DNA from: Marsupella aquatica
Lineage: Eukaryota > Plantae > Marchantiophyta
Direction: 5' to 3'
Assembly (NCBI GenBank): GCA_973895155.1
Contig: OZ316899.1
Location: 7,505,241 to 7,569,240, forward strand
Length of the DNA stretch: 64,000 nt
Shown here: positions 1 to 64,000 of the stretch, in pieces
Position numbering within the stretch: position 1 is the first letter of the stretch
How the letters are laid out: each line of letters begins with the position of its first letter
The notes under the pieces: generated by a model
Seen by the model: only the letters and a program-made list of their open reading frames with translations
Databases searched by the model: none
What the model was told of the DNA's origin: nothing
Program-made: the position numbers and the translations under genes

Positions 1-110
1 CATCCCATGCCGCTAAGCCGCGGAAACGGCCTCGCCGAGGACAAAACCTGCGGGAATCGGCTTGAGCAAGGGGGTTTTCTTGGGTTTGGGGAGCCATGGG
101 ACGCACCACA
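1..110 (+). repeat. 3' end of the 5' LTR of element A
   Basis: Matches 10191-10300 with about 6 mismatches; ends in CA; followed by PBS. Confidence 0.95.
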
Positions 111-114
111 TTTT

Positions 115-132
115 TGGCGCTAGATGGAGGGG
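115..132 (+). promoter_or_regulatory. Primer-binding site, probably tRNA-Asn
   Basis: TGGCGCTAGATGGAGGGG 4 nt after the LTR; identical at 14047-14064 and on the minus strand at 49102-49119. From memory it is one mismatch from the complement of the plant tRNA-Asn(GUU) 3' end. Confidence 0.8.
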
Positions 133-179
133 GCATTTCTTAAGCCGTGAGATATGAAGTTAGGAAGGAAGTGTGGGTA

Positions 180-3135
180 ATGACTGAACCTACGCCAAGA
201 GAGGAAAGAGTGATTCAACGGGAGAGAGCTCGTCTGCAGCAGCTCGCCGGGTGGCATGATACACAGCGACTGAGAGGGGCAAAAAGAGCTAGTAGCTCTG
301 TAACTGAAAGTGGCATCGAAGAAGACACACCAGAAGAAGGGTCGGTAAGGAGAAGTGAGTCTCCAACCAACATGGGGGAACCAGAGGCACGGCCAGACAA
401 GAGGCCAGGGACCAGACTGAGCCAACGGTCGCGTATTCATTACAAGGCCTTTCATGGAAGAGGAGATGAGGATCCGGACGAATGGTTGGATGACTTCGAA
501 GGAACCGCTGCAGCAAATGGAGAATCGGCCATCAAGATGCAAATTCTTCCCGTCCTGTTCAAGGGTGAGGCTAGGCCTTGGTACACAGCACTGGACGTGG
601 AAGATCAAGCCATCTGGAATACTTTCAGATCACTATTTGTCAAGGAGTTTCAACCCATTGGAACTTCAGAGTTAGCAGTGCTGAAGTTGGGACGACTTCG
701 GTTCAAGGAGAACAAATCCTTCAGGAAGTTCCTGCAACGCTTCAAAAGCTGGTAAGACGTACAAATACCAATGCATCTGAAGGTATGCAACTTCAATGGT
801 TAGTGAATGCTTTGCCACAGAAGATGAGTTTTGCAATTAGGAAGGAGAATCCAGAGACTTTAGCCGAGGCAATTAGAGATATTCAATTATACATTAATGC
901 AGATATCACAAGCCGGAAGAAACAGCTTAAGTCTGAGAGTTCCTCATCGGAGGAAGGATCAACCCAGAAGAAAAACGATAAGAAAAAGAAACATTCTAAG
1001 AAGTCAAGAAGTGATAACTCAAGCTCGGATAGTGGAGGTAGAAAGAGTGAGTCATCTTCTAGTTCTGAAGAAGAAAAAACTAGGAAAAGGAAGGGCAGAA
1101 GGAGGGGAAAGATGAAAGTCAAGCTAGAGGCTAAAACACCAGATAACATCATAGCCCTTACCAAGCAGCTTAAGGCTATAATAGCAGAGGTAAAACCGAA
1201 GAAGAAGGTAGTACAGGAGGATAGCTCTGTATGGTGTGCCTTATGTTATAAAACCGGACACCATAAGGATGTGTGTCCTAAACTTAATACTAGTCATGTT
1301 CGGCATGTGGCTGAGGTCAGACCATGTCAGGGAGAGTAGAGTACTTTTTAGGGGATGTCGTTGATAGTGTTTTCGGCATCAGTGAGACTGGAGCACGAGA
1401 CCTATCCAACAAACCTGCATCTCTCTGGTCAGGATTAAGGAACAATCTGGGAGAAATATATCCTCGGATTATTCAAAATCCGTCAGTACCTCCTAGGCCG
1501 AATGTGCAAAGATTTGCGGCATGCTATAATTGTGATCAACCTGGTCATTTTGCTAGAGAATGCCCAAATGCACGCAAACAAGGTGATGGACAACCAGCTC
1601 AACTATGTATGGGATGCCGACAGGAGGGCCACCTGCTAGGACAATGTCCTACGTGGTTGGCAGGCCTGGCCACAAATCATAAGCTCTTGCCAGTCAAGGT
1701 CTTGCCGCCAGGTACTATCCCCGAAGGAGTTCAAATCAACCACATCAAACTCGGATGGCAAACGGATGTCGAGGCAGAGTTCGGACCATCTGATGATGAG
1801 GCCGAGGCCCTATCAACCTTCTCAGAAGAGGATTTGGATCATGATTGCTACCGGGTCTCTGCTCAATCTACCAGAAGGAAGGAAAGGTGGGATGGGCTGG
1901 CCAAAAATAAAGGGAAGGATAAGGAAGAAATAATCGACTCTTCGTCAACATCAACAGAAGGGGAAGGAAAGGCGTCGGCAACACAGGTAAGCCATGAGCC
2001 CACCAGTGAGCCCAATCCTTCACAGGACAGCGACTTCAATCGAGATCACCCTAAGTTGTTCTACCCCTCTATTACGGCTAGTGTTAAGAAACAATTGCAA
2101 GAATTAGAAACCCAGGAGAATACCGAAGCCATAGTCAAGGATGTGAAACGAGCAAAAGCGTTGTTTGCTTCGGAGGATCCAATGGCTATGGAAACCAGCA
2201 TGGAAAAATAGGCCGAAGCCAAGATGAAGACAGCGCCAGAAGAGAAGCCGATAGTTCCCTATGACCTGGCTAAAGATGTGCTAGAATCTAGAGTCTTGGC
2301 AACCGTAGGTCAACTATTGAAAAATAGCCCGTACTTCCGGAAGCAGTTAAGGAAGGCAATTCTCGGCAAGCCGAGATTACCCAAGGTAGCAACCAAATCC
2401 GATGTGCTGATGATAGAAGAAGATCAAAGAGCCCCAGCATTATCATTAATGATTCAAGGAGAAATATTATTGCGAGTACCCATTGATGGAGGATCAGGGG
2501 TATGTATTATGATTGATTCAACAGCAAAAGGATGGGGTCTAACGTCGGAGATGACTGGAAGAGTGTTAAACATGGCCAATGGGTATCAAGTCATTCCCAC
2601 GGGAGTGTCAACCGGCATCAAAACGGAGATAGGAGGTATCTTCTTTAGCATTAACTATGTAGTAATGAAACCGGTAAACCCTACGTTGTTCCGGCTATTA
2701 ATTGGCAGGCCATGGCTGTACCTAGCCAAGGTAATAGAGGATTGGGGTAAGAAGGAGTTCACCTTTGGGGCCCCATCTATCACGGTATCCTGGGACACCA
2801 AGGATGACCGCAGGAAAAGCATCAGGGAGATAGATGGGTACGACAATGGACTGGAATCCGCCGATGAGGTACGTTGGCTAGAATGCCTCACTGACCTAAC
2901 CAAAGAAAGTGTCTTTGGACCAGAGGTACCCCGCAGCGGATTATGGCAAGAACCTATGGAAGGTGACTTGGAGGAAGGTGAAGAAAAGGTCGAGGACTGC
3001 TTTACCATAGAATTGACATTTTTAGCTTCAATCCCAGAGGAAGCACCAAGAGTGGACCAATTGGGTGAAACGGTTAAGTGGGGAGCTACAACAGGGACCG
3101 TGGATTTTCCTCAGGCGTTGTGGCAAAGCCGATAG
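180..3135 (+). pseudogene. gag: gag-protease of element A (two frameshifts, one stop)
   Basis: Colinear with the intact 997-aa ORF at 46061-49054; three CX2CX4HX4C knuckles; protease motif PIDGGSG...LLIGRPW. Confidence 0.92.
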
Positions 3136-5837
3136 GATCCACAACGCCGTCTATCCCTGACAACAAATTAAATACAAGGGGATCGTCTTACAAGCCAATC
3201 TCAAGGGCAGAGAAAATTGAGGCCCTACTAGAAGCCGGAAGAGCACGACGGCCTGACCCTCAGGAAGCAGGAATAGATGACATGCACGGGAAGAATCCAA
3301 AACCAAGTCAAGAAGGGAAGCCGACAACTAAATCAAAACCGAGCAGAACGGCAAGGGAACAGTCTGTTGAGAACCAAGGAGAAATTAAGTCAACCAACTT
3401 GGCTAGTACTGCCAAGATTCCAGTCTATGGAGGTATGAGACTGGAAAGGCTGGAAGCCGAGCTGGACCCGAATTTGAAGAAGCAGATTAATATGATCCAA
3501 GCACGGCAATACCGGAAGCTCGACTTAGGAGAAGGAAGGGAACTGAACTTAGGGAGGGACCTAACACCTGAACTCGAGAAGGAGATCAGTGAATTACTAA
3601 TTGAATTTCAGGATGTGTTCGCATGGAGTCACCAAGATCTGAAGGGAGTAGACCCAAAACTAGGAGAACACCGAATTGATCTCATGTTAGGGGCCAAATC
3701 ATTTCGACAACCGATTTGACGGATGAACCGTAATATTCCCTGATGGTAAAAACTGAAATCCACAAACTAGTAGAAGCTGGATTCATCACTCCAGTCCTAC
3801 ACTCAGACTGGGTGTCTCCAATTGTGATAGTTCCCAAGAAAGCTAGCAGTATGGCTAGATATCATGCAACCTAAGAACATAAAGGATGTGAGATCCTTCT
3901 TGGGGTGCATTGGCTATTATCGCCGGTTCATCAAGGACTTTGCCAAACTAGCTTTACCATTAACCAACATGCTCAAAGCAGGTGCAGACTTTGAACCCAC
4001 ACCAGAACGAGTAACAGCAGTAATAGAATTGAAGCAAATGTTAGTAGAGGCCCCAGTCATGATAGCACCAGACTGGAACAAGGATTTTCATGTCTTTGTA
4101 GATGTCTCAGGCTTTTGTATCGGCTCAGTACTAGGTCAGTTGGATGAGAAAGGAAGGGACAATCCCATATACTTTGCAAGCCGCCAACTTGCCGATGCCG
4201 AACGCAATTACTCCACCATAGAAAGAGAAGCATTAGGAGTCATTTATTCCTGTAAAAAGTTTAGGCATTATTTACTGGGGTACAAAGTAATCTTTCATAC
4301 CGATCATGAAAGTTTGAAGTACCTAGTAAATAAGCCGGACCTTACGGGCAGGGTAGCAAGATGGATTTTGCTATTACAGGAGTTTGACTACAAGCTAAAA
4401 ATCAAGCCAGGAAAGCTACACGCCAATGCCGACTTCTTTTCAAGGATCACAGGTGAACCTGCCACGGATTGCATCGATGATCGATTTCCCGACAAGGAGC
4501 TATTCGTTGTGGAAATAGCTGATACATGGTACCCTGAGATTTTACAATTTCTCAGCACATCCAGATTACAGCCAGGGCTAAACAGAGAGCAAGCCGCAGT
4601 CTTTTTGCGGAAGGTCAGACAGTATCAGTGCATTAAGGGCATCCTACACAGGTATGGAATTAGCGGCACAATTCAAAGGTGTTTGGAAAAAGGAGAGGTA
4701 AAACGAGTCCTACGGGTTATGCATGGGGAGGAAGCCGGAGGACATTTTGCTCCAGCAACCACGTCTAAAAAGATATTAAATGCCGGTTACTGGTGGCCCA
4801 CCTTGCACAAGGATGTCTACCAGTTTATCAAACAATGCGACCCTTGTCAGCGAGCGGGAGGACCAAGGGTGTCCACAAGACATCCACTACACCCTATTCT
4901 ACCTCTGACACCATTTGAGAAATGGGGTATTGACTACTTGGGACCTCTGAAACCATTGACCCATCCTCAAAAAAACAAGTACATAATCCTAGCCACGGAT
5001 TATGCAACTAAGTGGGTAGAGGCCAGGCCGACAACGAAGGATGATGCAATTACTACGGCTTGATTCATGTATGAGCAGATCTTCACCAGGTATGGCGCAC
5101 CCCTAGAATTAGTTAGTGATAGAGGAACCCATTTTCTGAATGATATAATTAGTCGTTTAAATGAGCAGTATTTAGTTAGACATAGGCCTACTACTCCCTA
5201 CCACCCAAAGGCAAATGGGTTGACAGAACGAGCAAACGGAATTATAGGAAAGATATTGAACAAAACCGTAGCTCAGAACAAACTCGACTGGGATGATAAA
5301 TTGTTTGCTTTTGTTTTTGCTTACAATTTAGCCTATAAATCCACTACCGGTCATACACCCTTTTTCTTAATCTTTGGATAGGAAGCCCTGGTACCCATGC
5401 AACTTGAGATTCCTACATTTCAAGTTACAATTGAGGAGAGAACCTCAGAGGAGGAAAGCCTAAAGGAGCGAGAATATAGGTTAGAAGCTTTAGAGGAGGC
5501 AAGAATGATTTCAGCCGAGAGAGTCGAATATAGATAGAATACCATGAAGCAGCAGTATGATAAAAGGTTGAAACTAGTTAGTATTCACACAGGAGATCTT
5601 GTATTACTTTATGACAGTAGGTATAGTAGGTTTTCGGGGAAACTTTACACTCGCTGGTTAGGACCTTTCAGGGTATCAATGAAGTTCTCTAATGGCTCTG
5701 TGCAATTGGCCAACATAACTGGAGAGGTGTACCTAGTTCGCATCCATTACGACCGCCTCAAGAAATACTATATGGACGAAGATGAAGTTGTTCACAAGGA
5801 CGCTTCACAATTAAGTGGGGAGCTATGTGATGCCTAG
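3102..5837 (+). pseudogene. pol: pol of element A: RT N-terminus, RT core deleted near 3845, RNase H, integrase
   Basis: DVFAWS...IVIVPKK joins directly to LAVWLDIMQPK; RNase H (FVDVSG, AERNYSTIEREAL); integrase (GGHF, CDPCQR, WGIDYLGP, VSDRGTHF, GLTER, WLGPF). Confidence 0.92.
5811..5825 (+). promoter_or_regulatory. Polypurine tract of element A, inside the last integrase codons
   Basis: TTAAGTGGGGAGCTA directly before TGTGATGCC, the LTR start defined by element F's TSD; similar to element C's PPT AAGTGGAGGGCTA-TGTG. Confidence 0.88.
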
Positions 5838-8800
5838 CCAGGAATCACTACGCCAGTTAGGTGGGGAAAACGGAGGTGTAACCTATAAACACATTAGTAT
5901 AGTAACAAAAACAAGGAAAATATAAACAATTAGGGTGACTATGGAACCCGGGGCGAGGCCGGAGGTAAAGACGCCGGGGGAGAGAACACGATTAGGGTTA
6001 GTGCGCGCTAAGCATCGGCGGCTAGGGGTAACCAACGGGAGGAAAGACCAGAGGAGGAGAGGGGTAAGGACCGCTTGCGAGGAATGGTGGCTCATTTGCA
6101 AGCACGAACTGGGCAGACAACTATGGAAGGCCAAATACTGTCAGCTACTTAGGCAAGCACTCTCGGCGGGAGCAGATACCAATGATCGAGTCAAGGAGGG
6201 TATGAGCAACGTCAATCAAGCGACACATTTTTGGGGATGCCTGTTCGAACGGGCAACTGAGTACATTAGGACTTACGAGAACAAAGAATCAGAGAGAGCA
6301 GCTCGAGAACGGCAGGAGCTCGCTCGACTGTGGGAGCTGTAGAAGTCTGCCTTTTAGGAGAACTCATCAAGGCCAAGTTCTTGTGGACTCCTACTACCAA
6401 TCAGCTCGATGACTTTCTGTTTTGCAAAGACAAAATCGTCGGCATTTGGGAAGCCATCAACCGCTGCAATGACACGCACTGGGAGTTGAAGGGTAGCACG
6501 GAGGGGTGGACAAAGGCAACTGTGCTAGGAGAAACATCCACGGCAGCCGAGATGAAGAGGAAAGGAAACAACAACAAAGAGGCCACCCCGGTAAAAAGAC
6601 CGAGGTCGGTGGCACCAAGGAAGCCAGCAGAGCAGCAGAACGGGAGGCAGGGAGAAGCCAAAGAGGAGGAGGTCGATCCCATCAATGCCATTCCAACAAA
6701 GGATGACACCTGGAAAGGCTGGGCGGCAACCCTACCAGAGGAAGTGCAATTACATTTTGCACGGGAGGAGGATGCATGCTTTATGGCCATGCAGACCAAG
6801 AAGTACCAGGGCTTCATGGCCGGATCCGGCTTGGAAGCCTTTGTAAGATTACCATGGCTGAAGCCAGAGGTGCCGGACTCAGACTTATTAGAATTCGTGG
6901 GATCTTGGGAACCCAAGACCAATTCCATGAGGGTGTATGGGAAGGATTTATATCTCACTCCCCGGGTGATTGCCGAGGTGTTTGGCTTGCCGATGGGTAA
7001 TAAGACCAAGGTTGATACCAGGAAGACCTTACTTGACAAGGAGTTCCGGTCGTTCCCAGGACCATCAACAAAGAATGGCTTCTTCCGGAACACCTGCACC
7101 AACCCGCACATCGGAGAGATGATCGATTTCTTGCGGGTGACCATGCATTGTAACTTGCCGAGGGCAGAGATCGGCAAGGCTTAGGTCTACCTGGCAGAAA
7201 GGCCAGACCCAAGCCGGGATTACAACGGGTACCTCCTCAATCAACTGAAGAAGATCTTGAAGGAGGAACAGCAGGCGATTGGCGTGGGAAGCGTGTCCCG
7301 GCTTGGCTATCACATGTTGTTGTTGTGCCGGTATGCCAGAAGTCAAATCTTTGCCCCAGTACTTCCCCTATCGGCAAGGGCACCGGAGGAAGTTCCGGAG
7401 CAGAGGCCAGCAACAGAAGAGCCCAACTAGCTTGCCAGTCCTACGATCGAGCAGGTGTTTCGGCCAAGGAAAGAAGACTTGCCGATGCAGCAATCAGGCA
7501 TGCAGAATCTGCTGAAATTGCTGGAGAAGGAGAGAACGGCACCGGCAACGGCAACGGCACCGGTACAGGACACTGCCCCAGAGGCCGGCCTAAGCTGACT
7601 TGGGAGGGAAAACCTCATTACCGGAGCCAACGAGAGAAGGAGGCCGGAACACAAGCCGGGAGTTCAAATGTATGTGGGAGCCTCAAGCCCCAAATTGGAG
7701 GTAGAGCAGCCTAAGGCTCCTTCCCGCGGAAAACAGAGGGAGAGGACAGCCTGGAAACTAGTGGAGGAACCAGAGCCCGTGATCTGTGAGGCCGTTTTCA
7801 CGGCAGGACCAGGGGAACAGAGGGGGAAGCCGGGAGTCCAAGCAGTGGAGGAGGCTGTGGAGGACTACAGCAATGATAACTCCGGCTATGGGTCGGATCA
7901 TCATGTTCCAGGAGTAAGGACCTGTGGCCAGTTTATCCCCACGCTTCCAAGAGTAGTTTGAGGGGACCCCACCTAGCAGAGTAGCCCCGAGTCTCCCCCA
8001 CCAGAGGTTGCTCCCCCGAGCTTTGACGGCATAAAGCAGACGGCACAAGAATTTCAGGAGCGACTTAGGGAGGAAGAGAAAGCAGCCCTGGCTAGGGAGA
8101 AAGATTTACCAGGAGGAGATTGGCCGGAGGACATCAGGCGGCTTGCCAAAAAAAGAAGCAACCCTCTCGCCACCGTAGAAGAAATCTGCAAGGCGGCTTG
8201 GGAACAGAGGCCGAGGTGGTTGATGCCGATGACTTCTACTTACTCCGCCTATGCTAAAGATAGAGCCATGGAGTACAGGGAGATGTGTGGGGACCTGGCA
8301 CTCAACATCTTTGGGGAGGAGTTGGAGCAGGGACCTTTTTTCCAGAGGGAGATGTTGGAGAAGCACCGATTAGAAGAAGCGGTGGCTTTGGAGAGAAGCA
8401 AGAAGGACAAGGTCATCCAGCGGCTTAGGGAGATGGAAACCGAGGTGGAAGACCTGCAGGCGGCCAAGAAAGCCCAAGATGAGCTGCGGATTAAGCGGCA
8501 TGAGCTAAACTTCATGCAAGGACAATTGGATGCCGCTCAGTCTGGCAATCAGATTATCAAAGATAAACTGACTTGGACCCAAGGAGAGTTGGTCGGCGCG
8601 GTCAAGGACAGGGAAAAGTGGAAGCAGGAGCTGAGGGACGTAGAGGAGGCCCACATAACCGCCAACAACCGGGCCATGGCGGAGACTCAGAGAAAGGAGA
8701 GGGCATTGAAAGGAGAGCTTGAGGATATCCGCGAAGCCCTTGAGCAGAAGGAGGCCGAGTTAGGGAAATCCTATCAAGGGATTATTGCGCTGCAGCAGGA

Positions 8801-10300
8801 ACTTGCATCCCTGACGGCCAGCTTCAAGGCCGACCTCCGTGAGAAGGACGACCAGCTTGACCAGACTTATGCCAAGATGAATAAGATGGAGTCTGAGGTC
8901 GTAGCAGAGCTTGACAAGGAGCTAAGAGCAACCCAGGAGGAGAGGGCTACCTTAAAATTGGAATTGGAGGAAGCCAAAAAGGAGCTGCAGGAGGGACGGA
9001 AGGACCCGGAGGAAGCCCAGGAGGAGTTGGAGGAAACCACCAGGAAGATGGAGAACTTACAGCGGCGGGCCGACAACCAAACGGAGCGGCTGAAGAAACA
9101 AGCCGCAGTATTTAAGTGCTTAGCTTCATCTGGTCCAATTCCAATTGTGGGAACTCCGTTACCAGGAGGGGTACTGGCCGAAGGACAAGCCGAGACACAC
9201 GCCCCGGTGCCGGAGGTAGGTAGCAAGGGGAAGGGACCAGCTACCAAAATAGGGAAGAAGAAGAAGCGGAAACCTTCTGGGTCTGGGAGTTATACGGCTT
9301 ACCAAGCCGTTGTGACCCAGGCGGTCAACCCGGCACCAAGCTCCGGCATGGTCACGGCAGTATATCCACCTGTTGAAGAAGGTGGGGATGGCAAGGCCGA
9401 GGCCGGGACAGCTATTGATGAAGCCGAGGTACCGGATCCTCCACTAGAACATGTCGGGAAGGCCGAAGCCGTATCGAAGGCCGTGACCGATGCTAAGGCC
9501 GAAGCCGAGGGTGGACCCAGTCAAGCCGATGAAGAGTTGACTCGGTCCAGGGCAGGTAATCTGTCAGAGGACGGACCGACGGCAGTGGGTGCGGGGGAAG
9601 CGTTGGGGGCGTCCATTGAGGATCCGCCACCAGTGTCGTGACGGTGCAAGGGTGCCATTCCTTTAAGGAAGGGCGGACGTGGAGGTAGGAGGCGTGAGTG
9701 GGCAGAGCGGGCTCAGATCTCCAAGTTTAGGATTAGGATCAAGACCAGGAGACGGCCCTGACACTTAGATTAGTGGGATGGCGGATCCACTGGTAGGAGC
9801 AACACTTGTGGTCCTGCCTTGCTGTACAGTTAGGTAGATTACAGGTAGGATAGATTAAGCTTACGCGACGAAGTTCTGGACAGATCCGCATTAACAGATC
9901 ATCTGCTATTTGTGTGTCGCATTAACTTGTGTGAAGAGTGCCCACATCAATGAAGGGAAGTAGCAAGGGAGTGAGAGTTGGATGTGTCAAGCTGAGAGAG
10001 GTCTTAGCGGCTTAACCAAGCCAATTGGGGATCATTTCGGCGGCGGAATCCAAACATACCTAATGGAAGACCAGGAGAGGAATACAAGGGAAGGCCTAGA
10101 ATAGGCCGGCTAAGTATCTCATGACCCGATGAAGGATCTGTCCAGTATATGTGTGTAAAATGTTAATCATAGTAGAAGGAGAGTTAGCAGCGTCCCATGC
10201 CGCTAAGCCGCGGAAACGGCCTCGTCGAGGACGAAACATGCGGGAATCAGCTTGAGCAAGGGGGTTTTCTTGGGTTTGGGGAGCCATGTGACGCACCACA
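5826..10300 (+). repeat. 3' LTR of element A (4475 bp, contains the accessory ORF)
   Basis: Starts TGTGATGC, ends GCACCACA; homologous end to end with the 4657-bp LTRs of element F. Confidence 0.9.
5941..9641 (+). pseudogene. LTR-encoded accessory protein, disrupted copy
   Basis: Fragments 5935-6342, 6330-7184, 7668-7961 and 8220-9641 align to the 1219-aa ORF at 50045-53704; stops are mostly CAG>TAG and CGA>TGA. Confidence 0.88.
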
Positions 10301-13144
10301 AGGGATTCATCCGATTACCATGGCGGTTAATCGAGATACCAGATGAGGATCTGTTGGACTTTGTGGGATGCTGGGAGGCTTCTTCCAACATGACGTTGCT
10401 GTATGGAAAGGTGTTTGAACGAACACCTACGCTTATCAAAGCTGTCTTCACTTTACCAACAGGAAGGAAGACCAAGGTGGAGCAGAGGAAGACGTTACCG
10501 GATGACCAGTTCAGGTCATTTACAGGGCCTTCCACTAAGAATGGGTTCTTCAGGAATCAATATACAAACTCGCATATAGGGCAGCTGATTGATTTCCTGA
10601 GAGTCACGTTGCATTGTACCTTGCCAAGAGCAAAACTCGGCAAAGCCCGGGTATTTTTGGTGGAGAATATCGATTCAAGCCAAGACTACAACGGCTATCT
10701 CTTAATGCAGTTGAAGAAGGCATTGAATGAAGAGAAGCAGAGTATTGGGGAAGGAGCGGTATCCAGACTAGGGTACCATCTGCAATTACTTTGCCAATAT
10801 GCAAGAAGCCAATCTTTTGCACTAGTGTTGCCTATATAGGAGCGGATGCCGATCATGCACCACTTGAGGAGATGGGGGAGGACAAGCAGCCCCTGAACAA
10901 GCGACGGCAAGAGAAGAGGTCGGCAATACAAGCAGTCCAGGGACGTGAGAATTCCCCTCCCAAGGAACCAGAGGTGGTAACATATGATGTGGTGAGAAAT
11001 CCACTACGACGGCCTACTCGTAATAACCCATATGCAGGCATTTACCTGGTAGAGAGGAAGATGACTGCCGAAGAAAGAAAGAAACGAGATGAGCAAATGG
11101 ATTTGGAGTCAGAAGATGGAAGCCGAGGCAGAAGTCCAAAGAGGCCAGTCCTTAGAGCTTCTAGCCCAGGCCGAAGTCTGGAGAGGCCAGTCCTTAGAGC
11201 TTCTAGTCAAGGCCAAAATCCGGAGAGGCCAGTCCTTAGAGCTTCTAGCCGGGCCCGAGTGGAGGAACCGGTGGAGGTAAATCAACCAGTGGCAGCCCAA
11301 CAATACTCAGAGGAGGAGATTGGGGGCTTTGCAGAAGAGGCCGACATGCTCGGTAGTTAGGTTAATGTGGATGACTATGACGATGATTTTGTCGATCATG
11401 GGGAGAGACCGGTGCCGGGAGTGAGAACGTTGGGAAGGTTTTGTAGAAGACTTCCCTCAGTCTTTTATGGCAAGCCAGAGGATCAAAAAACCCCAGAGTC
11501 TCCTCCACCGGACGTGACACCATTGGAATTTGACCGAATGAAGGAAGCCGAGGCAGGTCTAAAGGAGAAACGCGACAAGTGGAGGGCCCAAAATGACATG
11601 CAGGAACGGCAGCTACTAGACGGTGATTGATCGGAGAAAATAAGATGGCTTAGTGAGAAGCAGGCTGAACCTCTCACTGACTTTGATCAATTTCGGGCAG
11701 AAGCCTAGGAGAAACGGCCTTGTTGGCAGATGCCAGTATCACCTGGCAGGTCAAAATATGCCAGGGATCGGGCTAGGGAGTATGGAGACATGTGTGGACT
11801 GCTAGCCTTAGAAATCTTTGGCAATGAGTTAGAATCCGGACCATTTCTTAGAAAGGAAATGGCTGACCAAACAAGGTTGGAGGAGGCAATGACGTTGGAG
11901 CGATTAAAGAAAGAAGAGGTAATCGCTCGGCTTTGCTCCATGGAAGCTGAAGTTGCTAAGACGAAGTCTGATCAACCAACTCAGCAGGATCTCTTGGCTA
12001 AGCAGCAGGAATTGGAAGTGGCAAACAACCAATTGGAAAACTACCAATTGGATTACCAGCAGATCAAGGAAAAATTGACGAAGGTAGAGCTGGAGTTAGC
12101 CGATTCAAAAGATGAGGTACAGGGTCTAAATCGCCAAGTCGAGAGGCTTAGAAAGATGGCTAAGGAGCAGGCCACCCAGAGCGAGAAGGCCTTGGTAGAA
12201 GCCCAAAGGAAGTATGACAAGTTACTCGACCGGTTGGAGGCCATGCGTGAGAAGCATGAGGACGCCATTTGCACAGCGGCCAATGATCACCTAAGCCGAG
12301 TCCAACAGATATGCAAGGAGCTTTAGGAGGAGCTAATCAGCACAAAGCAGGCATGGACGGACGAGGTCACAAAGTTGGAAAGCATCAACGATTCCCAGAG
12401 AACCGCTTTGGATAAGCAGGAGTTTGAGATTGTGCAGATCTTAAACGAGGAGCTCAAGACGGCCAAAGAAGAGGCGCATCGGCTTAATGAGGAGGTTGAG
12501 GATTTATCCTAAGAGCTGGAGGAGGCCAAAGACAAGATGATCGGCTTGCAGAGGCTGCAGATAATCAAACGGAGAAGTTGTGAAAGTATGCCGAAGCCGG
12601 GCACGAATCACCAACTGGACGGGCTCCCGCTAGTGGCGTGGTCGCCGGGAATACTGAGGTGCCGAAGCCGACATCTATATTGTCAAGAGTAACTGGGGGT
12701 AAGGCAATATAGTTGGTTGCGGATCTGGCCAAAACATTCATGGGGCCAGCAAGTACTTCTGGGGTACCTCTCAAAGCCATGCCAGAAGAGGTTGAGAGTA
12801 TGGCTGCCCATATTTGTGGGACTGTTGCTACAAAGGCAGCCGTGGTAGAGATAAGTAATGCCGATGAACTTGGAGCTGCGGTAACAGGTTCAGACACTGG
12901 TACAGCCACCATGGACTACCAGAATGTGAAGCCGTGGAAGATCGATACAGAACGTATTGGAGAGCAGGCTTGGATTGAGGAAGTGAAGGCCAACGCTATC
13001 CAAGCCGTTTCCCAGGAGGATGCTGATGCCGTTGCTGATGCCGGGGCCGACAAACCAGAACCCAAAGTTAAAGGGATCAAGCCGGAGCCGATGGCAGGAG
13101 AAGGCGTAGAGTCAGAAGATTCGGGCTTACCCCCGGTCATCTGA
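10301..13144 (+). pseudogene. Family-B LTR accessory ORF, disrupted, N-terminus displaced by element A
   Basis: GFIRLPW...DLLDFVGCWE...GPSTKNGFFRN...SRLGYHL and the coiled coil are homologous to the family-A ORF. Confidence 0.85.
11121..11253 (+). repeat. 42-bp coding tandem repeat, 3 copies (RGRSPERPVLRASS)
   Basis: AGAGGCCAGTCCTTAGAGCTTCTAG core repeated with a 42-bp period. Confidence 0.92.
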
Positions 13145-14046
13145 CAATTAAGGAGGGCCAGTCATCGGTTGGAAGGAGGACGTGGCGGTAGGAGAAGGGC
13201 TTGGGCCAGAAGGGCGCGGCCGTTGTAGGATGGGACAGGGCGAGTAGCGCCTTGTCGGCTTAGGTAGTATTAGATGCTTGGTTCCCACAGGGTTCCGGGC
13301 TAGTCAAGTTTTTTAGGTGATAGTTTTTTTAGTTGGATTATTGCGGTGGAAGGCCGTGAGTTGTGGTTAGGATTTCCGCCTTTTCCCCTGAATGCGCTGC
13401 AAGGATAAAAACCTGGGCAGTGTGGCTCGAGGGGCTTTTTCTTAGTCAAGACTCTAGTGTAAAGTCAGTATTGCTAGCATACAGCTCTCGGCTAAATCTA
13501 GACCACGGATTATCAGTAAACCACAAATTTCCATTTCTGTGCAATTGTTTGAATTGAGTTGGCCTTGTTGCCTAGTTCGCAGATTCTTGCAATCATGGCG
13601 TTGTGTGTTGTGATACTTGTCGCTTGATCGATTTGAGTCAGTTAGAGCGATATTGTGAAGCTATACAATCGCATTGTCTTGATTGGAGACAGCCAAACCA
13701 AACTCTGAGAGAAAAGTGAGGATTGAGAGTGTTTTGTTGGTTAAAGTGTGGGTTGAGTCGGTCTGAGAAAAACCTTCAGCCGGCTTAAGAGATTAAGCCG
13801 TAGAGGTACATTCCGGGGGCGGATTACAAACATACCCAACGAAGTCAATTGAGAATTAGGTGTCACAGCAATGCACAATTAGCAAGCCCAGTGAAAGAAT
13901 TGGTCCAGCATAGTGTGGATTGAGAGTAGATCGTGTTTCGAAGCCGAATGGTAGCCAAACCACCATAAGCCGACCATAAGTAGGGGTTTATTGCTGGAGG
14001 CAGATGGTTCTTGGGGTTAGAGGTGTTGGGAAACGCGCCACATTTT

Positions 14047-14064
14047 TGGCGCTAGATGGAGGGG
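14047..14064 (+). promoter_or_regulatory. PBS of element B (probable tRNA-Asn)
   Basis: TGGCGCTAGATGGAGGGG 4 nt after the LTR end. Confidence 0.8.
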
Positions 14065-14105
14065 GCATTCTTACTTATGAATTGTGTGCTACGCAGGGAT
14101 AGGTG

Positions 14106-17100
14106 ATGAATGAATTCACACCAAGGGAAGGTTGAGCAGCACAAAGGGAAGAATCGCGGTTGCAACAAATTCATAAGTGGAAGGAGTCACTGAGAGTGAA
14201 GGTTGTAACCGGCAACGGTGGTTCACAAAGTGCTTTAGAAGAGGAACTGGTGAGTGAAGAAGGGGATCTGTCGAGTAGCAAAGCGCCCAGTACCCAACCC
14301 AGTTCACCAGTGCAAGAAATGGGTGAGCCGGATCCACAATTTGGTGGGCGAGCAGCACCACGACTCAACCAGAGATCACGAATCCATTATAAGGCATTTC
14401 ATGGAAAGCACGAGGAGGATCCGGATGACTGGCTTGAGGAGTTTGATGGGACTGCAACTGCTAATGGAGAGTCTGCTATCAAGATGCAGATCTTACCCGG
14501 GTTGTTTAAGGGTGAGGCTCGACCATGGTACTCCAATTTGGAACTAGGGGAGCAGAATGAATGGGTCACCTTCAAGCAGTTGTTTGTCAAGGAATTCCGT
14601 CCCATTGGGACGTCTGAATTGGCAATGTTGAAGCTAGGACGGCTTCAATTCAAGGAGAACAAGTCTTTTTGGAAATTTTTGCAGCGATTCCACAAATTGG
14701 TGCGACGAACCAAGACCAATGCATCAGACGAAATGCAGTTGCAGTGGTTGGTTAATGCCCTACCGCAAAAGATGAGTTTCACAATTGGGAAGGGGAATCC
14801 GGAGTCTCTAGCCAAAGTAATCCGTGATATTCAGCTCTACATCAATGCAGATATCACGAGCAGGAAAAAACACTATAAATCTGAGGACTCATCTTCTGAC
14901 GAGGGATCAGGCAAGGAAAAGGCCAAGAAGAGGCGATCCAAGAAAGCCAAGGAGGAGAGTAGTAGCTCTGAGAGTGATACCAGTAAGAGTGAAACATCTT
15001 CCAGTTTAGGATGATGAAAAGAGTAAAAAAAAGAAAATCAAGAAGAAAGAGAAGGTTGCAGAAAAGGTGAAAACCAAGTTGGATCCTAAGAAAGCATCTT
15101 CGGATCAATTGACAGCGATCACAGAGCAGTTAAAAACGTTATTAGCCAACTCCCAGCCGAAGAAGAAGGAGGCAGCCGATGACACCTCAATATGGTGTGC
15201 TCACTGTTATACAACCGGACACCACAAGGATGTCTGTCCAAAGCGTGGTACAAAGCATGTTCGATTGATAACCGAGGGAACAATAGGAGAGTTGGAAGTG
15301 GAGTACATACTTGGAGATGCCGCAGATAGTGTGTTCGGCATCAGTGAGGCCGAAGCCCGAGATTTGGCTAACCGACCCACTTCTTTGTGGGGAGCATTGA
15401 GAACCAATGCAGGGGAGATGTATCCCCGCATCATTCAAAATCCAACTACACCTCCACAACCAAATGTTCATAGATTTGCAGCATGCTACAACTGCGGTCA
15501 ACCAAGTCACTTCTCGCGGGAGTGCACCAATGCAAGGAAGCAGGCGGATGGTCAGCCAGTCAATCTTTGTATGGGTTGCAAAGGAGAAGGGCATATACTT
15601 ACCCAATGCCCTATTTGGTTAGCCGGGATGGCTGCTGTACCTGTCAAACCCGCACCAAAGGTACTGTCAACAGGAACTATGGTAGGAGGAGCCCAGGTAA
15701 ATCATATTGACTTAGGATGGCATGAAGAAACACGAGGGGAATTTGCACCTTCTGACGATGAAGCAGACACCCTGTCCACTTATTCCGAAGAAGAGGTTGA
15801 TGCCAATTGTTACCGTGTGTCCACTAGATCCACTAGAAGGAAGCAAAGGTGGGAGGGGATTACCAAGAAAAAGAAGCCATGGAAAGAAGATGCGTCTGAT
15901 TCCACGTCTTCGGATTCTAACGGCAAGGCCCCTGTCACTGAGGACCCGCAAGTTGTACCTGGTGATCCCAGTCCTTCCCAGGATAGTGATTTTGATTGAA
16001 CGCATCCTAGTTTATTTTTTCCGGCAGTCACGGCTAGTGTGAAGGAGCAGTTGGTAGAGCTGGAAAAGGACGAGAATGAGGTTGCACTCCAGAAGGATAT
16101 TAAGAGAGCTGGCAAGCGGATGAAGGAGGAAATTGTTTCCGCTTCAATGAAAACAGTGGAGGACAGAAGTGTGTCACCACTGACTTCACCAAGCACACCT
16201 TTGAACCAAAGGAACCAGAATCATTACCAACTCAGGAGAATCCTCTTAGAGCAATTAAATTACCCCAGGAGGATGACACAGGGAAACAGCTGGTGCCATA
16301 CAACTTGGCAAAGGATGTGTTGGAATCACGCGTTACGGCTACTGTGGGTCAATTATTAAAAAATAGCCCGTATTTTCAGAAGCAGTTGAAAAAAGCCATT
16401 GCTGGGAAGCCGAGGCTTCCTAGAGTAGCAACTCGTACGGATGTCATGATGATTCAAGAGGATAGGGGAGCCCCTTGCTTACCAGTCATCATCAATAAAG
16501 AAAAGGTTATGCATGTACCAATCGATGGAGGGTCTGGGATATGCATACTCATTGATTCAACAGCGGCGGCTTGGGGATTCAAACCAGAATTGATAGGAAG
16601 GGTGCTGAATATGGCCAATGGCTATCAGGTAGTTCCCACTGGCATTCTTAAAGGAATACGCACAAAGATTGGTGGTATTGCATTCAGCATCAATTACATT
16701 GTGATGAAGCCGGTGAACCCTACCTCTTTTCGGGTGTTGATAGGACGACCCTGGTTGTACCTTGCAAAAGTTGTGGAAAATTGGGGCACAAAACAGTTTA
16801 CATTTGGAACTCCACCTATTACCATGTCATGGGAGGTAGAGGATGAAGCAGCCAGGTTGATTTGTGAAGCAGACGGTTATGATACTGGGTTAGAATCTGC
16901 TGATGATGTGCGTTGGCTGGAATGCTTATCAGGGTTATCAGAAGCGAGTGTGTTTGGACCTGACACACCTCCCAGCGGACTTTGGATGGGAGACACAGAT
17001 TCCATGCGGCCAATCGTTCTGGAAATTGAGGAAGAGCCCATTTCAATTCCACTAATGTTAGCAAGGAAGAGTTGGATGGAACCTATCATAGAGGAAGGCG

Positions 17101-17408
17101 ATTCAGAATACCAGGAAGTCCCGGCTGACAGCTACTTCGCAATTGAGGCCACCTTTTTGGAATCAATTATCATGGATAAAGAAACCAAATCACAGGTTCA
17201 AGTGGAGGAACTTGTTCTATCAAAGGATCCCAACGCCATGATGGTGGATTTTCATCAAGCGCTATGGCACAGTGGCCGGAGTCGGCAGCGCTGGTTGATG
17301 AAAAGGTCACTCCGATTACAAAGACTCACTCGGCAGACCAGGCAACTACATAGACAAATCAGGAGGCATTGCAGTCAATTTGAGAAGGGGTACCTGCTCT
17401 CACAATAA
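14106..17408 (+). pseudogene. gag: gag-protease of element B
   Basis: MNEFTPRE start homologous to A; three CCHC knuckles; PIDGGSG; stops and frameshifts. Confidence 0.9.
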
Positions 17409-20206
17409 ATAAGGTGAGTTTGGAGTCAATTGTTCCGAGCGGACTAAGGTGTCGGCCGGCTACTAAAAAATGAGGCTGAAGATGCTAAGGCTAAAAGGGA
17501 AGCCGAAGCCGAACTGATCTACTCCAGTGGAGATCAACACCATCATTGAAGAAGTTACTTCTTCCGGTGGGGAGTCAACAGCGGAGGTGATGGAAGCAAC
17601 CACGGAGCCCGAAATTCCAGTATATGGAGGAATGAGGTTGGACAGGTTGGAAGCAGACCTAGATCCAAATCTAAAGAAGCAAATCAACATGATTCAGTCA
17701 AAGCAATACAGGAAGCTTAAAGTGGGCGACGGTCGGGAGGTAAATCTGGGTAGGGATCTTGCTCCCAAAATCAAAAAGGAGATCAGTGAGTTACTAATGG
17801 AATACCAGGATGTTTTTGCTTGGAGTCACCTTGATTTACAAGGAGTGGACCCAAAATTGGGGAAGCATCGGATTGACCTTATGTTGGGAACCAAATCATT
17901 TCGGCAACCAATGAGGAGGATGAATCCAAAGTATTCATTGTTGGTAAAAGCAGAAATTAACAAGTTGGTAGAAGCCGGCTTCATTACACCAGTTCTCCAT
18001 TCGGACTGGGTGTCTCCTATCATCATTGTACCCAAGAAGGCATGACCGGATGGCAAGCCGAAGATAAGGGTTTGCCAGGATTATAGGAAGCTTAACGACG
18101 CCACTTTAAAGGATCACTTTCCTTTACCTTTTACTGATATGGTGTTAGACACTGTAGCCAGCCATGAGCTGTATTCTTTCATGGATGGCTACTCTGGATA
18201 TCAGAATAAGGCAGGAGGATCAGATCAAAACCGCCTTTATTACGGAGTGGGGAATTTATGTATTCAATCGGATGCCGTTTGGATTGTGTAATGCGCCAGC
18301 TATGTTCCAAAGGTTGATGGTTAACATATTTCACGACTACCTAAGGAAATTCCTGGAGATATTCATCGATGATTTTGCTGTGTTTGGGAAGGCGTCCAAA
18401 CATGCCAAGTACTTACGCAGAACCTTTGAAAGGTGCAGACAGGTGGGACTGAAGCTACATCCAGATAAATGTTTCTTTGGAGTAACTCAGGGGGTCCTGC
18501 TTGGTCACAAGGTGTCCAAGAAGGGTATCAAAATTGACAAGGGAAAATTAGCCGTGTGGCTCGATATCATGCAGCCCAAGAATATAAAAGATGTCAGATC
18601 TTTCTTGGGTTGTATTGGTTACTATCGAAGGTTTATCAAGGATTTTGCCAAGCTAGCACTTCCGTTAACCAACATGCTCAAAACAGGTTCAGATTTTGAA
18701 GCAACACCTGAACGGGTTACTGCGGTGGTACAGTTGAAGCAAAAGTTGGTTGAAGCACCCGTCATGATGGCGCCTGATTGGAATAAGGATTTTCATGTGT
18801 TTGTGGATGTTTCAGGGTTCTGCATCGGCTCCGTTCTAAGTCAGTTAGACGATAAGGGAAAAAACCACCCCATCTATTTTGCAAGCCGACAGTAGTTGTA
18901 GTTGTAGCCGAGCAGACTACACAACTATAGAGAGGGAGGCGCTGGGGTCATTTACTCATGTAAGAAGTTTTGACACTACTTATTAGGTTACCGGGTGATC
19001 TTTCATACAAATCATGAAAGTTTGAAGTACCTTGTAAACAAGCCGGATCTTACAGGACGAGTGGCCCGATGGATATTGCTATTGCAGGAATTCGATTATG
19101 AATTAAGGGTTAAACTGGGGAAGTTACATGCAAATGCAGATTTCTTCTCCAGGATACCCGGTGACCCGGCATCAGATTGCATTGACGACCGATTTCCGGA
19201 TGAGGAGTTATTTCAAGTCAAGGATTCGACTACTTGGTACTCAGAGATATTGGGATTTCTAAGTATAGCAAGGTTGAATAGGGCTTGGACCAGAGAACAA
19301 CAGGCGGTTTTCTTACGAAAGGCAGCTCGCTACCAGACCATTCATGGGGTGTTGCACAGGATGGGAGCATTTGGTAAGCTTCAGCGATGTTTGGAAAAAG
19401 ATGATGCCCGGAAAGCAATGGAAGCAATGCATGGAGAGGAGGCCGGAGGTCATTTTGCACCAGTAGTGACTACTCGCAAAATATTGGATGCCAGTTACTG
19501 GTGGCCAACTCTGCACAAGGATGTCCATAAATTCATTAGGGAATGTGATCCTTGCCAAAGGGCGGGGGGACCAAGGGCTGCCAGTAGACATCCACTGCAT
19601 CCAGTTTTACCCCTTACTGCATTTGAAAAGTGGGGGATCGATTACATTGGGCCTCTAAAGCCAAAAACTTATCCTCGGAGGAATAAGTACATCATCCTGG
19701 CCACTGATTATGCCACCAAATGGGTAGAGGCTAGGCCGACAATGAAGGATGATGCTGTTACAACTGCTCGATTTTTATACGAGCAGATTTTTACTCGGTA
19801 TGGGGCACCTCTAGAGCTGGTCAGTGATCGGGGGACTCATTTTTTGAATGATGTTGTCGGACGGCTTAATGAGCAATACTTGGTTCGGCATTGGCCTACA
19901 ACTCCCTACCATCCGAAGGCCAATGGACTTACCAAAAGAGCGAATGGAATCATTGGTAAGATACTAAATAAGACAGTATCAGAGCACAAGGATGATTGGG
20001 ATGATAAGCTGTACGCTGCTATTTTTGCTTATAATTTGGCCTACAAAACAACCACAGGACACACACCTTATTTCCTAACATTTGGGCAGGAGGTCTTGGT
20101 GCCAATAGAATTGGAAGTTCCCACATATCGTGTTACCATACGAGAACGTCTAAATGAGGCAGAGAGTAGGGAAGCAAGGTTGTACCAACTGGAGGGATTG
20201 GAGGAA
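17246..20206 (+). pseudogene. pol: pol of element B (RT, RNase H, C-terminally truncated integrase)
   Basis: FIDD catalytic motif, RNase H and integrase core. QLEGLEE is fused in frame to VEQRK of the LTR ORF at about 20207. Confidence 0.92.
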
Positions 20207-23200
20207 GTGGAGCAGAGGAAGATGTTGTCGGATGACCAGTTCAGGTCATTTCCAGGGCCTTCCACTAAGAATGGGTTCTTCAGGAATCAATGTACAAACT
20301 CGCATATAGGGCAGCTGATTGATTTCCTGAGCGTCACGTTGCATTGTACCTTGCCGAGAGCAGAAATCGGCAAAGCCCAAGTATTTTTGGTGGAGAATAT
20401 CGATTCAAGCCGAGACTACAATGGCTATCTCTTAATGCAGTTGAAGAAGGCATTGAATGAAGAGAAGTTGAGTATTGGGGAAGGAGCGGTATCCAGACTA
20501 GGGTACCATCTGCAATTACTTTGACAATATGCAAGAAGCCAGTTTTTTGCACCAGTGTTGCCTATACAGGAGCGGATGCCGATCACTACACCACTTGAGG
20601 AGATGGGGGAGGACGAGCAGTCCCTGAACAAGCGACGGCAAGAGAAGAAGTCGGCAATACAGGCAATCCAAGGATGGGAGAATTCCCCTCTCAAGGAACC
20701 AGAGGTGGTAACATATGATGTGGTGAGAAATCTGCTGCGACGGCCTACTCATAATAACCCATATGCAGGTATTCAACTGGTAGAGAGGAAGATGAATGCC
20801 GAAGAAAGAAAGAAATGAGATGAGCAAATGGATTCGAAGTCAAAAGGTGGAAGCCCAGGCTGAAGTCCGGAGAGGCCAGTCCTTAGAGCTTCTAGCCGAG
20901 GCTGAAGTCCACAGAGGCCAGTCCTTAGAGCTTCGAGCCGAGGCCGAAGTCCGGAGAGGCCAGTCCTTAGAGCTTCTAGCCCAGGCCGAAGTTTGGAGAG
21001 GCCAGTCCTTAGAGCTTCTAGCCGAGGCTGAAGTCCAGAGAGGCCAGTCCTTAGAGCTTCTAGCCGAGGCCAAAGTCCAGAGAGGCCAGTCCTTAGAGCT
21101 TCTAGCCGGGCCCGAGTGGAGGGACCGGTGGAGGTAAATCAACCAGTGGCAGCCCAACAATACTCAGAGGAGGAGATTGGGGGCTTTGCAGAAGAGGCCG
21201 GCATGCTCAGTAGTCAGGTTAATGTGGATGACTACGACGATGATTCTGTCGATCATGGGGAGAGACCGGTGCCGGGAGTGAGAACGTTGGGAAGGTTTTG
21301 TAGAAGACTTCCCTCAGTCTTTTATGGCAAGCCAGAGGATCAAAAAACCCCAGAGTCTCCTCCACCGGACGTGACACCATTGGAATTTGACCGAATGAAG
21401 GAAGCCGAGCCAGGTCTGAAGGAGAAACTCGACGAGTGGAGGGCCCGAAATGACATGCAGGAACGACAGCTACGAGGCGGTGATTGGCCGGAGGAAATAA
21501 GACGGCTTAGTGAGAAGCAGGTTGAACCTCTCACTGACTTTGATCAATTACGGGCAGAAGCCTGGGAGAAACGGCCTTGTTGGCAGATGCCAGTATCACC
21601 TGGCAAGTCAAAATATGCCAGGGATCGGGCTAGGGAGTATGGAGACATGTGTGGACTGCTAGCCTTAGAAATTTTCGGCAATGAGTTAGAATCCGGACCA
21701 TTTCTTAGAAAGGAAATGGCTCACCAAACAAGGTTGGAGGAGGCAATGACGTTGGAGCGATTAAAGAAAGAAGAGGTAATCGCTCGGCTTCGCTCCATGG
21801 AAGCCAAAGTTGCTAAGACAAAGTCTGATCAACCAACTTAGCAGGATCTCTTGGCTGAGCAACAGGAATTGGAAGTGGCGAACAACCAATTGGAAAACTA
21901 CCAGCAGATCAAGGAAAAATTGACGAAGGTAGAGCTGGAGTTAGCCGATTCAAAAGCAGAGGTACAGGGTCTAAATTGCCAAGTTGAGAGGCTCAGAAAG
22001 ATGGCTAAGGAGCAGGCCACCCAGAGCGAGAAGGCCTTGGTAGAAGCCCAAAGGAAGTATGACAAGTTACTCGACCGGTTGGAGGCCATGCGTGAGAAGC
22101 ATGAGGACGCCATTTGCACAGCGGCCAATGATCACCTAAGCCGAGTCCAACAGATACGCAAGGAGCTTCAGGAGGAGCTAATCAGGACAAAGCAGGCATG
22201 GATGGACGAGGTCATAAAGCTGGAAAGCATCAACGATTCCCAAAGAACCGCTTTGGATAAGTAGGAGTTTGAGATTGTGCAGATCTTAAACGAGGAGCTC
22301 AAGACGGCCAAAGAAGAGGCGCACCGGCTTAATGAGGAGGTTGAGGATTTATCCCAAGAGCTGGAGGAGGCCAAAGACAAGATGATCGGCTTGCAAAGGC
22401 ATGCAGATAATCAAACAGAGAAGTTGCAAAAGTATGCCGAAGCCAAGCACGAATCACCAACTGGACGGGCTCCCGCTAGTGGCGTGGTCGCCGGGAATAC
22501 TGAGGTGCCAAAGCCGACATCTATATTGTTAAGAGTAACTGGGGGTAAGGCAATACAGTTGGTTGCAGATCTGGCCAAAACATTCATGGGGCCAGTAGGT
22601 ACTTATGGGGTACCTCTCAAAGCCACGCCAGAAGAGGTTGAGAGTATGGCCGCCCACATTTGTGGGACTGTTGCTACAAAGGCAGCCGTGGTAGAGATAA
22701 GTAATGCCGATGAACTTGGAGCTGCGGTAACAGGTTCAGACACTGGTACAGCCACCATGGACTACCAGAATGTGAAGCCGTGGAAGATCAATACAGAACG
22801 TATTGGAGAGCAGGCTTGGATTGAGGAAGTGAAGGCCAACGCTATCCAAGCCGTTTCCCAAGAGGATGCCGATGCCGCTGCCGATGCCGGGGCCGACAAA
22901 CCAGAACCCAAAGTTAAAGGGATCAAGCCGGAGCCGATGGTAGGAGAAGGCGTAGAGTCAGAAGATTCGGGCTTACCCCCGATCATCTAACAATTAAGGA
23001 GGGCCAGTCATCGGTTGGAAGGAGGACGTGGCGGTAGGAGAAGGGCTTGGGCCAGAAGGGCGCGGCCGTTGTAGGATGGGATAGGGCAAGTAGCGCCCTG
23101 TCGGCTTAGGCAGTATTAGATGCTCGGTTCCCACAGGGTTTCGGGCTAGTCAAGTTTTTTAGGTGATAGTTTTTTTAGTTGGATTATTGCGGTGGAAGGC

Positions 23201-23888
23201 CGTGAGTTGTGGTTAGGATTTCCGCCTTTTCCCCTGAATGCGCTGCAAGGATAAAAACCTGGGCAGCGTGGCTCGGGGAGCTTTTTCTTAGTCAAGACTC
23301 TAGTGTAAAGTCAGTATTGCTAGCATACAGCTCTCGGCTAAATCTAGACCGCAGATTATCAGTAAACCACAAATTTCCATTTTTGTGCAATTGTTTGAAT
23401 TGAGTTGGCCTTGTTGCCTAGTTCGCAGATTCTTGCAATCATGGCGTTGTGTGTTGTGATACTTGTCACTTGATCAATTTGAGTCGGTTAGAGCGATATT
23501 GTGAAGCTATACGATCGCATTGTCTCGATTGGAGACTGCCAAACCAAACTCTGAGAGAAAAGTGAGGATTGAGAGTGTTTTGTTGGTTAAAGTGTGGGTT
23601 GAGTCGGTCTGAGAAAAACCTTTAGCCGGCTTAAGAGATTAAGCCGTAGAGGTACATTCTGGGGGCGGAATACAAACATACCCGACAAAGTCAATTGAGA
23701 ATTAGGTGTCACAGCAATGCACAATTAGCAAGCCCAGTGAAAGAATGGGTCCAGCATAGTGTGGATCGAGAGTAGATCGCATTTCCAAGCCAAATGGTAG
23801 CCAAACCACCATAAGCCGACCATAAGTAGGGGTTTATTGCCAGAGGCGGATGGTTCTTGGGGTTAGAGGTGTTGGGAAATGCGCCACA
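20207..23888 (+). repeat. 3' LTR of element B (5'-truncated); accessory ORF remnant 20207-22990
   Basis: Repeat of 10478-14042; ends GCGCCACA. Confidence 0.9.
20853..21110 (+). repeat. 42-bp tandem repeat, 6 copies
   Basis: Same unit as 11121-11253. Confidence 0.92.
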
Positions 23889-24904
23889 CCCCTCAAGACT
23901 CAGGGGGAGTGTGCACATACATTGGGCTGCCAGAAAGACAACACAGCTCCCTGGAGAATATGGCAACGACATTACCTCCAAGACGGCCACCACAACAGTA
24001 GCCAGCATACCACTCATCGACAGCACACCTCACCGAACAACCAATGAATGTCCATCAGCCCACCCATCAGAAGACCACCACTTCCGTAGAATCCAAGACT
24101 CACTGATATGCTGATAGAACCAACTCCACCAAAGCAGATAACAACTCTCAACGCGCAAATACGACCAATGCAACACCTTGGTGACAACCCAATCGCGACA
24201 TAACTCCACTGAGGCCCAGAGCCAACCAGAGCTACTTGATCATACATCCACACCGCACTATCCCGACCTTCTCGACAACAACGACAAATCTCCACTTTGC
24301 CCATACACATTTTTCCCGTTCAGAACCCACTACCTCCTCCTCTATATACACTTACACACCAAGCGACTGGATCCAATAACCTAAACCTCACACACCCGTA
24401 TCGACCCACGAAGGATCACCTTTGAACAATTACAAGCAACTTTTAGACAAAGACAATTCATTAGGGCACACATAGCACTATTAGGATTAACCAATCTAGA
24501 ATACAATAGTCAAACTCATGACATTAAATTTACTTAGATCACCCGATTCAACTAAGGGAATTAAAGGGACAGGTGGTAATACTTTTTCCTCCCACAGGAA
24601 AGGAGGGGAGGTTTTAATGAGGTTACACCCCACCTTTTAACATATTATACCCCCATAATACCATAGAATAGCAAACTACTTAATTTTTCCATAGATAATT
24701 AAGGTAGACTTTAGATGTCTGCATCTTTTATACAACAAAAGATGCATCCAAGGGGGAGTGTTGCAACCCCTAGGACAAGTCTACCTAAGGTTAGGACTAG
24801 ACCCCTAACCCATGGCAGTTACACCACCAACCACCTAGACAACCACCTATGTATATGAAGGGATTGGATGAGTAAAGAAGTTGGAGTTATTGTGATGTTG
24901 AACA
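23889..24904 (+). mobile_element. Element J: 3' UTR, PPT and 146-bp 3' LTR (24759-24904) of a Bianca-like copia element of the G family; host of B
   Basis: CAAGGGGGAG then TGTTGCAACCCC...TTGAACA, a diverged reverse complement of 39365-39510; the UTR resembles 39511-39730 and 53811-53840. Confidence 0.88.
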
Positions 24905-25214
24905 TAAAGGAATATTTTTTTTGTTAAGACCGGTATGGTTTTAACAACGAAATACCACTTTGGGGATAGTTCACTCTTGTAAAGGACGCCCTGAGTAATT
25001 TGGGATGAGAAACAAAGGATGCTTATGTTAGAATATATTTAACCCTTAGTCCATATGATGATACAAAGAGGTATGCAATACCTAGATATAAAGAGACACA
25101 AGACTAGGAGAGGGTAGTTACAACTACCCCAATGTACAATATAAGATAAGCCACATTGGCTTAAGAGAAATTCAATCATCTTTTGTTGGTGTATGTATAT
25201 TTCATAGTTTAACA

Positions 25215-25227
25215 CGTTATCAGCACA
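25215..25227 (+). promoter_or_regulatory. Bianca-type PBS (internal half of initiator tRNA-Met)
   Basis: CGTTATCAGCAC directly after the LTR; same motif on the minus strand at 58693-58705. Confidence 0.8.
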
Positions 25228-25372
25228 TGAATTTGCTCCTCCAACAACTCTCGAGCTACTCATAGGCCTCTTGTGAATTTTTTCCCTGTTCATGTGAACG
25301 AAGCATCGAACGAAATTCCCCAAGACACATTTCTTTTCTGTCGCCAAGTACACCACAAAAATTTTGTCGACT

Positions 25373-28300
25373 ATGACAACATTGGAGAAGCTCCAATTCC
25401 CATTGCTCGCAACAGATGGCGACAATTATTTATCTTGGGCACAGAATACAGAAATTGTTCTCAACATGAAAGGCCTCGGCGACATTATCTTAGCAGATAT
25501 CAATGGCACATTACAACAAAAGGCTCAGGCAATGTATATCATTCGCCATCACCTCTCTGCCAAACTACAACTTGAATACCTTACAGAGTTTAATCCCCAA
25601 GCCCTATGGGACGCTCTCAAATTGAGGTTCGACCATCTGCGTCTAATTTCCCTACCATCTGCACGAAATGAATGGATTCATTTACGAGTTCTAGACTACC
25701 CTACAATTGCCAAATTCAATAGCACCTTATTTCGGATAACTGCTCAGCTAACAGCCTGCGGCGAACCAATCGATGAAGCAGCAAAGATCGAGAAGACTCT
25801 TTCTACATTCTCGGCAGCAAACATGCAGTTATCGCAGATTTATAGACAACGCCATTTCACCCAATTCTCAGATTTGATTGCAGTCATGCTCCTGGCTGAA
25901 AAGAATGACCTCCTCCTTTTGAGGAACTCTCGCGAGTGACCACCAGGCACACTTCCTAAACCGGAAATACAATTCACGAATACCAATAGAGGTAATTGCT
26001 CTTACAATCGACCCCGTGGCCAATTTAAAGGCAATCCAAGTCGTTTTAATAAATTCCACAAGAGACAACAATTTCGCACAGACAAAGGCAAAATCTCCAA
26101 GCCTCCCATGAATTCTTGGTATCGTAACCCCAACCATATGTCAAATAAACCTACACAGAATTATCCCACAAATAATCAGCCCAAGTGTTTCCGTTGCGGT
26201 GGGACAGGGCATATCCAAAAGAATTGCAGAGTTCAAGCTCACCTAGTCAAACTATACCAGGCCACCCTCACAACATCCAACACCTTAACAGCCGCACATC
26301 ACTTGGAGATCGATGACGATCTCTCCAAATACACGCTTGCACCTCCCCCACCAGAGGTTCATATAGTATCACATGAAGTGAATGACACATCTCTCGCCGG
26401 TGCTGATATTTGCATTCTTGACAGCGGCACTTCTCACTCAATCCTAAAAGACAAATGTTATTTCCAGCACATATACCCATCAAATAGACCTGTGACTACT
26501 ATCACAGGTATAAACCAATTAGAGGAAGGCCATGGACCTGCCCAACTTACCCTTCCTCAAGGCACAACCATTAAAATTGCATCTGCCATATATGCCCCAC
26601 TCGCGACACGGAACTTACTAAGTTTCCATGATGTCCGCCAAAACAATCTCCATATACACTCTGCACCCGACAACCACATAAACTCTCTACAGATTTTTCG
26701 AGAAACTGCTAATGGCCCTATCACACTAGAGACATTACCACTCCATCCCCCCGGCGTTTATGCCACTAAGATCATGTCTTACAATTCCCAACGACAACAA
26801 TTATCCCCAACAGAATTATGGCATATCCACCTCGGCCACCCAGGCCCAGAGATGTACCATAAAATTATTAAGAACACCATTGGCATACCAAAAGGAGTAC
26901 ACCCATCCACAAAGTTAGACACTTGCATCCCCTGTGCACAAGGCAAATTTATCACTCATCCAGCTTCCACTAAGAACACCTATCAAATCCCTGACTTCCT
27001 CTCACAGATCAATGTGGACGTCTGCGGACCTATTGATCCACCGAGTGGACCATTTAGGTTTTTCCTAGTAATGATATGCTCCTCAACCAAATGGTCCTCT
27101 GTTTCTTTAATTTCCACAAGAAACCTTGTCTTTGCCAGACTGCTAACATAGCTTATACGTCTTCGCACTCAATTCCCTGACTCACCTACCAAAATAATTT
27201 GAATTGATAATGCTGGTGAATTTACATCACCAGCATTCGATGACTTCTGTCAAATCCTGGGCATCACAATTCAATACGTTTCCAGAATGGTACTGCAGAG
27301 GCATTAATAAAACGTTTACAGATGATCTCAAGACCTATGCTATTACAGACACAACTCCCACTTACAGCCTGGGGACATGCTATACTCCATGGCGATGCAC
27401 TACTGCGATATAGACCATCGGCTTTTAATATTTACACACCACACCAACTAGCATATGGCTCTATACCAGATATTACACACCTGAAAGTGTTTGGCTGCCT
27501 TGTTCTAGTACCCATTCTTGGCCCCAAGCACACCAAGATGGGACCACAGCGTTGACGTGGCATCTATGTTGGCTACGACTCTCCCTCGATAATAAGGTAT
27601 CTCGAACCCACCACTGCTGATGTGTTTCAAGCTTGATACCAGGACTGTAAATTCTGTGAAGAAATCTTCCCACCACTTCTAACTCCAACACAACTCTCCA
27701 AACAGCCTGTCTCAACACACACATTAGAATGGACAACAAAGGATCCATTCTGGAATGATCCTCGTACTCAATTGACAAACGATGAAGTGAAACGCATTCT
27801 GAATCTCCATCAAATTATGGAGAAAATACCTGACGCATTTAATGATGCTACAAATGTAACGAAATCACATATAGATGCAACCAATACTCCTGCAAGAATT
27901 CATATACCAGATACTCGAGCCACAGACCTCGCTCCCAAGGCTAAGCGAGGCAGACCTTCAGGTTCCAAAGACTCTAGACCACGGCAGAAGACACTTGTAT
28001 CAACACATTTATCCTTACAATTACCGCCAATCATACAGGATGAGAATGAAGAAATATCCATCCACTATATGCATACTGGACATTTATGGCATCAAAATTT
28101 AATTGAACCAGATGAGCATTTTGCTTTCCTTATATCCCAGGATATAACTAAAGATTTACCAGACCCTTGGACAATTAAAGAAGCACAACAACGACCAGAC
28201 TGGCCCAAATGGAACTCTGCTATTAACTCCGAGCTTGATTCTCTGATATCTCGCCAAGTTTTTGGAGAACTCCGAGTCGTCCCTGCTGCACAACACCTAA

Positions 28301-28626
28301 CTGGGTATAGGATTATATTGATACGCAAACATAATGCCGCAGGTGAAGTAATCCGCTACAAAGCCAGACTTGTGGCTAGAGGCTTACTCATTCACCGGTC
28401 ATGGACTCCATTACCTACCGATATCTGATTGCTTTTGCCCTCACACATCAAATTCGTATGCATCTTATGGACGTGGTAACTGCTTACCTTTACGGTATAC
28501 TTGATACTGACATACAAATGCAAGCTCCACCTGAATTAATTCAGAGGTAATTTTCCACATTAAGGGGGAGCATACAACCTCCCCAACCCCGGACCTAAAG
28601 TCGGGTATTGATAAGATTGTCCCTAC
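25373..28626 (+). pseudogene. gag-pol: gag-pol of element D, part 1 (gag, CCHC, protease, integrase, RT start)
   Basis: KAQAMYIIRHHL, CFRCGGTGHIQKNC, ILDSGTSH, WHIHLGHP, DVCGP, RYKARLVARG; several stops and indels. Confidence 0.93.
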
Positions 28627-29579
28627 TGTCGTATAGTGCTAAGTATCAAAAGTGACTCTCCTCACCTAAAACCAGGGTTTCGATCCCTTTAAGAACAGAT
28701 TTCAGAATGAATTGTATAACTTTTATCACTCCGAGTGATTTAGAGTCTTGAGCTCTATGTTGACTTCACTTCTCAATAAAAAAAATCGAATAAACAAACA
28801 ACAAAGTAACTGAACTTCTGATTTATGAATTAGAGAAGAAATGAGTAAGGATTTAGAGACTACAAGCTACTGCCACTCCTTCAGAAAGGATTTGGGCTCA
28901 GTATAGACATGAAATCTATCTCATAATTCATCCATCTCACTCTTCAAAACACAAAGGTTAATGATAATGGAATTCTCAATCTGATGAAGCAGAAGCTTTC
29001 TGATTGCAAATGAATGATATGATTTAAAATGCCGTCAACATGGTTTGACATCAGCGATACGCAATTCAGTCAAACTCTAAACCATATTCCAGAATCAAAG
29101 CAACAGTACTAACTACTCTGAGAATCAGAATTTACTTCTCATTTATCATTAACTATTCTTGAATTGGCTAGCGAATCCCGACTCTGCAAGCAAGCCTAGC
29201 AGTGAATTCAATACGAGTTTCAGAAATCTGCAACTGAATTCAATCACCACAGGAATCTCTTGAATTCAATCTTAACTTCAATCAATATAGCTTTACTTCC
29301 ATACAAAACACTCACAGCATGCCTTGTTACAATGGAAGGAGGAGAAAACTATTCAGAAGACTCAATTCTGAATACAGTATTAACTCTATTTCTCTCTACT
29401 TCAAATGAGCATTCTACTCTGTCTTATAAGTGCTGGAATCCTAAAATGGAGGAGGTAAGAACAGTCGTGCCTTTCCAAGCTTAAAACTAAACAAGGGAGA
29501 AGCACAGCATAAGTACTTCAACAAGGGTGGTAGAATACTACTTTACTAGTAATCTACTTCAAAAACTAAGTGTTGAGCG

Positions 29580-29845
29580 GACGCTGCTAGAAGCGTCGGG
29601 AGAATCTGGACGCTGCTAGAAGCGTCTTAAGTAAAACCAACGGACGCTGCTCACACTGCTCACAGCGTCAATACTAGGGTGGACGCTGCTCACAGCGTCG
29701 TGTGTTGAAGCTGACGCTTTCCACAGCGTCGGTCGAAATCCTCATAGAGTCTTGGTGGCGGTCGGGCACTGCCAAAAGCGTCATGAGGAGGTTGGACGCT
29801 TCCGCAGCGTCTTGAGTAAAAGAAACGGGCGCTGGTCACAGCGTC
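29580..29845. repeat. Array of ~8 palindromic GACGCT-N5/6-AGCGTC units with non-repeated spacers (duplicated at 34709-34974)
   Basis: Units start at 29580, 29609, 29643 (with a 9-bp internal duplication), 29682, 29713, 29765, 29795 and 29828. Confidence 0.9.
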
Positions 29846-30091
29846 GGGCAAAGTACACTAGGAATCGTCAGGAAAGCCGGAGATGTCAAATATTTCTATA
29901 AGTGTCCAGAACAAGTAAATGTTGGCCGGAAGGTGTCTAAAGTGTAAGTAAATCTTGTGATATGCTAAAAATAAACAAGTTTCCAGAAAAAATTGCAGGG
30001 ACACCCATACCACATAGCCCTCCACTTAAATTTCGCCGTGTCCCCACAAGACATGACCGAATTGAATCAGAAGCGAGTGACATGTTCTTCA

Positions 30092-30568
30092 TTAATAATA
30101 TTCTGGCTTAATAATCCAAGTAGTGCTCAAAATCATTGACGGGAGTTGGGAGATATCCGAATCCAGAATATAAAAATCGAGGTCATGGAATTCTTCTCCG
30201 ATCTGTATTGGGACTCCTTTAACTCTTCCCCAAAGATTAATGATTCGTCCATCGATTGATATCTGAGCAGATATCGGTTGTACTTCTTGATGAACAAATT
30301 GCTGGCACAGTCTGTGGGAGAGGAAATTAATTCGAGAGCCTGGATCAATAACAAAGTGTTGAATAGCATGTCCTCCCAGTTTGATCTTGCCTTCAAAGGA
30401 ATGTTGGAAAGCACGGGGTAAAGAATTCCAACAATCCATAGTAGCTTTGATGTCCCACATGAGCAGATAAATATCAATTCGAAGGAGAAAGAAGGAAACA
30501 ATTGCAGGATGCTGCAAAAGTAACGGCTTATATACATATAAATGACAACACCGTTTGATATCTCTCAT
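30092..30568 (-). CDS. Retropepsin-like aspartic protease domain ORF
   Basis: FVIDPGSRINFLS...GRVKGVPIQIG...LDFYIL...MILSTTW follows the retropepsin pattern; start codon uncertain. Confidence 0.65.
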   Translation of the reverse strand: MRDIKRCCHLYVYKPLLLQHPAIVSFFLLRIDIYLLMWDIKATMDCWNSLPRAFQHSFEGKIKLGGHAIQHFVIDPGSRINFLSHRLCQQFVHQEVQPISAQISIDGRIINLWGRVKGVPIQIGEEFHDLDFYILDSDISQLPSMILSTTWIIKPEYY

Positions 30569-30580
30569 AAATGGTGTCCT

Positions 30581-32473
30581 TCAAATCTGTGTCCTAGATA
30601 AAACACCTTGAATAATCACATCCGGATAAGAAGGAATAATAGGTAGGAACGCTAAACACCTAAGCGACTTGAACCCTTGGGAAGCCGGTAGCATACATTG
30701 TTTTGTAATCAACTGCTCCCTTAGCTTAACAAGCTTCTTCTCATATTTAATTGGAATAGCAAACCCACCAGGACAAACCCAAACATAGTATGGATAGGGC
30801 CATGGAATTTCCGGCACAAGGGGCGGAAATGGAGCTTGAGCTCGTCGAAGCATATACACCCAACACCAAATTTCGAACTCCGAAAACTTATGTCGTCTGT
30901 CCTTATCAATGGGAGGAACCGCCTTCCCAGGTTCATATGTGCGAATCAAACTACGAATCCTCGGATGGGATGTCATTGGCAAAATCTGCTGCTGCTGCAA
31001 AATGCTCTCCATCTCCAGATGTCGAAAAGCTACTCGAAAATGTTTCTTCTCCCACCTGTGAATTGAAGCCAAATTAGGGATAGGATTTCGGGGTGGCAAA
31101 TCCACTGTATGCCGAAGTCGAGGAGGTACTCTGATAATGCGAGGGTCTTCGTCTTCTTCTCCATCACTTGGTGCTCCTATCCAACGGAAAATTACATCTG
31201 GCATAGCGGAAGGAATCACTGACTCCTTAACTGGTCGAATTGGCAATGTAACAGGAGACGAAGGAGCAGAAGGTTCGGGCTCCAGTGGTTCAAATTCTTC
31301 TCTTGCAATAGTAGCTGGTTGATCTGCAATGGGATGCATTGGTACTAAAACAGGAAGTTCTTCTTTAAAATTATCGCTAGGTAAAGAGACTTCCTGGTTA
31401 GTTCGATCTGTCAAAAGTACAGGAAGGGGTAGCTCGTCTGTTCCGACAGGTGCTTCTCCCTGTTCAAAATCCTGGGAAGATGCTTCAGGAAAGATCTGTC
31501 GACTGATAGCATGGCGCAACCGTTTCCAAGATTTTCGAGTATACGTCACTGAAAACTCCTCCCGAATGTTTTTATCCTCGTTTGTAGCCAATGAAACTGG
31601 TGCTGAGCTGGTTGTCGAAGCGGGTGTCTCGGGTACCAATATGGGTACAGATATACCCATATTACCAGATACCTGATTGCGACTCGGAAAACCAGCAGAG
31701 CCTCCTTCAATCAACTCATCTTCAGGAGAAACCCATTTTACAGGCGGAAATGAAGGAGCTCCTATCGCGGCTATTGCCTCATCTAATTCCTTAGTTATAT
31801 CCAAAGGAATCGATATGAGTGAACCAGGTGTAGACCAGGCAGGGTATCTTGCGACAGATTGGGGAGAAGTCACTGGTTCACCTACTTCGTCTATATCCAC
31901 AATTGCATCCTCCGAATCAACTTTAACCAGCTTCACAATTTCTGAGCTTAATATTTCTGACTCCTGGACCAGAGGGATTTCACCTATATTTGGGCTAGAA
32001 CTAAGAGAGTCGGACGAATCATACTCCTGTAAAGCCTGCAAAGCATCACTATTTGCCTCTATGGGAACCAAAACAGGGGTAGAAGTAAATCCATCATACT
32101 CGTCCTCAGCAGTAGAATGTTGAAGAGGTTCCCCTGAAAAACCTTCTTCATCCACCCTCACCTCATCTTCAACATTCATCCGAGAAGCAGAATTATCCTG
32201 ATCAACATCATAAATAGGCTCGGCAGCACAAGGTGAACACGAGAGTCGAGGTGACATAGAATGCTCCAACCCTGTTGGCATTGCTGAAGGAACATCTTCG
32301 GCAACTTGAGCCTCTCTTGGTTGGTGAAGAATCGGATCGTCACTCCCTTCAGCTGATGCTCTTGTCTCTTTCAATTTCCGAACTTCACCCACCAGTTCAG
32401 GTTCCTCACAGTCGAGTATTGCACATAGCTCTACCACTGTGGAATTGGCTCGGACTTCTCGTACTTCAGGCAT
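30581..32473 (-). CDS. Acidic, Pro/Ser-rich accessory protein (630 aa); probably the C-terminal part of a longer disrupted ORF starting near 33024
   Basis: Long open frame. The upstream frame 33024-32431 is continuous apart from one TAG and overlaps its start in another frame. Confidence 0.7.
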   Translation of the reverse strand: MPEVREVRANSTVVELCAILDCEEPELVGEVRKLKETRASAEGSDDPILHQPREAQVAEDVPSAMPTGLEHSMSPRLSCSPCAAEPIYDVDQDNSASRMNVEDEVRVDEEGFSGEPLQHSTAEDEYDGFTSTPVLVPIEANSDALQALQEYDSSDSLSSSPNIGEIPLVQESEILSSEIVKLVKVDSEDAIVDIDEVGEPVTSPQSVARYPAWSTPGSLISIPLDITKELDEAIAAIGAPSFPPVKWVSPEDELIEGGSAGFPSRNQVSGNMGISVPILVPETPASTTSSAPVSLATNEDKNIREEFSVTYTRKSWKRLRHAISRQIFPEASSQDFEQGEAPVGTDELPLPVLLTDRTNQEVSLPSDNFKEELPVLVPMHPIADQPATIAREEFEPLEPEPSAPSSPVTLPIRPVKESVIPSAMPDVIFRWIGAPSDGEEDEDPRIIRVPPRLRHTVDLPPRNPIPNLASIHRWEKKHFRVAFRHLEMESILQQQQILPMTSHPRIRSLIRTYEPGKAVPPIDKDRRHKFSEFEIWCWVYMLRRAQAPFPPLVPEIPWPYPYYVWVCPGGFAIPIKYEKKLVKLREQLITKQCMLPASQGFKSLRCLAFLPIIPSYPDVIIQGVLSRTQI

Positions 32474-33024
32474 ATAATTTGCTTCACCGGTAGATGCTCT
32501 CTGATTGTTGCGATAAAATCTTTTTCCAAGACAAGCAGACAGTCATACTTATGGTAAATGTGAGCTAAATAAGGGGCCAAGTAGGTACACCTTATTTTCC
32601 CCGTTTTCAGCCTGCTACAAATTTTTTTGACCTGAGTATGAATTACTCGGTGCAAAACCTTCGTCCAATTGATAGACTGCGTCTGTTCTACATCCCTTGC
32701 ATGATTCCTCCCCCTTGCTATCCCGTAGCTAATACTTCCCTTCAGTGACCAGCCGAGATTCTAAAACCTCGTTTTCTCTGGTGCGTCCTTCAGGTTGAGA
32801 CGCGGAAAGGCACACCAGAAGCGTCGCGCACGTTGGTTCGTCACAGATTCCACCGGACGCTGCTCACAGCGTCCACTGGGATCGGACGCTACTCGAAGCG
32901 TCCTGACTTGCGGAATCTTCTGGGACGAATCGCATTGGACGCTCTTCGCGGCGTCCTTCCTTATCTCCTTTACGGTGGCGATTACTGGAACCGGGCGTTC
33001 CCCATAATCTCCGACTTCCTTCAC
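32431..33024 (-). pseudogene. N-terminal part of the element C accessory ORF
   Basis: DYGERPVP...F*NLGWSLKG...SINWTKVLHRVIHTQV...YLAPYLAHIY loosely resembles motifs of the A/B LTR ORF. Confidence 0.55.
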
Positions 33025-35148
33025 CCTGAAATTTCTTTACCACATGGTACGCTACACTAGGCCATCCTACTAATCAGACGTCTAACTCCTTCCTAATCTT
33101 CTACGCAATTCCTGGTGCATGATTCTTTCCGCTAACTCCCGAATGGAAATGACTAAATATCACTCCTGTGTGATCCTACCATTCAGCCTTAATATTACTA
33201 AATGCAAACTTTCATCTTCCCACCAGGTGATAGTTAACCAATGTATGCCATTCCTCCCTCTCAGGCTCAGAACCCAAGAATTAACATAACGATTCCTCAA
33301 ATTCCTAATTCTTAATGTTCCCAAAGATCGGATAGGTGGCATCGGTCACACGAACCAGGATGGTTGGACAATTTTACAAATCATACGTCCCGAGCAACGT
33401 TAGAATAACTTCACTTGTCACTCAAAGTGTCTTTGGTGTCTTCGACTATCTCCAAAGCAACTTGACGAGCAACAGCTCCTCTCTGTGAGGCCTTTTCTGG
33501 TGGGAGGGCGGTTTCTTCTCTTAAGTTTGGCACCACAAATTTTTCCAATACTCTTAAGAGAGCTTCCGGGGCGCTTTGGATAGAGTACGGCATCACCTCG
33601 AAATGGAAGCTCTTCATCTTTTTAACTGGAGTGATGACGCATCTTCACAATTATAGTAGAACGTGAATTCCTCTCCCGTCTAGCTCCTTCTGGCATACAC
33701 TGCCTGTACGTCAATTCAATCTTAAATTCGTTCCCCGGCAGCGGCGCCAAAAAGATGTCGTATAGTGCTAAGTATCAAAAGTGACTCTCCTCACCTAAAA
33801 CCAGGGTTTCGATCCCTTTAAGAACAGATTTCAGAATGAATTGTATAACTTTTATCACTCCGAGTGATTTAGAGTCTTGAGCTCTATGTTGACTTCACTT
33901 CTCAATAAAAAAAATCGAATAAACAAACAACAAAGTAACTGAACTTCTGATTTATGAATTAGAGAAGAAATGAGTAAGGATTTAGAGACTACAAGCTACT
34001 GCCACTCCTTCAGAAAGGATTTGGGCTCAGTATAGACATGAAATCTATCTCATAATTCATCCATCTCACTCTTCAAAACACAAAGGTTAATGATAATGGA
34101 ATTCTCAATCTGATGAAGCAGAAGCTTTCTGATTGCAAATGAATGATATGATTTAAAATGCCGTCAACATGGTTTGACATCAGCGATACGCAATTCAGTC
34201 AAACTCTAAACCATATTCCAGAATCAAAGCAACAGTACTAACTACTCTGAGAATCAGAATTTACTTCTCATTTATCATTAACTATTCTTGAATTGGCTAG
34301 CGAATCCCGACTCTGCAAGCAAGCCTAGCAGTGAATTCAATACGAGTTTCAGAAATCTGCAACTGAATTCAATCACCACAGGAATCTCTTGAATTCAATC
34401 TTAACTTCAATCAATATAGCTTTACTTCCATACAAAACACTCACAGCATGCCTTGTTACAATGGAAGGAGGAGAAAACTATTCAGAAGACTCAATTCTGA
34501 ATACAGTATTAACTCTATTTCTCTCTACTTCAAATGAGCATTCTACTCTGTCTTATAAGTGCTGGAATCCTAAAATGGAGGAGGTAAGAACAGTCGTGCC
34601 TTTCCAAGCTTAAAACTAAACAAGGGAGAAGCACAGCATAAGTACTTCAACAAGGGTGGTAGAATACTACTTTACTAGTAATCTACTTCAAAAACTAAGT
34701 GTTGAGCGGACGCTGCTAGAAGCGTCGGGAGAATCTGGACGCTGCTAGAAGCGTCTTAAGTAAAACCAACGGACGCTGCTCACACTGCTCACAGCGTCAA
34801 TACTAGGGTGGACGCTGCTCACAGCGTCGTGTGTTGAAGCTGACGCTTTCCACAGCGTCGGTCGAAATCCTCATAGAGTCTTGGTGGCGGTCGGGCACTG
34901 CCAAAAGCGTCATGAGGAGGTTGGACGCTTCCGCAGCGTCTTGAGTAAAAGAAACGGGCGCTGGTCACAGCGTCGGGCAAAGTACACTAGGAATCGTCAG
35001 GAAAGCCGGAGATGTCAAATATTTCTATAAGTGTCCAGAACAAGTAAATGTTGGCCGGAAGGTGTCTAAAGTGTAAGTAAATCTTGTGATATGCTAAAAA
35101 TAAACAAGTTTCCAGAAAAAATTGCAGGGACACCCATACCACACCTAC

Positions 35149-36520
35149 ACAGGACTTTAAGGACCACCTCATTCACTCAGGCCAGATGATACCTGCTGAA
35201 ATACATGACTCATCAGCGGTCCAAAATAAAAAGGCCCAGAAAATTGCTAATGGTGAACAATCAGCAGATTCACCATTGAATTATACTGACTTACTCACTG
35301 AGGTAAATCCTGTTCACCACAGAATCAATAAAGCCAAGAAACCAGAGAAAGCATTTGCTGTACAGGTTCTTAGGTCACTCTATGGTTTAAAGCAGAGTGG
35401 CCGCATCTGGTATAAGCGTTTCCGTGCTGAGATGCTTGCACTTGGTTTCGTGAATGAGGACATTGCTCCTTGCCTTTTTATCAAAAGAGATGGCATTGAG
35501 TTTATAATTATAGCAATATATGTCGACGACATTAACCTAATGGGTACTAAACTCATTATGGATCAAACCATTACCACACTTAAGAGCATATTCGAAATGA
35601 AGGATATTGGTCAACCTCTATTTTGTATTGGCATTCAATTCGAACATTTATCCAACGGTATTCTTATTCATCAATCTACATATACCAGAAAACTATTAAA
35701 ACAATTCAACATGGACAAAAGCTATCCAGTCACGACACCTATGGAAATTCGATCTTCAGACACATCCAGAGATCTGTATAAGCGCAGGACCAAACACGAA
35801 CCAATCTTGGGCCCAGAGAAACCTTACCTCTCTGCTATAGGAGCCTTGATGTACCTGGCGAATCAAACTCGCCCATACATCTCTTTCGCTGTTCACTTGC
35901 TTGCCCGCCACAGCTCCCAACCAACTATTAGACATTGGAATGGCATTAAGAGGATACTGCGCTACCTTCAAGGTACAATCGACACTAGCCTCTATTACCC
36001 TAAAGATGTGCCTAACGAATTGATTGGTTATGCAGATGCAGGTTACCTTACAGACCCCGATGATGCGAAATCCCAGACGGGATATGTATTTCTACAAGGA
36101 CATACAGCCATATCCTGGAAAAGTACCAAGCAGACTTTGACGACCACATCCTCCAACCACGCGGAAATCATAGCACTATACGAAGCCAGCCGAGAATGCC
36201 TGTGGCTTCGACAGCTTATCAATCACATCCAGTTGTCTACAGGCCATGCAATTCTTACCAAGCCTACTATCATCTACGAGGATAACAAGCCTTGTGTTGA
36301 TCAGATCGTTAAGGGCTTTATCAAGGGCGACCAAATCAAACATATTTCCCCCAAATTTTTCCACACGCATGAACAGCACGGGGACCAAATCAATGTTCAA
36401 TGGATACCTTCTAAAGATAATCGCGCTGACCTTTTTACGAAGCCCTTACCTCGCATTCTCCACGAAGTGCATTCGACTGGAATAGGCCTCCGTAGATTAT
36501 CGGACTTCACTGAAATCTGA
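35149..36520 (+). pseudogene. pol: pol of element D, part 2 (RT core, RNase H)
   Basis: SLYGLKQSGRIW, YVDD, GYADAGY, TSSNHAEIIA, IYEDN, ADLFTKPL. Confidence 0.95.
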
Positions 36521-37404
36521 CTTCCCCACCTCTTCCATAAATTTCTTATTCCATTGCGACACGACTGTGTTTCCCCCATGATACCTCCTCTGTTCTATGC
36601 ATATTCTACTGAACGTATGTTCTCCATACCCGAACATTTCGACACATCCTATCGAACACTCATTTCGATTCAGCCATACATGATTACACTCCTTTCTTAC
36701 TATTTTTGACTCATTACATGTAAGGTAGTGACACTCTTTTTACCCCAGAAGAAAGCGGGGGGTTTTTAATGAGGTCATACCCCAATGAGTTTTTCCATTA
36801 TACTCAGAACTAGGCTTAAATTTATTTCCAAAATGGTTACTTTAAGAAACATAAAGTAACCAAGGGGGAGTGTTAGAATATATTTAACCCTTAGTCCATA
36901 TGATGATACAAAGAGGTATGCAATACCTAGATATAAAGAGACACAAGACTAGGAGAGGGTAGTTACAACTACCCCAATGTACAATATAAGATAAGCCACA
37001 TTGGCTTAAGAGAAATTCAATCATCTTTTGTTGGTGTATGTATATTTCATAGTTTAACAGCTTATTCATTGTTGTTTTGCTGCCACAAACTTTACTCTAT
37101 ACGCCATTTTGTAACAAAGGATGCCCTAAACATGTTGCAAGACAACAACACTCACTCAAACACCAATACTAAACTTTTTTCTCAAAGAGATTGAGATAAT
37201 GCAGTACATCCTTGTTTAAGCACCAACAATTAATACTACAGAGCACCAGATAAAGTAAATCAAAAATATCTCTCAATCCATCCAAGCTTAATTTGAAGTT
37301 TATGCCTTGTGTTTCACCGTTATCATTGTTGAAGCATCACGTTCTAAGTAACGAGGAACATTTAAAAAGTACAATCCAATAGGAAGAATAATGTAAAGCG
37401 TGTT

Positions 37405-37718
37405 TGTTGGGAATAAATCTAGACTGAACGAGACAACATCAACACATGTGAACAACAACCATACCCTCCAACACTGAAGGTACGTGGTTCACCCCTTCTG
37501 GGCTATGTCCATGCGTGAGAGAAATCCATTTATAGACCCGCTCCATGGCCAACATGCTAGAGCTCCTCCTCTCACCTCCTCACTCTCTCTCCTTTGGTAT
37601 GCCCTCGTCTATGGTCTATGGGAACGTGCAACTCAAACAAGTGATATCCTAGTCTACTAAAGCCTAGCTAGCTAGTACTATGGAAGTAAATAGGTTGTAC
37701 TAAATGCATAACCTAACA
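37405..37718 (-). mobile_element. Solo LTR (314 bp)
   Basis: TGTT...AACA flanked by the TSD GTGTT; its left half is a diverged reverse complement of 62960-63129 (GTGAACCACGTA motif). Confidence 0.85.
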
Positions 37719-40076
37719 GTGTTTTACTCTTATTATTATTATTGTTGTTGAAATATGCCTTTCTAAAGTAACAAGGTATTATGGTAAGAACATCAACCAT
37801 AGCTAGAGAGCTCAAATCAATATCCACACACACTCATACTTCATTGATAGATAAATAAGGAATACAAAGGGTAATAACCTTATAGGTTGTTTGGTAACTG
37901 CCTTGTGTGGTGTTAACTATGCTTAGGGTAGCTAACCATTGTAGGGTTAGATTTTCACCCTTAACACTCCCCCTTGGTTGATATATGTAAAGTATCAACC
38001 ACACTAAAGATAAAAACTAACCTTACTGTAATTGTTAACTTTGTATCCTATTTAGGTGTGGTCTCATCAAAACCTCCCTGCGTTCTTCTAGAGGAAAGAG
38101 TGCCACCACCGACATTATATAGGACCATGTTAATAGAATGTTATTCTTTAAGTCATGGCTAAGTGTATTCAAAGAGTTAATATCTATCGCTTTTTACTTT
38201 AACCTAAAGAATATTCGGGTTGTTTCTACAAGCATGGTATCTATTGTGTGGACAGCGTAATGTTGATGGTTGAGTTTCGATAGTCGGTGGAGGCGTTGCG
38301 GGTTCATGAGCAGGAGCTGATTGGGTTGAAGCTTATCATGTTGGAGCTTATCAATTTGTAGTGAGCTCCGTTGAATCCCAAGAAGTTGATCAATGACAGA
38401 GTTGTGGTGGTAGCGGCTTGGTAAAGAGGTCTGCTCTGTTTTCAGCTATAGGGATCCATTTTATGCCCAATTTTACGTTGATCTTATCTCCTTGTTGCTC
38501 CTATGTAAAAAAAGATTTTTGGGGCTGTGTGTTTTATCCTATTGCCCTTTATGAAACCCTGTGCTATTTGATCCATGCAAGGTCTATTGTCTTCAAAGAT
38601 TGTTGTGGGCTTTTGTAGGGTTTGTATGCCGCAGCTTTTGTGAATATGATTAATTACTTGGCGGAGCCACATGCATTTGCGGCAGGCCTCATAGAGTGCT
38701 ATCACCTTTGAATGATTAGATGAGGTAGTGGTGAGTGTTTGCTTGGTGATTTTCCATGAAATCGCTCTGTCCATAAAGAAAGGCATAATAAACCTGTCTG
38801 AGATTTTGAATCATCCGGGTCTAAGAGGTAGCCTGCATCCGCATATCTAGTTACTTTGTTTGTTACTTTCTTGGGGAAGTAGAGATCCATATCCATTGTC
38901 CCTTGGAGGTATTGAATCACACGCTTTATTCCATTCCAATGGCGAATGGTTGGCTATGCACTGTGGTGAGCAAGTAGATTTATAGCAAATGCTATATCTG
39001 GTCGAGTCTGATTTGCCAGGTACATAAGGGCCCCTTTGGCCGAGAGGTATGGTTTCTCTGGGCCGATTACCTGCTCGTTCTCCATTTGTTTCTTGAACAT
39101 GTCTTTTGCCGGATATAATGAGCGCAGGTCCATTGGTGTGCTTACTGGCTTTGAATTTTGCATGTTGAACTGTTTAATAATCTTGGTGTATGTTGCTTGA
39201 TTTATCAGTATGCCGTCCGGTAGGTAGTCGAATTGCAGTCCCAAACAGAAGTTGGGTGTTCCAAGATCCTTCATTTTGAAGACTCCTTTTAGCTTGTCTG
39301 TTCTCTGTGCCGTTAACATAGGTGTCCCAAATATATTGATGTCGTCTACATATAATGCAATAATTGTTAAACATCACAATAACACCAACTGTTTTACTCA
39401 TCCAATTCCTTCATATACATAGTTGGTTGCCTAGGTGGTTGGTTGTATAACCGTCACGGGTTAGGGGTTTAGTCCTAACCTTAGGTAGACTTGTTCTAGG
39501 GGTTGCAACACTCCCCCTTGGATACATTGTTATAGAGAAGATGTAGACATTTAAAGTCTACCTTGACTATCTATTGGGAAATTGAGTGGTCTTCGAGTTT
39601 ATTGTATGGTAGGGGTATAATATGGTAAAAAAAAGGTGGGGTGTAACCTCATTAAAACCTCCCCTCCTTTCTTGTGGGAGGAAAGAGTGTTACCACCCGT
39701 CCCTTAGTTGAGTCGGGTTTGTCTAAGTAAGTGTAAATGTATAAAATTGTCTTAACCTAAAGGTTATTGGAAATTGTTCGGTAGTGTAAGGTGAGTTGTA
39801 GTTTGTAGAGTTGTCGTTGCAGTCGATCAGGTTGATGCTATGTTGTAGTGGTTTTGGTTGTCACGTAGGTGCTGCATCGATCGTCTTTGTGCGTGGTATT
39901 GTCTGCTTCTGTGAAGTTGATGTAATCACCATATCGGTGATTCTTGAAGTTTGTGTTGGTCTTCTGGTGGATTCATTGGTGGTGCGGTGAACTGGATTGT
40001 CAATTGGTGATGCTGGTCGATTGGTGATGCTGGTCGTCTTGAGTGTAGTGCCGCAGTTGGATAATCGGGGAGCAGT

Positions 40077-43000
40077 TGTGGTGCGTCCCATGGCTCCCTA
40101 AACCCAAGAAACCCCCCAGCTCAAGCCGATTCCCGCAGGTTTCGTGCTTGGCGAGGCCGTTTCCGCGGCTTAGCGGCATGGGACGCTGCTAACCTTCTAC
40201 TACTACTATTAACATTTTACACACATATACTGGACAGATCCTTCATCGGGTCATGAGATACGTAGCCGGCCTAATATAGGCCTTCCCCTGTCTTCCCCTG
40301 TCTTCCCCTCCGTCTTGTTAGGTATGTTTGGATTCCGCCGCCGGAATGATCCCCAATAGGCTTGGTTAAGCCGCTAAGACCTCTCTCAGCTCGACACATC
40401 CAACTCTCACTCCCCTGCTTACTTTCCTTCTTTCTGTTGATGTGGGCACTCTTCACACAAGTTAATGCGACACACAAATAGCAAAATGACTCATTCTGAC
40501 TGAGTCATACCATGCACTTGCCATACAAACAGTACATCTCATACACAAGTTCTGCGAACTAAGCCGTGAGGCCAACTCTATTCAGCTCTTAGGCATGAGG
40601 AAACATGAATATACACAAGGGTCACTGTATGACTAACCGAGAGCTTCTCGTACTACTTGATCCCAGCCCGGCTGATGCAAACTAAAAACTTGCTAAAGAA
40701 GAGGCCCTGAGCTCCCCGCTGCCCAGGTACTTATCCTGGTAGTGGATCCGCCATTCTTTGCATCGTAAGCCTAATCTACTTAACAGTAATCTACTTGCCC
40801 GAATCTACCTATGTACAGCAAGGCAGGAGCACAAGTGTTGCTCCTACCAGTGGGACCGCAATCCCACTAAGCTAAGTGTCAGGGCCGCTCCTGGTTCTGA
40901 TCCTAATCCTAAACGTGGAGATCCGTGCCCGCTCTGCCCACTCACGCCTCCTCCCTCCACGTCCGCCCTCCCTAAAAGGAACGGCGCCCTTGCACCGTCA
41001 CGACACCGGTGGTGGATCCTCAATGGACGCCCCCAACACTTCCTCCTCAGCCACTGCCGTTGGCCCGCCTACTGACAGATTACCTGCCCTTGACCGAGTC
41101 AACTCTCCCTCGGCCTGACTGGGTCCACCTTCGGCTTCAGCCTCGACACCGGCCTCGGCAATACCCACGGCTTCGGCTTCAGCCACCCCCACGGCTTCGG
41201 CTTCAGCCACTCCCTCGGCTTCGGCCTCCCCTTCCCCTAGGGTAGTTGGATCCTTAGCTGTGACCCTGTCTGGGGTCGGTGCCGGGTCTACCTCCTTGAT
41301 CACCACGGCCTGTGAAGTCGTATTACTCCTTGACCCTGAAGGTTTCCGCTTCTTCTTCGTTGGTGGCTCGGCAGCTGGTCCCTTCCCCTTCCCACTTACC
41401 TCCGGCACTGGTGCAGGTGGCGCGGCTTGTCCTTCGGCAATTACCACCCCTGGTAACTGGTTTGTCCCAACAGGAGATGGACCTGCTGCAGCTAAGCATT
41501 TAAATACTGCGGCTTGTTTCTTCAGCCGCTCTGTTTGGTTGTCGGCCCGCCGCTGTAGGTTCTCCATCTTCCTCGTGATTTCCTCCAACTCCTCTTGGGT
41601 TTCATCCAGGTCCTTACGTGCCCCCTCCAGCTCGTTTTTGGCCTCCTCCTGCTCCCTGTGGGCTTCCTCCAATTCCTTCTTCAAGGTAGCCTTCTCCTCC
41701 TGGGTTGCTCTTAGCTCCTTGTCGAGCTCTGCAATGATGACAGACTCCATCTGGTTCATCTTGGCGTAAGTCTGTTCGAGCATCTCGTCCTTCTCCCTTA
41801 GGTCGGCCTTGAAGCTGGCCGTCAGGGACGCAAGCTCCTGCTGCAGCGCCATAATCCCTTGATAGGATTTCCCTAACTCGACCTCCTTCTGCTCAAGGGC
41901 TCCGCGGATTTTCTCGAGCTCCCCTTTCAACGCCCATTCCTTTCTTTGGGTCTCCGCCATGGCCCGGCTGTTGGCTGTTATGTGGGCCTCCTCTGTATTC
42001 TTCAGCTCTTGCTTCCACTTTTCCCTTTCTTTGATCGTGTCGGCCAACTCTTCCTGCGTCTGAGTCAGTTTATCCTTGATATTCTGATTATCAGCCTGCG
42101 CGGCGTCCAACTGCCCCTGCATGATGTTCAGCTCATGTCGTTTAATCCGCAGTTCATCTTGGGCTTTCTTGGCCGCCCTTAGATCTTCAATCTCGGCTTC
42201 CATCCTCCTAAGCCGCCGAATGACCTCGTCCTTCTTGCTTCTCTCTAAAGCCACCGCTTCTTCTAATTGGTGCTTCTCCAACTGCTCCCTATGGAAAAAG
42301 GGTCCTACCTCCAACTCCTCTCCAAAGATGCCGAGCGCAAGTTCCCCACACATCTCACCATACTCCATGGCTCTATTCTTAGCGTAGGTGGAGTAAGTAG
42401 AAGTGATCGGCATCGCCCATCGTGGCCTCTGCTCCCAAGCCGTCCTGCGGATCTCTTCAATCGTGGCTAGAGGTTTGCTTCCTTTTTCGGCTAGCCGCCT
42501 GATGTCCTCCGGCCAATCTCCTCCTGGTAAATCCTTTTCCTTAGCCAGGGCGGCCTCTTCCTCCTGCTTGATTCGCTCCTGAAATTCCTGCACCGTCTAT
42601 TTTATGCCGTCGAAGCTCGGGGGAGCAACATCTGGTGGGGGAGACTCAGGGCTACTCTGCTGGTTGGGGTCCCCTCGCACTACCCTTGGAAGTGTGGGGA
42701 CAAACCGGCCACAGGTCCTTACTCCTGGAACGTGATGGTCCGACCCATAGCCGGAATTATCATGGCTGCAGTCCTCCACTGCCTCCTCTACCTCTTGGAT
42801 TTCCGGCTTCTCCCTCTCCTCTTCCTCGGTAGGAGCTTCAGGCAATTCTGCCTCAGATTCGGAGCTTGAGGTTCCCACGTACATTCGAACACCTGGCTTG
42901 GATTCCGGCCTGATTCTCTCGTCTCCAGCAAAGGGGTTTTCTCTTGTGAGCCGGTGTAGGCCTACCTCTGTAGTAGTGTCCTGCATGGTTGCCGTTGCCG

Positions 43001-44733
43001 TTGTTGTTGCCGATGCCGATTTCTTTTCTTTCTCCAGTAGTTTCAGCAGACTCTGCATGCCTGGTTGCTGCATCGGCAAGTCTTCCTTCCTGGGCCTAAA
43101 CACCTGCTCGATCGTAGGACTAACAGGTGGTTGAGGCTTCTCAGCCAACGGCCTCGGCGTTGGAGCTTCCTCGGGTGCCCTTACCTGCAGGGGAAGTACC
43201 GGGGCAAAAGTCTGACCTCTGGCATACCGGCACAACAGCGGCATGTGATAGCCAAGCCGCGACACGCTCCCCATGCCGATTACCTGCTGCTCCTCCTTTA
43301 AGATCTTCTTCAATTGGTTGAGGAGGTACCCGTTGTAGTCCCGGCTTGGGTCTGGCCTTTCTGCCAGATAGACCTGTGCCTTGCCGATCTCTGCCCTCGG
43401 CAAGTTACAATGCATGGTCACCCGCAAGAAGTCGATCATCTCTCCTATGTGCGGGTTGGTGCAGGTGTTCCGGAAGAAGCCATTCTTCGTTGATGGCCCG
43501 GGGAACGACCGGAACTCCTTGTCAGGCAAGGTCTTCCTGGTATCAACTTTGGTCTTATTGCCCATCGGCAAGCCAAACACTTCGGCAATCACCTTGGGAG
43601 TAAGATAGAAATCCTTCCCATATATCCTCGTGCAATTGGTCTCGGGTTCCCATGACCCCATGAATTCTAATAGGTCTGACTCCGGTACCTCCGGCTTCAG
43701 CCATGGTAATCTTACAAAGGCCTCCAAGCCGGATCCGGCCATGAAGCCTTGGTACTTCTTGGTCTGCATGGCCGTAAAGCATGCATCCTCCTCCCGTGCA
43801 AAATGTAGTTGCACCTCCACCGGTAGGGTTGCCGCCCAGCCCTTCCAGGTGTCATCCCTGGTTGGAATGGCCTTGATGGGATCGACCTCCTCCTCTTCGG
43901 CTTCTCCCTGCCTCCTGCTCTGCTGCTCGGCTGGCTTCTTTGGTGCCGTCGACCTCGTTCTTTTTGCCGGGGTGGCTTCATCGTTGACGGCTCCCTTCCT
44001 CTTCATCTCTGCTGCCGTGGAGGTTTCTCCTAGCACCGTTGCCTGGGTCCACCTTTCCGTGCTACCCTTTAATTCCCAGTGTATGTCGTTGCAGTTCTTG
44101 ATGGCCTCTCGGATGCCGACGACGCTGTCCTTGCAAAACAGAAGATCGTCGAGTTGATTGGAAGTAGGCGTCCACAGGAACTCGTCCTTGATGAGTTCGC
44201 CTCCTAAGAAAGCCGTCTTCTGCAGCTCCCACAATCGAGCGAGCTCCTGCCGTTCTCGAGCTGCCCTTTCTGACTCCTCGTCCTCGTAAGTCTTGATGTA
44301 CTCAGTTGCCCGTTCGAACAGGCATCCCCAGAAATGTGCCGCTTGATTGACGTTGCTCATACCCTCCTTAGGTTGATCGTCGGTATCTACTCTCTCCCCG
44401 AGTGCTTGCCTAAGCAGCTGACAGTAGTTGGCCTCCCGTAGTCGTCTGCCTAGTTCGTGCTCGCAAATGAGCCACCATCTCCTGCAAGCGCTCCTTACCC
44501 CTCTCCTCTGCCGGTCCTTCTTCCCGTTGATCCTTCCTAGCCGCCGACGCTTAACGCGCCCTAACCCTAATCGGGTTTTCACCCTCAGCCTTACCTCCGG
44601 CCTCTGCCCGGGTTCCATGGTTGCCCCTAATTGTTTATATTTTCCTTGTTTTGTCACTATACTAAGGTGTTCCTAGGGTGCCTTCCTGCTTTACCCACTT
44701 AACCGGCCGAGTGATTCCTGTCTAGGCATCACA
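40077..44733 (-). repeat. 3' LTR of element F (4657 bp)
   Basis: About a dozen substitutions relative to 49124-53780; preceded on the minus strand by the PPT. Confidence 0.95.
40998..44618 (-). pseudogene. LTR accessory ORF, 3' LTR copy with one CAG>TAG stop at 42597-42599
   Basis: The 686-aa and 531-aa ORFs are in one frame and otherwise nearly identical to the 1219-aa ORF. Confidence 0.92.
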
Positions 44734-45525
44734 TAGCTCCCCACTTAATTGTGAAGCGTCCTCGCGAACAACTTCATCTTCGTCCATATAGTATTTCTTG
44801 AGGCGGTCATAATGGATGCGAACTGGATATACCTCTCCCGTAATGTTGGCCAATTGCACGGAGCCATTGGGGAACATCATGGTTACTCTAAAGGGTCCTA
44901 ACCAGCGAGTGTAAAGCTTTCCTGGAAACCTACTATACCTACTGTCATAAAGTAGCACAAGATCACCGGTATGAATACTAACTACTTTTAACCTTTTATC
45001 ATACTGCTGCTTCATGATATTCTGTCTATATTCTACTCTCTCGGCTGAAATCATTCTCGCTTCCTCTAAAGCTTCTAACCTATATTCTCGCTCCTTTAGG
45101 CTCTCCTCCGCTGAGGCTCTTTCTTCAATTGTAACTTGAAATGTCGGTATCTCAAGTTGCATGGGTACCAGGGCTTCTTGTCCAAAGGTTAAGAAGAAGG
45201 GTGTATGACCGGTAGTGGATTTATAGGCAAGATTGTAAGCAAAAACAGCAGCAAACAATTTATCATCCCAATCGAGTTTGTTCTGAGCTACTGTTTTGTT
45301 CAATATCTTTCCTATGATTCCGTTTGCTCGTTCTGTCAACCCGTTTGCCTTTGGATGGTAGGGAGTAGTAGGCCTATGTTTAACTAAATACTGCTCATTT
45401 AAACGACTAATTATATCATTCAAAAAATGGGTTCCTCTATCACTAACTAATTCTAGGGGTGCTCCATACCTGGTGAAGATCTGCTCATACATGAATCTAG
45501 CCGTAGTAATTGCATCATCCTTCGT
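44722..45525 (-). pseudogene. C-terminal half of the element F integrase
   Basis: VSDRGTHF, GLTER, WLGPF; ends SGELCDA* overlapping the PPT and the first 12 nt of the LTR. Confidence 0.9.
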
Positions 45526-46130
45526 ATTGGTTGTCGAAATGATTTGGCTCCTAACATGAGATCAATTCGATGTTCCCCTAGTGTTGGATCTACGCCCTTT
45601 AGATCTTGGTGACTCCATGCAAACACATCCTGAAATTCAATTAATAAGTCACTGATCTCTTTCTCGAGCTCAGGTGCTAGGTTTCTCCCTAAGTTCAGTT
45701 CTCTTCCCTCTCCTAAGTCGAGCTTCCGATATTGCCGTGCTTGGATCATATTAATCTGCTTCTTCAAATTCGGGTCCAGTTCGGCTTCCAGTCTCTCTAA
45801 TCTCATACCTCCATAAACTGGGATCTCGGCTGGACTAGCCGAGTCGGTCCCTTCCTTGGTGTCCATAGATTGTCCCCTTACCGGTCTATTCGGTTTTGAA
45901 TTAGTGGTCGGCTCCCCTTCCTGCCTTGGCTCTGGATCGTGTCTGTCCATCTCATCCACCTCTTGCTCCTGAGAGTTAGGCCGTTGTGCTCTCTCGGCTT
46001 CTAATAGGGCCTCAATTTGTTCTGCCCTCGTAATCGGCTTGTATGCCGATCCCTTGGTATTTAATTCCTTGCCGATGATCGAGGGCGTTGTGGACCACGT
46101 CGGCTCTGCCACAACGCCTGCAAAAAATCC
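45526..46130 (-). pseudogene. pol N-terminus of element F (linker and RT start) up to the deletion junction
   Basis: The -1 frame after GGATTTT reads GFFAGVVAEP...DVFAWS...FRQPIRR. Confidence 0.85.
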
Positions 46131-49054
46131 ACTGTCCCTGCTACTGCTCCCCACTTAGCCGTTTCATCCAATTGGTCTACATCCTTAACTTCCTCCGGAA
46201 TTGCAGCTAAAAAGGTGGATTCTATTGTAAAGCAGTCCTCGACCTCTTCGTCTTCTTCTTCCAAGTCACCTTCCATTGGTTCTTGCCATAATCCGCTGGG
46301 GGGTACCTCTGGTCCAAAGACACCTTCTTCGGTTAGGTTAGTGAAGCATTCTAACCAACGTACTTCATCGGCTGACCCCAGTCCACTATCGTACCCATCT
46401 ACTTCCCTTATGCTTTTCCTACGGTCATCCTTAGTGTCCCAGGATACCGTGATAGAGGGGGTCCCGAAAGTGAACTGCTTTTTACCCCAATCTTCTATTA
46501 CCTCGGCTAGGTACAGCCATGGCCTACCAATCAATAGCCGGAATGACGTAGGATTTACCGGCTTCATTACTACATAGTTAATGCTAAAGAAGATACCTCC
46601 TATCTCTGTCTTGATGCCGGTTAACACTCCCGTCGGAATGACCTGATATCCATTGGCCATGTTCAACACTCTTCCAGTCATCTCCGGTGTTAGACCCCAC
46701 CCTTTTGCTGTTGAATCAATCATAATACATACCCCTGATCCTCCATCGATGGGTACCCGTAGTAATAATTCTCCTTGAATCATTAATGGTAATGCTGGGG
46801 CTCCTTGATCTTCTTCTATCATTAGTACGTCGGATCTGGTTGCTACCTTGGGTAATCTCGGCTTGCCGAGAATAGCCTTCCTTAATTGCTTCCGGAAGTA
46901 CGGGCTATTTTTCAATAGTTGACCTACTGTTGCCGAGACTCTAGATTCTAGTACATCTTTAGCCAGGTCATAGGGAACAATCGGCTTCTCTTCTGGTGGT
47001 GTTTCCGTCTTGGATTCGGCCAGTTTTGCCACGCTAGTCTCCACAGCTGTTGGGTCTTCCGAAGCAAACAATGCTTTTGCTCGTTTTACATCCTTGGCAA
47101 TGGCTTCGGTATTCTCCAGGGTTTCTAATTCTCTTAGTTGTTCCTTAACACTAGCCGTAACAGAGGGGTAGAACAACTTAGGATGATCTCGATTGAAGTC
47201 GCTATCTTGTGAAGGATTGGTTTCACTGGTGGGCTCATGGCTTACCTGTATTGCCAGAGCCCTCCCTTCTCCTTCTGTTGATGTTGACCAAGAGTCGATC
47301 CTTTCCTTCGTAACCTTCCCTTTATTTTTGGCCAGCCCATCCCACCTTTCCTTCCTTCTGGTAGATCGAGTAGAGACCCGGTAGCAATCATGATCTAAAT
47401 CCTCCTCTGAGAAGGTTGATAGGGCTTCGGCCTCATCATCAGATGGTACGAACTCTGCCTCGGCATCCTCTTGCCATCCTAGTTCGATGTGGTTGATTTG
47501 AACTCCTCCGGGGGTAGTACCTGGCGGTAAGATCTTGATCGGCAAAAGCTTATGATTTGCGGCCAGGCCTGCCAACCAAGTAGGACATTGCCCTAGCATA
47601 TGACCTTCCTGTCGGCATCCCATACATAGCTGAGCTGGTTGTCCATCACCCTGTTTGCGTGCATTCGGGCATTCTCTAGCAAAATGGCCAGGTTGACCAC
47701 AATTATAGCACGCCGCAAATCTTTGCACATTCGGCCTAGGAGGTACTGACGGGTTCTGAATAATCCGAGGATACATCTCTCCTGGATTGTTCCTTAACCC
47801 TGACCACAGAGATGCAGGTCTGTTGGATAGGTCTCGTGCTCCAGTCTCACTGATGCCGAAAACACTATCAGCGGCATCTCCCAAAAAGTACTCTACTTCT
47901 CCCTGACATGGTCTGATCTCGGCCACATGCCGAACATGATTAGTATTAAGCTTAGGACAAGCATCTTTATGGTGTCCGGTTTTATAACATAAGGCACACC
48001 ATACAGAGCTATCCTCCTGTACTACCTTCTTCTTTGGTTTTACCTCTGCAATGATAGCCTTAAGTTGCTCGGTAAGGGCTACGATGTTATCTGGTGGCTT
48101 AGCCTCCATCTTGACTTTCGTCTTCCCTCTCCTTCTGCCCTTCCTTTTCCTAGTTTTTTCTTCTTCAGAACTAGAAGATGACTCACTCTTGCTACTCCCA
48201 CTATTCGAGCTTGACTTATCACTTCTAGACTTCTTGGAATGTTTCTTCTTCTTATCTTTTTTCTTGTGGGGTGATCCCTCCTCTGATGAGGAACTCTCAG
48301 ACTTAAGCTGTTTCTTCCGGCTTGTGATATCTGCATTAATGTATAATTGAATATCCTTAATTGCTTCGGCTAAGGTCTCCGGGTTCTCCTTCCTAATTGC
48401 AAAACTCATCTTCTGTGGCAAAGCATTCACCAACCATTGAAGTTGCATACCTTCAGATGCATTGGTCTTTGTACGTCTTACCAGTTTCTGAAAGCGTTGC
48501 AAGAACTTCCTGAAGGATTTGTTCTCCTTGAACCGAAGTTGTCCCAACTTCAGCACTGCTAGTTCTGAAGTTCCAATGGGTCGAAACTCCTTAACAAAGA
48601 GTGTTTTGAAGATATCCCAGATGGCTTGATCTTCCACATCTAATGCTCTGTACCAAGGCCTAGCCTCACCCTTGAACAGGCCGGGAAGAATCTGCATCTT
48701 GATGGCCGATTCTCCATTTGCTGCAGCGGTTCCCTCGAAATCATCCAACCATTCGTCCGGATCCTCATCTCCTCTCCCATGAAATGCCTTGTAATGTATG
48801 CGCGACCGCTGGCTCAATCTGGTCCCTGGCCTCTCGTCTGGCCGTGCCTCTGGTTCCCCCATGTCGGTTGGAGACTCACTTCTCCTTACCGACTCTTCTT
48901 CTGGTATGTCTTCTTCGACGCCACTTCCAGTTTCGGAGCTACCAGCTCTTTCTGCCCCTCTCAGTCGCTGTGTATCATGCCACCCGGCGAGCTGCTGCAG
49001 TCGAGCTCTCTCCCGTTGAATCACTCTTTCTTCCCTCGGCGTAAGGTCAGTCAT
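46061..49054 (-). CDS. gag: Intact Gag-protease polyprotein (997 aa)
   Basis: Retrotransposon gag core (DPDEWL...ARPWY...FVKEF), Ser/Lys-rich linker, three CCHC knuckles, PIDGGSG protease. Confidence 0.95.
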   Translation of the reverse strand: MTDLTPREERVIQRERARLQQLAGWHDTQRLRGAERAGSSETGSGVEEDIPEEESVRRSESPTDMGEPEARPDERPGTRLSQRSRIHYKAFHGRGDEDPDEWLDDFEGTAAANGESAIKMQILPGLFKGEARPWYRALDVEDQAIWDIFKTLFVKEFRPIGTSELAVLKLGQLRFKENKSFRKFLQRFQKLVRRTKTNASEGMQLQWLVNALPQKMSFAIRKENPETLAEAIKDIQLYINADITSRKKQLKSESSSSEEGSPHKKKDKKKKHSKKSRSDKSSSNSGSSKSESSSSSEEEKTRKRKGRRRGKTKVKMEAKPPDNIVALTEQLKAIIAEVKPKKKVVQEDSSVWCALCYKTGHHKDACPKLNTNHVRHVAEIRPCQGEVEYFLGDAADSVFGISETGARDLSNRPASLWSGLRNNPGEMYPRIIQNPSVPPRPNVQRFAACYNCGQPGHFARECPNARKQGDGQPAQLCMGCRQEGHMLGQCPTWLAGLAANHKLLPIKILPPGTTPGGVQINHIELGWQEDAEAEFVPSDDEAEALSTFSEEDLDHDCYRVSTRSTRRKERWDGLAKNKGKVTKERIDSWSTSTEGEGRALAIQVSHEPTSETNPSQDSDFNRDHPKLFYPSVTASVKEQLRELETLENTEAIAKDVKRAKALFASEDPTAVETSVAKLAESKTETPPEEKPIVPYDLAKDVLESRVSATVGQLLKNSPYFRKQLRKAILGKPRLPKVATRSDVLMIEEDQGAPALPLMIQGELLLRVPIDGGSGVCIMIDSTAKGWGLTPEMTGRVLNMANGYQVIPTGVLTGIKTEIGGIFFSINYVVMKPVNPTSFRLLIGRPWLYLAEVIEDWGKKQFTFGTPSITVSWDTKDDRRKSIREVDGYDSGLGSADEVRWLECFTNLTEEGVFGPEVPPSGLWQEPMEGDLEEEDEEVEDCFTIESTFLAAIPEEVKDVDQLDETAKWGAVAGTVDFLQALWQSRRGPQRPRSSARN

Positions 49055-49123
49055 TACCTACGCTTCCGTTCTAACTTCATATCTCACGGCTTAAGAAATG
49101 CCCCCTCCATCTAGCGCCAAAAA

Positions 49124-52100
49124 TGTGGTGCGTCCCATGGCTCCCTAAACCCAAGAAACCCCCCAGCTCAAGCCGATTCCCGCAGGTTTCGCGCTTGGCG
49201 AGGCCGTTTCCGCGGCTTAGTGGCATGGGACGCTGCTAACCTTCTACTACTACTATTAACATTTTACACACATATACTGGACAGATCCTTCATCGGGTCA
49301 TGAGATACGTAGCCGGCCTAATATAGGCCTTCCCCTGTCTTCCCCTGTCTTCCCCTCCGTCTTGTTAGGTATGTTTGGATTCCGCCGCCGGAATGATCCC
49401 CAATAGGCTTGGTTAAGCCGCTAAGACCTCTCTCAGCTCGACACATCCAACTCTCACTCCCCTGCTTACTTTCCTTCTTTCTGTTGATGTGGGCACTCTT
49501 CACACAAGTTAATGCGACACACAAATAGCAAAATGACTCATTCTGACTGAGTCATACCATGCACTTGCCATACAAACAGTACATCTCATACACAAGTTCT
49601 GCGAACTAAGCCGTGAGGCCAACTCTATTCAGCTCTTAGGCATGAGGAAACATGAATATACACAAGGGTCACTGTATGACTAACCGAGAGCTTCTCGTAC
49701 TACTTGATCCCAGCCCGGCTGGTGCAAACTAAAAACTTGCTAAAGAAGAGGCCCTGAGCTCCCCGCTGCCCAGGTACTTATCCTGGTAGTGGATCCGCCA
49801 TTCTTTGCATCGTAAGCCTGATCTACTTAACAGTAATCTACTTGCCCGAATCTACCTATGTACAGCAAGGCAAGAGCACAAGTGTTGCTCCTACCAGTGG
49901 GACCGCAATCCCACTAAGCTAAGTGTCAGGGCCGCTCCTGGTTCTGATCCTAATCCTAAACGTGGAGATCCGTGCCCGCCCTGCCCACTCACGCCTCCTC
50001 CCTCCACGTCCGCCCTCCCTAAAAGGAACGGCGCCCTTGCACCGTCACGACACCGGTGGTGGATCCTCAATGGACGCCCCCAACACTTCCTCCTCAGCCA
50101 CTGCCGTTGGCCCGCCTACTGACAGATTACCTGCCCTTGACCGAGTCAACTCTCCCTCGGCCTGACTGGGTCCACCTTCGGCTTCAGCCTCGACACCGGC
50201 CTCGGCAATACCCACGGCTTCGGCTTCAGCCACCCCCACGGCTTCGGCTTCAGCCACTCCCTCGGCTTCGGCCTCCCCTTCCCCTAGGGTAGTTGGATCC
50301 TTAGCTGTGACCCTGTCTGGGGTCGGTGCCGGGTCTACCTCCTTGATCACCACGGCCTGTGAAGTCGTATTACTCCTTGACCCTGAAGGTTTCCGCTTCT
50401 TCTTCGTTGGTGGCTCGGCAGCTGGTCCCTTCCCCTTCCCACTTACCTCCGGCACTGGTGCAGGTGGCGCGGCTTGTCCTTCGGCAATTACCACCCCTGG
50501 TAACTGGTTTGTCCCAACAGGAGATGGACCTGCTGCAGCTAAGCATTTAAATACTGCGGCTTGTTTCTTCAGCCGCTCTGTTTGGTTGTCGGCCCGCCGC
50601 TGTAGGTTCTCCATCTTCCTCGTGATTTCCTCCAACTCCTCTTGGGTTTCATCCAGGTCCTTACGTGCCCCCTCCAGCTCGTTTTTGGCCTCCTCCTGCT
50701 CCCTGTGGGCTTCCTCCAATTCCTTCTTCAAGGTAGCCTTCTCCTCCTGGGTTGCTCTTAGCTCCTTGTCGAGCTCTGCAATGATGACAGACTCCATCTG
50801 GTTCATCTTGGCGTAAGTCTGTTCGAGCATCTCGTCCTTCTCCCTTAGGTCGGCCTTGAAGCTGGCCGTCAGGGACGCAAGCTCCTGCTGCAGCGCCATA
50901 ATCCCTTGATAGGATTTCCCTAACTCGACCTCCTTCTGCTCAAGGGCTCCGCGGATTTTCTCGAGCTCCCCTTTCAACGCCCATTCCTTTCTTTGGGTCT
51001 CCGCCATGGCCCGGCTGTTGGCTGTTATGTGGGCCTCCTCTGTATTCTTCAGCTCTTGCTTCCACTTTTCCCTTTCTTTGATCGTGTCGGCCAACTCTTC
51101 CTGCGTCTGAGTCAGTTTATCCTTGATATTCTGATTATCAGCCTGCGCGGCGTCCAACTGCCCCTGCATGATGTTCAGCTCATGTCGTTTTATCCGCAGT
51201 TCATCTTGGGCTTTCTTGGCCGCCCTTAGATCTTCAATCTCGGCTTCCATCCTCCTAAGCCGCCGAATGACCTCGTCCTTCTTGCTTCTCTCTAAAGCCA
51301 CCGCTTCTTCTAATTGGTGCTTCTCCAACTGCTCCCTATGGAAAAAGGGTCCTACCTCCAACTCCTCTCCAAAGATGCCGAGCGCAAGTTCCCCACACAT
51401 CTCACCATACTCCATGGCTCTATTCTTAGCGTAGGTGGAGTAAGTAGAAGTGATCGGCATCGCCCATCGTGGCCTCTGCTCCCAAGCCGTCCTGCGGATC
51501 TCTTCAATCGTGGCTAGAGGTTTGCTTCCTTTTTCGGCTAGCCGCCTGATGTCCTCCGGCCAATCTCCTCCTGGTAAATCCTTTTCCTTAGCCAGGGCGG
51601 CCTCTTCCTCCTGCTTGATTCGCTCCTGAAATTCCTGCACCGTCTGTTTTATGTCGTCGAAGCTCGGGGGAGCAACATCTGGTGGGGGAGACTCAGGGCT
51701 ACTCTGCTGGTTGGGGTCCCCTCGCACTACCCTTGGAAGTGTGGGGACAAACCGGCCACAGGTCCTTACTCCTGGAACGTGATGGTCCGACCCATAGCCG
51801 GAATTATCATGGCTGCAGTCCTCCACTGCCTCCTCTACCTCTTGGATTTCCGGCTTCTCCCTCTCCTCTTCCTCGGTAGGAGCTTCAGGCAATTCTGCCT
51901 CAGATTCGGAGCTTGAGGTTCCCACGTACATTCGAACACCTGGCTTGGATTCCGGCCTGATTCTCTCGTCTCCAGCAAAGGGGTTTTCTCTTGTGAGCCG
52001 GTGTAGGCCTACCTCTGTAGTAGTGTCCTGCATGGTTGCCGTTGCCGTTGTTGTTGCCGATGCCGATTTCTTTTCTTTCTCCAGTAGTTTCAGCAGACTC

Positions 52101-53780
52101 TGCATGCCTGGTTGCTGCATCGGCAAGTCTTCCTTCCTGGGCCTAAACACCTGCTCGATCGTAGGACTAACAGGTGGTTGAGGCTTCTCAGCCAACGGCC
52201 TCGGCGTTGGAGCTTCCTCGGGTGCCCTTACCTGCAGGGGAAGTACCGGGGCAAAAGTCTGACCTCTGGCATACCGGCACAACAGCGGCATGTGATAGCC
52301 AAGCCGCGACACGCTCCCCATGCCGATTACCTGCTGCTCCTCCTTTAAGATCTTCTTCAATTGGTTGAGGAGGTACCCGTTGTAGTCCCGGCTTGGGTCT
52401 GGCCTTTCTGCCAGATAGACCTGTGCCTTGCCGATCTCTGCCCTCGGCAAGTTACAATGCATGGTCACCCGCAAGAAGTCGATCATCTCTCCTATGTGCG
52501 GGTTGGTGCAGGTGTTCCGGAAGAAGCCATTCTTCGTTGATGGCCCGGGGAACGACCGGAACTCCTTGTCAGGCAAGGTCTTCCTGGTATCAACTTTGGT
52601 CTTATTGCCCATCGGCAAGCCAAACACTTCGGCAATCACCTTGGGAGTAAGATAGAAATCCTTCCCATATATCCTCGTGCAATTGGTCTCGGGTTCCCAT
52701 GACCCCACGAATTCTAATAGGTCTGACTCCGGTACCTCCGGCTTCAGCCATGGTAATCTTACAAAGGCCTCCAAGCCGGATCCGGCCATGAAGCCTTGGT
52801 ACTTCTTGGTCTGCATGGCCGTAAAGCATGCATCCTCCTCCCGTGCAAAATGTAGTTGCACCTCCACCGGTAGGGTTGCCGCCCAGCCCTTCCAGGTGTC
52901 ATCCCTGGTTGGAATGGCCTTGATGGGATCGACCTCCTCCTCTTCGGCTTCTCCCTGCCTCCTGCTCTGCTGCTCGGCTGGCTTCTTTGGTGCCGTCGAC
53001 CTCGTTCTTTTTGCCGGGGTGGCTTCATCGTTGACGGCTCCCTTCCTCTTCATCTCTGCTGCCGTGGAGGTTTCTCCTAGCACCGTTGCCTGGGTCCACC
53101 TTTCCGTGCTACCCTTTAATTCCCAGTGTATGTCGTTGCAGTTCTTGATGGCCTCTCGGATGCCGACGATGCTGTCCTTGCAAAACAGAAGATCGTCGAG
53201 TTGATTGGAAGTAGGCGTCCACAGGAACTCGTCCTTGATGAGTTCGCCTCCTAAGAAAGCCGTCTTCTGCAGCTCCCACAATCGAGCGAGCTCCTGCCGT
53301 TCTCGAGCTGCCCTTTCTGACTCCTCGTCCTCGTAAGTCTTGATGTACTCAGTTGCCCGTTCGAACAGGCATCCCCAGAAATGTGCCGCTTGATTGACGT
53401 TGCTCATACCCTCCTTAGGTTGATCGTCGGTATCTACTCTCTCCCCGAGTGCTTGCCTAAGCAGCTGACAGTAGTTGGCCTCCCGTAGTCGTCTGCCTAG
53501 TTCGTGCTCGCAAATGAGCCACCATCTCCTGCAAGCGCTCCTTACCCCTCTCCTCTGCCGGTCCTTCTTCCCGTTGATCCTTCCTAGCCGCCGACGCTTA
53601 ACGCGCCCTAACCCTAATCGGGTTTTCACCCTCAGCCTTACCTCCGGCCTCTGCCCGGGTTCCATGGTTGCCCCTAATTGTTTATATTTTCCTTGTTTTG
53701 TCACTATACTAAGGTGTTCCTAGGGTGCCTTCCTGCTTTACCCACTTAACCGGCCGAGTGATTCCTGTCTAGGCATCACA
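49124..53780 (-). repeat. 5' LTR of element F (4657 bp)
   Basis: Minus strand TGTGATGC...GCACCACA (7/8 terminal inverted repeat); TSD on the outer side, PBS on the inner side. Confidence 0.95.
50045..53665 (-). CDS. Intact LTR-encoded accessory protein (1206 aa from the first ATG; 1219 aa from the GTG at 53704)
   Basis: Uninterrupted ORF: Arg-rich N-terminus, GKDFYLTPKVIAEVFGLPMG domain, ~250-aa coiled coil, KKKRK motif, acidic AEAE tail; homologues in A and B. Confidence 0.9.
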   Translation of the reverse strand: MEPGQRPEVRLRVKTRLGLGRVKRRRLGRINGKKDRQRRGVRSACRRWWLICEHELGRRLREANYCQLLRQALGERVDTDDQPKEGMSNVNQAAHFWGCLFERATEYIKTYEDEESERAARERQELARLWELQKTAFLGGELIKDEFLWTPTSNQLDDLLFCKDSIVGIREAIKNCNDIHWELKGSTERWTQATVLGETSTAAEMKRKGAVNDEATPAKRTRSTAPKKPAEQQSRRQGEAEEEEVDPIKAIPTRDDTWKGWAATLPVEVQLHFAREEDACFTAMQTKKYQGFMAGSGLEAFVRLPWLKPEVPESDLLEFVGSWEPETNCTRIYGKDFYLTPKVIAEVFGLPMGNKTKVDTRKTLPDKEFRSFPGPSTKNGFFRNTCTNPHIGEMIDFLRVTMHCNLPRAEIGKAQVYLAERPDPSRDYNGYLLNQLKKILKEEQQVIGMGSVSRLGYHMPLLCRYARGQTFAPVLPLQVRAPEEAPTPRPLAEKPQPPVSPTIEQVFRPRKEDLPMQQPGMQSLLKLLEKEKKSASATTTATATMQDTTTEVGLHRLTRENPFAGDERIRPESKPGVRMYVGTSSSESEAELPEAPTEEEEREKPEIQEVEEAVEDCSHDNSGYGSDHHVPGVRTCGRFVPTLPRVVRGDPNQQSSPESPPPDVAPPSFDDIKQTVQEFQERIKQEEEAALAKEKDLPGGDWPEDIRRLAEKGSKPLATIEEIRRTAWEQRPRWAMPITSTYSTYAKNRAMEYGEMCGELALGIFGEELEVGPFFHREQLEKHQLEEAVALERSKKDEVIRRLRRMEAEIEDLRAAKKAQDELRIKRHELNIMQGQLDAAQADNQNIKDKLTQTQEELADTIKEREKWKQELKNTEEAHITANSRAMAETQRKEWALKGELEKIRGALEQKEVELGKSYQGIMALQQELASLTASFKADLREKDEMLEQTYAKMNQMESVIIAELDKELRATQEEKATLKKELEEAHREQEEAKNELEGARKDLDETQEELEEITRKMENLQRRADNQTERLKKQAAVFKCLAAAGPSPVGTNQLPGVVIAEGQAAPPAPVPEVSGKGKGPAAEPPTKKKRKPSGSRSNTTSQAVVIKEVDPAPTPDRVTAKDPTTLGEGEAEAEGVAEAEAVGVAEAEAVGIAEAGVEAEAEGGPSQAEGELTRSRAGNLSVGGPTAVAEEEVLGASIEDPPPVS

Positions 53781-53842
53781 GCAGTGTTGTCTGTCTGGGA
53801 GCTGGAGGTAAGTGCGCGCTCCCCTTGAGTCTTGGAAGGTCT

Positions 53843-56800
53843 TTATGTGATTCGCTTATCCTGTGACAGTTCAGAAAGGCTACACATTCCAAGTAACCGG
53901 ATTAGTGCCTTATGTAATACTGGAGGTAGAGATTTTGTGAAGAGGTCTGCAGCATTCTTCAAACTTGGGATCCACTGAACGTTAATTGTATCGCCATGTT
54001 GTTCTTGTGTAAAGAATTTTTTTGGGGAAATGTGTTTTGTCTTATCACCTTTGATGAATCCTGCGGAAATTTGTTCTATGCATGGTCTGTTATCTTCATA
54101 GATGACAGTAGGGGAGTTGAGTTTAGGTTTACCTGTGGTTTCTTGAAGGTAATTGATTACATTGCGTAACCAGATGCACTCGCGGCTCGCCTCATAGAGT
54201 GCAATTACTTTTGAGTGATTTGAAGAAGTGGTGGTAAGTGTTTGTTTTGTGCTCCGCCACGAGATAGCTGTAAGTCCAATTAGAAAGACATATCCGGTCT
54301 AGGATTTGGCGTTTGCAGTGTCGGATAAGTATCCAGCGTCAGCATAGCCGGTTAGTGTGATGTTTGCTTTGTTGTAGTAGAATAATCCAAGGTCAATGGT
54401 GCCATTGAGGTAACGGAATATACGTTTAATCCCGTTCCAGTGTCGGATTGTGGGTTGTGAGCTATACCTGGCTAGCAGGTTGACTGCGAAAGCAATGTCA
54501 GGTCAAGTCTGTGAAGACAAGAATAAAAGTGCGCCAATGGCCGATAAGTATGGCTTCTCGGAGCCAAGCAGTGGCTCCTCTTCATTTCTTTTCCGGAAAA
54601 TGTCTTTATCTCTGTCGAGAGAACGTATGTCCATTGGTGACTTGACTGCCTTTTCGTTATGCATATTGAATTTCTTTAGCATCATGCGTGTGTATGTAGA
54701 TTGGTGGAGTAGTACTCCGTGTGGTAGGTATTTGAATTGCAATCCGAGGCAGAATGTAGTTCTGCCTAAATCTCTGATCTCGAACACCTTGTTCAGTTGT
54801 TTGATTGTGTCTTGCAGGATCCTTGGTGTTCCGAATAAATTCAAGTCATCCACGTATATTGCTACTATGATGATCTCTTGTCTTTCTTGTTTGATGAATA
54901 AGCATGGGGAAAGGTCTGAAGTTTTGAAACCCATTGCCATCATATCTGTCTTAAAATGTCTGTACCAGGTACGCCCACTCTGTTTGAGTCCATACATGGA
55001 TCTGAGGACTTGGACAGCAAATCGGTTCCGAGCAGTAAGTGTTTTTGGACTTGTTCCCTGTTTAGCAGAGGCCTTCCAAGCGATTGCTTTGGCGGTAGTG
55101 TGTAGCACTTTCTTGTTTGTGTCGCCAAAAGGGCCTTCATTCCTAGTGGGAGCGTTTTGTAGTCTGTGCTCCCCCTGAATATGGCAATGAACTCTGGTTA
55201 GTAATTCAGGAGGGGCTTCCATGTAAATAATGGTGTCAAGATGTCCATATAGATAAGCAGTGACTATATCAAGTTGATGCATTGTCAGTTTATGATGTAT
55301 TGCGAATGCTATCAAGTATCTATATGTGATCACGTCCATGATAGGTGAGTAGGTGAGGTCGTAATCTCTGCCAGGTATCCTTTGGCCACTAGGCGTGCCT
55401 TGTATCTGACTATTTCGCCTTCTGTTCCTCTTTTTGACGAATGTCCATTTGTATCCGGTGAGGTGAGTATCAGGAGTTACTGGCGTTATTGGTCCGAATA
55501 CTTGTCGGGAAATCAAGGAGTCCAGTTCTGAATTGACTGCCTTCTGCTAGTCTTGCCAATCAGGTTGTTTTCTCGCTTCTGTTATGGTTAAGGGATCAGG
55601 TGAGTCCTCCATCATTGCTGTTGATATTTGGAATGCGAATGTGTTGTCTGGTATTGTGGTGGGTCTATAGTGGATTTTTCCTGTGTAATTGTAGTTAATG
55701 GCTATTTCTTCGTTCTCTGTTGGGGTGGTCTGTTGGGCCCTCCTCTGGCAAGGGTGTTTATCCACAACTCCAGGAGGTCTTCCTCTTTTCTTGCGTGGTT
55801 CAATGCTTGTGGCTGGCTGGTGGTCCATATTTATTCTAGATGGTGCGTTGGTAGCTGGGTTATGGGATCTGGTCACTTTGGCAACATCCACGAATGCATC
55901 GGGTAATTCTTCCATTACTCGACTGAGGTGTAGTATTCGTTGTACCTCTGTATCTGTTTGGGAAGTTCTAGGGTCGTTCCAAAATTGGGAGTTGATTTGC
56001 CAGGCTAGTAGTTTAGTTGCAGGTTCTGATGTTTTTGGTGTGGTGTTTAAGGCTGGGAATACTGTCTCATAGAAGTGTCAATCAGCGAATCTAGCTTTAT
56101 ATACGTCAGCAGTTGTAGGTTCTAGGTATCTGATAATGGATGTGGAGTTGAAACCTATGTAGATCCCCTTCTGTCTCTGGGGTCCCAGTTTAGTCCTCTT
56201 TAGTCTCATTATGGGAACCAAGGCCTGGCAACCAAATGTTCGAAGGTGTGCCAGGTTGGGTGAGGTGCCAAATGCAAGGTGGTATGGGGAGCTCGTGTTA
56301 AAAGCAGATGGCCTGTATCTGAGGAGTGCAACAACGTGTAGGATGGCGTGGCTCCAGGCAGAAGGTGGGAGACTGGTTTGCATAAGGAGTGGTCAAGCTA
56401 TTGTCTATAGACGTTTAATGAGGGATTCTGCAATCCCATTTTGGAAATGAACGTAGGCTACAGGTTATTCAACTTCAATCCTAGATGCAATGCAAAAGTC
56501 GTCGAATGTCTGTGATGTGAATTCTCCCGCATTGTCTACTCTTAATGTTTTGATGGGGTGGTCAAGAAATTGTGCTTTTAGGCGCAGGATGTGGGCTAAG
56601 AGTCGGGAGAAGACTAAGTTGCGTGTTGATAGGAGGGAGACCTGGGACCATTTTGATGAGGCGTCAATGGTAGCTAAGAAGAATCTGAAGGGTCCGCTTG
56701 GGGGATTAACAGGGCCGCATACATCCGCATGTATTCGCTCGAGGAATTTGGGGATATTTTTGTCTGTTGTGGATGAGGAAGGTCTCATTGTGAGTTTTCC

Positions 56801-58380
56801 CTGTGAACATGCAAGGCAAGGAGATCGCATGGAGGTTGGGTGTACTGAGGTGGGTATTCCCTGCATATCTTGAGGATCTTATGGAACATCTGTGTGCCTG
56901 GGTGTCCCAGGCGACGATGCCATGTTTCGGTTATAGTCTGTGTGGGGGTCTCAGTGAAAAAGGTGTGGATTCTAATGGCGTAGAATCCCAATGGAAAAGC
57001 TATCAGGGTCTCTTTTATTTCTATGCCATTCTTGGTCTTTGCCACGATGTGTAATACTTCTTGGGATTCGTGGATGCTGGTGTGGATGTGCAGGCCGTTC
57101 TCCCGGATGTCCTTGAAACTCAAGAGGTTACGTGTAGCCTTTGGGGCATATATTGCGGATTTAAACCCTTAAACCATGCCCTTGGGCAGGACCAGGTTGG
57201 CTGGGCCATTGCCCTCTTCTAGCTGGTGGTTGCCCATAATTGTGGTAACTCTCCGTTGGGAAGGTACAATCTGGGTAAAATAAACTTTGGTCCTTAATAT
57301 TGAGTGTGAGGTCCCGTTGTCTAGTATGCAGCAATGAGGGTCATCCAGGGCTTTAGACATTTCTGACTGGAAAGCGAGGTGCAGTTCGGGTAAGATCTCT
57401 GGAGTTTCTAGGAATGCTCCATGTGTCTCGTATTCATCATTATGTAAGTTCTTCTGGTATAGTGCGACAAGGTGTGCTGGGTCCCGACAAGTTTTCCTAA
57501 TGTGACCTTTAGTCCCGCACCTATGGCAAATTGGGGGGTTGTCAGACTTATCTGTATGGGCGTTCTGCCATTGTTGATTGCCGTTGTTCCTTGGCCAGTT
57601 GTTGCGGAAGTTTCCTGGTTGCGCTCTGCCCCGACCCCTTCCTCCACGGTAATTGCTCCTTCTGCCCCACTGGAAATTGTTGCCCCGTCCATGGAAGTTA
57701 TTCCTTCTGCGATAGCTACCTCGGCCACGATATGAGGTGCCAGAGCCTCGTCTCCACGTATTGAAGTGTGTTTCGGGATTGGTATGTGGGGGTAGGGTCC
57801 TAGGGGGTCACTGCTTGGTATTCTGTAATAGCAGGATTTGATACTTCTCTGCTAGCAACATGTGGGCGATCAGTTCGGAGTATGTCGTGAATCTCATGTT
57901 GCGGTATTGTGTGGATAGTACTAAATTGGTTATGTGGAATGTTGACAGGGTCTTTTTGATTTGTTCCTCTTCATCGACCGGGTGGCCACAAATTGCCAAT
58001 TGTGATACAATTTGGAAAAGTTTGCTGTTATACTCAACGATTGTCTTGTGGTCCTGTACGCGGAGATTAATCCAGTCATGCCTCGCTGCCGGGAGGAAGA
58101 TCGTGCGCGTATGGTCGAATCTTGCATGGAGCTTGTCCCATAGAACTTGGGGGTTGTAGGCATTCATATATTGGCATTTTAGAGAGTCGGCAAGGTGGTG
58201 TCGAATCAAGATCAGGGCCTTCGCCTTCTCTTGTAGAGTGGGGCCATTGTCTGTTAGGATTGCGTCTTCTAGGTTCTTTGATGTGAGATGCGCCTTGACA
58301 TCCAATGTCCATGATAAAAAAATTGATCCGTCGATACATAATGCTTGGAAATACAGCTTCTCAATCGCATTTGTTGTCAT
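53843..58380 (-). pseudogene. gag-pol: gag-pol of element G
   Basis: KAKALILIRHHL, CHRCGTKGHIRKTC, ILDNGTSH, WHRRLGHP, DVCGP, DNAGEF, YGLKQSG, YVDD; many stops and frameshifts. Confidence 0.93.
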
Positions 58381-59033
58381 TGTATTCAGTGATGAGTGTA
58401 GTTTCGGAGGATGATTGTGTAGATCCGTCTATGCTTAGCAATATGTTGTGATGTGTAACGTTCGGCAGATGAATCTGCCTCAGATTGTAATAATTGGAAT
58501 TTGTTGAATTGTTGTCAAGAATGTATGTTGATCATCTACGATCATCTTCCTTTCGTCAAATCGTGAGTGGATAGGAGGAGAATCGAAAAAAAAACTTTGG
58601 TCTGGAATTTTGGTCTTCAAATTGAAATTGAAATTGGAATTGGGATCGGTCTACACTGGTGGGTCGGGGAAGAAAAATCTCAGGAGCACACTCGTGCTGA
58701 TAACGTGTTAAACATCACAATAACACCAATTGTTTTACTCATCCAATTCCTTCATATACATAGTTGGTTGTCTAGGTGGTTGGTTGTATAACCGTCATGG
58801 GTTAGGGTTTAGTCCTAACCTTAGGTAGACTTGTTCTAGGGGTTGCAACAATAATAACATATCTGATGCCTTTGTTTTTCAGGAACAAACATGGGGCAAT
58901 TTTTGTCATTGGTAAAATTGAGAGATAACATCTCATCTTTAAAACGCTTATACCAAATACATCCACTCTGTTTGAGGCCGTTTATAGATCTTAGGACTTG
59001 TACTACGCTTGGTACTACGTAGGTAGTGTCTTT

Positions 59034-59349
59034 TGTCTTCATCACTCATTCCCAGTTGACATGAAAGACTTATACAAACCCCACAAAGTACCTCCTTTAG
59101 TCATTTTATGAACCCTTTAAGTATTCTTAAAGACTACCCACTAACACCATTTTAGTCCTTCCCAACGACTCACCTGAGCATCCCATAAAAGACTGAAAAT
59201 GACTCACCAAAGCTACCCATACAAAGACTATAAACAACTGAAAATCCAGTCCATTATACGACTGATCATGTAGTTCTATAAAGGACTCAGTGGATTGTAG
59301 TAACAAAACATATGACTCACAGTCTTATAAAGGATTGTAGTCCCGCCCA
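59034..59349. mobile_element. 316-bp insertion in the RT of H; probable solo LTR
   Basis: TG...CA flanked by GTCTTT on both sides; removing it joins IHHRLGLAKD to TTYVV..VQVLRS, similar to element D. Confidence 0.6.
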
Positions 59350-61703
59350 GTCTTTTGCAAGTCCTAAACGGTGGTGAATAGTTGTTTAATAGGGTCTAAA
59401 TAGAGCATGGTTTCTACTAGTGTTTCCTGGTGGTTTAGTAGGCAGTGTTTGCTCTTTATCAAGAAATATATGAACTTGCTGTGTGTGTAGCACATGCTTT
59501 TGAGGTTTGGTTGAGGGACTTATTCCTTTTCCTGCCCATGTGAATCCTCTGTAGGAGTGATTTGTTGTGGGTCATTTCTGATTTCTTTTCCGGTATCATA
59601 TCGTTTGTAGCACACTTGGGTTTTGTTGGACAGTAGGTCCGCTATGGTGATGAAGCCCTCTTTGATTCTCAATAGGAGTAATCTGTTGGATTCCAACTTG
59701 TAAGTCTGGGTCTGTAATGCTGTTTCTCTCCCCCTGAATGTGGAATGCTATTCTTTCAGCAATTCTGGGGGTGCTTTCATATAGATCTCAGTATCAAGAG
59801 TACCATATAGGTAGGCTATCACCACATCTATCAAACGCATAGTTAGTTTGTTTGTCATGGCAAATCCGATTAAGAATTTGTAAGTGACAACATCCATTAG
59901 TGGGGAATACATTAGGTCGTAGTCTCATCCCGGAATTTGTGTGTAGCCTTTGGCCACCAGTCTGGCTTTATATCGGACTACCTCCCCTTGAGCATTTCTT
60001 TTCCTAACAAATGTAAATTTGTACCCTGTGAATTGTGTATATGGTGGGACTTTTATAATTGGTCCAAAAACTTTTCTCTTGATAAGAGAATCTAACTTTG
60101 AATTGATAGCTCCCTCCAATTTAATCCAATCAAGTCTCTATTGTGCTTCCAAGACTGTTAATGGTTCTAGTGTCTCATTGGTAATTTCTTGGTATATAGT
60201 GAATGCAAAGTGTTCATCCATTTTGATTCTGTCACATGGCCGGATCTGTCCATTATGCATATATTGGATTGCCATTTCCTCATTTTCAGTATTTGTTATT
60301 GTATGTTCTACAGCGGGTGATATTGTATGGGTTTCAGGTATTGTAGGTATGTTTGTTCTTCGCTGTCTAGGTTGTGTATCTCTCAAACTGATTGGGCGTC
60401 ACTCCACACTTAGTTCTCGGTGGTGGAATTGAGGCAATGCTATCTATGAGTGAAATTCTAGCTAGGACGTTTGCAGCTTCATTGTGGGATCGGGTAGTAG
60501 TTGCTGCATTGTTAAATGAATCTGGTAGTTTTTCCACTATCCTATTGAAATAAAGTATTCTTTGGACTTCATCGTCCGTCTGTTTGGTCCTCGGATCCAT
60601 CAATAACACGTTCTTTGTATGCCATATTAGTTCTTGTTGCTTCAATTTATCCTGTTGATCCTTGGTATGCCTCAGTTATGGGTAAGTGTCTTTGTAAAAG
60701 TGGCAGCCCTAGAACCTGGCTTTAAATATATCACCTGTACTCCGTTCTATATATCTGCTGATGGAGGGTGAATCATATCCAACATATATACCTAATTGGC
60801 ATTGGGGGCCCATCTTGGTGCATTTGGGTCCCATTATGGGTAGAATTACTTGGCATCCAAACGTTCTGAGGTGAGCAATAATTGGTGGGCGTCCATAGGC
60901 TAGATGGTGTGGGTCATATGAATTATATGCTGATGGTCTGTATTGGATAAGTAATGTTGCATGAAGTACAGCACATCCCCATGCTGATGTTGGTAGTTTT
61001 GTATGCATTAATAATGATCTCGCAATAGTCTGCATGCGTTTGATTAGGGATTCTACTGTTCCATTTTGGAAATGGACGTATGGGATAGGGTATTGTATGT
61101 CAATACCAATGGTTGAGAAAAAGTCATCAAAAGTTTTTGAGGTAAATTCCCCTGCCCCATCTACGTAGTGTCTTTATCGGGTGTTCAGGGAGCTGGGATC
61201 TGAGTTTAATGATGTTCGCCAATATCCTTGGGAACACTAGGTTTCTAGTCGAGAGAAGAGATATTTGAGACCATTTACTAGATGAATCTATAATGGCTAG
61301 AAAAAACCTAAATGGTCCACATGGTGGATCAATGGGTCCACACACATTTGCATTTTACTTTTCTAGGAATGCAGGTATTTTGTGGATGGTTTTGAGGATT
61401 GCTAGTCGGGTTACAAACTTGCCCTGTGAGCATGCAAGACATGGAGCTTGGTTTGCAAAAGGGTGTACATTTGGAGGTATCCCTATTGTGTCTTTTATGA
61501 TTTATGGTACATATTGGTACCTGGGTGTCCAAGTCTATTGTGCCATAGAGCAGTTAGTTTCTATGGACTAGTTTTTGTGTGGAAAGCTTGGATTTGTGTT
61601 ATATAGATTCATGGAGGATGAACTTGTAATGTCTCTTTGATTTCAGTGCCTGAGCTTGTTTTCTTTAAGATGTGTAGGATTTCTTTTATATCCACTATAC
61701 TGG

Positions 61704-64000
61704 TGTGTACATGCATATCATTTGCACGTATATCTCAAAAACTAATGAGATTTCTAGTCACCCCTTAATCCATTTTAAGCCTCAAAGGAACGTTTTGGAG
61801 AAAGTTGAGAAGTTTGAGTTTTGGACGGAACAATCACTTTTGAAGAAATTCGAAAGAAATTGCTTTGGGAAGAAGCTAGAGAATCGCTTTGCAGAACAAC
61901 CGGCAGAAAAATCGCTTTGAAAACTGTAGAATCGGTTTAGACTTTCGGTAGCAACTTTGACGGAAGATACCGGATCGGTCCGATATTGGTTTGAGGAATT
62001 TTTTGGTGCGTTCAAAAGTTCTTGCCAAGGGCTATAAAGAGAATTTTAGTTTGGACCCAAAAGATCAACTTCAAAATATCCTGAACCGATTCTCCTGGAT
62101 ATTTTGGCACTTGTTTGTTAAAACCGTTTCACATCTCTTTTCCACCTCTTGAGCTTTCCCATTAGTTTATTAGAGTAGGATATAGAGAGACATAGTTTAG
62201 TACACCCTTAGGAGTTAGATTTAGAGAGTCTTAGTTTCATCTCACCTTTTAGGACTTTAAGTTTAGATGAGAAAGGGTTTTTAGGTTTTTAAACCTTTTG
62301 GCATCTCAAGCCTTTTGAGGGAGCCTACAATTGGACTCCCAAGACCATTTTTCATTGTCTTATCCTTGGAATGTTAATCTTTGACCATTTTGGGTCTTTC
62401 TCTCATGCCAATCTTGGGCTTAGGAGGGAGGATTAAACTAAAAGGAAATGTACCCCACTTCTACATGGAAAGCATTACATCCGTCTCAAGTTCATGGATG
62501 AATGTCATAACGAATATAGATTTGTAAGAGAAAACTTTGATATCTAGGGAAAGGAGAATTGTAGTGAGTCATTGGATGTAAAGCCGATCTCTTTTGAGTA
62601 TATGGAAGTCATTGATATATGAAAATCAGATTACCTATGGATAAGAAGTTAGATTTTATAAACTTATTGATCTAAGAGTTTCTTGGAGAATTGTTTTAGG
62701 ATTCTTGAAGAAGAATAAGTAAAGAAATCGCTATAGGGTTTTGAACACCACAAAACCGGAGTAAAATGCTTTACTTATTCCTTACGGGACCAAATCTTTG
62801 TTGTTTTGAGCAAGATCCTATATAGTTGATGTTTTTCTACTTACCACACACTAGTTTGAGTTCCAGGTTCCCATAGACCATGGGAGGGGGTATACCCAAG
62901 GGGAACACAAACTTGTGCTTACATTTGAAGGTTCACTCTTCAAGAGACAAAGTGAGACAGTGAGAGGAGGAGCTCTAGCACGTTCGCTATGGCGGATGTA
63001 ATCGGTGTGTATTACTGGATTTCTCTCACGGTCGTGGACGTAGCCCAGACAAGGTGAACCACGTACTTTCAGTGTTAGAGTCTATGGATGTTGTTCACAT
63101 GTGTTGACGGTCTAGATCATATCCCAACAATTGGAATCAGAGCTTGGGGACCGAGATTGAGAAGCGTTTGGGGCTCATCGTGACCGATTTGTGGGGTTCG
63201 GTGCGGGATGTGAGCGTGAATCGTCTCCTAGTCAAAGTAGCACAGGCTTTGGTCTGTTCCTATGTTGCTTAGGTGGAAGATTGTGTGCATTTTGAAGGTG
63301 GGAAGACAGTTTTCTTCAATGTGAGCGCAATTCGGGTTTTGCTTGTTCGTCTTTTGTCGTTGATTTGATCCGGGGAGTTACAAACGGGACAAGGATCAAT
63401 TTGCAACAAACGGGAAACACTTTGGTGGTGTGTGTGATCACTAACTTGATTTTGAAGTTGGCTATTAAGCTCAGGCAGCCATAGTCGAGAACTCAAAGCG
63501 GCGGTCGTACGATTGTACAAATTTAGGTTGATTTTTTAAAATCATGATCTTGGGTCGTCCATAGGCTTGTTGGGAAGATCTCATTGCGCTTGTTCCAACC
63601 ATATAAATTATAGAGCGATCAGAGATTGGACGGCTGAGATACGGGCAATCAAAGCAGGTTTGACTTTGGCTACATGGCAGGGTGCGGGAAGGGCGTTCGG
63701 CCGAGTACGGCAAGGGTGACAGGGCGGCAGGGGGCGGCAAGGCGCTTGGGGTGGTGGGGCACAACGCAAACAGGCACTGTCCTGTTTGTGCCAAGTGCCA
63801 TAGGGCAATTCGCCCCCTGCGCAGGGCCAAACGCCCCCTGTACTTTTATTCCCTATATTCTCAATTTTCTAGAACGTTGAAATTCAACGGTAAATTAGGG
63901 ATTTGACAAGGCAAATGGGTTCCGTTTTCCGAGATGTTTTGCAGGGGTGTTCCGTGGGGAGTTAGGGAGAGGCCTGAAAAATAGGTTTAGGAAACGAAGG
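61704..64000 (+). mobile_element. Element I: ~1.4-kb 5' LTR (about 61704-63129), tRNA-Met-type PBS and start of a non-coding interior; superfamily not determinable
   Basis: H pol homology stops abruptly at TGTGTACATG; ...CCCAACA then AT, then TGGAATCAGAGC (63132-63143, one mismatch to TGGTATCAGAGC). Confidence 0.78.

Follow-up and report, generated by a model that had tools for sequence, protein, structure and literature searches.

To our knowledge, the mechanism by which plant retrotransposons with a single long ORF produce an excess of Gag over Pol is only partly known. Related solutions are described for retroviruses, plant viruses and plant elements. In the alpharetroviruses RSV/MAV the protease lies in the Gag frame and is made in equal amounts (PMC3185560), and a single -1 shift, for which RSV uses a pseudoknot, yields Pol (PMC5009743); the latter review assigns the alpharetroviral protease to pol, at odds with the former. 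The beta- and deltaretroviruses (MMTV, HTLV) also shift by -1 behind the protease (PMC12789967), but do so between gag and pro as well. Umbraviruses (PEMV RNA2) and dianthoviruses use the heptamer G_GAU_UUU followed by a 3' stem-loop (PMC5009743). In general, a G_GA start is tolerated at -1 shift sites (PMC3542737, PMC5009743), and the stimulator is located 5-8 nt downstream (PMC12789967).

In the plant elements Ogre and Retand, the polyprotein is broken after GAG-PROT: 35% of Ogre elements have a spacer or intron at this place and 14% a stop, while 49% of Retand elements have a single stop; overlapping frames are not listed among their prevailing organisations in the excerpt (PMC6317226). In seed-free plants, 60% of Tcn1 and 65% of Selgy elements have overlapping frames (GAG:o:PROT-RT-RH-INT), but there the break precedes the protease, and the table is silent on its direction (PMC6317226). 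As post-protease breaks this 2019 survey gives spacer/intron or stop only, which refers to prevailing organisations, so that single elements may differ. A 2016 review recalls, as of 2003, only +1 offsets for plant elements (PMC5009743). In the literature searched we found no report of a -1 control behind the protease in plant elements.

The window analysed here comprises 64,000 nt of the liverwort Marsupella aquatica (contig OZ316899.1) and contains three copies, A, F and B, with a PBS and the domain order gag-PR-RT-RH-IN between LTRs, which identifies Ty3/gypsy LTR retrotransposons (Table 1). A and B have the PBS motif of F behind their LTR as well. Elements A and F are 90% identical in nucleotide comparison, and thus the three elements count as two lineages. 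All three are defective: A has lost approximately 500 nt of the RT core near 3840, and F approximately 1.8 kb spanning RT to integrase, which takes out the RT core, RNase H and the integrase N-terminus. The Tat clade (TatI-III, Ogre, Retand) is marked by an additional RNase H. In the translation of B, neither the PR-RT nor the RH-IN interval contains one, and a Pfam scan of the pol ORFs and extra ORFs did not find a second RNase H. Phygy and Selgy elements are short, with a polyprotein that fills the internal region and without an extra ORF (PMC6317226), while the family described here has a long same-strand 3' ORF of 1224 codons (50045-53719). The missing extra RNase H and the 3' extra ORF are compatible with the Athila clade, in which the PBS mostly corresponds to tRNA-Asp.

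Table 1. Features of elements A, F and B in the window
Element	Feature	Position	Strand
A	Protease-bearing end of gag-pro; gag upstream disrupted (one stop, one indel)	2212..3135	+
A	-1 frame: linker of ~105 codons, then RT N-terminus	3078..3719	+
A	0/-1 frame overlap, ~95 nt	3078..3171	+
A	Heptamer G_GAU_UUU, in phase with the gag-pro frame	3102..3108	+
A	Acceptor-like run Y6-N-CAG/G over heptamer and spacer; also in F, absent in B	3105..3115	+
A	Predicted hairpin, arms 3114-3123 and 3139-3148, 15-nt loop, 5-nt spacer	3114..3148	+
A	RT end, RNase H, N-terminal half of integrase	3831..5063	+
B	Protease-bearing ORF, 0 frame; extends 160 nt beyond the heptamer	16104..17408	+
B	Heptamer G_GAU_UUU	17246..17252	+
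B	In-register hairpin, 8/10 pairs retained, lower 6 bp predicted	17258..17292	+
B	RT-RNase H-integrase, outline complete, with stops and frameshifts	17518..20139	+
F	-1 frame: linker, then RT N-terminus as far as the deletion at ~45520	45453..46154	-
F	ORF gag-zinc knuckle-protease, unbroken, 998 codons; ends 67 nt past the heptamer	46061..49057	-
F	Predicted hairpin; 20/20 stem bases as in A	46084..46118	-
F	Heptamer G_GAU_UUU	46124..46130	-
F	PBS, starts TGGCGCTAGA, few bases inside the 5' LTR end	49114..49123 (approximate)	-

A sequence-only reading had proposed a programmed -1 frameshift between protease and RT in all three elements. On direct re-reading, the gag-pro frame is indeed GTG GAT TTT at all three sites, with the -1 frames GFSSGVV (A), GFFAGVV (F) and GFSSSAM (B) that it had given, and its attribution of G_GAU_UUU to umbraviruses and dianthoviruses agrees with PMC5009743. 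The in-phase heptamer is a G_GA variant of the X_XXY_YYZ type and the sole slippery heptamer of the overlap in 3/3 copies. In A, the 0 frame ends in the overlap at an own TAG (3133-3135), followed by a TAA (3169-3171) which is common to A and F. The three synonymous positions of the heptamer are identical in A, F and B (P~0.06). A pattern built from the three sites matches three times in the window while 0.07 matches are expected, a count that is circular because the pattern was derived from these same sites. In A and F the site is within the overlap and the -1 frame downstream is open and coding, which is not the case in B today. The statement that this frame runs open into RT holds for the N-terminal part of RT in A and F; beyond it, the core is deleted in both.

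As the same reading had noted, a 10-bp stem (GGCGTTGTGG/CCACAACGCC) with a 15-nt loop begins 5 nt 3' of the heptamer in A and F, so that in these two a stable structure is predicted at the spacing known for stimulators. Folded in a context of 200 nt, its pair probabilities are 0.9-1.0. The stability z score is -4.6 in A and -2.6 in F, equalled in just 5 of 1134 sliding windows, and no hairpin behind the 31 (A) and 15 (F) heptamers of the elements is stronger. Between A and F 0/20 stem bases differ, in comparison to 42/153 in the surroundings (p=0.003, for a stem picked post hoc). The stem of B, ascribed to a different structure, is not a different one: its hairpin lies in exact register, with the spacing 5/10/15/10, 8/10 pairs and two double changes. 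This hairpin is weak (z 0.15; lower 6 bp paired with P~0.6), and its covariation is not significant (P=0.10 for the two double changes, 0.28 for the eight pairs, from only two lineages). A local scan (+47 to +120) supported no conserved pseudoknot in A, F and B: loop partners of 5-7 bp are at differing places. Rfam gave no match across 3000-3300.

The frame switch in A and F maps to the heptamer site. In the 150 nt before it, the 0 frame is under purifying selection between A and F (pN/pS 0.38, p=0.005), and from +48 to +279 this applies to the -1 frame (pN/pS 0.53, p=0.007); other frames over these two stretches gave 0.83 and 1.18. The -1 linker contains no stops in A and F, while the other frames have 3-6, and a shuffled linker stays open with P=0.006-0.01; the single A/F indel within the linker measures 9 nt. 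With a dN/dS of 0.07 in the pre-RT region and a pN/pS of 0.13 in the integrase (p=5e-5), pol was selected after A and F diverged. This evidence on the offset rests on one lineage.

Element B leaves the -1 offset unconfirmed, since its motif is in register but its net offset from gag-pro to RT is +1. Stops and a further indel had been reported for its -1 frame. The stops are present (2 in 74 codons, more than expected from the decay elsewhere in B, P=0.01), but instead of one indel the best frame path (0, -1, 0, +1) needs two further shifts. The -1 frame of B shows no protein similarity to the linkers of A and F (p 0.28 and 0.67). A codon model favours the -1 frame after the stem in B by ~10 log units. 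When A/F and B are compared over the 47-nt block of heptamer and hairpin, the changes prove synonymous if read in the 0 frame (pN/pS 0.26, p~0.001), but not if read in the -1 frame. Therefore, the peptide VDFxQALWxS can explain most of the conservation in B, including part of the heptamer.

For A and F, a programmed -1 ribosomal frameshift on G_GAU_UUU is probably the right reading, judging from the inherited offset, the selected pol and the strongest hairpin. To this extent the earlier proposal stands; the missing offset in B and an overlapping acceptor-like sequence (see below) weigh on it. The family encodes gag-protease in one frame and RT-RNase H-integrase in a second one that overlaps it at an offset of -1. 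Ribosomes pausing at the predicted hairpin would slip back by one nucleotide on the heptamer, with an efficiency at which the majority would still terminate ~22 codons further on and release Gag-PR, and a minority would synthesize Gag-PR-RT-RH-IN. The family of B may use the same signal.

Such an arrangement would have its closest analogue in the alpharetroviral Gag-PR/Gag-PR-Pol, as the protease is in the Gag frame in both; the differences are the simple predicted hairpin, the plant LTR retrotransposon as carrier and the heptamer G_GAU_UUU. The proposed likeness to beta- and deltaretroviruses is valid for a -1 shift after the protease, but it is loose, because those viruses shift twice and gag-protease is a single frame of 998 codons here. 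PEMV2 needs a stop close behind its site, whereas the shared stop is 67 nt off in our elements, and umbraviral and dianthoviral sites need long-range pairing ~4 kb away; in our elements the local scan, which covered +47 to +120, revealed no conserved long-range or pseudoknot partner. With Ogre and Retand the elements share the position of the break, but not the extra RNase H. Dictyostelium Skipper was considered as another analogue with a break after the protease, which the excerpt of PMC5006619 did not bear out.

Alternatively, an Ogre-like intron could end at CAG/G just past the heptamer and join the protease to the pol frame by partial splicing. The T run would then be a polypyrimidine tract, and the hairpin would dampen the use of the acceptor. 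Indeed, A and F contain Y6-N-CAG/G at +3 to +13, a run that occurs just 3 times in the 9.8 kb of A and 4 times in the 8.6 kb of F, and share a phase-compatible donor, AAG/GTGACT, 139 nt upstream. Since several phase-1 GT sites are present, this single shared donor is weak evidence. Plant introns are U-rich, while the candidate introns contain 20-25% U, close to the 21% of the element body. In B, the acceptor position reads CAA/G and the donor position GC, although the heptamer was kept. Ogre is spliced between GAG-PROT and RT (PMC6317226), but its intron is a spacer between ORFs, whereas the ORFs overlap here. Taken together, we regard splicing as unlikely. An intron beginning past the stem was rejected because it lacks a shared donor and the linker is coding. 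In B, a donor AAG/GTGAGT at 17411 could not be joined in frame to the single nearby acceptor that was checked.

The frame break could also reflect the loss of a single base, fixed in a lineage that is not autonomous, or else decay in each copy separately, in which case the heptamer would merely spell the codons V-D-F and the hairpin would have another role or none. In favour of this are the defects of all three copies, the conserved 0-frame peptide and the continuous frame of P0002, the closest relative in which protease and RT are both visible. Moreover, net -1 offsets occur in 13 of 37 decayed copies of an unrelated Tat-like family. The deletions in this control family are scattered, however, without an alignment column in common, while the offset is common to A and F, and RT and integrase were strongly selected after their split. 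Synonymous divergence is similar on either side of the site (dS 0.32, 0.49, 0.46), with no hint of a recent swap. Since the shared -1 frame has also remained open and under purifying selection from the hairpin to RT after the split, we consider this reading improbable.

Separate synthesis of Pol, starting at the in-frame AUG of +180 and relying on a subgenomic RNA or on re-initiation after the gag-pro stop, is very improbable. This ATG is present in the -1 frame of A and F alike, and foamy viruses make pro-pol through splicing (PMC3185560), but the -1 frame is under constraint even in the codons before it (+48 to +180; pN/pS 0.45, p=0.018), and the ATG is missing in B. Pol without Gag would also lose its usual entry into particles. 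Least probable of all is that the polymerase slips on the T run while transcribing and so produces a minority of frame-restored RNAs: the runs (T4 in A and B, T6 in F) adjoin the hairpin, but they are short and vary in length between copies, and reverse transcription of slipped RNA would yield continuous copies, of which there are none among the three. A shifty stop at the TAA that A and F have in common was dismissed, since different bases precede AAT in the two.

Other sequences were searched for additional copies of this family. Viral contigs gave no match and prokaryote genome contigs nothing relevant (one search returned three bacterial matches, about chance level). Two protein searches with the -1 frame of F gave no match either, a weak result because P0002 was expected in the first and yet missed. 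The best 80 of 146 metagenome loci belong to distant families; the Tat-like control family is among them, and its apparent excess of -1 offsets was put down to scattered deletions. A single ORF prevails in those relatives that show both protease and RT, so the frame break looks derived. We lean slightly towards the view that a bryophyte-type Ty3/gypsy lineage evolved, from single-ORF ancestors, an alpharetrovirus-like -1 shift of the plant-virus type G_GAU_UUU behind the protease; after the intron of Ogre and the stop of Retand, this would be a third independent post-protease throttle on RT and integrase in plant elements. If working, the signal would add a mechanism for plant elements, and the same heptamer would serve plant viruses and a host transposon. 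It would also provide a 47-nt cassette that can be readily tested. Annotation pipelines labelling such copies as broken would overlook what may be the normal state of the family.

The window holds a cluster of LTR retrotransposons, among them three Ty3/gypsy copies, A, F and B, which have the domain order gag, zinc knuckle, protease, RT, RNase H, integrase and the same primer-binding motif 3' of the 5' LTR. A and F are 90% identical, and B is 68-75% identical to them. All three copies are defective: A lacks about 500 nt of RT, F lacks about 1.8 kb from RT into integrase, and the coding region of B contains stops and frame shifts. Of ten relatives looked up, three bear names from the liverwort Calypogeia fissa and two are annotated only as hypothetical proteins, which suggests a bryophyte host.

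Features of the window discussed here (window coordinates)
Feature	Position	Strand
Element A, Ty3/gypsy	about 1-10300	+
Element F, Ty3/gypsy	40076-49530	-
Element B, Ty3/gypsy	gag from 14136	+
Heptamer GGATTTT in A	3102-3108	+
Heptamer in F	46124-46130	-
Heptamer in B	17246-17252	+
VDFxQALWxS peptide	3114-3132, 17258-17276, 46100-46118	
Closed linker of B	17350-17520	
Splice donor consensus in B	17411	
Extra ORF	50045-53719	-
Extra-ORF homologue	6270-9641	+
Extra-ORF homologue	40998-44672	-
Extra-ORF remnant in B	near 20183-20550	
Tandem duplication	40077-44733, 49124-53780	
3.6-kb repeat	10454-14042, 20183-23888	
42-nt tandem arrays	11079-11300, 20810-21157	
1388-nt direct repeats	28627-30014, 33756-35143	
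653-codon ORF	30581-32542	-

Between protease and RT the reading frame breaks, and at the break stands the heptamer GGATTTT (G_GAU_UUU) followed by a predicted hairpin. The sequence-only reading had described this heptamer with a 5-nt spacer and a 10-bp stem, and on re-reading of the sequence their positions were borne out; the feature is real. It lies about 135 codons past the protease GRPW motif and about 105 codons before a conserved pre-RT block. The -1 frame (linker and RT) of A and F opens 24 nt 5' of the heptamer, and their 0 frame (gag-pro) ends at a common TAA 67 nt past it; A alone has an earlier TAG at +31. No other slippery heptamer is present in the frame overlap of A, F or B, and the hairpin predicted downstream is the strongest among those of all heptamers of the element (31 in A, 15 in F). 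The stem does not differ between A and F (0 of 20 positions), whereas 42 of 153 surrounding positions do (p=0.003 in a post hoc test).

Is the offset a product of decay? A Tat-like family served as a control: in the 37 of its loci that show both protease and RT, among the best 80 of 146 metagenome loci, the offset was 0 in 21, -1 in 13 and +1 in 3, and the deletions were scattered, sharing no alignment column. Since 13 of these loci reached -1 in this way, the offset alone means little, and what counts as evidence is a shared position together with selection. In the decayed copies, net one-base losses strongly exceed gains (13 vs 3). In this family, an RNase H-like domain separates protease from RT.

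When A is compared with F, the differences 5' of the site are biased to synonymous ones in the 0 frame (pN/pS 0.38, p=0.005), and those past the stem are so biased in the -1 frame (pN/pS 0.53, p=0.007); the remaining frames of the same regions lack this bias. The -1 linker contains no stops in either copy at 24% divergence. Because the RT N-terminus (dN/dS 0.07) and integrase (pN/pS 0.13) were also under strong selection since the split of A and F, the offset most likely existed already in elements that made Pol, and it is very probable that the A/F family has a functional -1 offset that is fixed.

Concerning the mechanism, we consider -1 ribosomal frameshifting at the heptamer the best and a fairly probable explanation. 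A heptamer with a downstream structure in a frame overlap is how -1 signals are normally built, according to the available parts of PMC12789967 and PMC3542737, and pea enation mosaic virus RNA2 is listed with the identical heptamer in those of PMC5009743. Splicing across the site, the main rival, is unlikely, although A and F share a phase-compatible donor at -139 and an acceptor-like Y6-N-CAG/G at +3 to +13: neither site is found in B, and the U content of the would-be intron is no higher than that of the element. Separate initiation of Pol, at the ATG at +180, agrees poorly with the constraint already present in the codons 5' of it (p=0.018).

The break would most simply be read as a gain in the A/F lineage, with or without B. 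In all four relatives from one search, including the closest (P0002), protease and RT share a single frame. Among nine more loci that show both motifs, the offset was 0 in six, +1 in two and -1 in one, the last with stops in both frames; GGATTTT was absent from the coding strand of the nine loci checked, five of which belong to this set. A midpoint-rooted protease tree of 29 rows, chosen from top matches and single-ORF relatives, unites A, F and B in one clade (support 100/100) and nests them, with weak support (81/91), in a group that also holds P0002 and the liverwort proteins; single-ORF elements occupy several other branches.

What does B add? It aligns without gaps to A and F across the 47-nt block from heptamer to stem end, with 8 of 10 stem pairs kept. 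Three synonymous positions of its heptamer are unchanged (P~0.06), and its stem carries two double changes (P=0.10). A codon model whose training set was the coding stretches of the window itself (93 of 93 correct on that set, which is not an independent benchmark) favoured the -1 frame past the stem of B by about 10 log units, followed by 0 and then +1. However, when the block is read in the 0 frame, the changes that separate A/F from B are synonymous (p~0.001), and therefore a conserved peptide at the Gag-PR tail accounts for much of the likeness. Such conservation is compatible with frameshifting, because most of the product would end in the 0-frame tail; the HIV spacer peptide, encoded over its hairpin, offers a parallel. 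But B is no longer strong evidence. Stops in B exceed expectation in the -1 frame (P=0.01) and still more in the 0 frame (P=0.0005).

The peptide VDFxQALWxS at the Gag-PR end is kept through synonymous changes between both lineages, within an otherwise unalignable linker, and may be a functional tail motif. Part of the B linker has stops in every one of the three frames, more of them than the decay of B predicts, and contains the consensus donor AAG/GTGAGT; the B family may join protease and RT in another way.

In the literature, most subscription papers being outside reach, no plant LTR retrotransposon turned up with a reported -1 shift past the protease. In the sections available of PMC6317226, GAG-PROT breaks are a spacer/intron or stop in Ogre and a stop in Retand, and overlapping frames (Tcn1, Selgy, some SIRE) are given only before the protease. 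According to the accessible text of PMC5009743, the plant elements that were known by 2003 to have separate frames had +1 offsets. Splicing is described as the well-characterised plant strategy (PMC12786077, PMC5580714, in part). The nearest functional analogue is the alpharetroviral layout, as outlined in the available portion of PMC3185560.

Other features of the window also deserve mention. The A/F family carries 3' of integrase a long extra same-strand ORF, which in the copy at 50045-53719 has 1224 codons without a break, with a coiled-coil stretch, a weak ATG16 match below the cut-off and no Pfam family; two homologues exist, and B retains only a remnant. The 4657-nt tandem duplication (99.76% identity) leaves F and a truncated upstream copy with one common LTR. 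The near-identity of the F LTRs (405/407) may stem from this duplication and not from a recent insertion. The 3.6-kb repeat on both sides of B includes the 42-nt arrays and extra-ORF remnants. Finally, the two identical 1388-nt repeats and the 653-codon ORF between them, which has no Pfam match, constitute a very young LTR element inside a Copia element; in one Copia piece of the window, protease and the start of integrase share one frame.

Follow-up and report, generated by a model that had tools for sequence, protein, structure and literature searches.

Eight short, spaced palindromes stand in the U3 region of a long terminal repeat (LTR) from the liverwort Marsupella aquatica, and the question that they raise is what, if anything, recognises them. 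The locus lies in a 64,000-nucleotide stretch of contig OZ316899.1 (assembly GCA_973895155.1), which is referred to here as the window and in which positions are counted from the first letter. The original prediction, made from the letters of the window, took the palindromes to be binding sites for a dimeric protein, perhaps encoded by the element itself, by analogy to the VANC motif arrays of VANDAL transposons, and offered RNA hairpins as the alternative. In many plants, most of the genome consists of LTR retrotransposons. In the literature covered, VANDAL DNA transposons are the only ones for which sequence-specific anti-silencing is established. Two reports, in their available text, describe the extra ORFs found in LTR retrotransposons of plants as having no known function (PMC7264820; PMC11963269), and the available text of a 2026 paper states that the effect of Athila-lineage extra ORFs on methylation is still to be investigated (PMC12844716).

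Results

A palindrome array in a young Athila-like element

The array is carried by an internally deleted, Athila-like Ty3/gypsy element on the minus strand (28627-35143; Table 1), which is young, its two LTRs being 100% identical. Its primer-binding site (PBS) is presumably of the Athila type, and no pol was found in the window copy. The insertion lies within a Ty1/copia element, in its RT region; the copia element is marked by an RVT_2 match at 35090-36517 and by copia gag and pre-integrase at 25298-27148. This host element (25026-36870), which we take to be Bianca-like, has 195-bp LTRs at 25026 and 36871 that are 99% alike. The studied element is present in high copy number, with a summed contig depth in run X1 of, as a rough figure, ~1,900 for the LTR and 700-900 for the internal part. 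Elsewhere in the window a direct repeat of 4.66 kb (40077-44733 and 49124-53780, 99.8%) covers an LTR and an accessory region, which suggests either two elements with a common LTR or a tandem duplication.

A lone protease-like ORF sits just before the polypurine tract (PPT), a place where the autonomous relative described below (L001) has none. It reads DPG at the usual DT/SG site and is 54% identical to the database protein P0003 from the same Met; P0003 and the further protease-like relatives P0010, P0011 and P0016 also have non-standard motifs (DRG, DNG).

Table 1. Features of the studied element and their positions in the window
Feature	Position	Strand	Remark
Target-site duplication CCTAC	28622-28626 (left), 35144-35148 (right)		5 bp
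3' LTR, 1,388 bp, TG...CA on the element strand	28627-30014	-	100% identical to 33756-35143
TATA-like CTTATAAG	29423-29430	-	585 bp into the LTR; copy at 34552-34559 in the 5' LTR; putative role
Array of 8 spaced palindromes	29580-29845		U3 of the 3' LTR
Polypurine tract	30017-30027	-	from sequence
Retropepsin-like ORF, free-standing, 115 codons	30092-30439	-	Asp_protease_2, E 0.009
Accessory gene remnant	30581-32691	-	homology to the accessory family
Internal deletion junction, 6-bp overlap	32685-32690		from contigs of other copies
Second cluster, 4 units (2 exact)	32809-32955		leader, between leader ORF and deletion point
Small leader ORF of 86 codons, interrupted by one stop	33082-33342	-	conserved in L001
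Primer-binding site	33731-33749	-	19 nt identical to the L001 PBS
5' LTR (promoter copy)	33756-35143	-	PBS next on the minus strand
Identical array of 8 palindromes	34709-34974		U3 of the 5' LTR; absent from the original prediction

A relaxed scan of the U3 array resolved eight units, five of them exact matches to GACGCT-N5/6-AGCGTC, and bears out the earlier description of about eight units with a period of about 30 bp and spacers of mostly 11-16 bp. Unit starts lie 29-39 bp apart (52 in one case), with gaps between units of 11, 16, 12, 13, 34, 12 and 16 bp. The left arm is degenerate in two of the eight units (29765 and 29828), and in another the centre has grown to 15 bp by a 9-bp duplication (29643-29669). 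The array spans 170-435 bp from the LTR 5' end in both LTRs and lies upstream of the TATA-like box, both as originally placed; on the element strand CTTATAAG stands 150 bp downstream of it. Across the window GACGCT-N4-8-AGCGTC has 12 exact matches, all within the studied element, and each of 100 dinucleotide shuffles of the window gave none; the clustering of this motif in the element is not due to chance. The units were also rightly described as CpG-bearing in an AT-rich LTR: the 266-bp array holds 24 of the 40 CpGs of the LTR, at an observed/expected ratio of 1.14 compared with 0.41 in the remaining LTR, and its GC content is 0.56 compared with 0.36.

Comparing arms with centres and flanks, we obtained mean pairwise identities over 12 units of 0.85 and 0.97 for the two arms, against 0.48 for the nine 6-bp centres and 0.37 and 0.31 for the flanks. 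TRF found no tandem array in the window element, the 9-bp duplication being its only hit, and no helical phasing of the unit centres was found.

Variation among copies was taken from the contigs of four runs, with differences of 3% or more counted. Between 29300 and 30014, 23 substitution places are listed; the array accounts for one of them, compared with 8.6 expected from its length, and this one shifts an arm towards the consensus. Apart from this, copies differ within the array by indels of spacer or centre sequence, by lacking the 9-bp duplication and by skipping entire units, and at one contig end in run X5 both arms of a unit enclose a new centre. Given the linkage among substitution places, and because diverged arrays may escape alignment, the variant count is supportive and does not amount to a test.

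Changes of this kind are also what would be left by neutral growth of the array through slippage or template switching in reverse transcription, the product persisting as the family is young. Centres are common to several units (one to units 1 and 2, another to units 3 and 4 and one inner unit), and the 9-bp duplication, the whole-unit skips and the identity of the LTRs fit as well. Such growth does not readily explain why the arms are kept while the spacers are unrelated, nor why the motif appears again 3 kb away in the leader, and we hold a purely neutral origin to be improbable.

The leader cluster and the internal deletion

The original prediction had placed three further units (32856-32873, 32885-32902 and 32938-32955) in coding sequence, inside the accessory ORF. 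The units are present, those at 32856 and 32885 exact and that at 32938 with one mismatch, and are joined by a fourth, degenerate unit at 32809-32825; the coding context did not hold. Homology with the accessory family reaches no further than 32691, the recognisable coding part of the remnant (2,111 bp) contains no half-site, and the frame through the inner units runs for 91 codons from stop to stop, lacks a Met and closes with a stop before the accessory homology begins. The inner units, 0.8-0.93 kb after the PBS, are therefore part of the leader and not of the accessory ORF. A reading of the inner region as one decayed gag-protease frame was ruled out by the accessory homology together with the deletion junction.

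The present neighbourhood of these units was created by a deletion. Contigs of other copies diverge from the window sequence at 32685-32690, on both sides; records 6 and 7 of run X1 (depth 708 and 881) continue for 1,455 and 652 further bases past the junction, and loose contig ends at 32690 occur in runs X3 and X5 as well, making three studies in total. At least about 2 kb has been lost from the window copy, including most of the domain described below as VANC-like, and the inner units were thereby placed beside the accessory gene. By comparison with L001, gag-pol was probably lost in the same deletion.

Upstream of the inner units lies a small leader ORF that aligns to its L001 counterpart with 34 of 79 residues identical (score 189, compared with at most 59 in 2,000 shuffles), 20 of these 34 residues being written with a different codon. 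It is Arg-rich, 79-86 codons long and situated between PBS and gag (7711-7950 in L001), and the differences between these two ORFs of distant families are mostly synonymous. It matched no Pfam family, and a homologue search gave nothing convincing beyond L001. The motif cluster comes after the leader ORF in both elements.

In the genomic RNA the units, close to the 3' end and within the leader, could act as hairpins, in packaging, in dimerisation or as a source of small RNA. Packaging signals usually lie in the leader, and strong folding of the sense strand is indeed seen, with z of -5.8 and -3.5 relative to dinucleotide shuffles. Palindromes of maize Sireviruses form hairpins and are siRNA hotspots, according to the available text of PMC4728375. 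When the spacers alone are shuffled, folding is equally strong (-109.3 for the array compared with -112.5 +/- 3.7 kcal/mol, 237 of 300 shuffles being as good), so that the folding of the array is what the units give by themselves. In each of the four degenerate units the sense strand has an A-C mismatch, uncompensated in every case, and the overlapping AGCGCT motif of L001 cannot close such a stem. No family was matched in an Rfam search, and a tRNA search likewise found none. With folding no stronger than in spacer-shuffled arrays and degenerate units uncompensated, the hairpin alternative of the original prediction finds little support, and we regard it as very improbable.

Private motifs in related families

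A protein search of 1.84 billion representatives returned 16 proteins, of which 11 besides P0013 match the accessory protein as a whole or its C-terminal domain and four match the protease-like ORF. L001 is the one locus obtained from 58 candidate stretches of metagenome contigs found with a broad query; close relatives of the studied element were found neither in metagenome contigs nor among 72 viral contigs. The motif was also scanned for in viral contigs; all of the 85 loci obtained had a single unit and lacked similarity to the element, and they were taken as chance matches.

L001 is autonomous, with gag, PR-RT-RH-IN, one LTR, the leader ORF and a sense-oriented accessory gene lying after pol and before the PPT. 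Its gag, RT, RH and IN were identified by Pfam scan and translation, which revealed no chromodomain and no extra archaeal RNase H. The contig (1-10852), which contains a single LTR and overlaps itself by 123 bp at its ends, is either a collapsed repeat or a one-LTR circle.

The two LTRs can be aligned at the 3' end only (65% over 125 nt), and the CTTATAAG 8-mer occurs once in the L001 LTR, at a different offset. The motif of L001 is AGCGCT, sharing the AGCG core with the window family, and it clusters 165-235 bp into U3 and immediately behind the leader ORF, both of them positions that are also occupied in the window element. Further clusters lie in a pol linker, before the accessory gene and inside it. 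The AGCG/CGCT core reaches 10 sites each in U3, leader and pol linker, and 7 per 100 bp inside the accessory gene, values attained by none of 1,000 shuffles; the cluster preceding that gene is weak (39 and 12 of 1,000). By the same test the window element is strong in the LTR (0 of 1,000) and weak in the leader (133 and 14 of 1,000). CpG observed/expected ratios in L001 are mostly 0-0.25 in gag-pol compared with 0.6-1.3 at the clusters. Two of the clusters are in coding linkers (637-700 and 5070-5130), and short 8-bp tandem runs are also present. One motif occurring in such unrelated contexts, coding linkers included, points to recognition at the level of DNA. The shared placement in spite of LTRs alignable at one end only, and the retention of CpGs at clusters against an element-wide loss, count further against a neutral origin.

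Each family has a motif of its own. AGCGTC occurs 3.9 times per kb in the window element compared with 0-0.44 in seven other stretches, AGCGCT 1.3 times in L001 compared with 0-0.2 elsewhere, and AAGCCG 2.7-3.3 times in three further gypsy copies of the window (A, B and C: 111-10300, 14043-23888 and 40077-49530) compared with 0.09-0.58 elsewhere. Against a second-order background these are the top hexamers of their elements, with 20 sites for 1.4 expected in the window element, 14 for 1.7 in L001, and 31, 30 and 27 for 7.2, 7.0 and 5.6 in A, B and C, whereas two copia-type control stretches have no outlier above z 3.8. Against a third-order background the enrichments drop to z 4.2-4.8, compared with 3.3-5.7 on small counts in the controls, and AGCGCT falls out of the top five of L001.

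The PBS of A, B and C differs from that of the studied element, and they carry a long accessory ORF with an N-domain and coiled coils. Their N-domain is probably related to that of the accessory family, the homology being weak (HH probability 44%, E 2e-4). AAGCCG is dispersed, with 10 of the 18 sites in the accessory ORF of B in one frame. A, B and C are mutually related. There are at best three independent pairs of protein and motif.

The layout of the array is that of the Sirevirus boxes, the nearest architecture so far described and one that the original prediction did not name, which the available text of PMC2829016 describes as CG-rich palindromes in at least eight copies, starting 200-400 bp into the LTR and upstream of TATA, with extra copies of the repeated motifs inside the element, and the available text of PMC4728375 adds that the arms are more conserved than the centre. 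The studied element likewise has about eight CpG-rich palindromes per LTR in the upstream half before a TATA-like box, arms better conserved than the centre, unit-sized indels and inner copies. It differs in being gypsy and not copia, with a PBS not of the tRNA-Met type; in its core, which is CGCT/AGCG around a 6-bp centre where Sireviruses have CGG-CCG; and in the inner copies, which stand in the 5' leader of the window element. Sireviruses also have copies upstream of the 3' extra ORF, a region that is deleted in the window element and holds the weak cluster of L001.

The boxes could accordingly be an enhancer for a dimeric transcription factor of the host, as may be the case in Sireviruses, the accessory protein having another job. 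Their position and form match the Sirevirus boxes (available text of PMC2829016 and PMC4728375), and an AGCG core common to the distant L001 is what would be expected of a host factor's site. A host factor would have to serve three families with three near-exclusive motifs, two of them within one genome, as well as clusters deep in the pol and accessory gene of L001, far from the promoter, and it leaves the VANC21-like fold described below unexplained. We consider an enhancer of this type rather unlikely.

The accessory protein and its predicted fold

The accessory protein consists of an N-terminal domain, an acidic and Pro-rich linker with a short conserved helix, and a C-terminal domain. The window remnant keeps the last ~65 residues of the N-terminal domain, the linker and the conserved C-terminal domain of ~190 residues; a frame break near 32500 looks private to this copy. 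The accessory protein of L001 is 33% identical to P0002 over 149 residues, and P0002 is 49% identical to the window remnant over 68 residues (32691-32500) and, at the C-terminal domain, 53% over 236, so that the N-terminal domain belongs to the family of the window element.

Most of this domain having been lost from the window copy, the protein folded was that of L001. Its N-domain was modelled from a nine-row alignment; of five models (pLDDT 73.7, 67.3, 38.7, 35.0 and 34.6) two are confident, and the best, with a mean pLDDT of 73.7, was used for comparison. In a Foldseek-independent search of 48,161 PDB representatives, the VANC21-DNA complex 9lnk came first (Z 6.4, rmsd 4.4, 180 of 224 residues aligned) and stood alone at Z>=5, the runner-up having Z 3.1 over 54 residues. 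In a second comparison 9lnj (Z 7.0, rmsd 4.6, 187 aligned) was alone of 216 at Z>=2. Foldseek gave VANC21-DNA a TM of 0.47, compared with at most 0.19 for the other rows listed.

Several figures weigh against a VANC-type reading. The tool's marks for a sure match are Z 8, or 13 for helical folds, and Z 6.4-7.0 falls below both; Foldseek of the model against the PDB gave no match at E 0.001 (VANC21 E 3.3), and the identity to VANC21 is 8-10%. A profile search of PDB sequences with the N-domain did not return VANC21 at E up to 10, and the model had no match in BFVD at E 0.001. The middling Z gains its weight from the cover of the whole domain, from the gap to the next row and from the fact that VANC had been named as the hypothesis before the fold search. 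On these grounds we predict a VANC21-like fold for the N-terminal domain, which suggests a role in chromatin or DNA binding. The fold is silent on the direction of the effect, since VANC is reported to share its structure with the host silencing factor MAIN (available text of PMC13547354).

At the sequence level the N-domain matches no Pfam family above cut-off, including PF10536. P0002 reaches E 0.014 to PF20167 (Transposase_32), below the cut-off, with an Atlas value of 0.89 to the PF20167 and PF03078 clusters, and the N-domain is thus weakly like Transposase_32/ATHILA.

The C-terminal domain, modelled with a pLDDT of about 90 over residues 71-210, had no PDB match by Foldseek, a best Z of 2.5 with VIA and no usable Atlas hit, and may be regarded as a second candidate binder. 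Encoded at 30623-31150 (minus strand), it carries the pattern W.WVY..RR..PFP..WP..W..PDG and is found in ~10 database proteins.

Discussion

Palindromes at the promoter and an accessory protein with a predicted VANC21-like domain, taken together, make the palindromes likely landing sites that shield the element from silencing. That the binder is the family's own VANC-fold protein, made by intact copies and probably acting against silencing, is a reading to which we give about an even chance. The element-encoded binder that the original prediction proposed by analogy to VANC has gained from the predicted fold and from the private CG motifs; the part of the argument that placed the inner units within the accessory ORF has fallen away.

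In the proposed mechanism, intact copies would produce the VANC-fold accessory protein and supply it in trans. The protein would bind its family's motif, both in the leader and at the LTR promoter, perhaps as a dimer on the inverted half-sites, although the L001 motif is built differently. Binding would likely keep the CpG-rich spots open and the family active, the effect being more probably a loss of silencing than plain activation. Deleted copies would keep their sites and be served in trans, and motif and protein would be expected to diverge together between families.

In the available text of PMC5735166, VANC21 and VANC6 bind family-specific motifs that have accumulated in non-coding regions. 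The studied system is alike in two ways: the element family encodes an accessory protein with a domain that is predicted, from the L001 model, to be VANC21-like (PDB 9lnj and 9lnk), and its short family-specific motif forms clusters in non-coding control regions and changes from one related family to another. Its carrier, however, is a Ty3/gypsy element with LTRs, PBS and PPT, whereas VANDAL elements are MULEs; the accessory family has no sequence-level match to VANC21 and possesses an extra C-terminal domain of no matched fold. As reported, the VANC motif is a tandem, non-palindromic 8-9-mer without CpG, in contrast to the CpG-bearing, spaced palindrome with unique spacers found here, and this difference, like the lack of a tandem array in the window element, speaks against a VANC-type reading. 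So does the change of motif geometry between the window family (CGCT-N6-AGCG) and L001 (overlapping AGCGCT). The element belongs neither to the VANC/VANDAL system nor to the Sireviruses; its layout is that of the Sireviruses, and it may function like VANC/VANDAL.

Two further groups share features with it. Athila/OTA elements carry a 3' sense extra ORF (available text of PMC6317226), and Transposase_32 occurs in sunflower Athila 14 (available text of PMC11728184). L001 shares the non-chromovirus gypsy order, the single RNase H and the extra ORF located after pol and before the 3' LTR, and the accessory protein has the weak Transposase_32/ATHILA likeness noted above, below Pfam cut-offs; the small conserved leader ORF and the lone protease-like ORF before the PPT are unlike Athila/OTA. 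Plant mobile domains (PMDs) are reported to share structure with VANC and are carried by gypsy elements, and an anti-silencing use has been speculated for MULE-borne PMDs (available text of PMC5418596 and PMC13547354). Unlike MAIN/MAIL1 and PMD-A, the accessory family has no PF10536 match, and the PMD literature covered, in its available text, reports no cognate DNA motif; for Sirevirus boxes, the corresponding text names no known binder.

Separately, the components have been described before: palindrome arrays in LTRs for Sirevirus, VANC systems for VANDAL, and extra ORFs of unknown function for gypsy elements. A VANC-like fold in the extra ORF of an LTR retrotransposon, together with a cognate motif, was not found in the literature covered, which did not extend to Sasaki 2022 or to the VANC21 structure (doi 10.1266/ggs.25-00096). 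With candidates for both the protein and its 18-bp target in one element and a second such pair in a relative, the question is directly testable, and new protein-motif pairs would be tools for targeted demethylation.

More broadly, and as a tentative proposal that we place somewhat short of even, Athila-like elements may run a VANC-type system of their own, in which the 3' extra ORF would encode an anti-silencer that binds DNA sequence-specifically, CpG-bearing target arrays would be specific to each family and deleted copies would ride along. If true, this would give a function to the long-unexplained 3' extra ORF of Athila-like elements, and the same logic could explain the palindromes of Sireviruses and the 'env-like' ORFs of plant retrotransposons.

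Follow-up and report, generated by a model that had tools for sequence, protein, structure and literature searches.

Element F and its LTRs

The window, a 64-kb stretch of Marsupella aquatica DNA, holds element F, which spans 53780-40077 on the minus strand, together with elements A and B on the plus strand (Table 1). Terminal direct repeats, TG..CA inverted ends, a target site duplication (TSD), a primer binding site (PBS) and a polypurine tract (PPT) are all present in F, confirming that it is an LTR retrotransposon. Pairwise comparison of its two LTRs, both 4657 bp long, gives 11 mismatches and no gaps. In minus-strand reading each LTR starts with TGTGATGC and ends with GCACCACA, with 7 of 8 bases inverted-complementary. 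The PBS-like 18-mer begins 4 nt past the 5′ LTR (at 49119) and may correspond to the 3′ end of a plant tRNA-Asn; no tRNA genes were found in the 64-kb window. The PPT is short, 10 nt with one T. A related copia stretch in the same window (23886-24170) aligns to both flanks of F with a 5-nt overlap and runs unbroken across the insertion point. This is what an empty site is expected to look like, so the flanks of F mark a true insertion point. The preliminary description had taken the repeats at 40077-44733 and 49124-53780 for true LTRs, and the termini, the GCAGT TSD, the PBS, the PPT and the empty-site homologue agree on this. LTRs of such length, up to about 5 kb, are already known (PMC6317226).

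Table 1. Positions of the elements in the window and of the features of element F.
Feature	Position	Strand	Remarks
Element A, F's family	3..10300	+	5′ LTR tail 3-110, internal 111-5825, 3′ LTR 5826-10300, decayed ORF
Element B, distant family	10301..23888	+	5′ LTR remnant 10301-14042 (cut by A), internal, 3′ LTR remnant 20183-23888
TSD beside 3′ LTR	40072..40076	.	GCAGT on +; sequence and empty-site homologue
3′ LTR of F, 4657 bp	40077..44733	-	PPT precedes it
LTR ORF, 3′ copy	40998..44672	-	One internal stop at 42599-42597; comparison with 5′ copy
Integrase core and C-terminus	44722..45561	-	Frame crosses PPT, stops at LTR bases 10-12
PPT	44737..44746	-	Within last integrase codons, 3 nt before 3′ LTR; sequence
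Deletion junction, RT start joined to integrase core	45515..45525	-	11-nt shared word; about 1.8 kb missing relative to B
gag (capsid, CCHC knuckle) and protease-like region, 998 codons	46061..49057	-	Pfam, comparison
PBS	49102..49119	-	After TTTT spacer; same motif in elements A and B
5′ LTR of F, 4657 bp	49124..53780	-	11 mismatches relative to 3′ LTR, TG..CA ends, PBS next
Non-coding LTR tail, 921 bp; likely ancestral short LTR	49124..50044	-	
LTR ORF, 5′ copy, open 1224 codons	50045..53719	-	First ATG 53665 (1206 aa); likely start ATG 53407 (1120 aa)
Coiled-coil region of ORF protein (P0001 ~790-1062)	50530..51350	-	Hydrophobic period 3.55 at 9.7x mean power; sub-threshold ATG16 match
Conserved core domain of ORF protein (P0001 ~275-520)	52160..52900	-	Transposase_32/ATHILA-like by language-model features only
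TATAAA at LTR base 95, candidate promoter of ORF	53681..53686	-	Sole consensus TATA box in F LTR; also in A
TSD beside 5′ LTR	53781..53785	.	GCAGT on +; sequence and empty-site homologue

The F copy has neither RT nor RNase H and no intact pol, making it a deletion derivative; it would need a helper, or it lost RT and RNase H after insertion. The protease match in Pfam is weak (E 0.29). The integrase stop falls at LTR bases 10-12 in both F and A, and pol runs into the LTR without a spacer.

The LTR reading frame and its selection

The ORF makes up over 70% of the F LTR. As had been reported, it lies within both LTRs and is open throughout in the 5′ copy, whereas among 1000 sequences simulated from the LTR with an order-2 Markov model the longest frame was 383 codons (median 151). 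A complete gene in each LTR, as also claimed, is too generous. The only break in the 3′ copy is at codon 692, where a C-to-T change makes a stop, and of the five LTR copies in the window that show the ORF just one is intact, the other four being broken or partial. A 12-nt purine run 40 nt past the ORF stop (50005) was considered as an old PPT and rejected, as there are 35 such runs on the same element strand.

Comparison of F with A gives an ORF dN/dS of 0.33 over 1184 codons (bootstrap 0.26-0.39), with 0.15 in the core and 0.27 in the coiled coil; the value for gag-protease is 0.21. The first 85 codons behave neutrally (1.42, interval 0.72-3.3). Judged by these ratios, the LTR ORF is under purifying selection from codon ~86 onward, so the selected protein is likely 1120 aa long, from the ATG at 53407, rather than the ~1200 aa first proposed. 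F and B give 0.28 and 0.32, values that are indicative only because dS (about 2) is near or at saturation. The dN/dS comparison among A, B and F that the preliminary description had put forward as a check speaks, for F against A, for a selected gene.

The same layout in elements A and B

Element A is an insertion independent of F. Its 3′ LTR shows the same PPT as in F, then TGTGATGC at 5826, the ORF, and GCACCACA at 10300. The earlier claim that A shares the layout of F therefore stands for the 3′ side; at the other end, the last 110 bp of the 5′ LTR are all of that LTR inside the window. About 0.5 kb of RT is missing from A, and RH is joined directly to INT. In element B, pol carries stops and its 3′ end is deleted. 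The expectation that B also duplicates the ORF with its LTR was borne out: ORF homologues occur in both LTR remnants (10301-14042 and 20183-23888) and are 92.5-95.5% identical, with the left end of neither remnant visible. The layout is common to A and the distant family B.

Read depth extends this view. The ratio of median depth between ORF and internal region was 3.75, 3.41, 3.18 and 3.34 in the four sequencing runs, the best of which may be the window's own sample. In all four, ORF depth was close to tail depth and more than three times that of the internal region. Contig depth is not equal to copy number, but the ORF-in-LTR layout looks family-wide on these figures, and a ratio exceeding 2 may point to solo LTRs. 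Placement of the LTR left end across copies is based on the read-depth runs together with elements F and A.

The ORF protein

The nearest language-model neighbours of the ORF protein were the PF20167 Transposase_32 and PF03078 ATHILA clusters (Atlas 0.85-0.88), a likeness at lead level only. Seven to eight of the ten best named Atlas matches belong to the PF20167/PF03078 clan, at scores below 0.9 and with 131-147 features in common. Pfam models PF20167, PF03078 and PF10536 were matched neither by the full ORF protein nor by any of 25 aligned sequences, and PF04195 had no match in the ORF protein. No membrane segment or signal peptide was seen in the protein (highest 19-residue hydropathy mean 0.98), so it is not an envelope. 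Clusters of basic residues occur at positions 41 and 1106, and the sequence has a heptad periodicity. From its sequence features, the product is soluble and combines a Transposase_32/ATHILA-like core, which is a lead only, with a long coiled coil.

Folding from an alignment gave a model of pLDDT 61, and single-sequence folding one of pLDDT 34. Searches with the pLDDT-61 model returned nothing at E 0.001 in PDB or BFVD, and a PDB sequence search with the protein was empty. Word-indexed protein searches found no match at E 0.001 among 5668 and among 5298 candidates; a profile search found three at that threshold among 7991. A metagenome scan with the core protein gave 68 pattern matches, none of them confirmed, and the PBS-junction pattern occurred in no viral and no metagenome contig searched. 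The named homologues come from Calypogeia fissa, where they are annotated as unnamed products, several of them only short pieces. Two near-identical broken homologue pairs in this species have mirrored accession order, a misfit with two direct-repeat LTRs. A profile built from the N-termini of four distant homologues matched the query weakly (E 0.059).

Classification and relation to known elements

Pfam matches in B and A give the domain order gag-PR-RT-RH-INT of Ty3/gypsy elements, from which F departs by its deletion of RT and RH. Neither an additional RNase H (aRH) nor a chromodomain had a Pfam match in the pol pieces scanned. The family of F is likely an Athila-like Ty3/gypsy lineage. With Athila it shares this domain order, the want of aRH and chromodomain matches, a 5-bp TSD, a sense ORF after pol, PF20167/PF03078-like features and predicted nuclear signals. 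Its size, about 15.5 kb if complete, lies within the Athila range of 7.3-22.8 kb, and Athila PBS types are tRNA-Asp, -Asn or -Ala (PMC6317226 supplement 5). In sunflower, a 3′ sense ORF of Athila, as in Athila 14 ORF(+), carries PF20167 and a predicted NLS (PMC11728184). The Athila ORF follows pol but precedes the PPT and has 487 aa in sunflower, whereas the F ORF of ~1120 aa lies beyond the PPT, in both LTRs; unlike in Athila, pol ends inside the LTR.

Tat elements (TatI-III, Ogre, Retand) were rejected as relatives since the pol pieces scanned match no additional RNase H, Tat Z1/Z2 still being compatible. With the Tat Z1/Z2 lineages of liverworts (PMC10508981, PMC13468544) the family shares the want of an additional RNase H, native RNase H motifs that look intact and, in all likelihood, a similar host group. 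The portions of these accounts consulted are silent on LTR-borne ORFs, and separating Tat Z1/Z2 from Athila needs a tree. Phygy/Selgy elements (4-bp TSD, short, no extra ORF) were likewise set aside, because the TSD of F has 5 bp and its extra ORF is long. Ogre and Retrosat2/RIRE3/RIRE8 resemble F in the size of their LTRs (3-5 kb) and in carrying an extra ORF whose function is unknown. In the Ogre/Retrosat2 type, however, that ORF is described as preceding gag-pol and is considered separately from the LTR (PMC3485330), while that of F is within it. Ogre also carries aRH and Retrosat2 groups with Tekay-type elements; F has no aRH match.

The LTR ORF of MMTV (sag) is likewise a coding sequence in the LTR that reverse transcription duplicates to both ends. 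HIV nef and foamy-virus bel are coding sequences overlapping U3, and the products of all of these genes are a few hundred residues long. Their bearers are vertebrate retroviruses without homology to F, a plant retrotransposon whose ORF fills most of its LTR. We found no precedent for an LTR-borne ORF among plant retrotransposons in the literature searched. TE-borne plant mobile domain (PMD) and TRP28 proteins are retrotransposon accessory proteins, as the F protein may be; they are nuclear, or predicted to be so, and frequently have coiled coils, and an anti-silencing role has been speculated for TE PMDs (PMC5418596). In contrast to F, their ORFs sit between the LTRs, and the F protein matches neither PF10536 nor PF04195.

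Probable origin and possible expression of the LTR ORF

We think it probable that F descends from an Athila-like Ty3/gypsy element in which the priming site for the plus strand shifted upstream to the end of pol, bringing what had been a 3′ accessory gene into the U3 of the LTR. Such a PPT shift would have placed that gene downstream of the PPT. By the standard mechanism, plus-strand DNA begins at the PPT and all sequence downstream would be copied to both ends at every new insertion, so the ORF would be duplicated at each transposition. The 921-bp non-coding tail is then likely the ancestral short LTR. The direction of change, from internal ORF to LTR, is inferred, since no relative with short LTRs and an internal ORF was obtained. 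We lean, with slightly less assurance, towards an ORF in U3, genomic RNA starting from the 0.9-kb tail, and an ORF transcript made from the base-95 TATA or by splicing. More tentatively, the 1120-aa product may be a soluble nuclear accessory factor that acts in trans on family chromatin or silencing.

As the TATA lies upstream of the ORF, a position of the ORF in R or U5 is also compatible with the data. The base-95 TATA would then be the main promoter, U3 would be about 120 bp, and the ORF would occupy a giant R or U5. From the 5′ LTR would come a short ORF mRNA ending within the tail, together with a genomic RNA made by read-through, and splicing would give access to gag. It is in keeping with this that the TATA is the only consensus one in 4657 bp, is kept in A and stands just before the first ATG, with the first 85 codons neutral and leader-like; extra ORFs upstream of gag are also known, as in Ogre and Retrosat2 (PMC3485330). 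But a 4.5-kb minus-strand strong-stop DNA would be required, and a 5′ origin would call for a new PBS and a new LTR terminus beyond the ORF. That pol ends inside the LTR and that the PF20167 ORF of Athila lies on the 3′ side argue instead for a 3′ origin, and many plant promoters have no consensus TATA box. We consider the R/U5 position unlikely. Somewhat less doubtful, yet still on the unlikely side, is that the ORF came into the LTR by the PPT shift and only its 3′ copy matters, expressed via splicing as in Athila, the 5′ and solo copies being silent and the duplication bringing no new function. Both LTRs are templated by one U3 per cycle, so selection on one copy explains the dN/dS, and in Arabidopsis Athila ORF2 is expressed from a spliced subgenomic RNA derived from the full-length transcript (PMC7197481). 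Against silence of the other copies, a conserved TATA 280 bp ahead of the conserved ATG is a possible promoter in each LTR, and the layout persisted over the split between F and B despite the burden of 3.7 kb that each copy bears. In origin this reading agrees with the U3 model, and the two differ only in expression.

It is very unlikely that the ORF was captured from the host or encodes a fusion protein of the envelope type. Env-like genes do occupy the place after pol (PMC7264820), but there is no membrane segment, the frame is single and open with no sign of introns, no solved or viral structure matched, and the named homologues are the unnamed Calypogeia products. Most improbable of all is that the 4.66-kb repeat is a tandem duplication, a short-LTR recombinant or an assembly error. 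One element in the window has both full LTRs, and none of the contigs examined covers the whole stretch; set against this are the TSD, the inverted ends, the empty-site homologue, the 11 differences between the LTR copies, the same LTR start in A, the ORF in both LTR remnants of B and the depth ratios of all four runs.

Implications

Plant LTRs are usually taken as non-coding, and here most of the LTR is selected coding sequence. The surveys consulted place extra ORFs solely on one side of pol or the other, inside the two LTRs, a scheme from which this ORF departs, and pipelines that scan for extra ORFs only there would miss such genes. A layout common to two distant families would be old, and a PPT shift would be a simple route to giant LTRs. 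Recombination between the LTRs would leave the whole ORF in place, retaining the accessory gene instead of removing it. The intact, discrete ORF cassette of F could be used for asking what Athila-type extra ORFs do. It is tempting, if doubtful, to see the LTR as a self-contained gene with its own promoter, a 1120-aa chromatin-acting or anti-silencing protein and a poly(A) signal, in which solo LTRs would be many expressed sources of a factor that acts in trans and aids the movement of the family, its RT-less derivatives included. If so, each insertion would deliver two gene copies, and solo LTRs would no longer be dead ends.

The LTRs of element F

Element F, a minus-strand retrotransposon, carries a gap-free direct repeat of 4657 bp that is 99.76% identical in the window self-comparison. 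Read on the minus strand, both copies start with TGTGATGC and end with GCACCACA, and GCAGT stands at the outer edge of each. Four T residues and then a PBS-like 18-mer, also present in elements A and B, lie downstream of the 5′ copy; a purine tract of 10 nt, then 3 nt, lies upstream of the 3′ copy. When each flank of F is aligned alone, together they cover a related copia stretch from one end to the other and overlap by 5 nt, and by sequence comparison this stretch behaves as expected of an empty site. Together these features identify the repeats as LTRs of one insertion, bearing out the preliminary description. We regard the architecture, a long ORF inside each LTR, as almost certainly real.

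F interrupts the 3′ LTR of a Ty1/copia element ~40 bp in from its edge. The 3′ end of element B is directly followed by the PPT of another, related copia element and lies ~60 bp from the point homologous to the F site. Two insertions near one homologous site may be due to targeting, or to coincidence in a region rich in repeats.

Positions of features in the window
Feature	Strand	Position	Remark
Element F	minus	53780-40077	
F 5′ LTR	minus	49124-53780	
F 3′ LTR	minus	40077-44733	
ORF frame, 5′ copy	minus	53719-50045	
Second in-frame ATG	minus	53407	
LTR tail, 5′ LTR	minus	49124-50044	921 bp, non-coding
Tail differences		49192-49980 / 40145-40933	5′ / 3′ LTR
Empty-site homologue		23886-24170	copia
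copia sequence flanking F		53781-53830, 40076-39365	
Element A	plus	3-10300	family of F
A 3′ LTR	plus	starts 5826	4475 bp
A tail deletion	plus	9857-9904	~260 bp absent
Tail deletion, run X2		49398-49982	
Element B	plus	10301-23888	distant family
B tandem units	plus	20794-21115, 11121-11258	~42 bp
copia element beside B		23889-24904	
Direct repeat		28627-30014, 33756-35143	1388 bp, 100% identity
Enclosed frame	minus	30581-32542	653 codons
Decayed Ty1/copia		25298-28428, 35090-36520, 54503-58428	RVT_2, GAG-pre-integrase matches

Coding capacity and selection

The ORF is open across 1224 codons in the 5′ LTR of F, while the longest frame in 1000 simulations has 383. Five of the 11 differences between the F LTRs fall inside it, among them a stop at codon 692 in the 3′ LTR. 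Of the dN/dS comparisons among A, B and F suggested in the preliminary description, F versus A indicates purifying selection, with 0.33 over 1184 codons (bootstrap 0.26-0.39) and gag-protease comparably low at 0.21. F versus B has a dS of about 2. Counted from the first ATG, the F versus A ratio is 1.42 at codons 1-85, then by successive region 0.25, 0.15 (core, residues ~275-520), 0.34, 0.19, 0.27 (coiled coil, residues ~790-1062) and 0.63 (tail of the frame). Because neutral-like codons are followed by low ratios, selection starts at the second in-frame ATG, whose Met is the start in 4/7 homologue N-termini, albeit weakly aligned. A gene of ~1200 aa had been proposed; the open frame stands, and the product is likely shorter, at 1120 aa. 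The ORF architecture is under selection.

The product has basic clusters and a heptad region of 270 residues; a search of its sequence for a membrane segment found none. A full scan (residues 20-520) returned 23 proteins at E 0.001, the best 41% identical over the core, and 22 of them lack a Pfam match above cut-off. One match, adhesin-like and unrelated, was set aside as chance. Among 10 looked up, four come from the liverwort Calypogeia fissa, as unnamed products, and the others are unnamed records. By these relatives, the host of F is probably a liverwort or another bryophyte. The C. fissa proteins P0024, P0034, P0035 and P0036 represent two near-identical broken copies of an ORF homologue, ~ten accession numbers apart and in mirrored order. 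In the ESM Atlas, the nearest to the core is an unnamed cluster (0.91), with PF20167 Transposase_32 and PF03078 ATHILA clusters at 0.85-0.88, a model-based likeness that we treat as a lead only. A Pfam scan of the ORF protein and aligned relatives gave no PF20167 or PF03078 match, and the fold model (pLDDT 61) had no match in PDB or BFVD.

Elements A and B

The PPT and LTR start of A are identical to those of F. The ORF in its 3′ LTR is decayed, with 6 stops, and of the 5′ LTR no more than 110 bp falls in the window. A interrupts the ORF in the 5′ LTR of B. This second element has the ORF twice, upstream of the PBS and downstream of integrase, in copies 92.5-95.5% identical; the left ends of its LTRs lie outside view. 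A has the layout of F and B duplicates the ORF with its LTR, as previously described. Given the ORF in both B remnants and the F/B dS, the layout predates the F/B split. It is common to two families and probably to many copies.

The low-complexity middle of the B ORF contains short tandem units, more numerous in the 3′ remnant. The A tail lacks a segment that F and B have, and a bigger tail deletion occurs in sequencing run X2; these deletions may help to locate the promoter and poly(A) site.

Six of the 11 F LTR differences lie in the tail. Five are comparable with A, and at all five the 3′ LTR agrees with A and the 5′ LTR deviates; the one at 49192 is frequent as a variant in sequencing runs. 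The F LTRs may combine tracts from different templates, and if so LTR divergence exaggerates age.

Internal region and sequencing runs

The 4390-bp internal region of F encodes gag with a CCHC knuckle, a protease-like region, an RT start and an integrase core, in that order. Relative to B, F lacks ~1.8 kb, with an 11-nt shared word at the junction, and is therefore not autonomous; from A, too, ~0.5 kb of RT is absent. The integrase tail may resemble Athila and the PBS tRNA-Asn. Domain order in A and B is RT-RH-INT, and no Pfam match to an additional RNase H or chromodomain was found in the pol pieces scanned. With a 5-bp TSD this fits Athila or aRH-less Tat Z lineages (PMC6317226; PMC10508981). 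The integrase frame of both F and A passes through the PPT and ends at LTR bases 10-12, leaving zero spacer between pol and LTR, whereas OTA elements usually have long non-coding DNA and extra ORFs there (PMC6317226). The ORF starts ~360 bp after the integrase end, on the same strand.

The ORF occurs, whole or in part, in 16/18 runs listed, none on record as RNA, and 6 contain at least half of its words. Four runs from four studies were compared over 44734-54100 (11 ORF, 14 internal and 3 tail bins). Median ORF/internal depth is 3.75, 3.41, 3.18 and 3.34, and tail/internal depth, in the same order, 3.38, 5.49, 4.65 and 2.75, with the caveat that contig depth is not copy number and the best run is possibly the window's own sample. 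In X1 and X2 each ORF bin is deeper than each internal bin and the flank bin falls to 315 and 1353, respectively; X4 and X5 have spikes in single internal bins and no flank drop. ORF depth follows the tail, whereas an internal ORF would follow gag. ORF/internal ratios above 2 hint at solo LTRs. Among 40 of 410 variants listed, 9 are in the ORF, 6 of them synonymous. Contig joints in X2 link LTR end 49124 to 49978, 51720 and 52284, all inside the LTR, as would result from insertion of copies into their own LTRs, paralleling A within B's LTR ORF.

Origin, expression and function

Neither extra ORFs nor LTRs of up to ~5 kb are new. A survey sorts extra ORFs by whether they lie upstream or downstream of pol (PMC6317226), a review assigns them to the internal region between the LTRs (PMC7264820), and in Retrosat2 ORF0 lies before gag-pol (PMC3485330). 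Full-text literature, covering few subscription journals or repeat databases, yielded no case of a plant retrotransposon whose LTRs contain an ORF, though supplements 1 and 3 of the survey might include such elements (PMC6317226); papers on LTR ORFs dealt mainly with MMTV or with non-LTR elements.

The F ORF shares its slot after pol and its strand with the Athila 3′ sense ORF. Plus-strand synthesis begins at the PPT, so everything downstream is copied to both ends. The simplest history would start from an ancestral order pol-ORF-PPT-short LTR; a later switch to a new PPT at the pol end would have brought the ORF into the LTR. The sunflower Athila 3′ sense ORF has PF20167 (PMC11728184).

The sole consensus TATA box of the F LTR, at base 95 and present in A too, could drive the ORF itself, in which case each LTR would be a gene cassette. 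The same box may instead be the element's main promoter, placing the ORF in R/U5; or the ORF may be expressed by splicing from full-length RNA, by analogy with Athila ORF2 (PMC7197481). For the product we favour, tentatively, a nuclear trans-acting factor in chromatin or silencing, on the model of accessory proteins that are predicted to be nuclear (PMC7264820, PMC11728184, PMC5418596).

Remainder of the window

The 1388-bp repeat pair encloses a long frame with no Pfam match and could belong to a very recent insertion into a copia copy. No host gene was seen within the window, which looks like nested retrotransposons throughout, among them several decayed Ty1/copia elements.

Follow-up and report, generated by a model that had tools for sequence, protein, structure and literature searches.

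Genes that lie in or overlap the U3 part of an LTR are found in retroviruses, such as MMTV sag, HIV nef and foamy-virus bel/tas. In Arabidopsis, the accessory protein VANC21 of VANDAL elements (Mutator-like) was reported to bind short motif sites that lie in the non-coding DNA of the element encoding it, and the same account describes transposon-encoded VANC as an activator (PMC5735166). As far as the structural reports describe it, VANC is similar to the PMD of the host proteins MAIN and MAIL1 (PMC13547354; bioRxiv 2024.09.27.615353), which were first presented as required for silencing (PMC5418596). Among plant Ty3/gypsy elements, Tat/Ogre extra ORFs encode a PMD and a coiled coil, and the antisense ORFs of Retand encode Transposase_28 and a coiled coil (TRP28/SMC-like). 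The reports on these elements give a shared layout, a globular domain and then a coiled coil, and propose a nuclear role (PMC4408406; PMC11963269). PMD plus coiled-coil extra ORFs in Tat elements are thus already known. The 3' sense ORF of Athila (ATHILA, PF03078, or Transposase_32, PF20167) is placed by one account between pol and the 3' LTR (PMC7264820), and another mentions predicted coiled-coil oligomerisation for the Athila domain (PMC13547354). What the extra ORFs of plant LTR retrotransposons do is called an open question in two of these sources (PMC7264820, PMC4408406). For DNA transposons, accessory proteins that counter silencing in a sequence-specific way are presented as documented, with LTR lineages stated as open (PMC12844716).

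We analysed a stretch of 64 kb (the window), probably of a moss- or liverwort-type plant, containing a retrotransposon, A2, whose LTR holds a long accessory ORF. Its parts are as follows.

49124..53780, minus strand: 5' LTR of A2 with the intact accessory ORF, 4657 bp, TG..CA
40077..44733, minus strand: 3' LTR of A2, 4657 bp, with an ORF copy (44618-40998) having one stop at codon 674
40072..40076, plus strand: target-site duplication GCAGT, 5 bp, partner copy at 53781-53785
49101..49119, minus strand: primer-binding site, which begins TGGCGCTAGATGG and is identical in families A and B
44734..44746, minus strand: polypurine tract, directly adjoining the 3' LTR, upstream of the accessory ORF
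46061..49054, minus strand: gag-protease ORF, 997 aa, stop-free, with Retrotrans_gag and zf-CCHC (Pfam)
44722..45950, minus strand: pol remnant, with RT, RNase H and the first integrase half deleted and a junction near 45515
50045..53665, minus strand: accessory ORF, 1206 aa, open, in the gag-pol sense, beginning 115 nt past the LTR start

A2 is a young Ty3/gypsy element, with 11 mismatches between its two LTRs. The element type is a non-chromovirus Ty3/gypsy LTR retrotransposon: it has a TG..CA LTR pair, a target duplication, a primer-binding site and a polypurine tract, and the order gag-protease-RT-RNase H-integrase was read from copies A1 and B, A2 itself being without RT and RNase H. No tRNA gene was found within the 64-kb window. 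At 45515, contigs from sequencing runs X1 and X2 carry on into other sequence, and at the LTR edge 49124 the contigs of two sequencing runs split into many flanks (17 and 36 loose ends; agreement among contigs 0.39 and 0.36). No chromodomain was detected, the integrase ORF stopping at the LTR, 12 nt of which it enters in the A2 remnant. The pol pieces scanned with Pfam gave no extra RNase H, and the integrase ends at the LTR; these points disfavour Tat membership and fit the compact pol known for Phygy/Selgy (PMC6317226). Tat/Ogre and Retand elements, by contrast, are described as having an extra RNase H and as carrying their ORFs between the LTRs (in sense at the 5' end or in antisense at the 3' end) in seed plants (PMC4408406; PMC11963269), whereas here the ORF lies inside the LTR, and PF10536 and PF04195 are unmatched. 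For moss Tat-like elements, the account in PMC4408406 reports no extra ORFs.

The first-pass annotation had proposed an LTR-borne protein, and this was borne out: the 1206-codon ORF falls wholly within a 4657-bp LTR, for which the paired LTRs, primer-binding site and polypurine tract were located. Because the ORF sits between the polypurine tract and the primer-binding site, the gene belongs to both LTRs. The retroviral U3 genes are likewise encoded downstream of the polypurine tract and copied into both LTRs, but they specify unrelated proteins, are far shorter than 3.6 kb and belong to animal retroviruses. Neither a promoter nor a splice route was identified for the accessory gene at the locus. 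A TATAAA 21 nt upstream of the ATG was considered as its own promoter and rejected, this spacing being too short for a promoter role. Decayed copies of the ORF are present elsewhere in the window.

5826..10300, plus strand: 3' LTR of A1, an older copy of family A, whose ORF copy is decayed (6 internal stops, one frameshift)
10302..14042, plus strand: family-B LTR, interrupted where A1 inserted, whose homologous ORF is decayed
20183-23888: partner of this family-B LTR

The 15 internal stops mapped in A1, B1, B2 and the A2 3' LTR all fall at different codons, which points to one ancestral long ORF. A natural split into two ORFs at codon 674 was rejected, since the stop there is absent from every other copy.

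The accessory ORF is under purifying selection. Its core has a dN/dS of 0.12 (95% bootstrap 0.07-0.20), as low as that of four gag-protease segments (0.15-0.24); the value is 0.26 for the coiled-coil region and 0.33 for the whole ORF (against copy A1). Neutral evolution, with dN/dS near 1, which the annotation had named as a ground for giving up its proposal, was therefore rejected. The block said to be conserved between families A and B is indeed present and 66% identical, despite saturation of synonymous sites between them (pS 0.85). As a separate observation, 14 of 28 contig variants in the ORF were synonymous against a site share of 0.23; this share was given no weight, since it was drawn from the best-supported 40 of 574 rows.

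The features of the encoded protein are listed below.

53516..53665, minus strand: basic N-terminus, residues 1-50, net charge +16, possibly NLS-like or nucleic-acid-binding
52226..52933, minus strand: globular core, residues 245-480, whose predicted fold matches VANC21 residues 285-533
50537..51349, minus strand: long predicted 270-residue helix or coiled coil, residues about 773-1043 (heptad test and model)
50390..50404, minus strand: KKKRK patch, residues 1088-1092, putatively a monopartite NLS, in the low-confidence tail of the model

The claims made for these features from the letters alone largely held. Basic NLS-like patches were located at residues 23 (KRRR), 33 (KKDR), 219 (KRTR) and 1088 (KKKRK). 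A long coiled coil is predicted from heptad periodicity and from continuous helices at 773-915 and 919-1043 (pLDDT mostly about 80-90 in the full-length model). The periodicity gave p 0.002-0.02 in four 56-residue windows spanning 897-1036 and p 0.026-0.45 in four starting at 785-869. In the full-length model, low-confidence helices make up most of the N-terminal 245 residues and of residues 670-770. The annotation had also argued that the protein is not an Env. The ORF does lie 3' of pol in the sense orientation, as a retroviral env does, and a coiled coil is present, as would suit an Env-like membrane-fusion protein. However, no 19-residue window has a Kyte-Doolittle mean above 0.98, far under the level of a membrane span, and residues 1-50 are without a hydrophobic core, so that, as judged from hydropathy and charge, neither a transmembrane anchor nor a clear signal peptide is seen. 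A non-functional captured stretch is countered by a dN/dS well under 1 in six of the seven ORF segments, the seventh being a 45-codon linker. The Env-like or non-functional reading is thus largely refuted, and we regard it as most improbable. For a sunflower Athila example, a predicted transmembrane helix, perhaps in another protein, is mentioned (PMC11728184); none is found here.

Searches with the core returned 24 homologues at E<=0.001, the named ones being from a liverwort. The core has conserved basic residues at R361, R370, K378, R399, R408 and K413. At E<=10, neither the protein nor its core pieces matched PMD (PF10536) in Pfam, the protein also gave no match to ATHILA (PF03078), Transposase_32 (PF20167) or Transposase_28 (PF04195), and all 24 homologues were without a match to these four families at E<=0.1. 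The short-motif likeness to PMD and Athila proteins that the annotation had pointed out is therefore unconfirmed. DUF1985 gave no Pfam or PDB sequence match, and PDB sequence searches yielded coiled-coil and chance matches only, with no link to PMD, DUF1985, ATHILA or Transposase_28/32. By language-model features, the nearest named clusters were Transposase_32 and ATHILA, at scores of 0.84-0.88, which are below 0.9 and serve as leads only; two divergent family members both neighbour these clusters. The Athila ORF is also sense and downstream of pol, but it is placed outside the LTR and gives no profile match here. Word-index homologue searches confirmed none of 867 and none of 97 candidates with a single protein and one of 2210 with a profile, and none of 202 pattern matches in metagenome contigs was confirmed as a relative.

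A relationship is suggested at the level of the predicted fold. The core was modelled with pLDDT 85 and pTM 0.84, two of the five core models being poor (pLDDT 46 and 51). The best Foldseek match was the VANC21-DNA complex 9lnj (TMq 0.48, E 0.8); the 46 other matches listed of 114 had TMq of at most 0.15. VIA-align, run on the same core model as Foldseek, aligned 211 of the 236 residues with 9lnk (Z 7.8, a value below 8, which can reflect a common arrangement; rmsd 4.5) and gave Z 8.1 with 9lnj, the two alignments covering 209-211 residues. Only two of 48,161 chains reached Z 2, the second-best at 2.1. Sequence identity to VANC21 is 7-12%. The full-length model had low confidence over much of the core, and with it Foldseek gave no VANC match. 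The modelled core thus appears to share the VANC21 fold at a moderate score, and we grade the match as middling. A PMD fold would be supported indirectly, through VANC21: the annotation's PMD-like assignment would hold for the predicted fold and not for sequence profiles. The moderate match leaves some room for a particle, RNA-chaperone or movement-type protein acting off chromatin, its likeness to VANC being due to ancestry alone or to a chance helical arrangement. The long coiled coil and strongly basic N-terminus would also suit RNA binding or particle assembly, and the best match in a viral structure library was an unnamed 805-aa entry (E 0.02, TMq 0.31). We consider this role unlikely, as the VANC21 match spans 211 of the 236 core residues and has no equal among the 48,161 chains, and as both divergent family members lead to Transposase_32/ATHILA clusters.

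If the VANC21 likeness is accepted, the two systems can be compared further. Both proteins are transposon-encoded accessory proteins (PDB 9LNK, 9LNJ; PMC5735166), and a coiled coil is predicted for VANC too, according to PMC13547354. VANC, however, is carried by a DNA transposon, is described as dicot-specific and has a DUF1985 sequence match, whereas the gene here lies in a gypsy LTR retrotransposon, has named homologues from a liverwort and gives no DUF1985 match. One 7-mer is more frequent than expected in the element's non-coding DNA, which recalls the VANC targets.

49087, 49213, 49414 and 49607 (49087..49613), either strand: four TAAGCCG sites in the non-coding LTR end and leader
51256: fifth TAAGCCG, inside the accessory ORF

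In both families, TAAGCCG ranked first among the 7-mers of the non-coding ends, with four copies in A and four in B (expected about 0.1 each). One B LTR with the internal region had seven (0.47 expected), and the DNA outside gypsy elements had one in 26 kb. With all 7-mers allowed for, family A alone was not significant (140 of 1000 shuffles gave some 7-mer four times), and the corresponding figure for family B was 305 of 1000. VANC targets are often in tandem repeats, whereas the sites here are sparse and without tandem arrays, and two of the four may go back to a common ancestor of A and B. TAAGCCG is a candidate target of the accessory protein; it could instead be the site of a host factor. 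A nuclear protein of the same fold might also act at integration, tethering the cDNA/integrase complex to chromatin or bringing it into the nucleus, the coiled coil serving as a spacer. The basic patches, long coiled coil and DNA-binding-type fold suit this, as does an integrase ORF that ends at the LTR with no chromodomain detected, and such a role is among those proposed for plant extra ORFs (PMC7264820). The sole structural relative found, though, is a silencing regulator, and self-recognition accounts better than target choice for a motif that recurs in the non-coding DNA of the element itself; we judge an integration role improbable.

We favour, at roughly even odds, a nuclear, sequence-specific DNA-binding self-regulator of VANC/PMD fold, borne by the LTR and probably an activator or anti-silencer that would help its own LTRs to stay active despite host silencing. 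The VANC21-like predicted shape suggests that the protein likely helps the element to find and activate further copies of itself. The basic patches would direct nuclear import, the coiled coil would allow oligomerisation, and the protein would bind TAAGCCG in the LTR ends. Deleted copies such as A2 would come under its activating effect as well, and solo LTRs would each retain the gene plus its sites. The shared fold does not by itself give the function, since MAIN and MAIL1 were first described as silencing proteins. The same VANC21-like core could thus belong to an LTR-binding restrainer that controls copy number or recruits silencing, and transposon silencing is reported to be released in MAIN/MAIL1 mutants (PMC5418596). 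That effect is attributed partly to lost MORC1 expression, and MAIN/MAIL1 are said to oppose Polycomb silencing (bioRxiv 2024.09.27.615353); moreover, the transposon-encoded relative VANC is described as activating (PMC5735166). A restrainer is accordingly quite unlikely in our estimate.

The LTR position, the non-seed-plant range and the VANC link were not found in the literature, although the supplements of PMC6317226 and PMC4408406 may list such elements. We propose, tentatively and with more doubt than confidence, that a non-seed-plant LTR lineage encodes a VANC-type sequence-specific anti-silencer in its LTR together with its motif, and that VANC, PMD, ATHILA/Transposase_32 and the accessory family represent one ancient transposon-passed fold predating seed plants. 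Whether LTR lineages practise sequence-specific anti-silencing can be tested directly here, since the gene is intact, its predicted core is linked to a protein-DNA complex of solved structure, and there is a 7-base candidate target. If the tentative proposal is true, the LTR holds both the factor and the bound motif, so every LTR, solo ones included, would be a self-contained gene-plus-target module. The case would, moreover, widen the range of the PMD/VANC fold to liverwort-type plants, in which the sources cited here do not place it, and would show that a 3.6-kb gene can be maintained inside an LTR.

The window consisted of nested LTR retrotransposons. Self-alignment revealed two direct repeats of 4657 bp each with 11 mismatches, which are the LTRs of a young family-A Ty3/gypsy element (A2). 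The features considered here were as follows:

40077-44733 and 49124-53780, minus strand, the two LTRs of A2
50045-53665, minus strand, a 1206-codon ORF in the 5' LTR of A2 (the LTR ORF)
10302-14042 and 20183-23888, two family-B LTR copies (B1 and B2) with a decayed homologous ORF

The LTRs of A2 started with TG, ended with CA and had the target duplication GCAGT on both sides; on the minus strand, a primer-binding site followed one LTR and a polypurine tract preceded the other. The internal region retained a gag-protease ORF without breaks and the last half of integrase. The reverse transcriptase (RT) and RNase H regions were missing by deletion, and both were kept, in gypsy order, in A1 (an older family-A copy) and in the family-B element. 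The LTR ORF, in the gag-pol sense, started 115 nt past the LTR start and ended 921 nt short of the LTR end. Therefore, it lies inside the LTR and not between pol and the LTR. The boundary at 49124 was supported by public data, since 17 and 36 contigs from two sequencing runs diverged there into unrelated flanks. The 3' LTR copy of the ORF had a single stop, at codon 674, and the older copies in A1, B1 and B2 had 14 more internal stops. No two stops fell at the same codon, so the ancestral state was a long single ORF.

Several structural details were also recorded. A2 is non-autonomous (in its pol remnant at 44722-45950, half of integrase is deleted along with RT and RNase H), yet its LTRs are 99.76% alike and its gag-protease ORF is intact. 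The RT deletion in A1 is different and smaller (about 500 bp near 3840). A1 is inserted at 10300-10302, in the core domain of a family-B LTR ORF, and, also in family B, a deletion at 20139-20183 puts integrase in one frame with the central part of the LTR ORF core. At the 3' end of the A2 LTR, an imperfect inverted repeat of ~104 nt (49130-49233), with one TAAGCCG inside, possibly forms an RNA stem in R/U5. Several decayed Ty1/copia elements with Bianca-like gag starts, at 24500-39500 and 53781-64000, host the nested gypsy elements. A 630-codon ORF with no Pfam match (30581-32473) lies between two direct repeats of 1388 bp that are identical in sequence (28627-30014 and 33756-35143); 28627-35143 is possibly another very young LTR element, carrying this ORF as its gene.

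Selection on the LTR ORF was examined against the A1 copy. Over 1188 codons, dN/dS was 0.33 (95% bootstrap interval, 0.27 to 0.39), with 0.12 for the core (residues 245-480) and 0.26 for the coil (residues ~773-1043). The N terminus and the tail gave 0.41 and 0.57, and a linker of 45 codons gave 0.98 with a wide interval. Four gag-protease segments gave 0.15 to 0.24. The values against A1 are probably conservative because decay of A1 after insertion would raise them. Between B1 and B2, dN/dS was 0.58 and 0.41, with few changes, and the interval of 0.58 includes 1. The first-pass annotation had proposed a nuclear rather than an Env protein, with no clear membrane span or signal peptide; no membrane span was found (maximum hydropathy 0.98), and the N terminus was basic and not signal-like. 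The LTR ORF is thus real, under selection and not Env, and the reading as Env or junk is very improbable. The LTR contains a selected gene for a soluble-looking protein.

Other predicted features of this protein also held. Basic patches were present at residues 23, 33, 219 and 1088, and the block said to be conserved between the families showed 66% identity with saturated synonymous sites. The predicted long coiled coil had significant heptad periodicity over residues 897-1036, with a weaker signal over 785-924, and the full-length predicted model contained unbroken helices at 773-915 and 919-1043. Residues 480-665 and 1045-1200, of low confidence in that model, are probably disordered. The family-B ORF linker contains a 42-bp tandem array coding for an Arg/Ser/Pro peptide repeat (3 copies at 11121-11250 and 6 at 20852-21112), and the family-A ORF tail contains a 24-bp array (50197-50275). 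Peptide repeats also occur in VANC variable regions, according to the accessible text of PMC5735166.

A model of the core was built from 29 aligned sequences and reached pLDDT 85 and pTM 0.84; it was the best of five, the others scoring 84, 68, 51 and 46. With Foldseek, DNA-bound VANC21, the anti-silencing protein of Arabidopsis VANDAL transposons, ranked first (E 0.8, probability 0.54, TMq 0.48), and the other 46 among the best 47 of 114 matches had a TMq of ≤0.15. With VIA-align, only 2 of 48,161 chains reached Z≥2: VANC21 (Z 7.8, rmsd 4.5, 211 residues, 7% identity; Z 8.1 for a second crystal form) and a designed protein (Z 2.1). A viral structure library gave one weak, unnamed match. The predicted similarity to VANC21 is moderate in score, both programs ran on one model, and the full-length model, in which the core was poorer, gave no VANC21 match; a chance fold or a non-chromatin role is nevertheless unlikely, as the VANC21 match is isolated, spans the domain and is to the plant-transposon accessory family predicted earlier from sequence.

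Word-index searches found no relatives of the protein; when HMMER was run over all 1.84 billion representatives, 24 proteins passed E≤0.001, the best with 2.8e-49. Among 10 looked up, all 3 with a named source came from the liverwort Calypogeia fissa, as did a fourth relative. These matches suggest that the window comes from a bryophyte-type host. Profiles of plant mobile domain (PMD), ATHILA and Transposase_28/32 matched neither the LTR ORF protein nor any of the 24 relatives. The language-model neighbours of the core, and likewise of a relative ~21-23% identical to it, were Transposase_32 and ATHILA clusters, with scores of 0.84 to 0.88, under the tool's 0.9 mark. The proposed likeness to PMD and plant-transposon proteins was therefore supported at the level of the predicted fold, through VANC21, and not by Pfam profiles. 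Because the profile test failed, the protein is not assigned to these Pfam families; it is predicted to act as VANC/PMD factors do, and its predicted structure combines a long coiled coil with a core of VANC/PMD type.

According to the accessible part of PMC5735166, VANC recognises short motifs of the element that encodes it. For this reason, we counted 6- to 8-mers in A2 and B1, over the leaders and the non-coding ends of the LTRs. TAAGCCG ranked first among the 7-mers of both, with 4 copies in each (~0.1 expected in each). None of 400 paired shuffles shared any 7-mer at this level, a comparison that takes no account of homology between the families, which may link two of the sites in each. 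In single-family shuffles, some 7-mer reached four copies in 140/1000 and 305/1000. One B LTR plus internal region contained 7 copies (0.47 expected), and the A equivalent contained 5 (0.78 expected), versus 1 in 26 kb outside the gypsy elements. The whole window had 31 (4.2 expected), many of them LTR duplicates. No tandem arrays of TAAGCCG were found, and its reader could be a host factor. In family B, an inverted TAAGCCG pair 4 bases apart (13781-13800) lies just upstream of a 32-nt block common to family A.

The LTR ORF probably lies in U3, since it is downstream of the polypurine tract; retroviral U3 genes offer an analogy for such a placement. The genomic RNA would carry this ORF at its 3' end, the ORF would be copied into both LTRs, and its expression would rely on a putative spliced or separate transcript. 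After nuclear entry, the protein would form oligomers and bind the candidate 7-mer in the LTR ends, and binding would favour transcription of the family, in trans too for deleted copies such as A2. We consider this whole mechanism, a nuclear, oligomeric, 7-mer-binding activator of its own family, about evenly balanced between right and wrong. A role in integration or import instead is rather improbable, and self-restraint of the element is less probable still.

In the accessible text of the papers cited here, Tat/Ogre/Retand elements of seed plants carry extra ORFs with PMD plus coiled coil or Transposase_28 plus coiled coil (PMC4408406, PMC11963269, PMC6317226, PMC7264820), and a sunflower Athila ORF carries Transposase_32 (PMC11728184). 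The Tat/Ogre/Retand ORFs lie in the internal region, whereas the one here is inside the LTR. Within the same limits, Tat-like elements of moss showed no such extra ORFs (PMC4408406), the descriptions of PMD come from angiosperms (PMC5418596), VANC is described as dicot-specific and as a structural homologue of MAIN (PMC13547354; bioRxiv 2024.09.27.615353), and PMC12844716, PMC12885004, PMC12859917 and bioRxiv 10.64898/2026.08.24.746577 had no bearing on this family. In the literature covered, which included few subscription papers and no supplements, we found no plant retrotransposon described as having a long protein gene inside the LTR, and no VANC-like fold described from LTR elements or liverworts. 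The LTR ORF is a new variant within a known class, the plant retrotransposon accessory genes, and offers an anti-silencing hypothesis that is open to testing.
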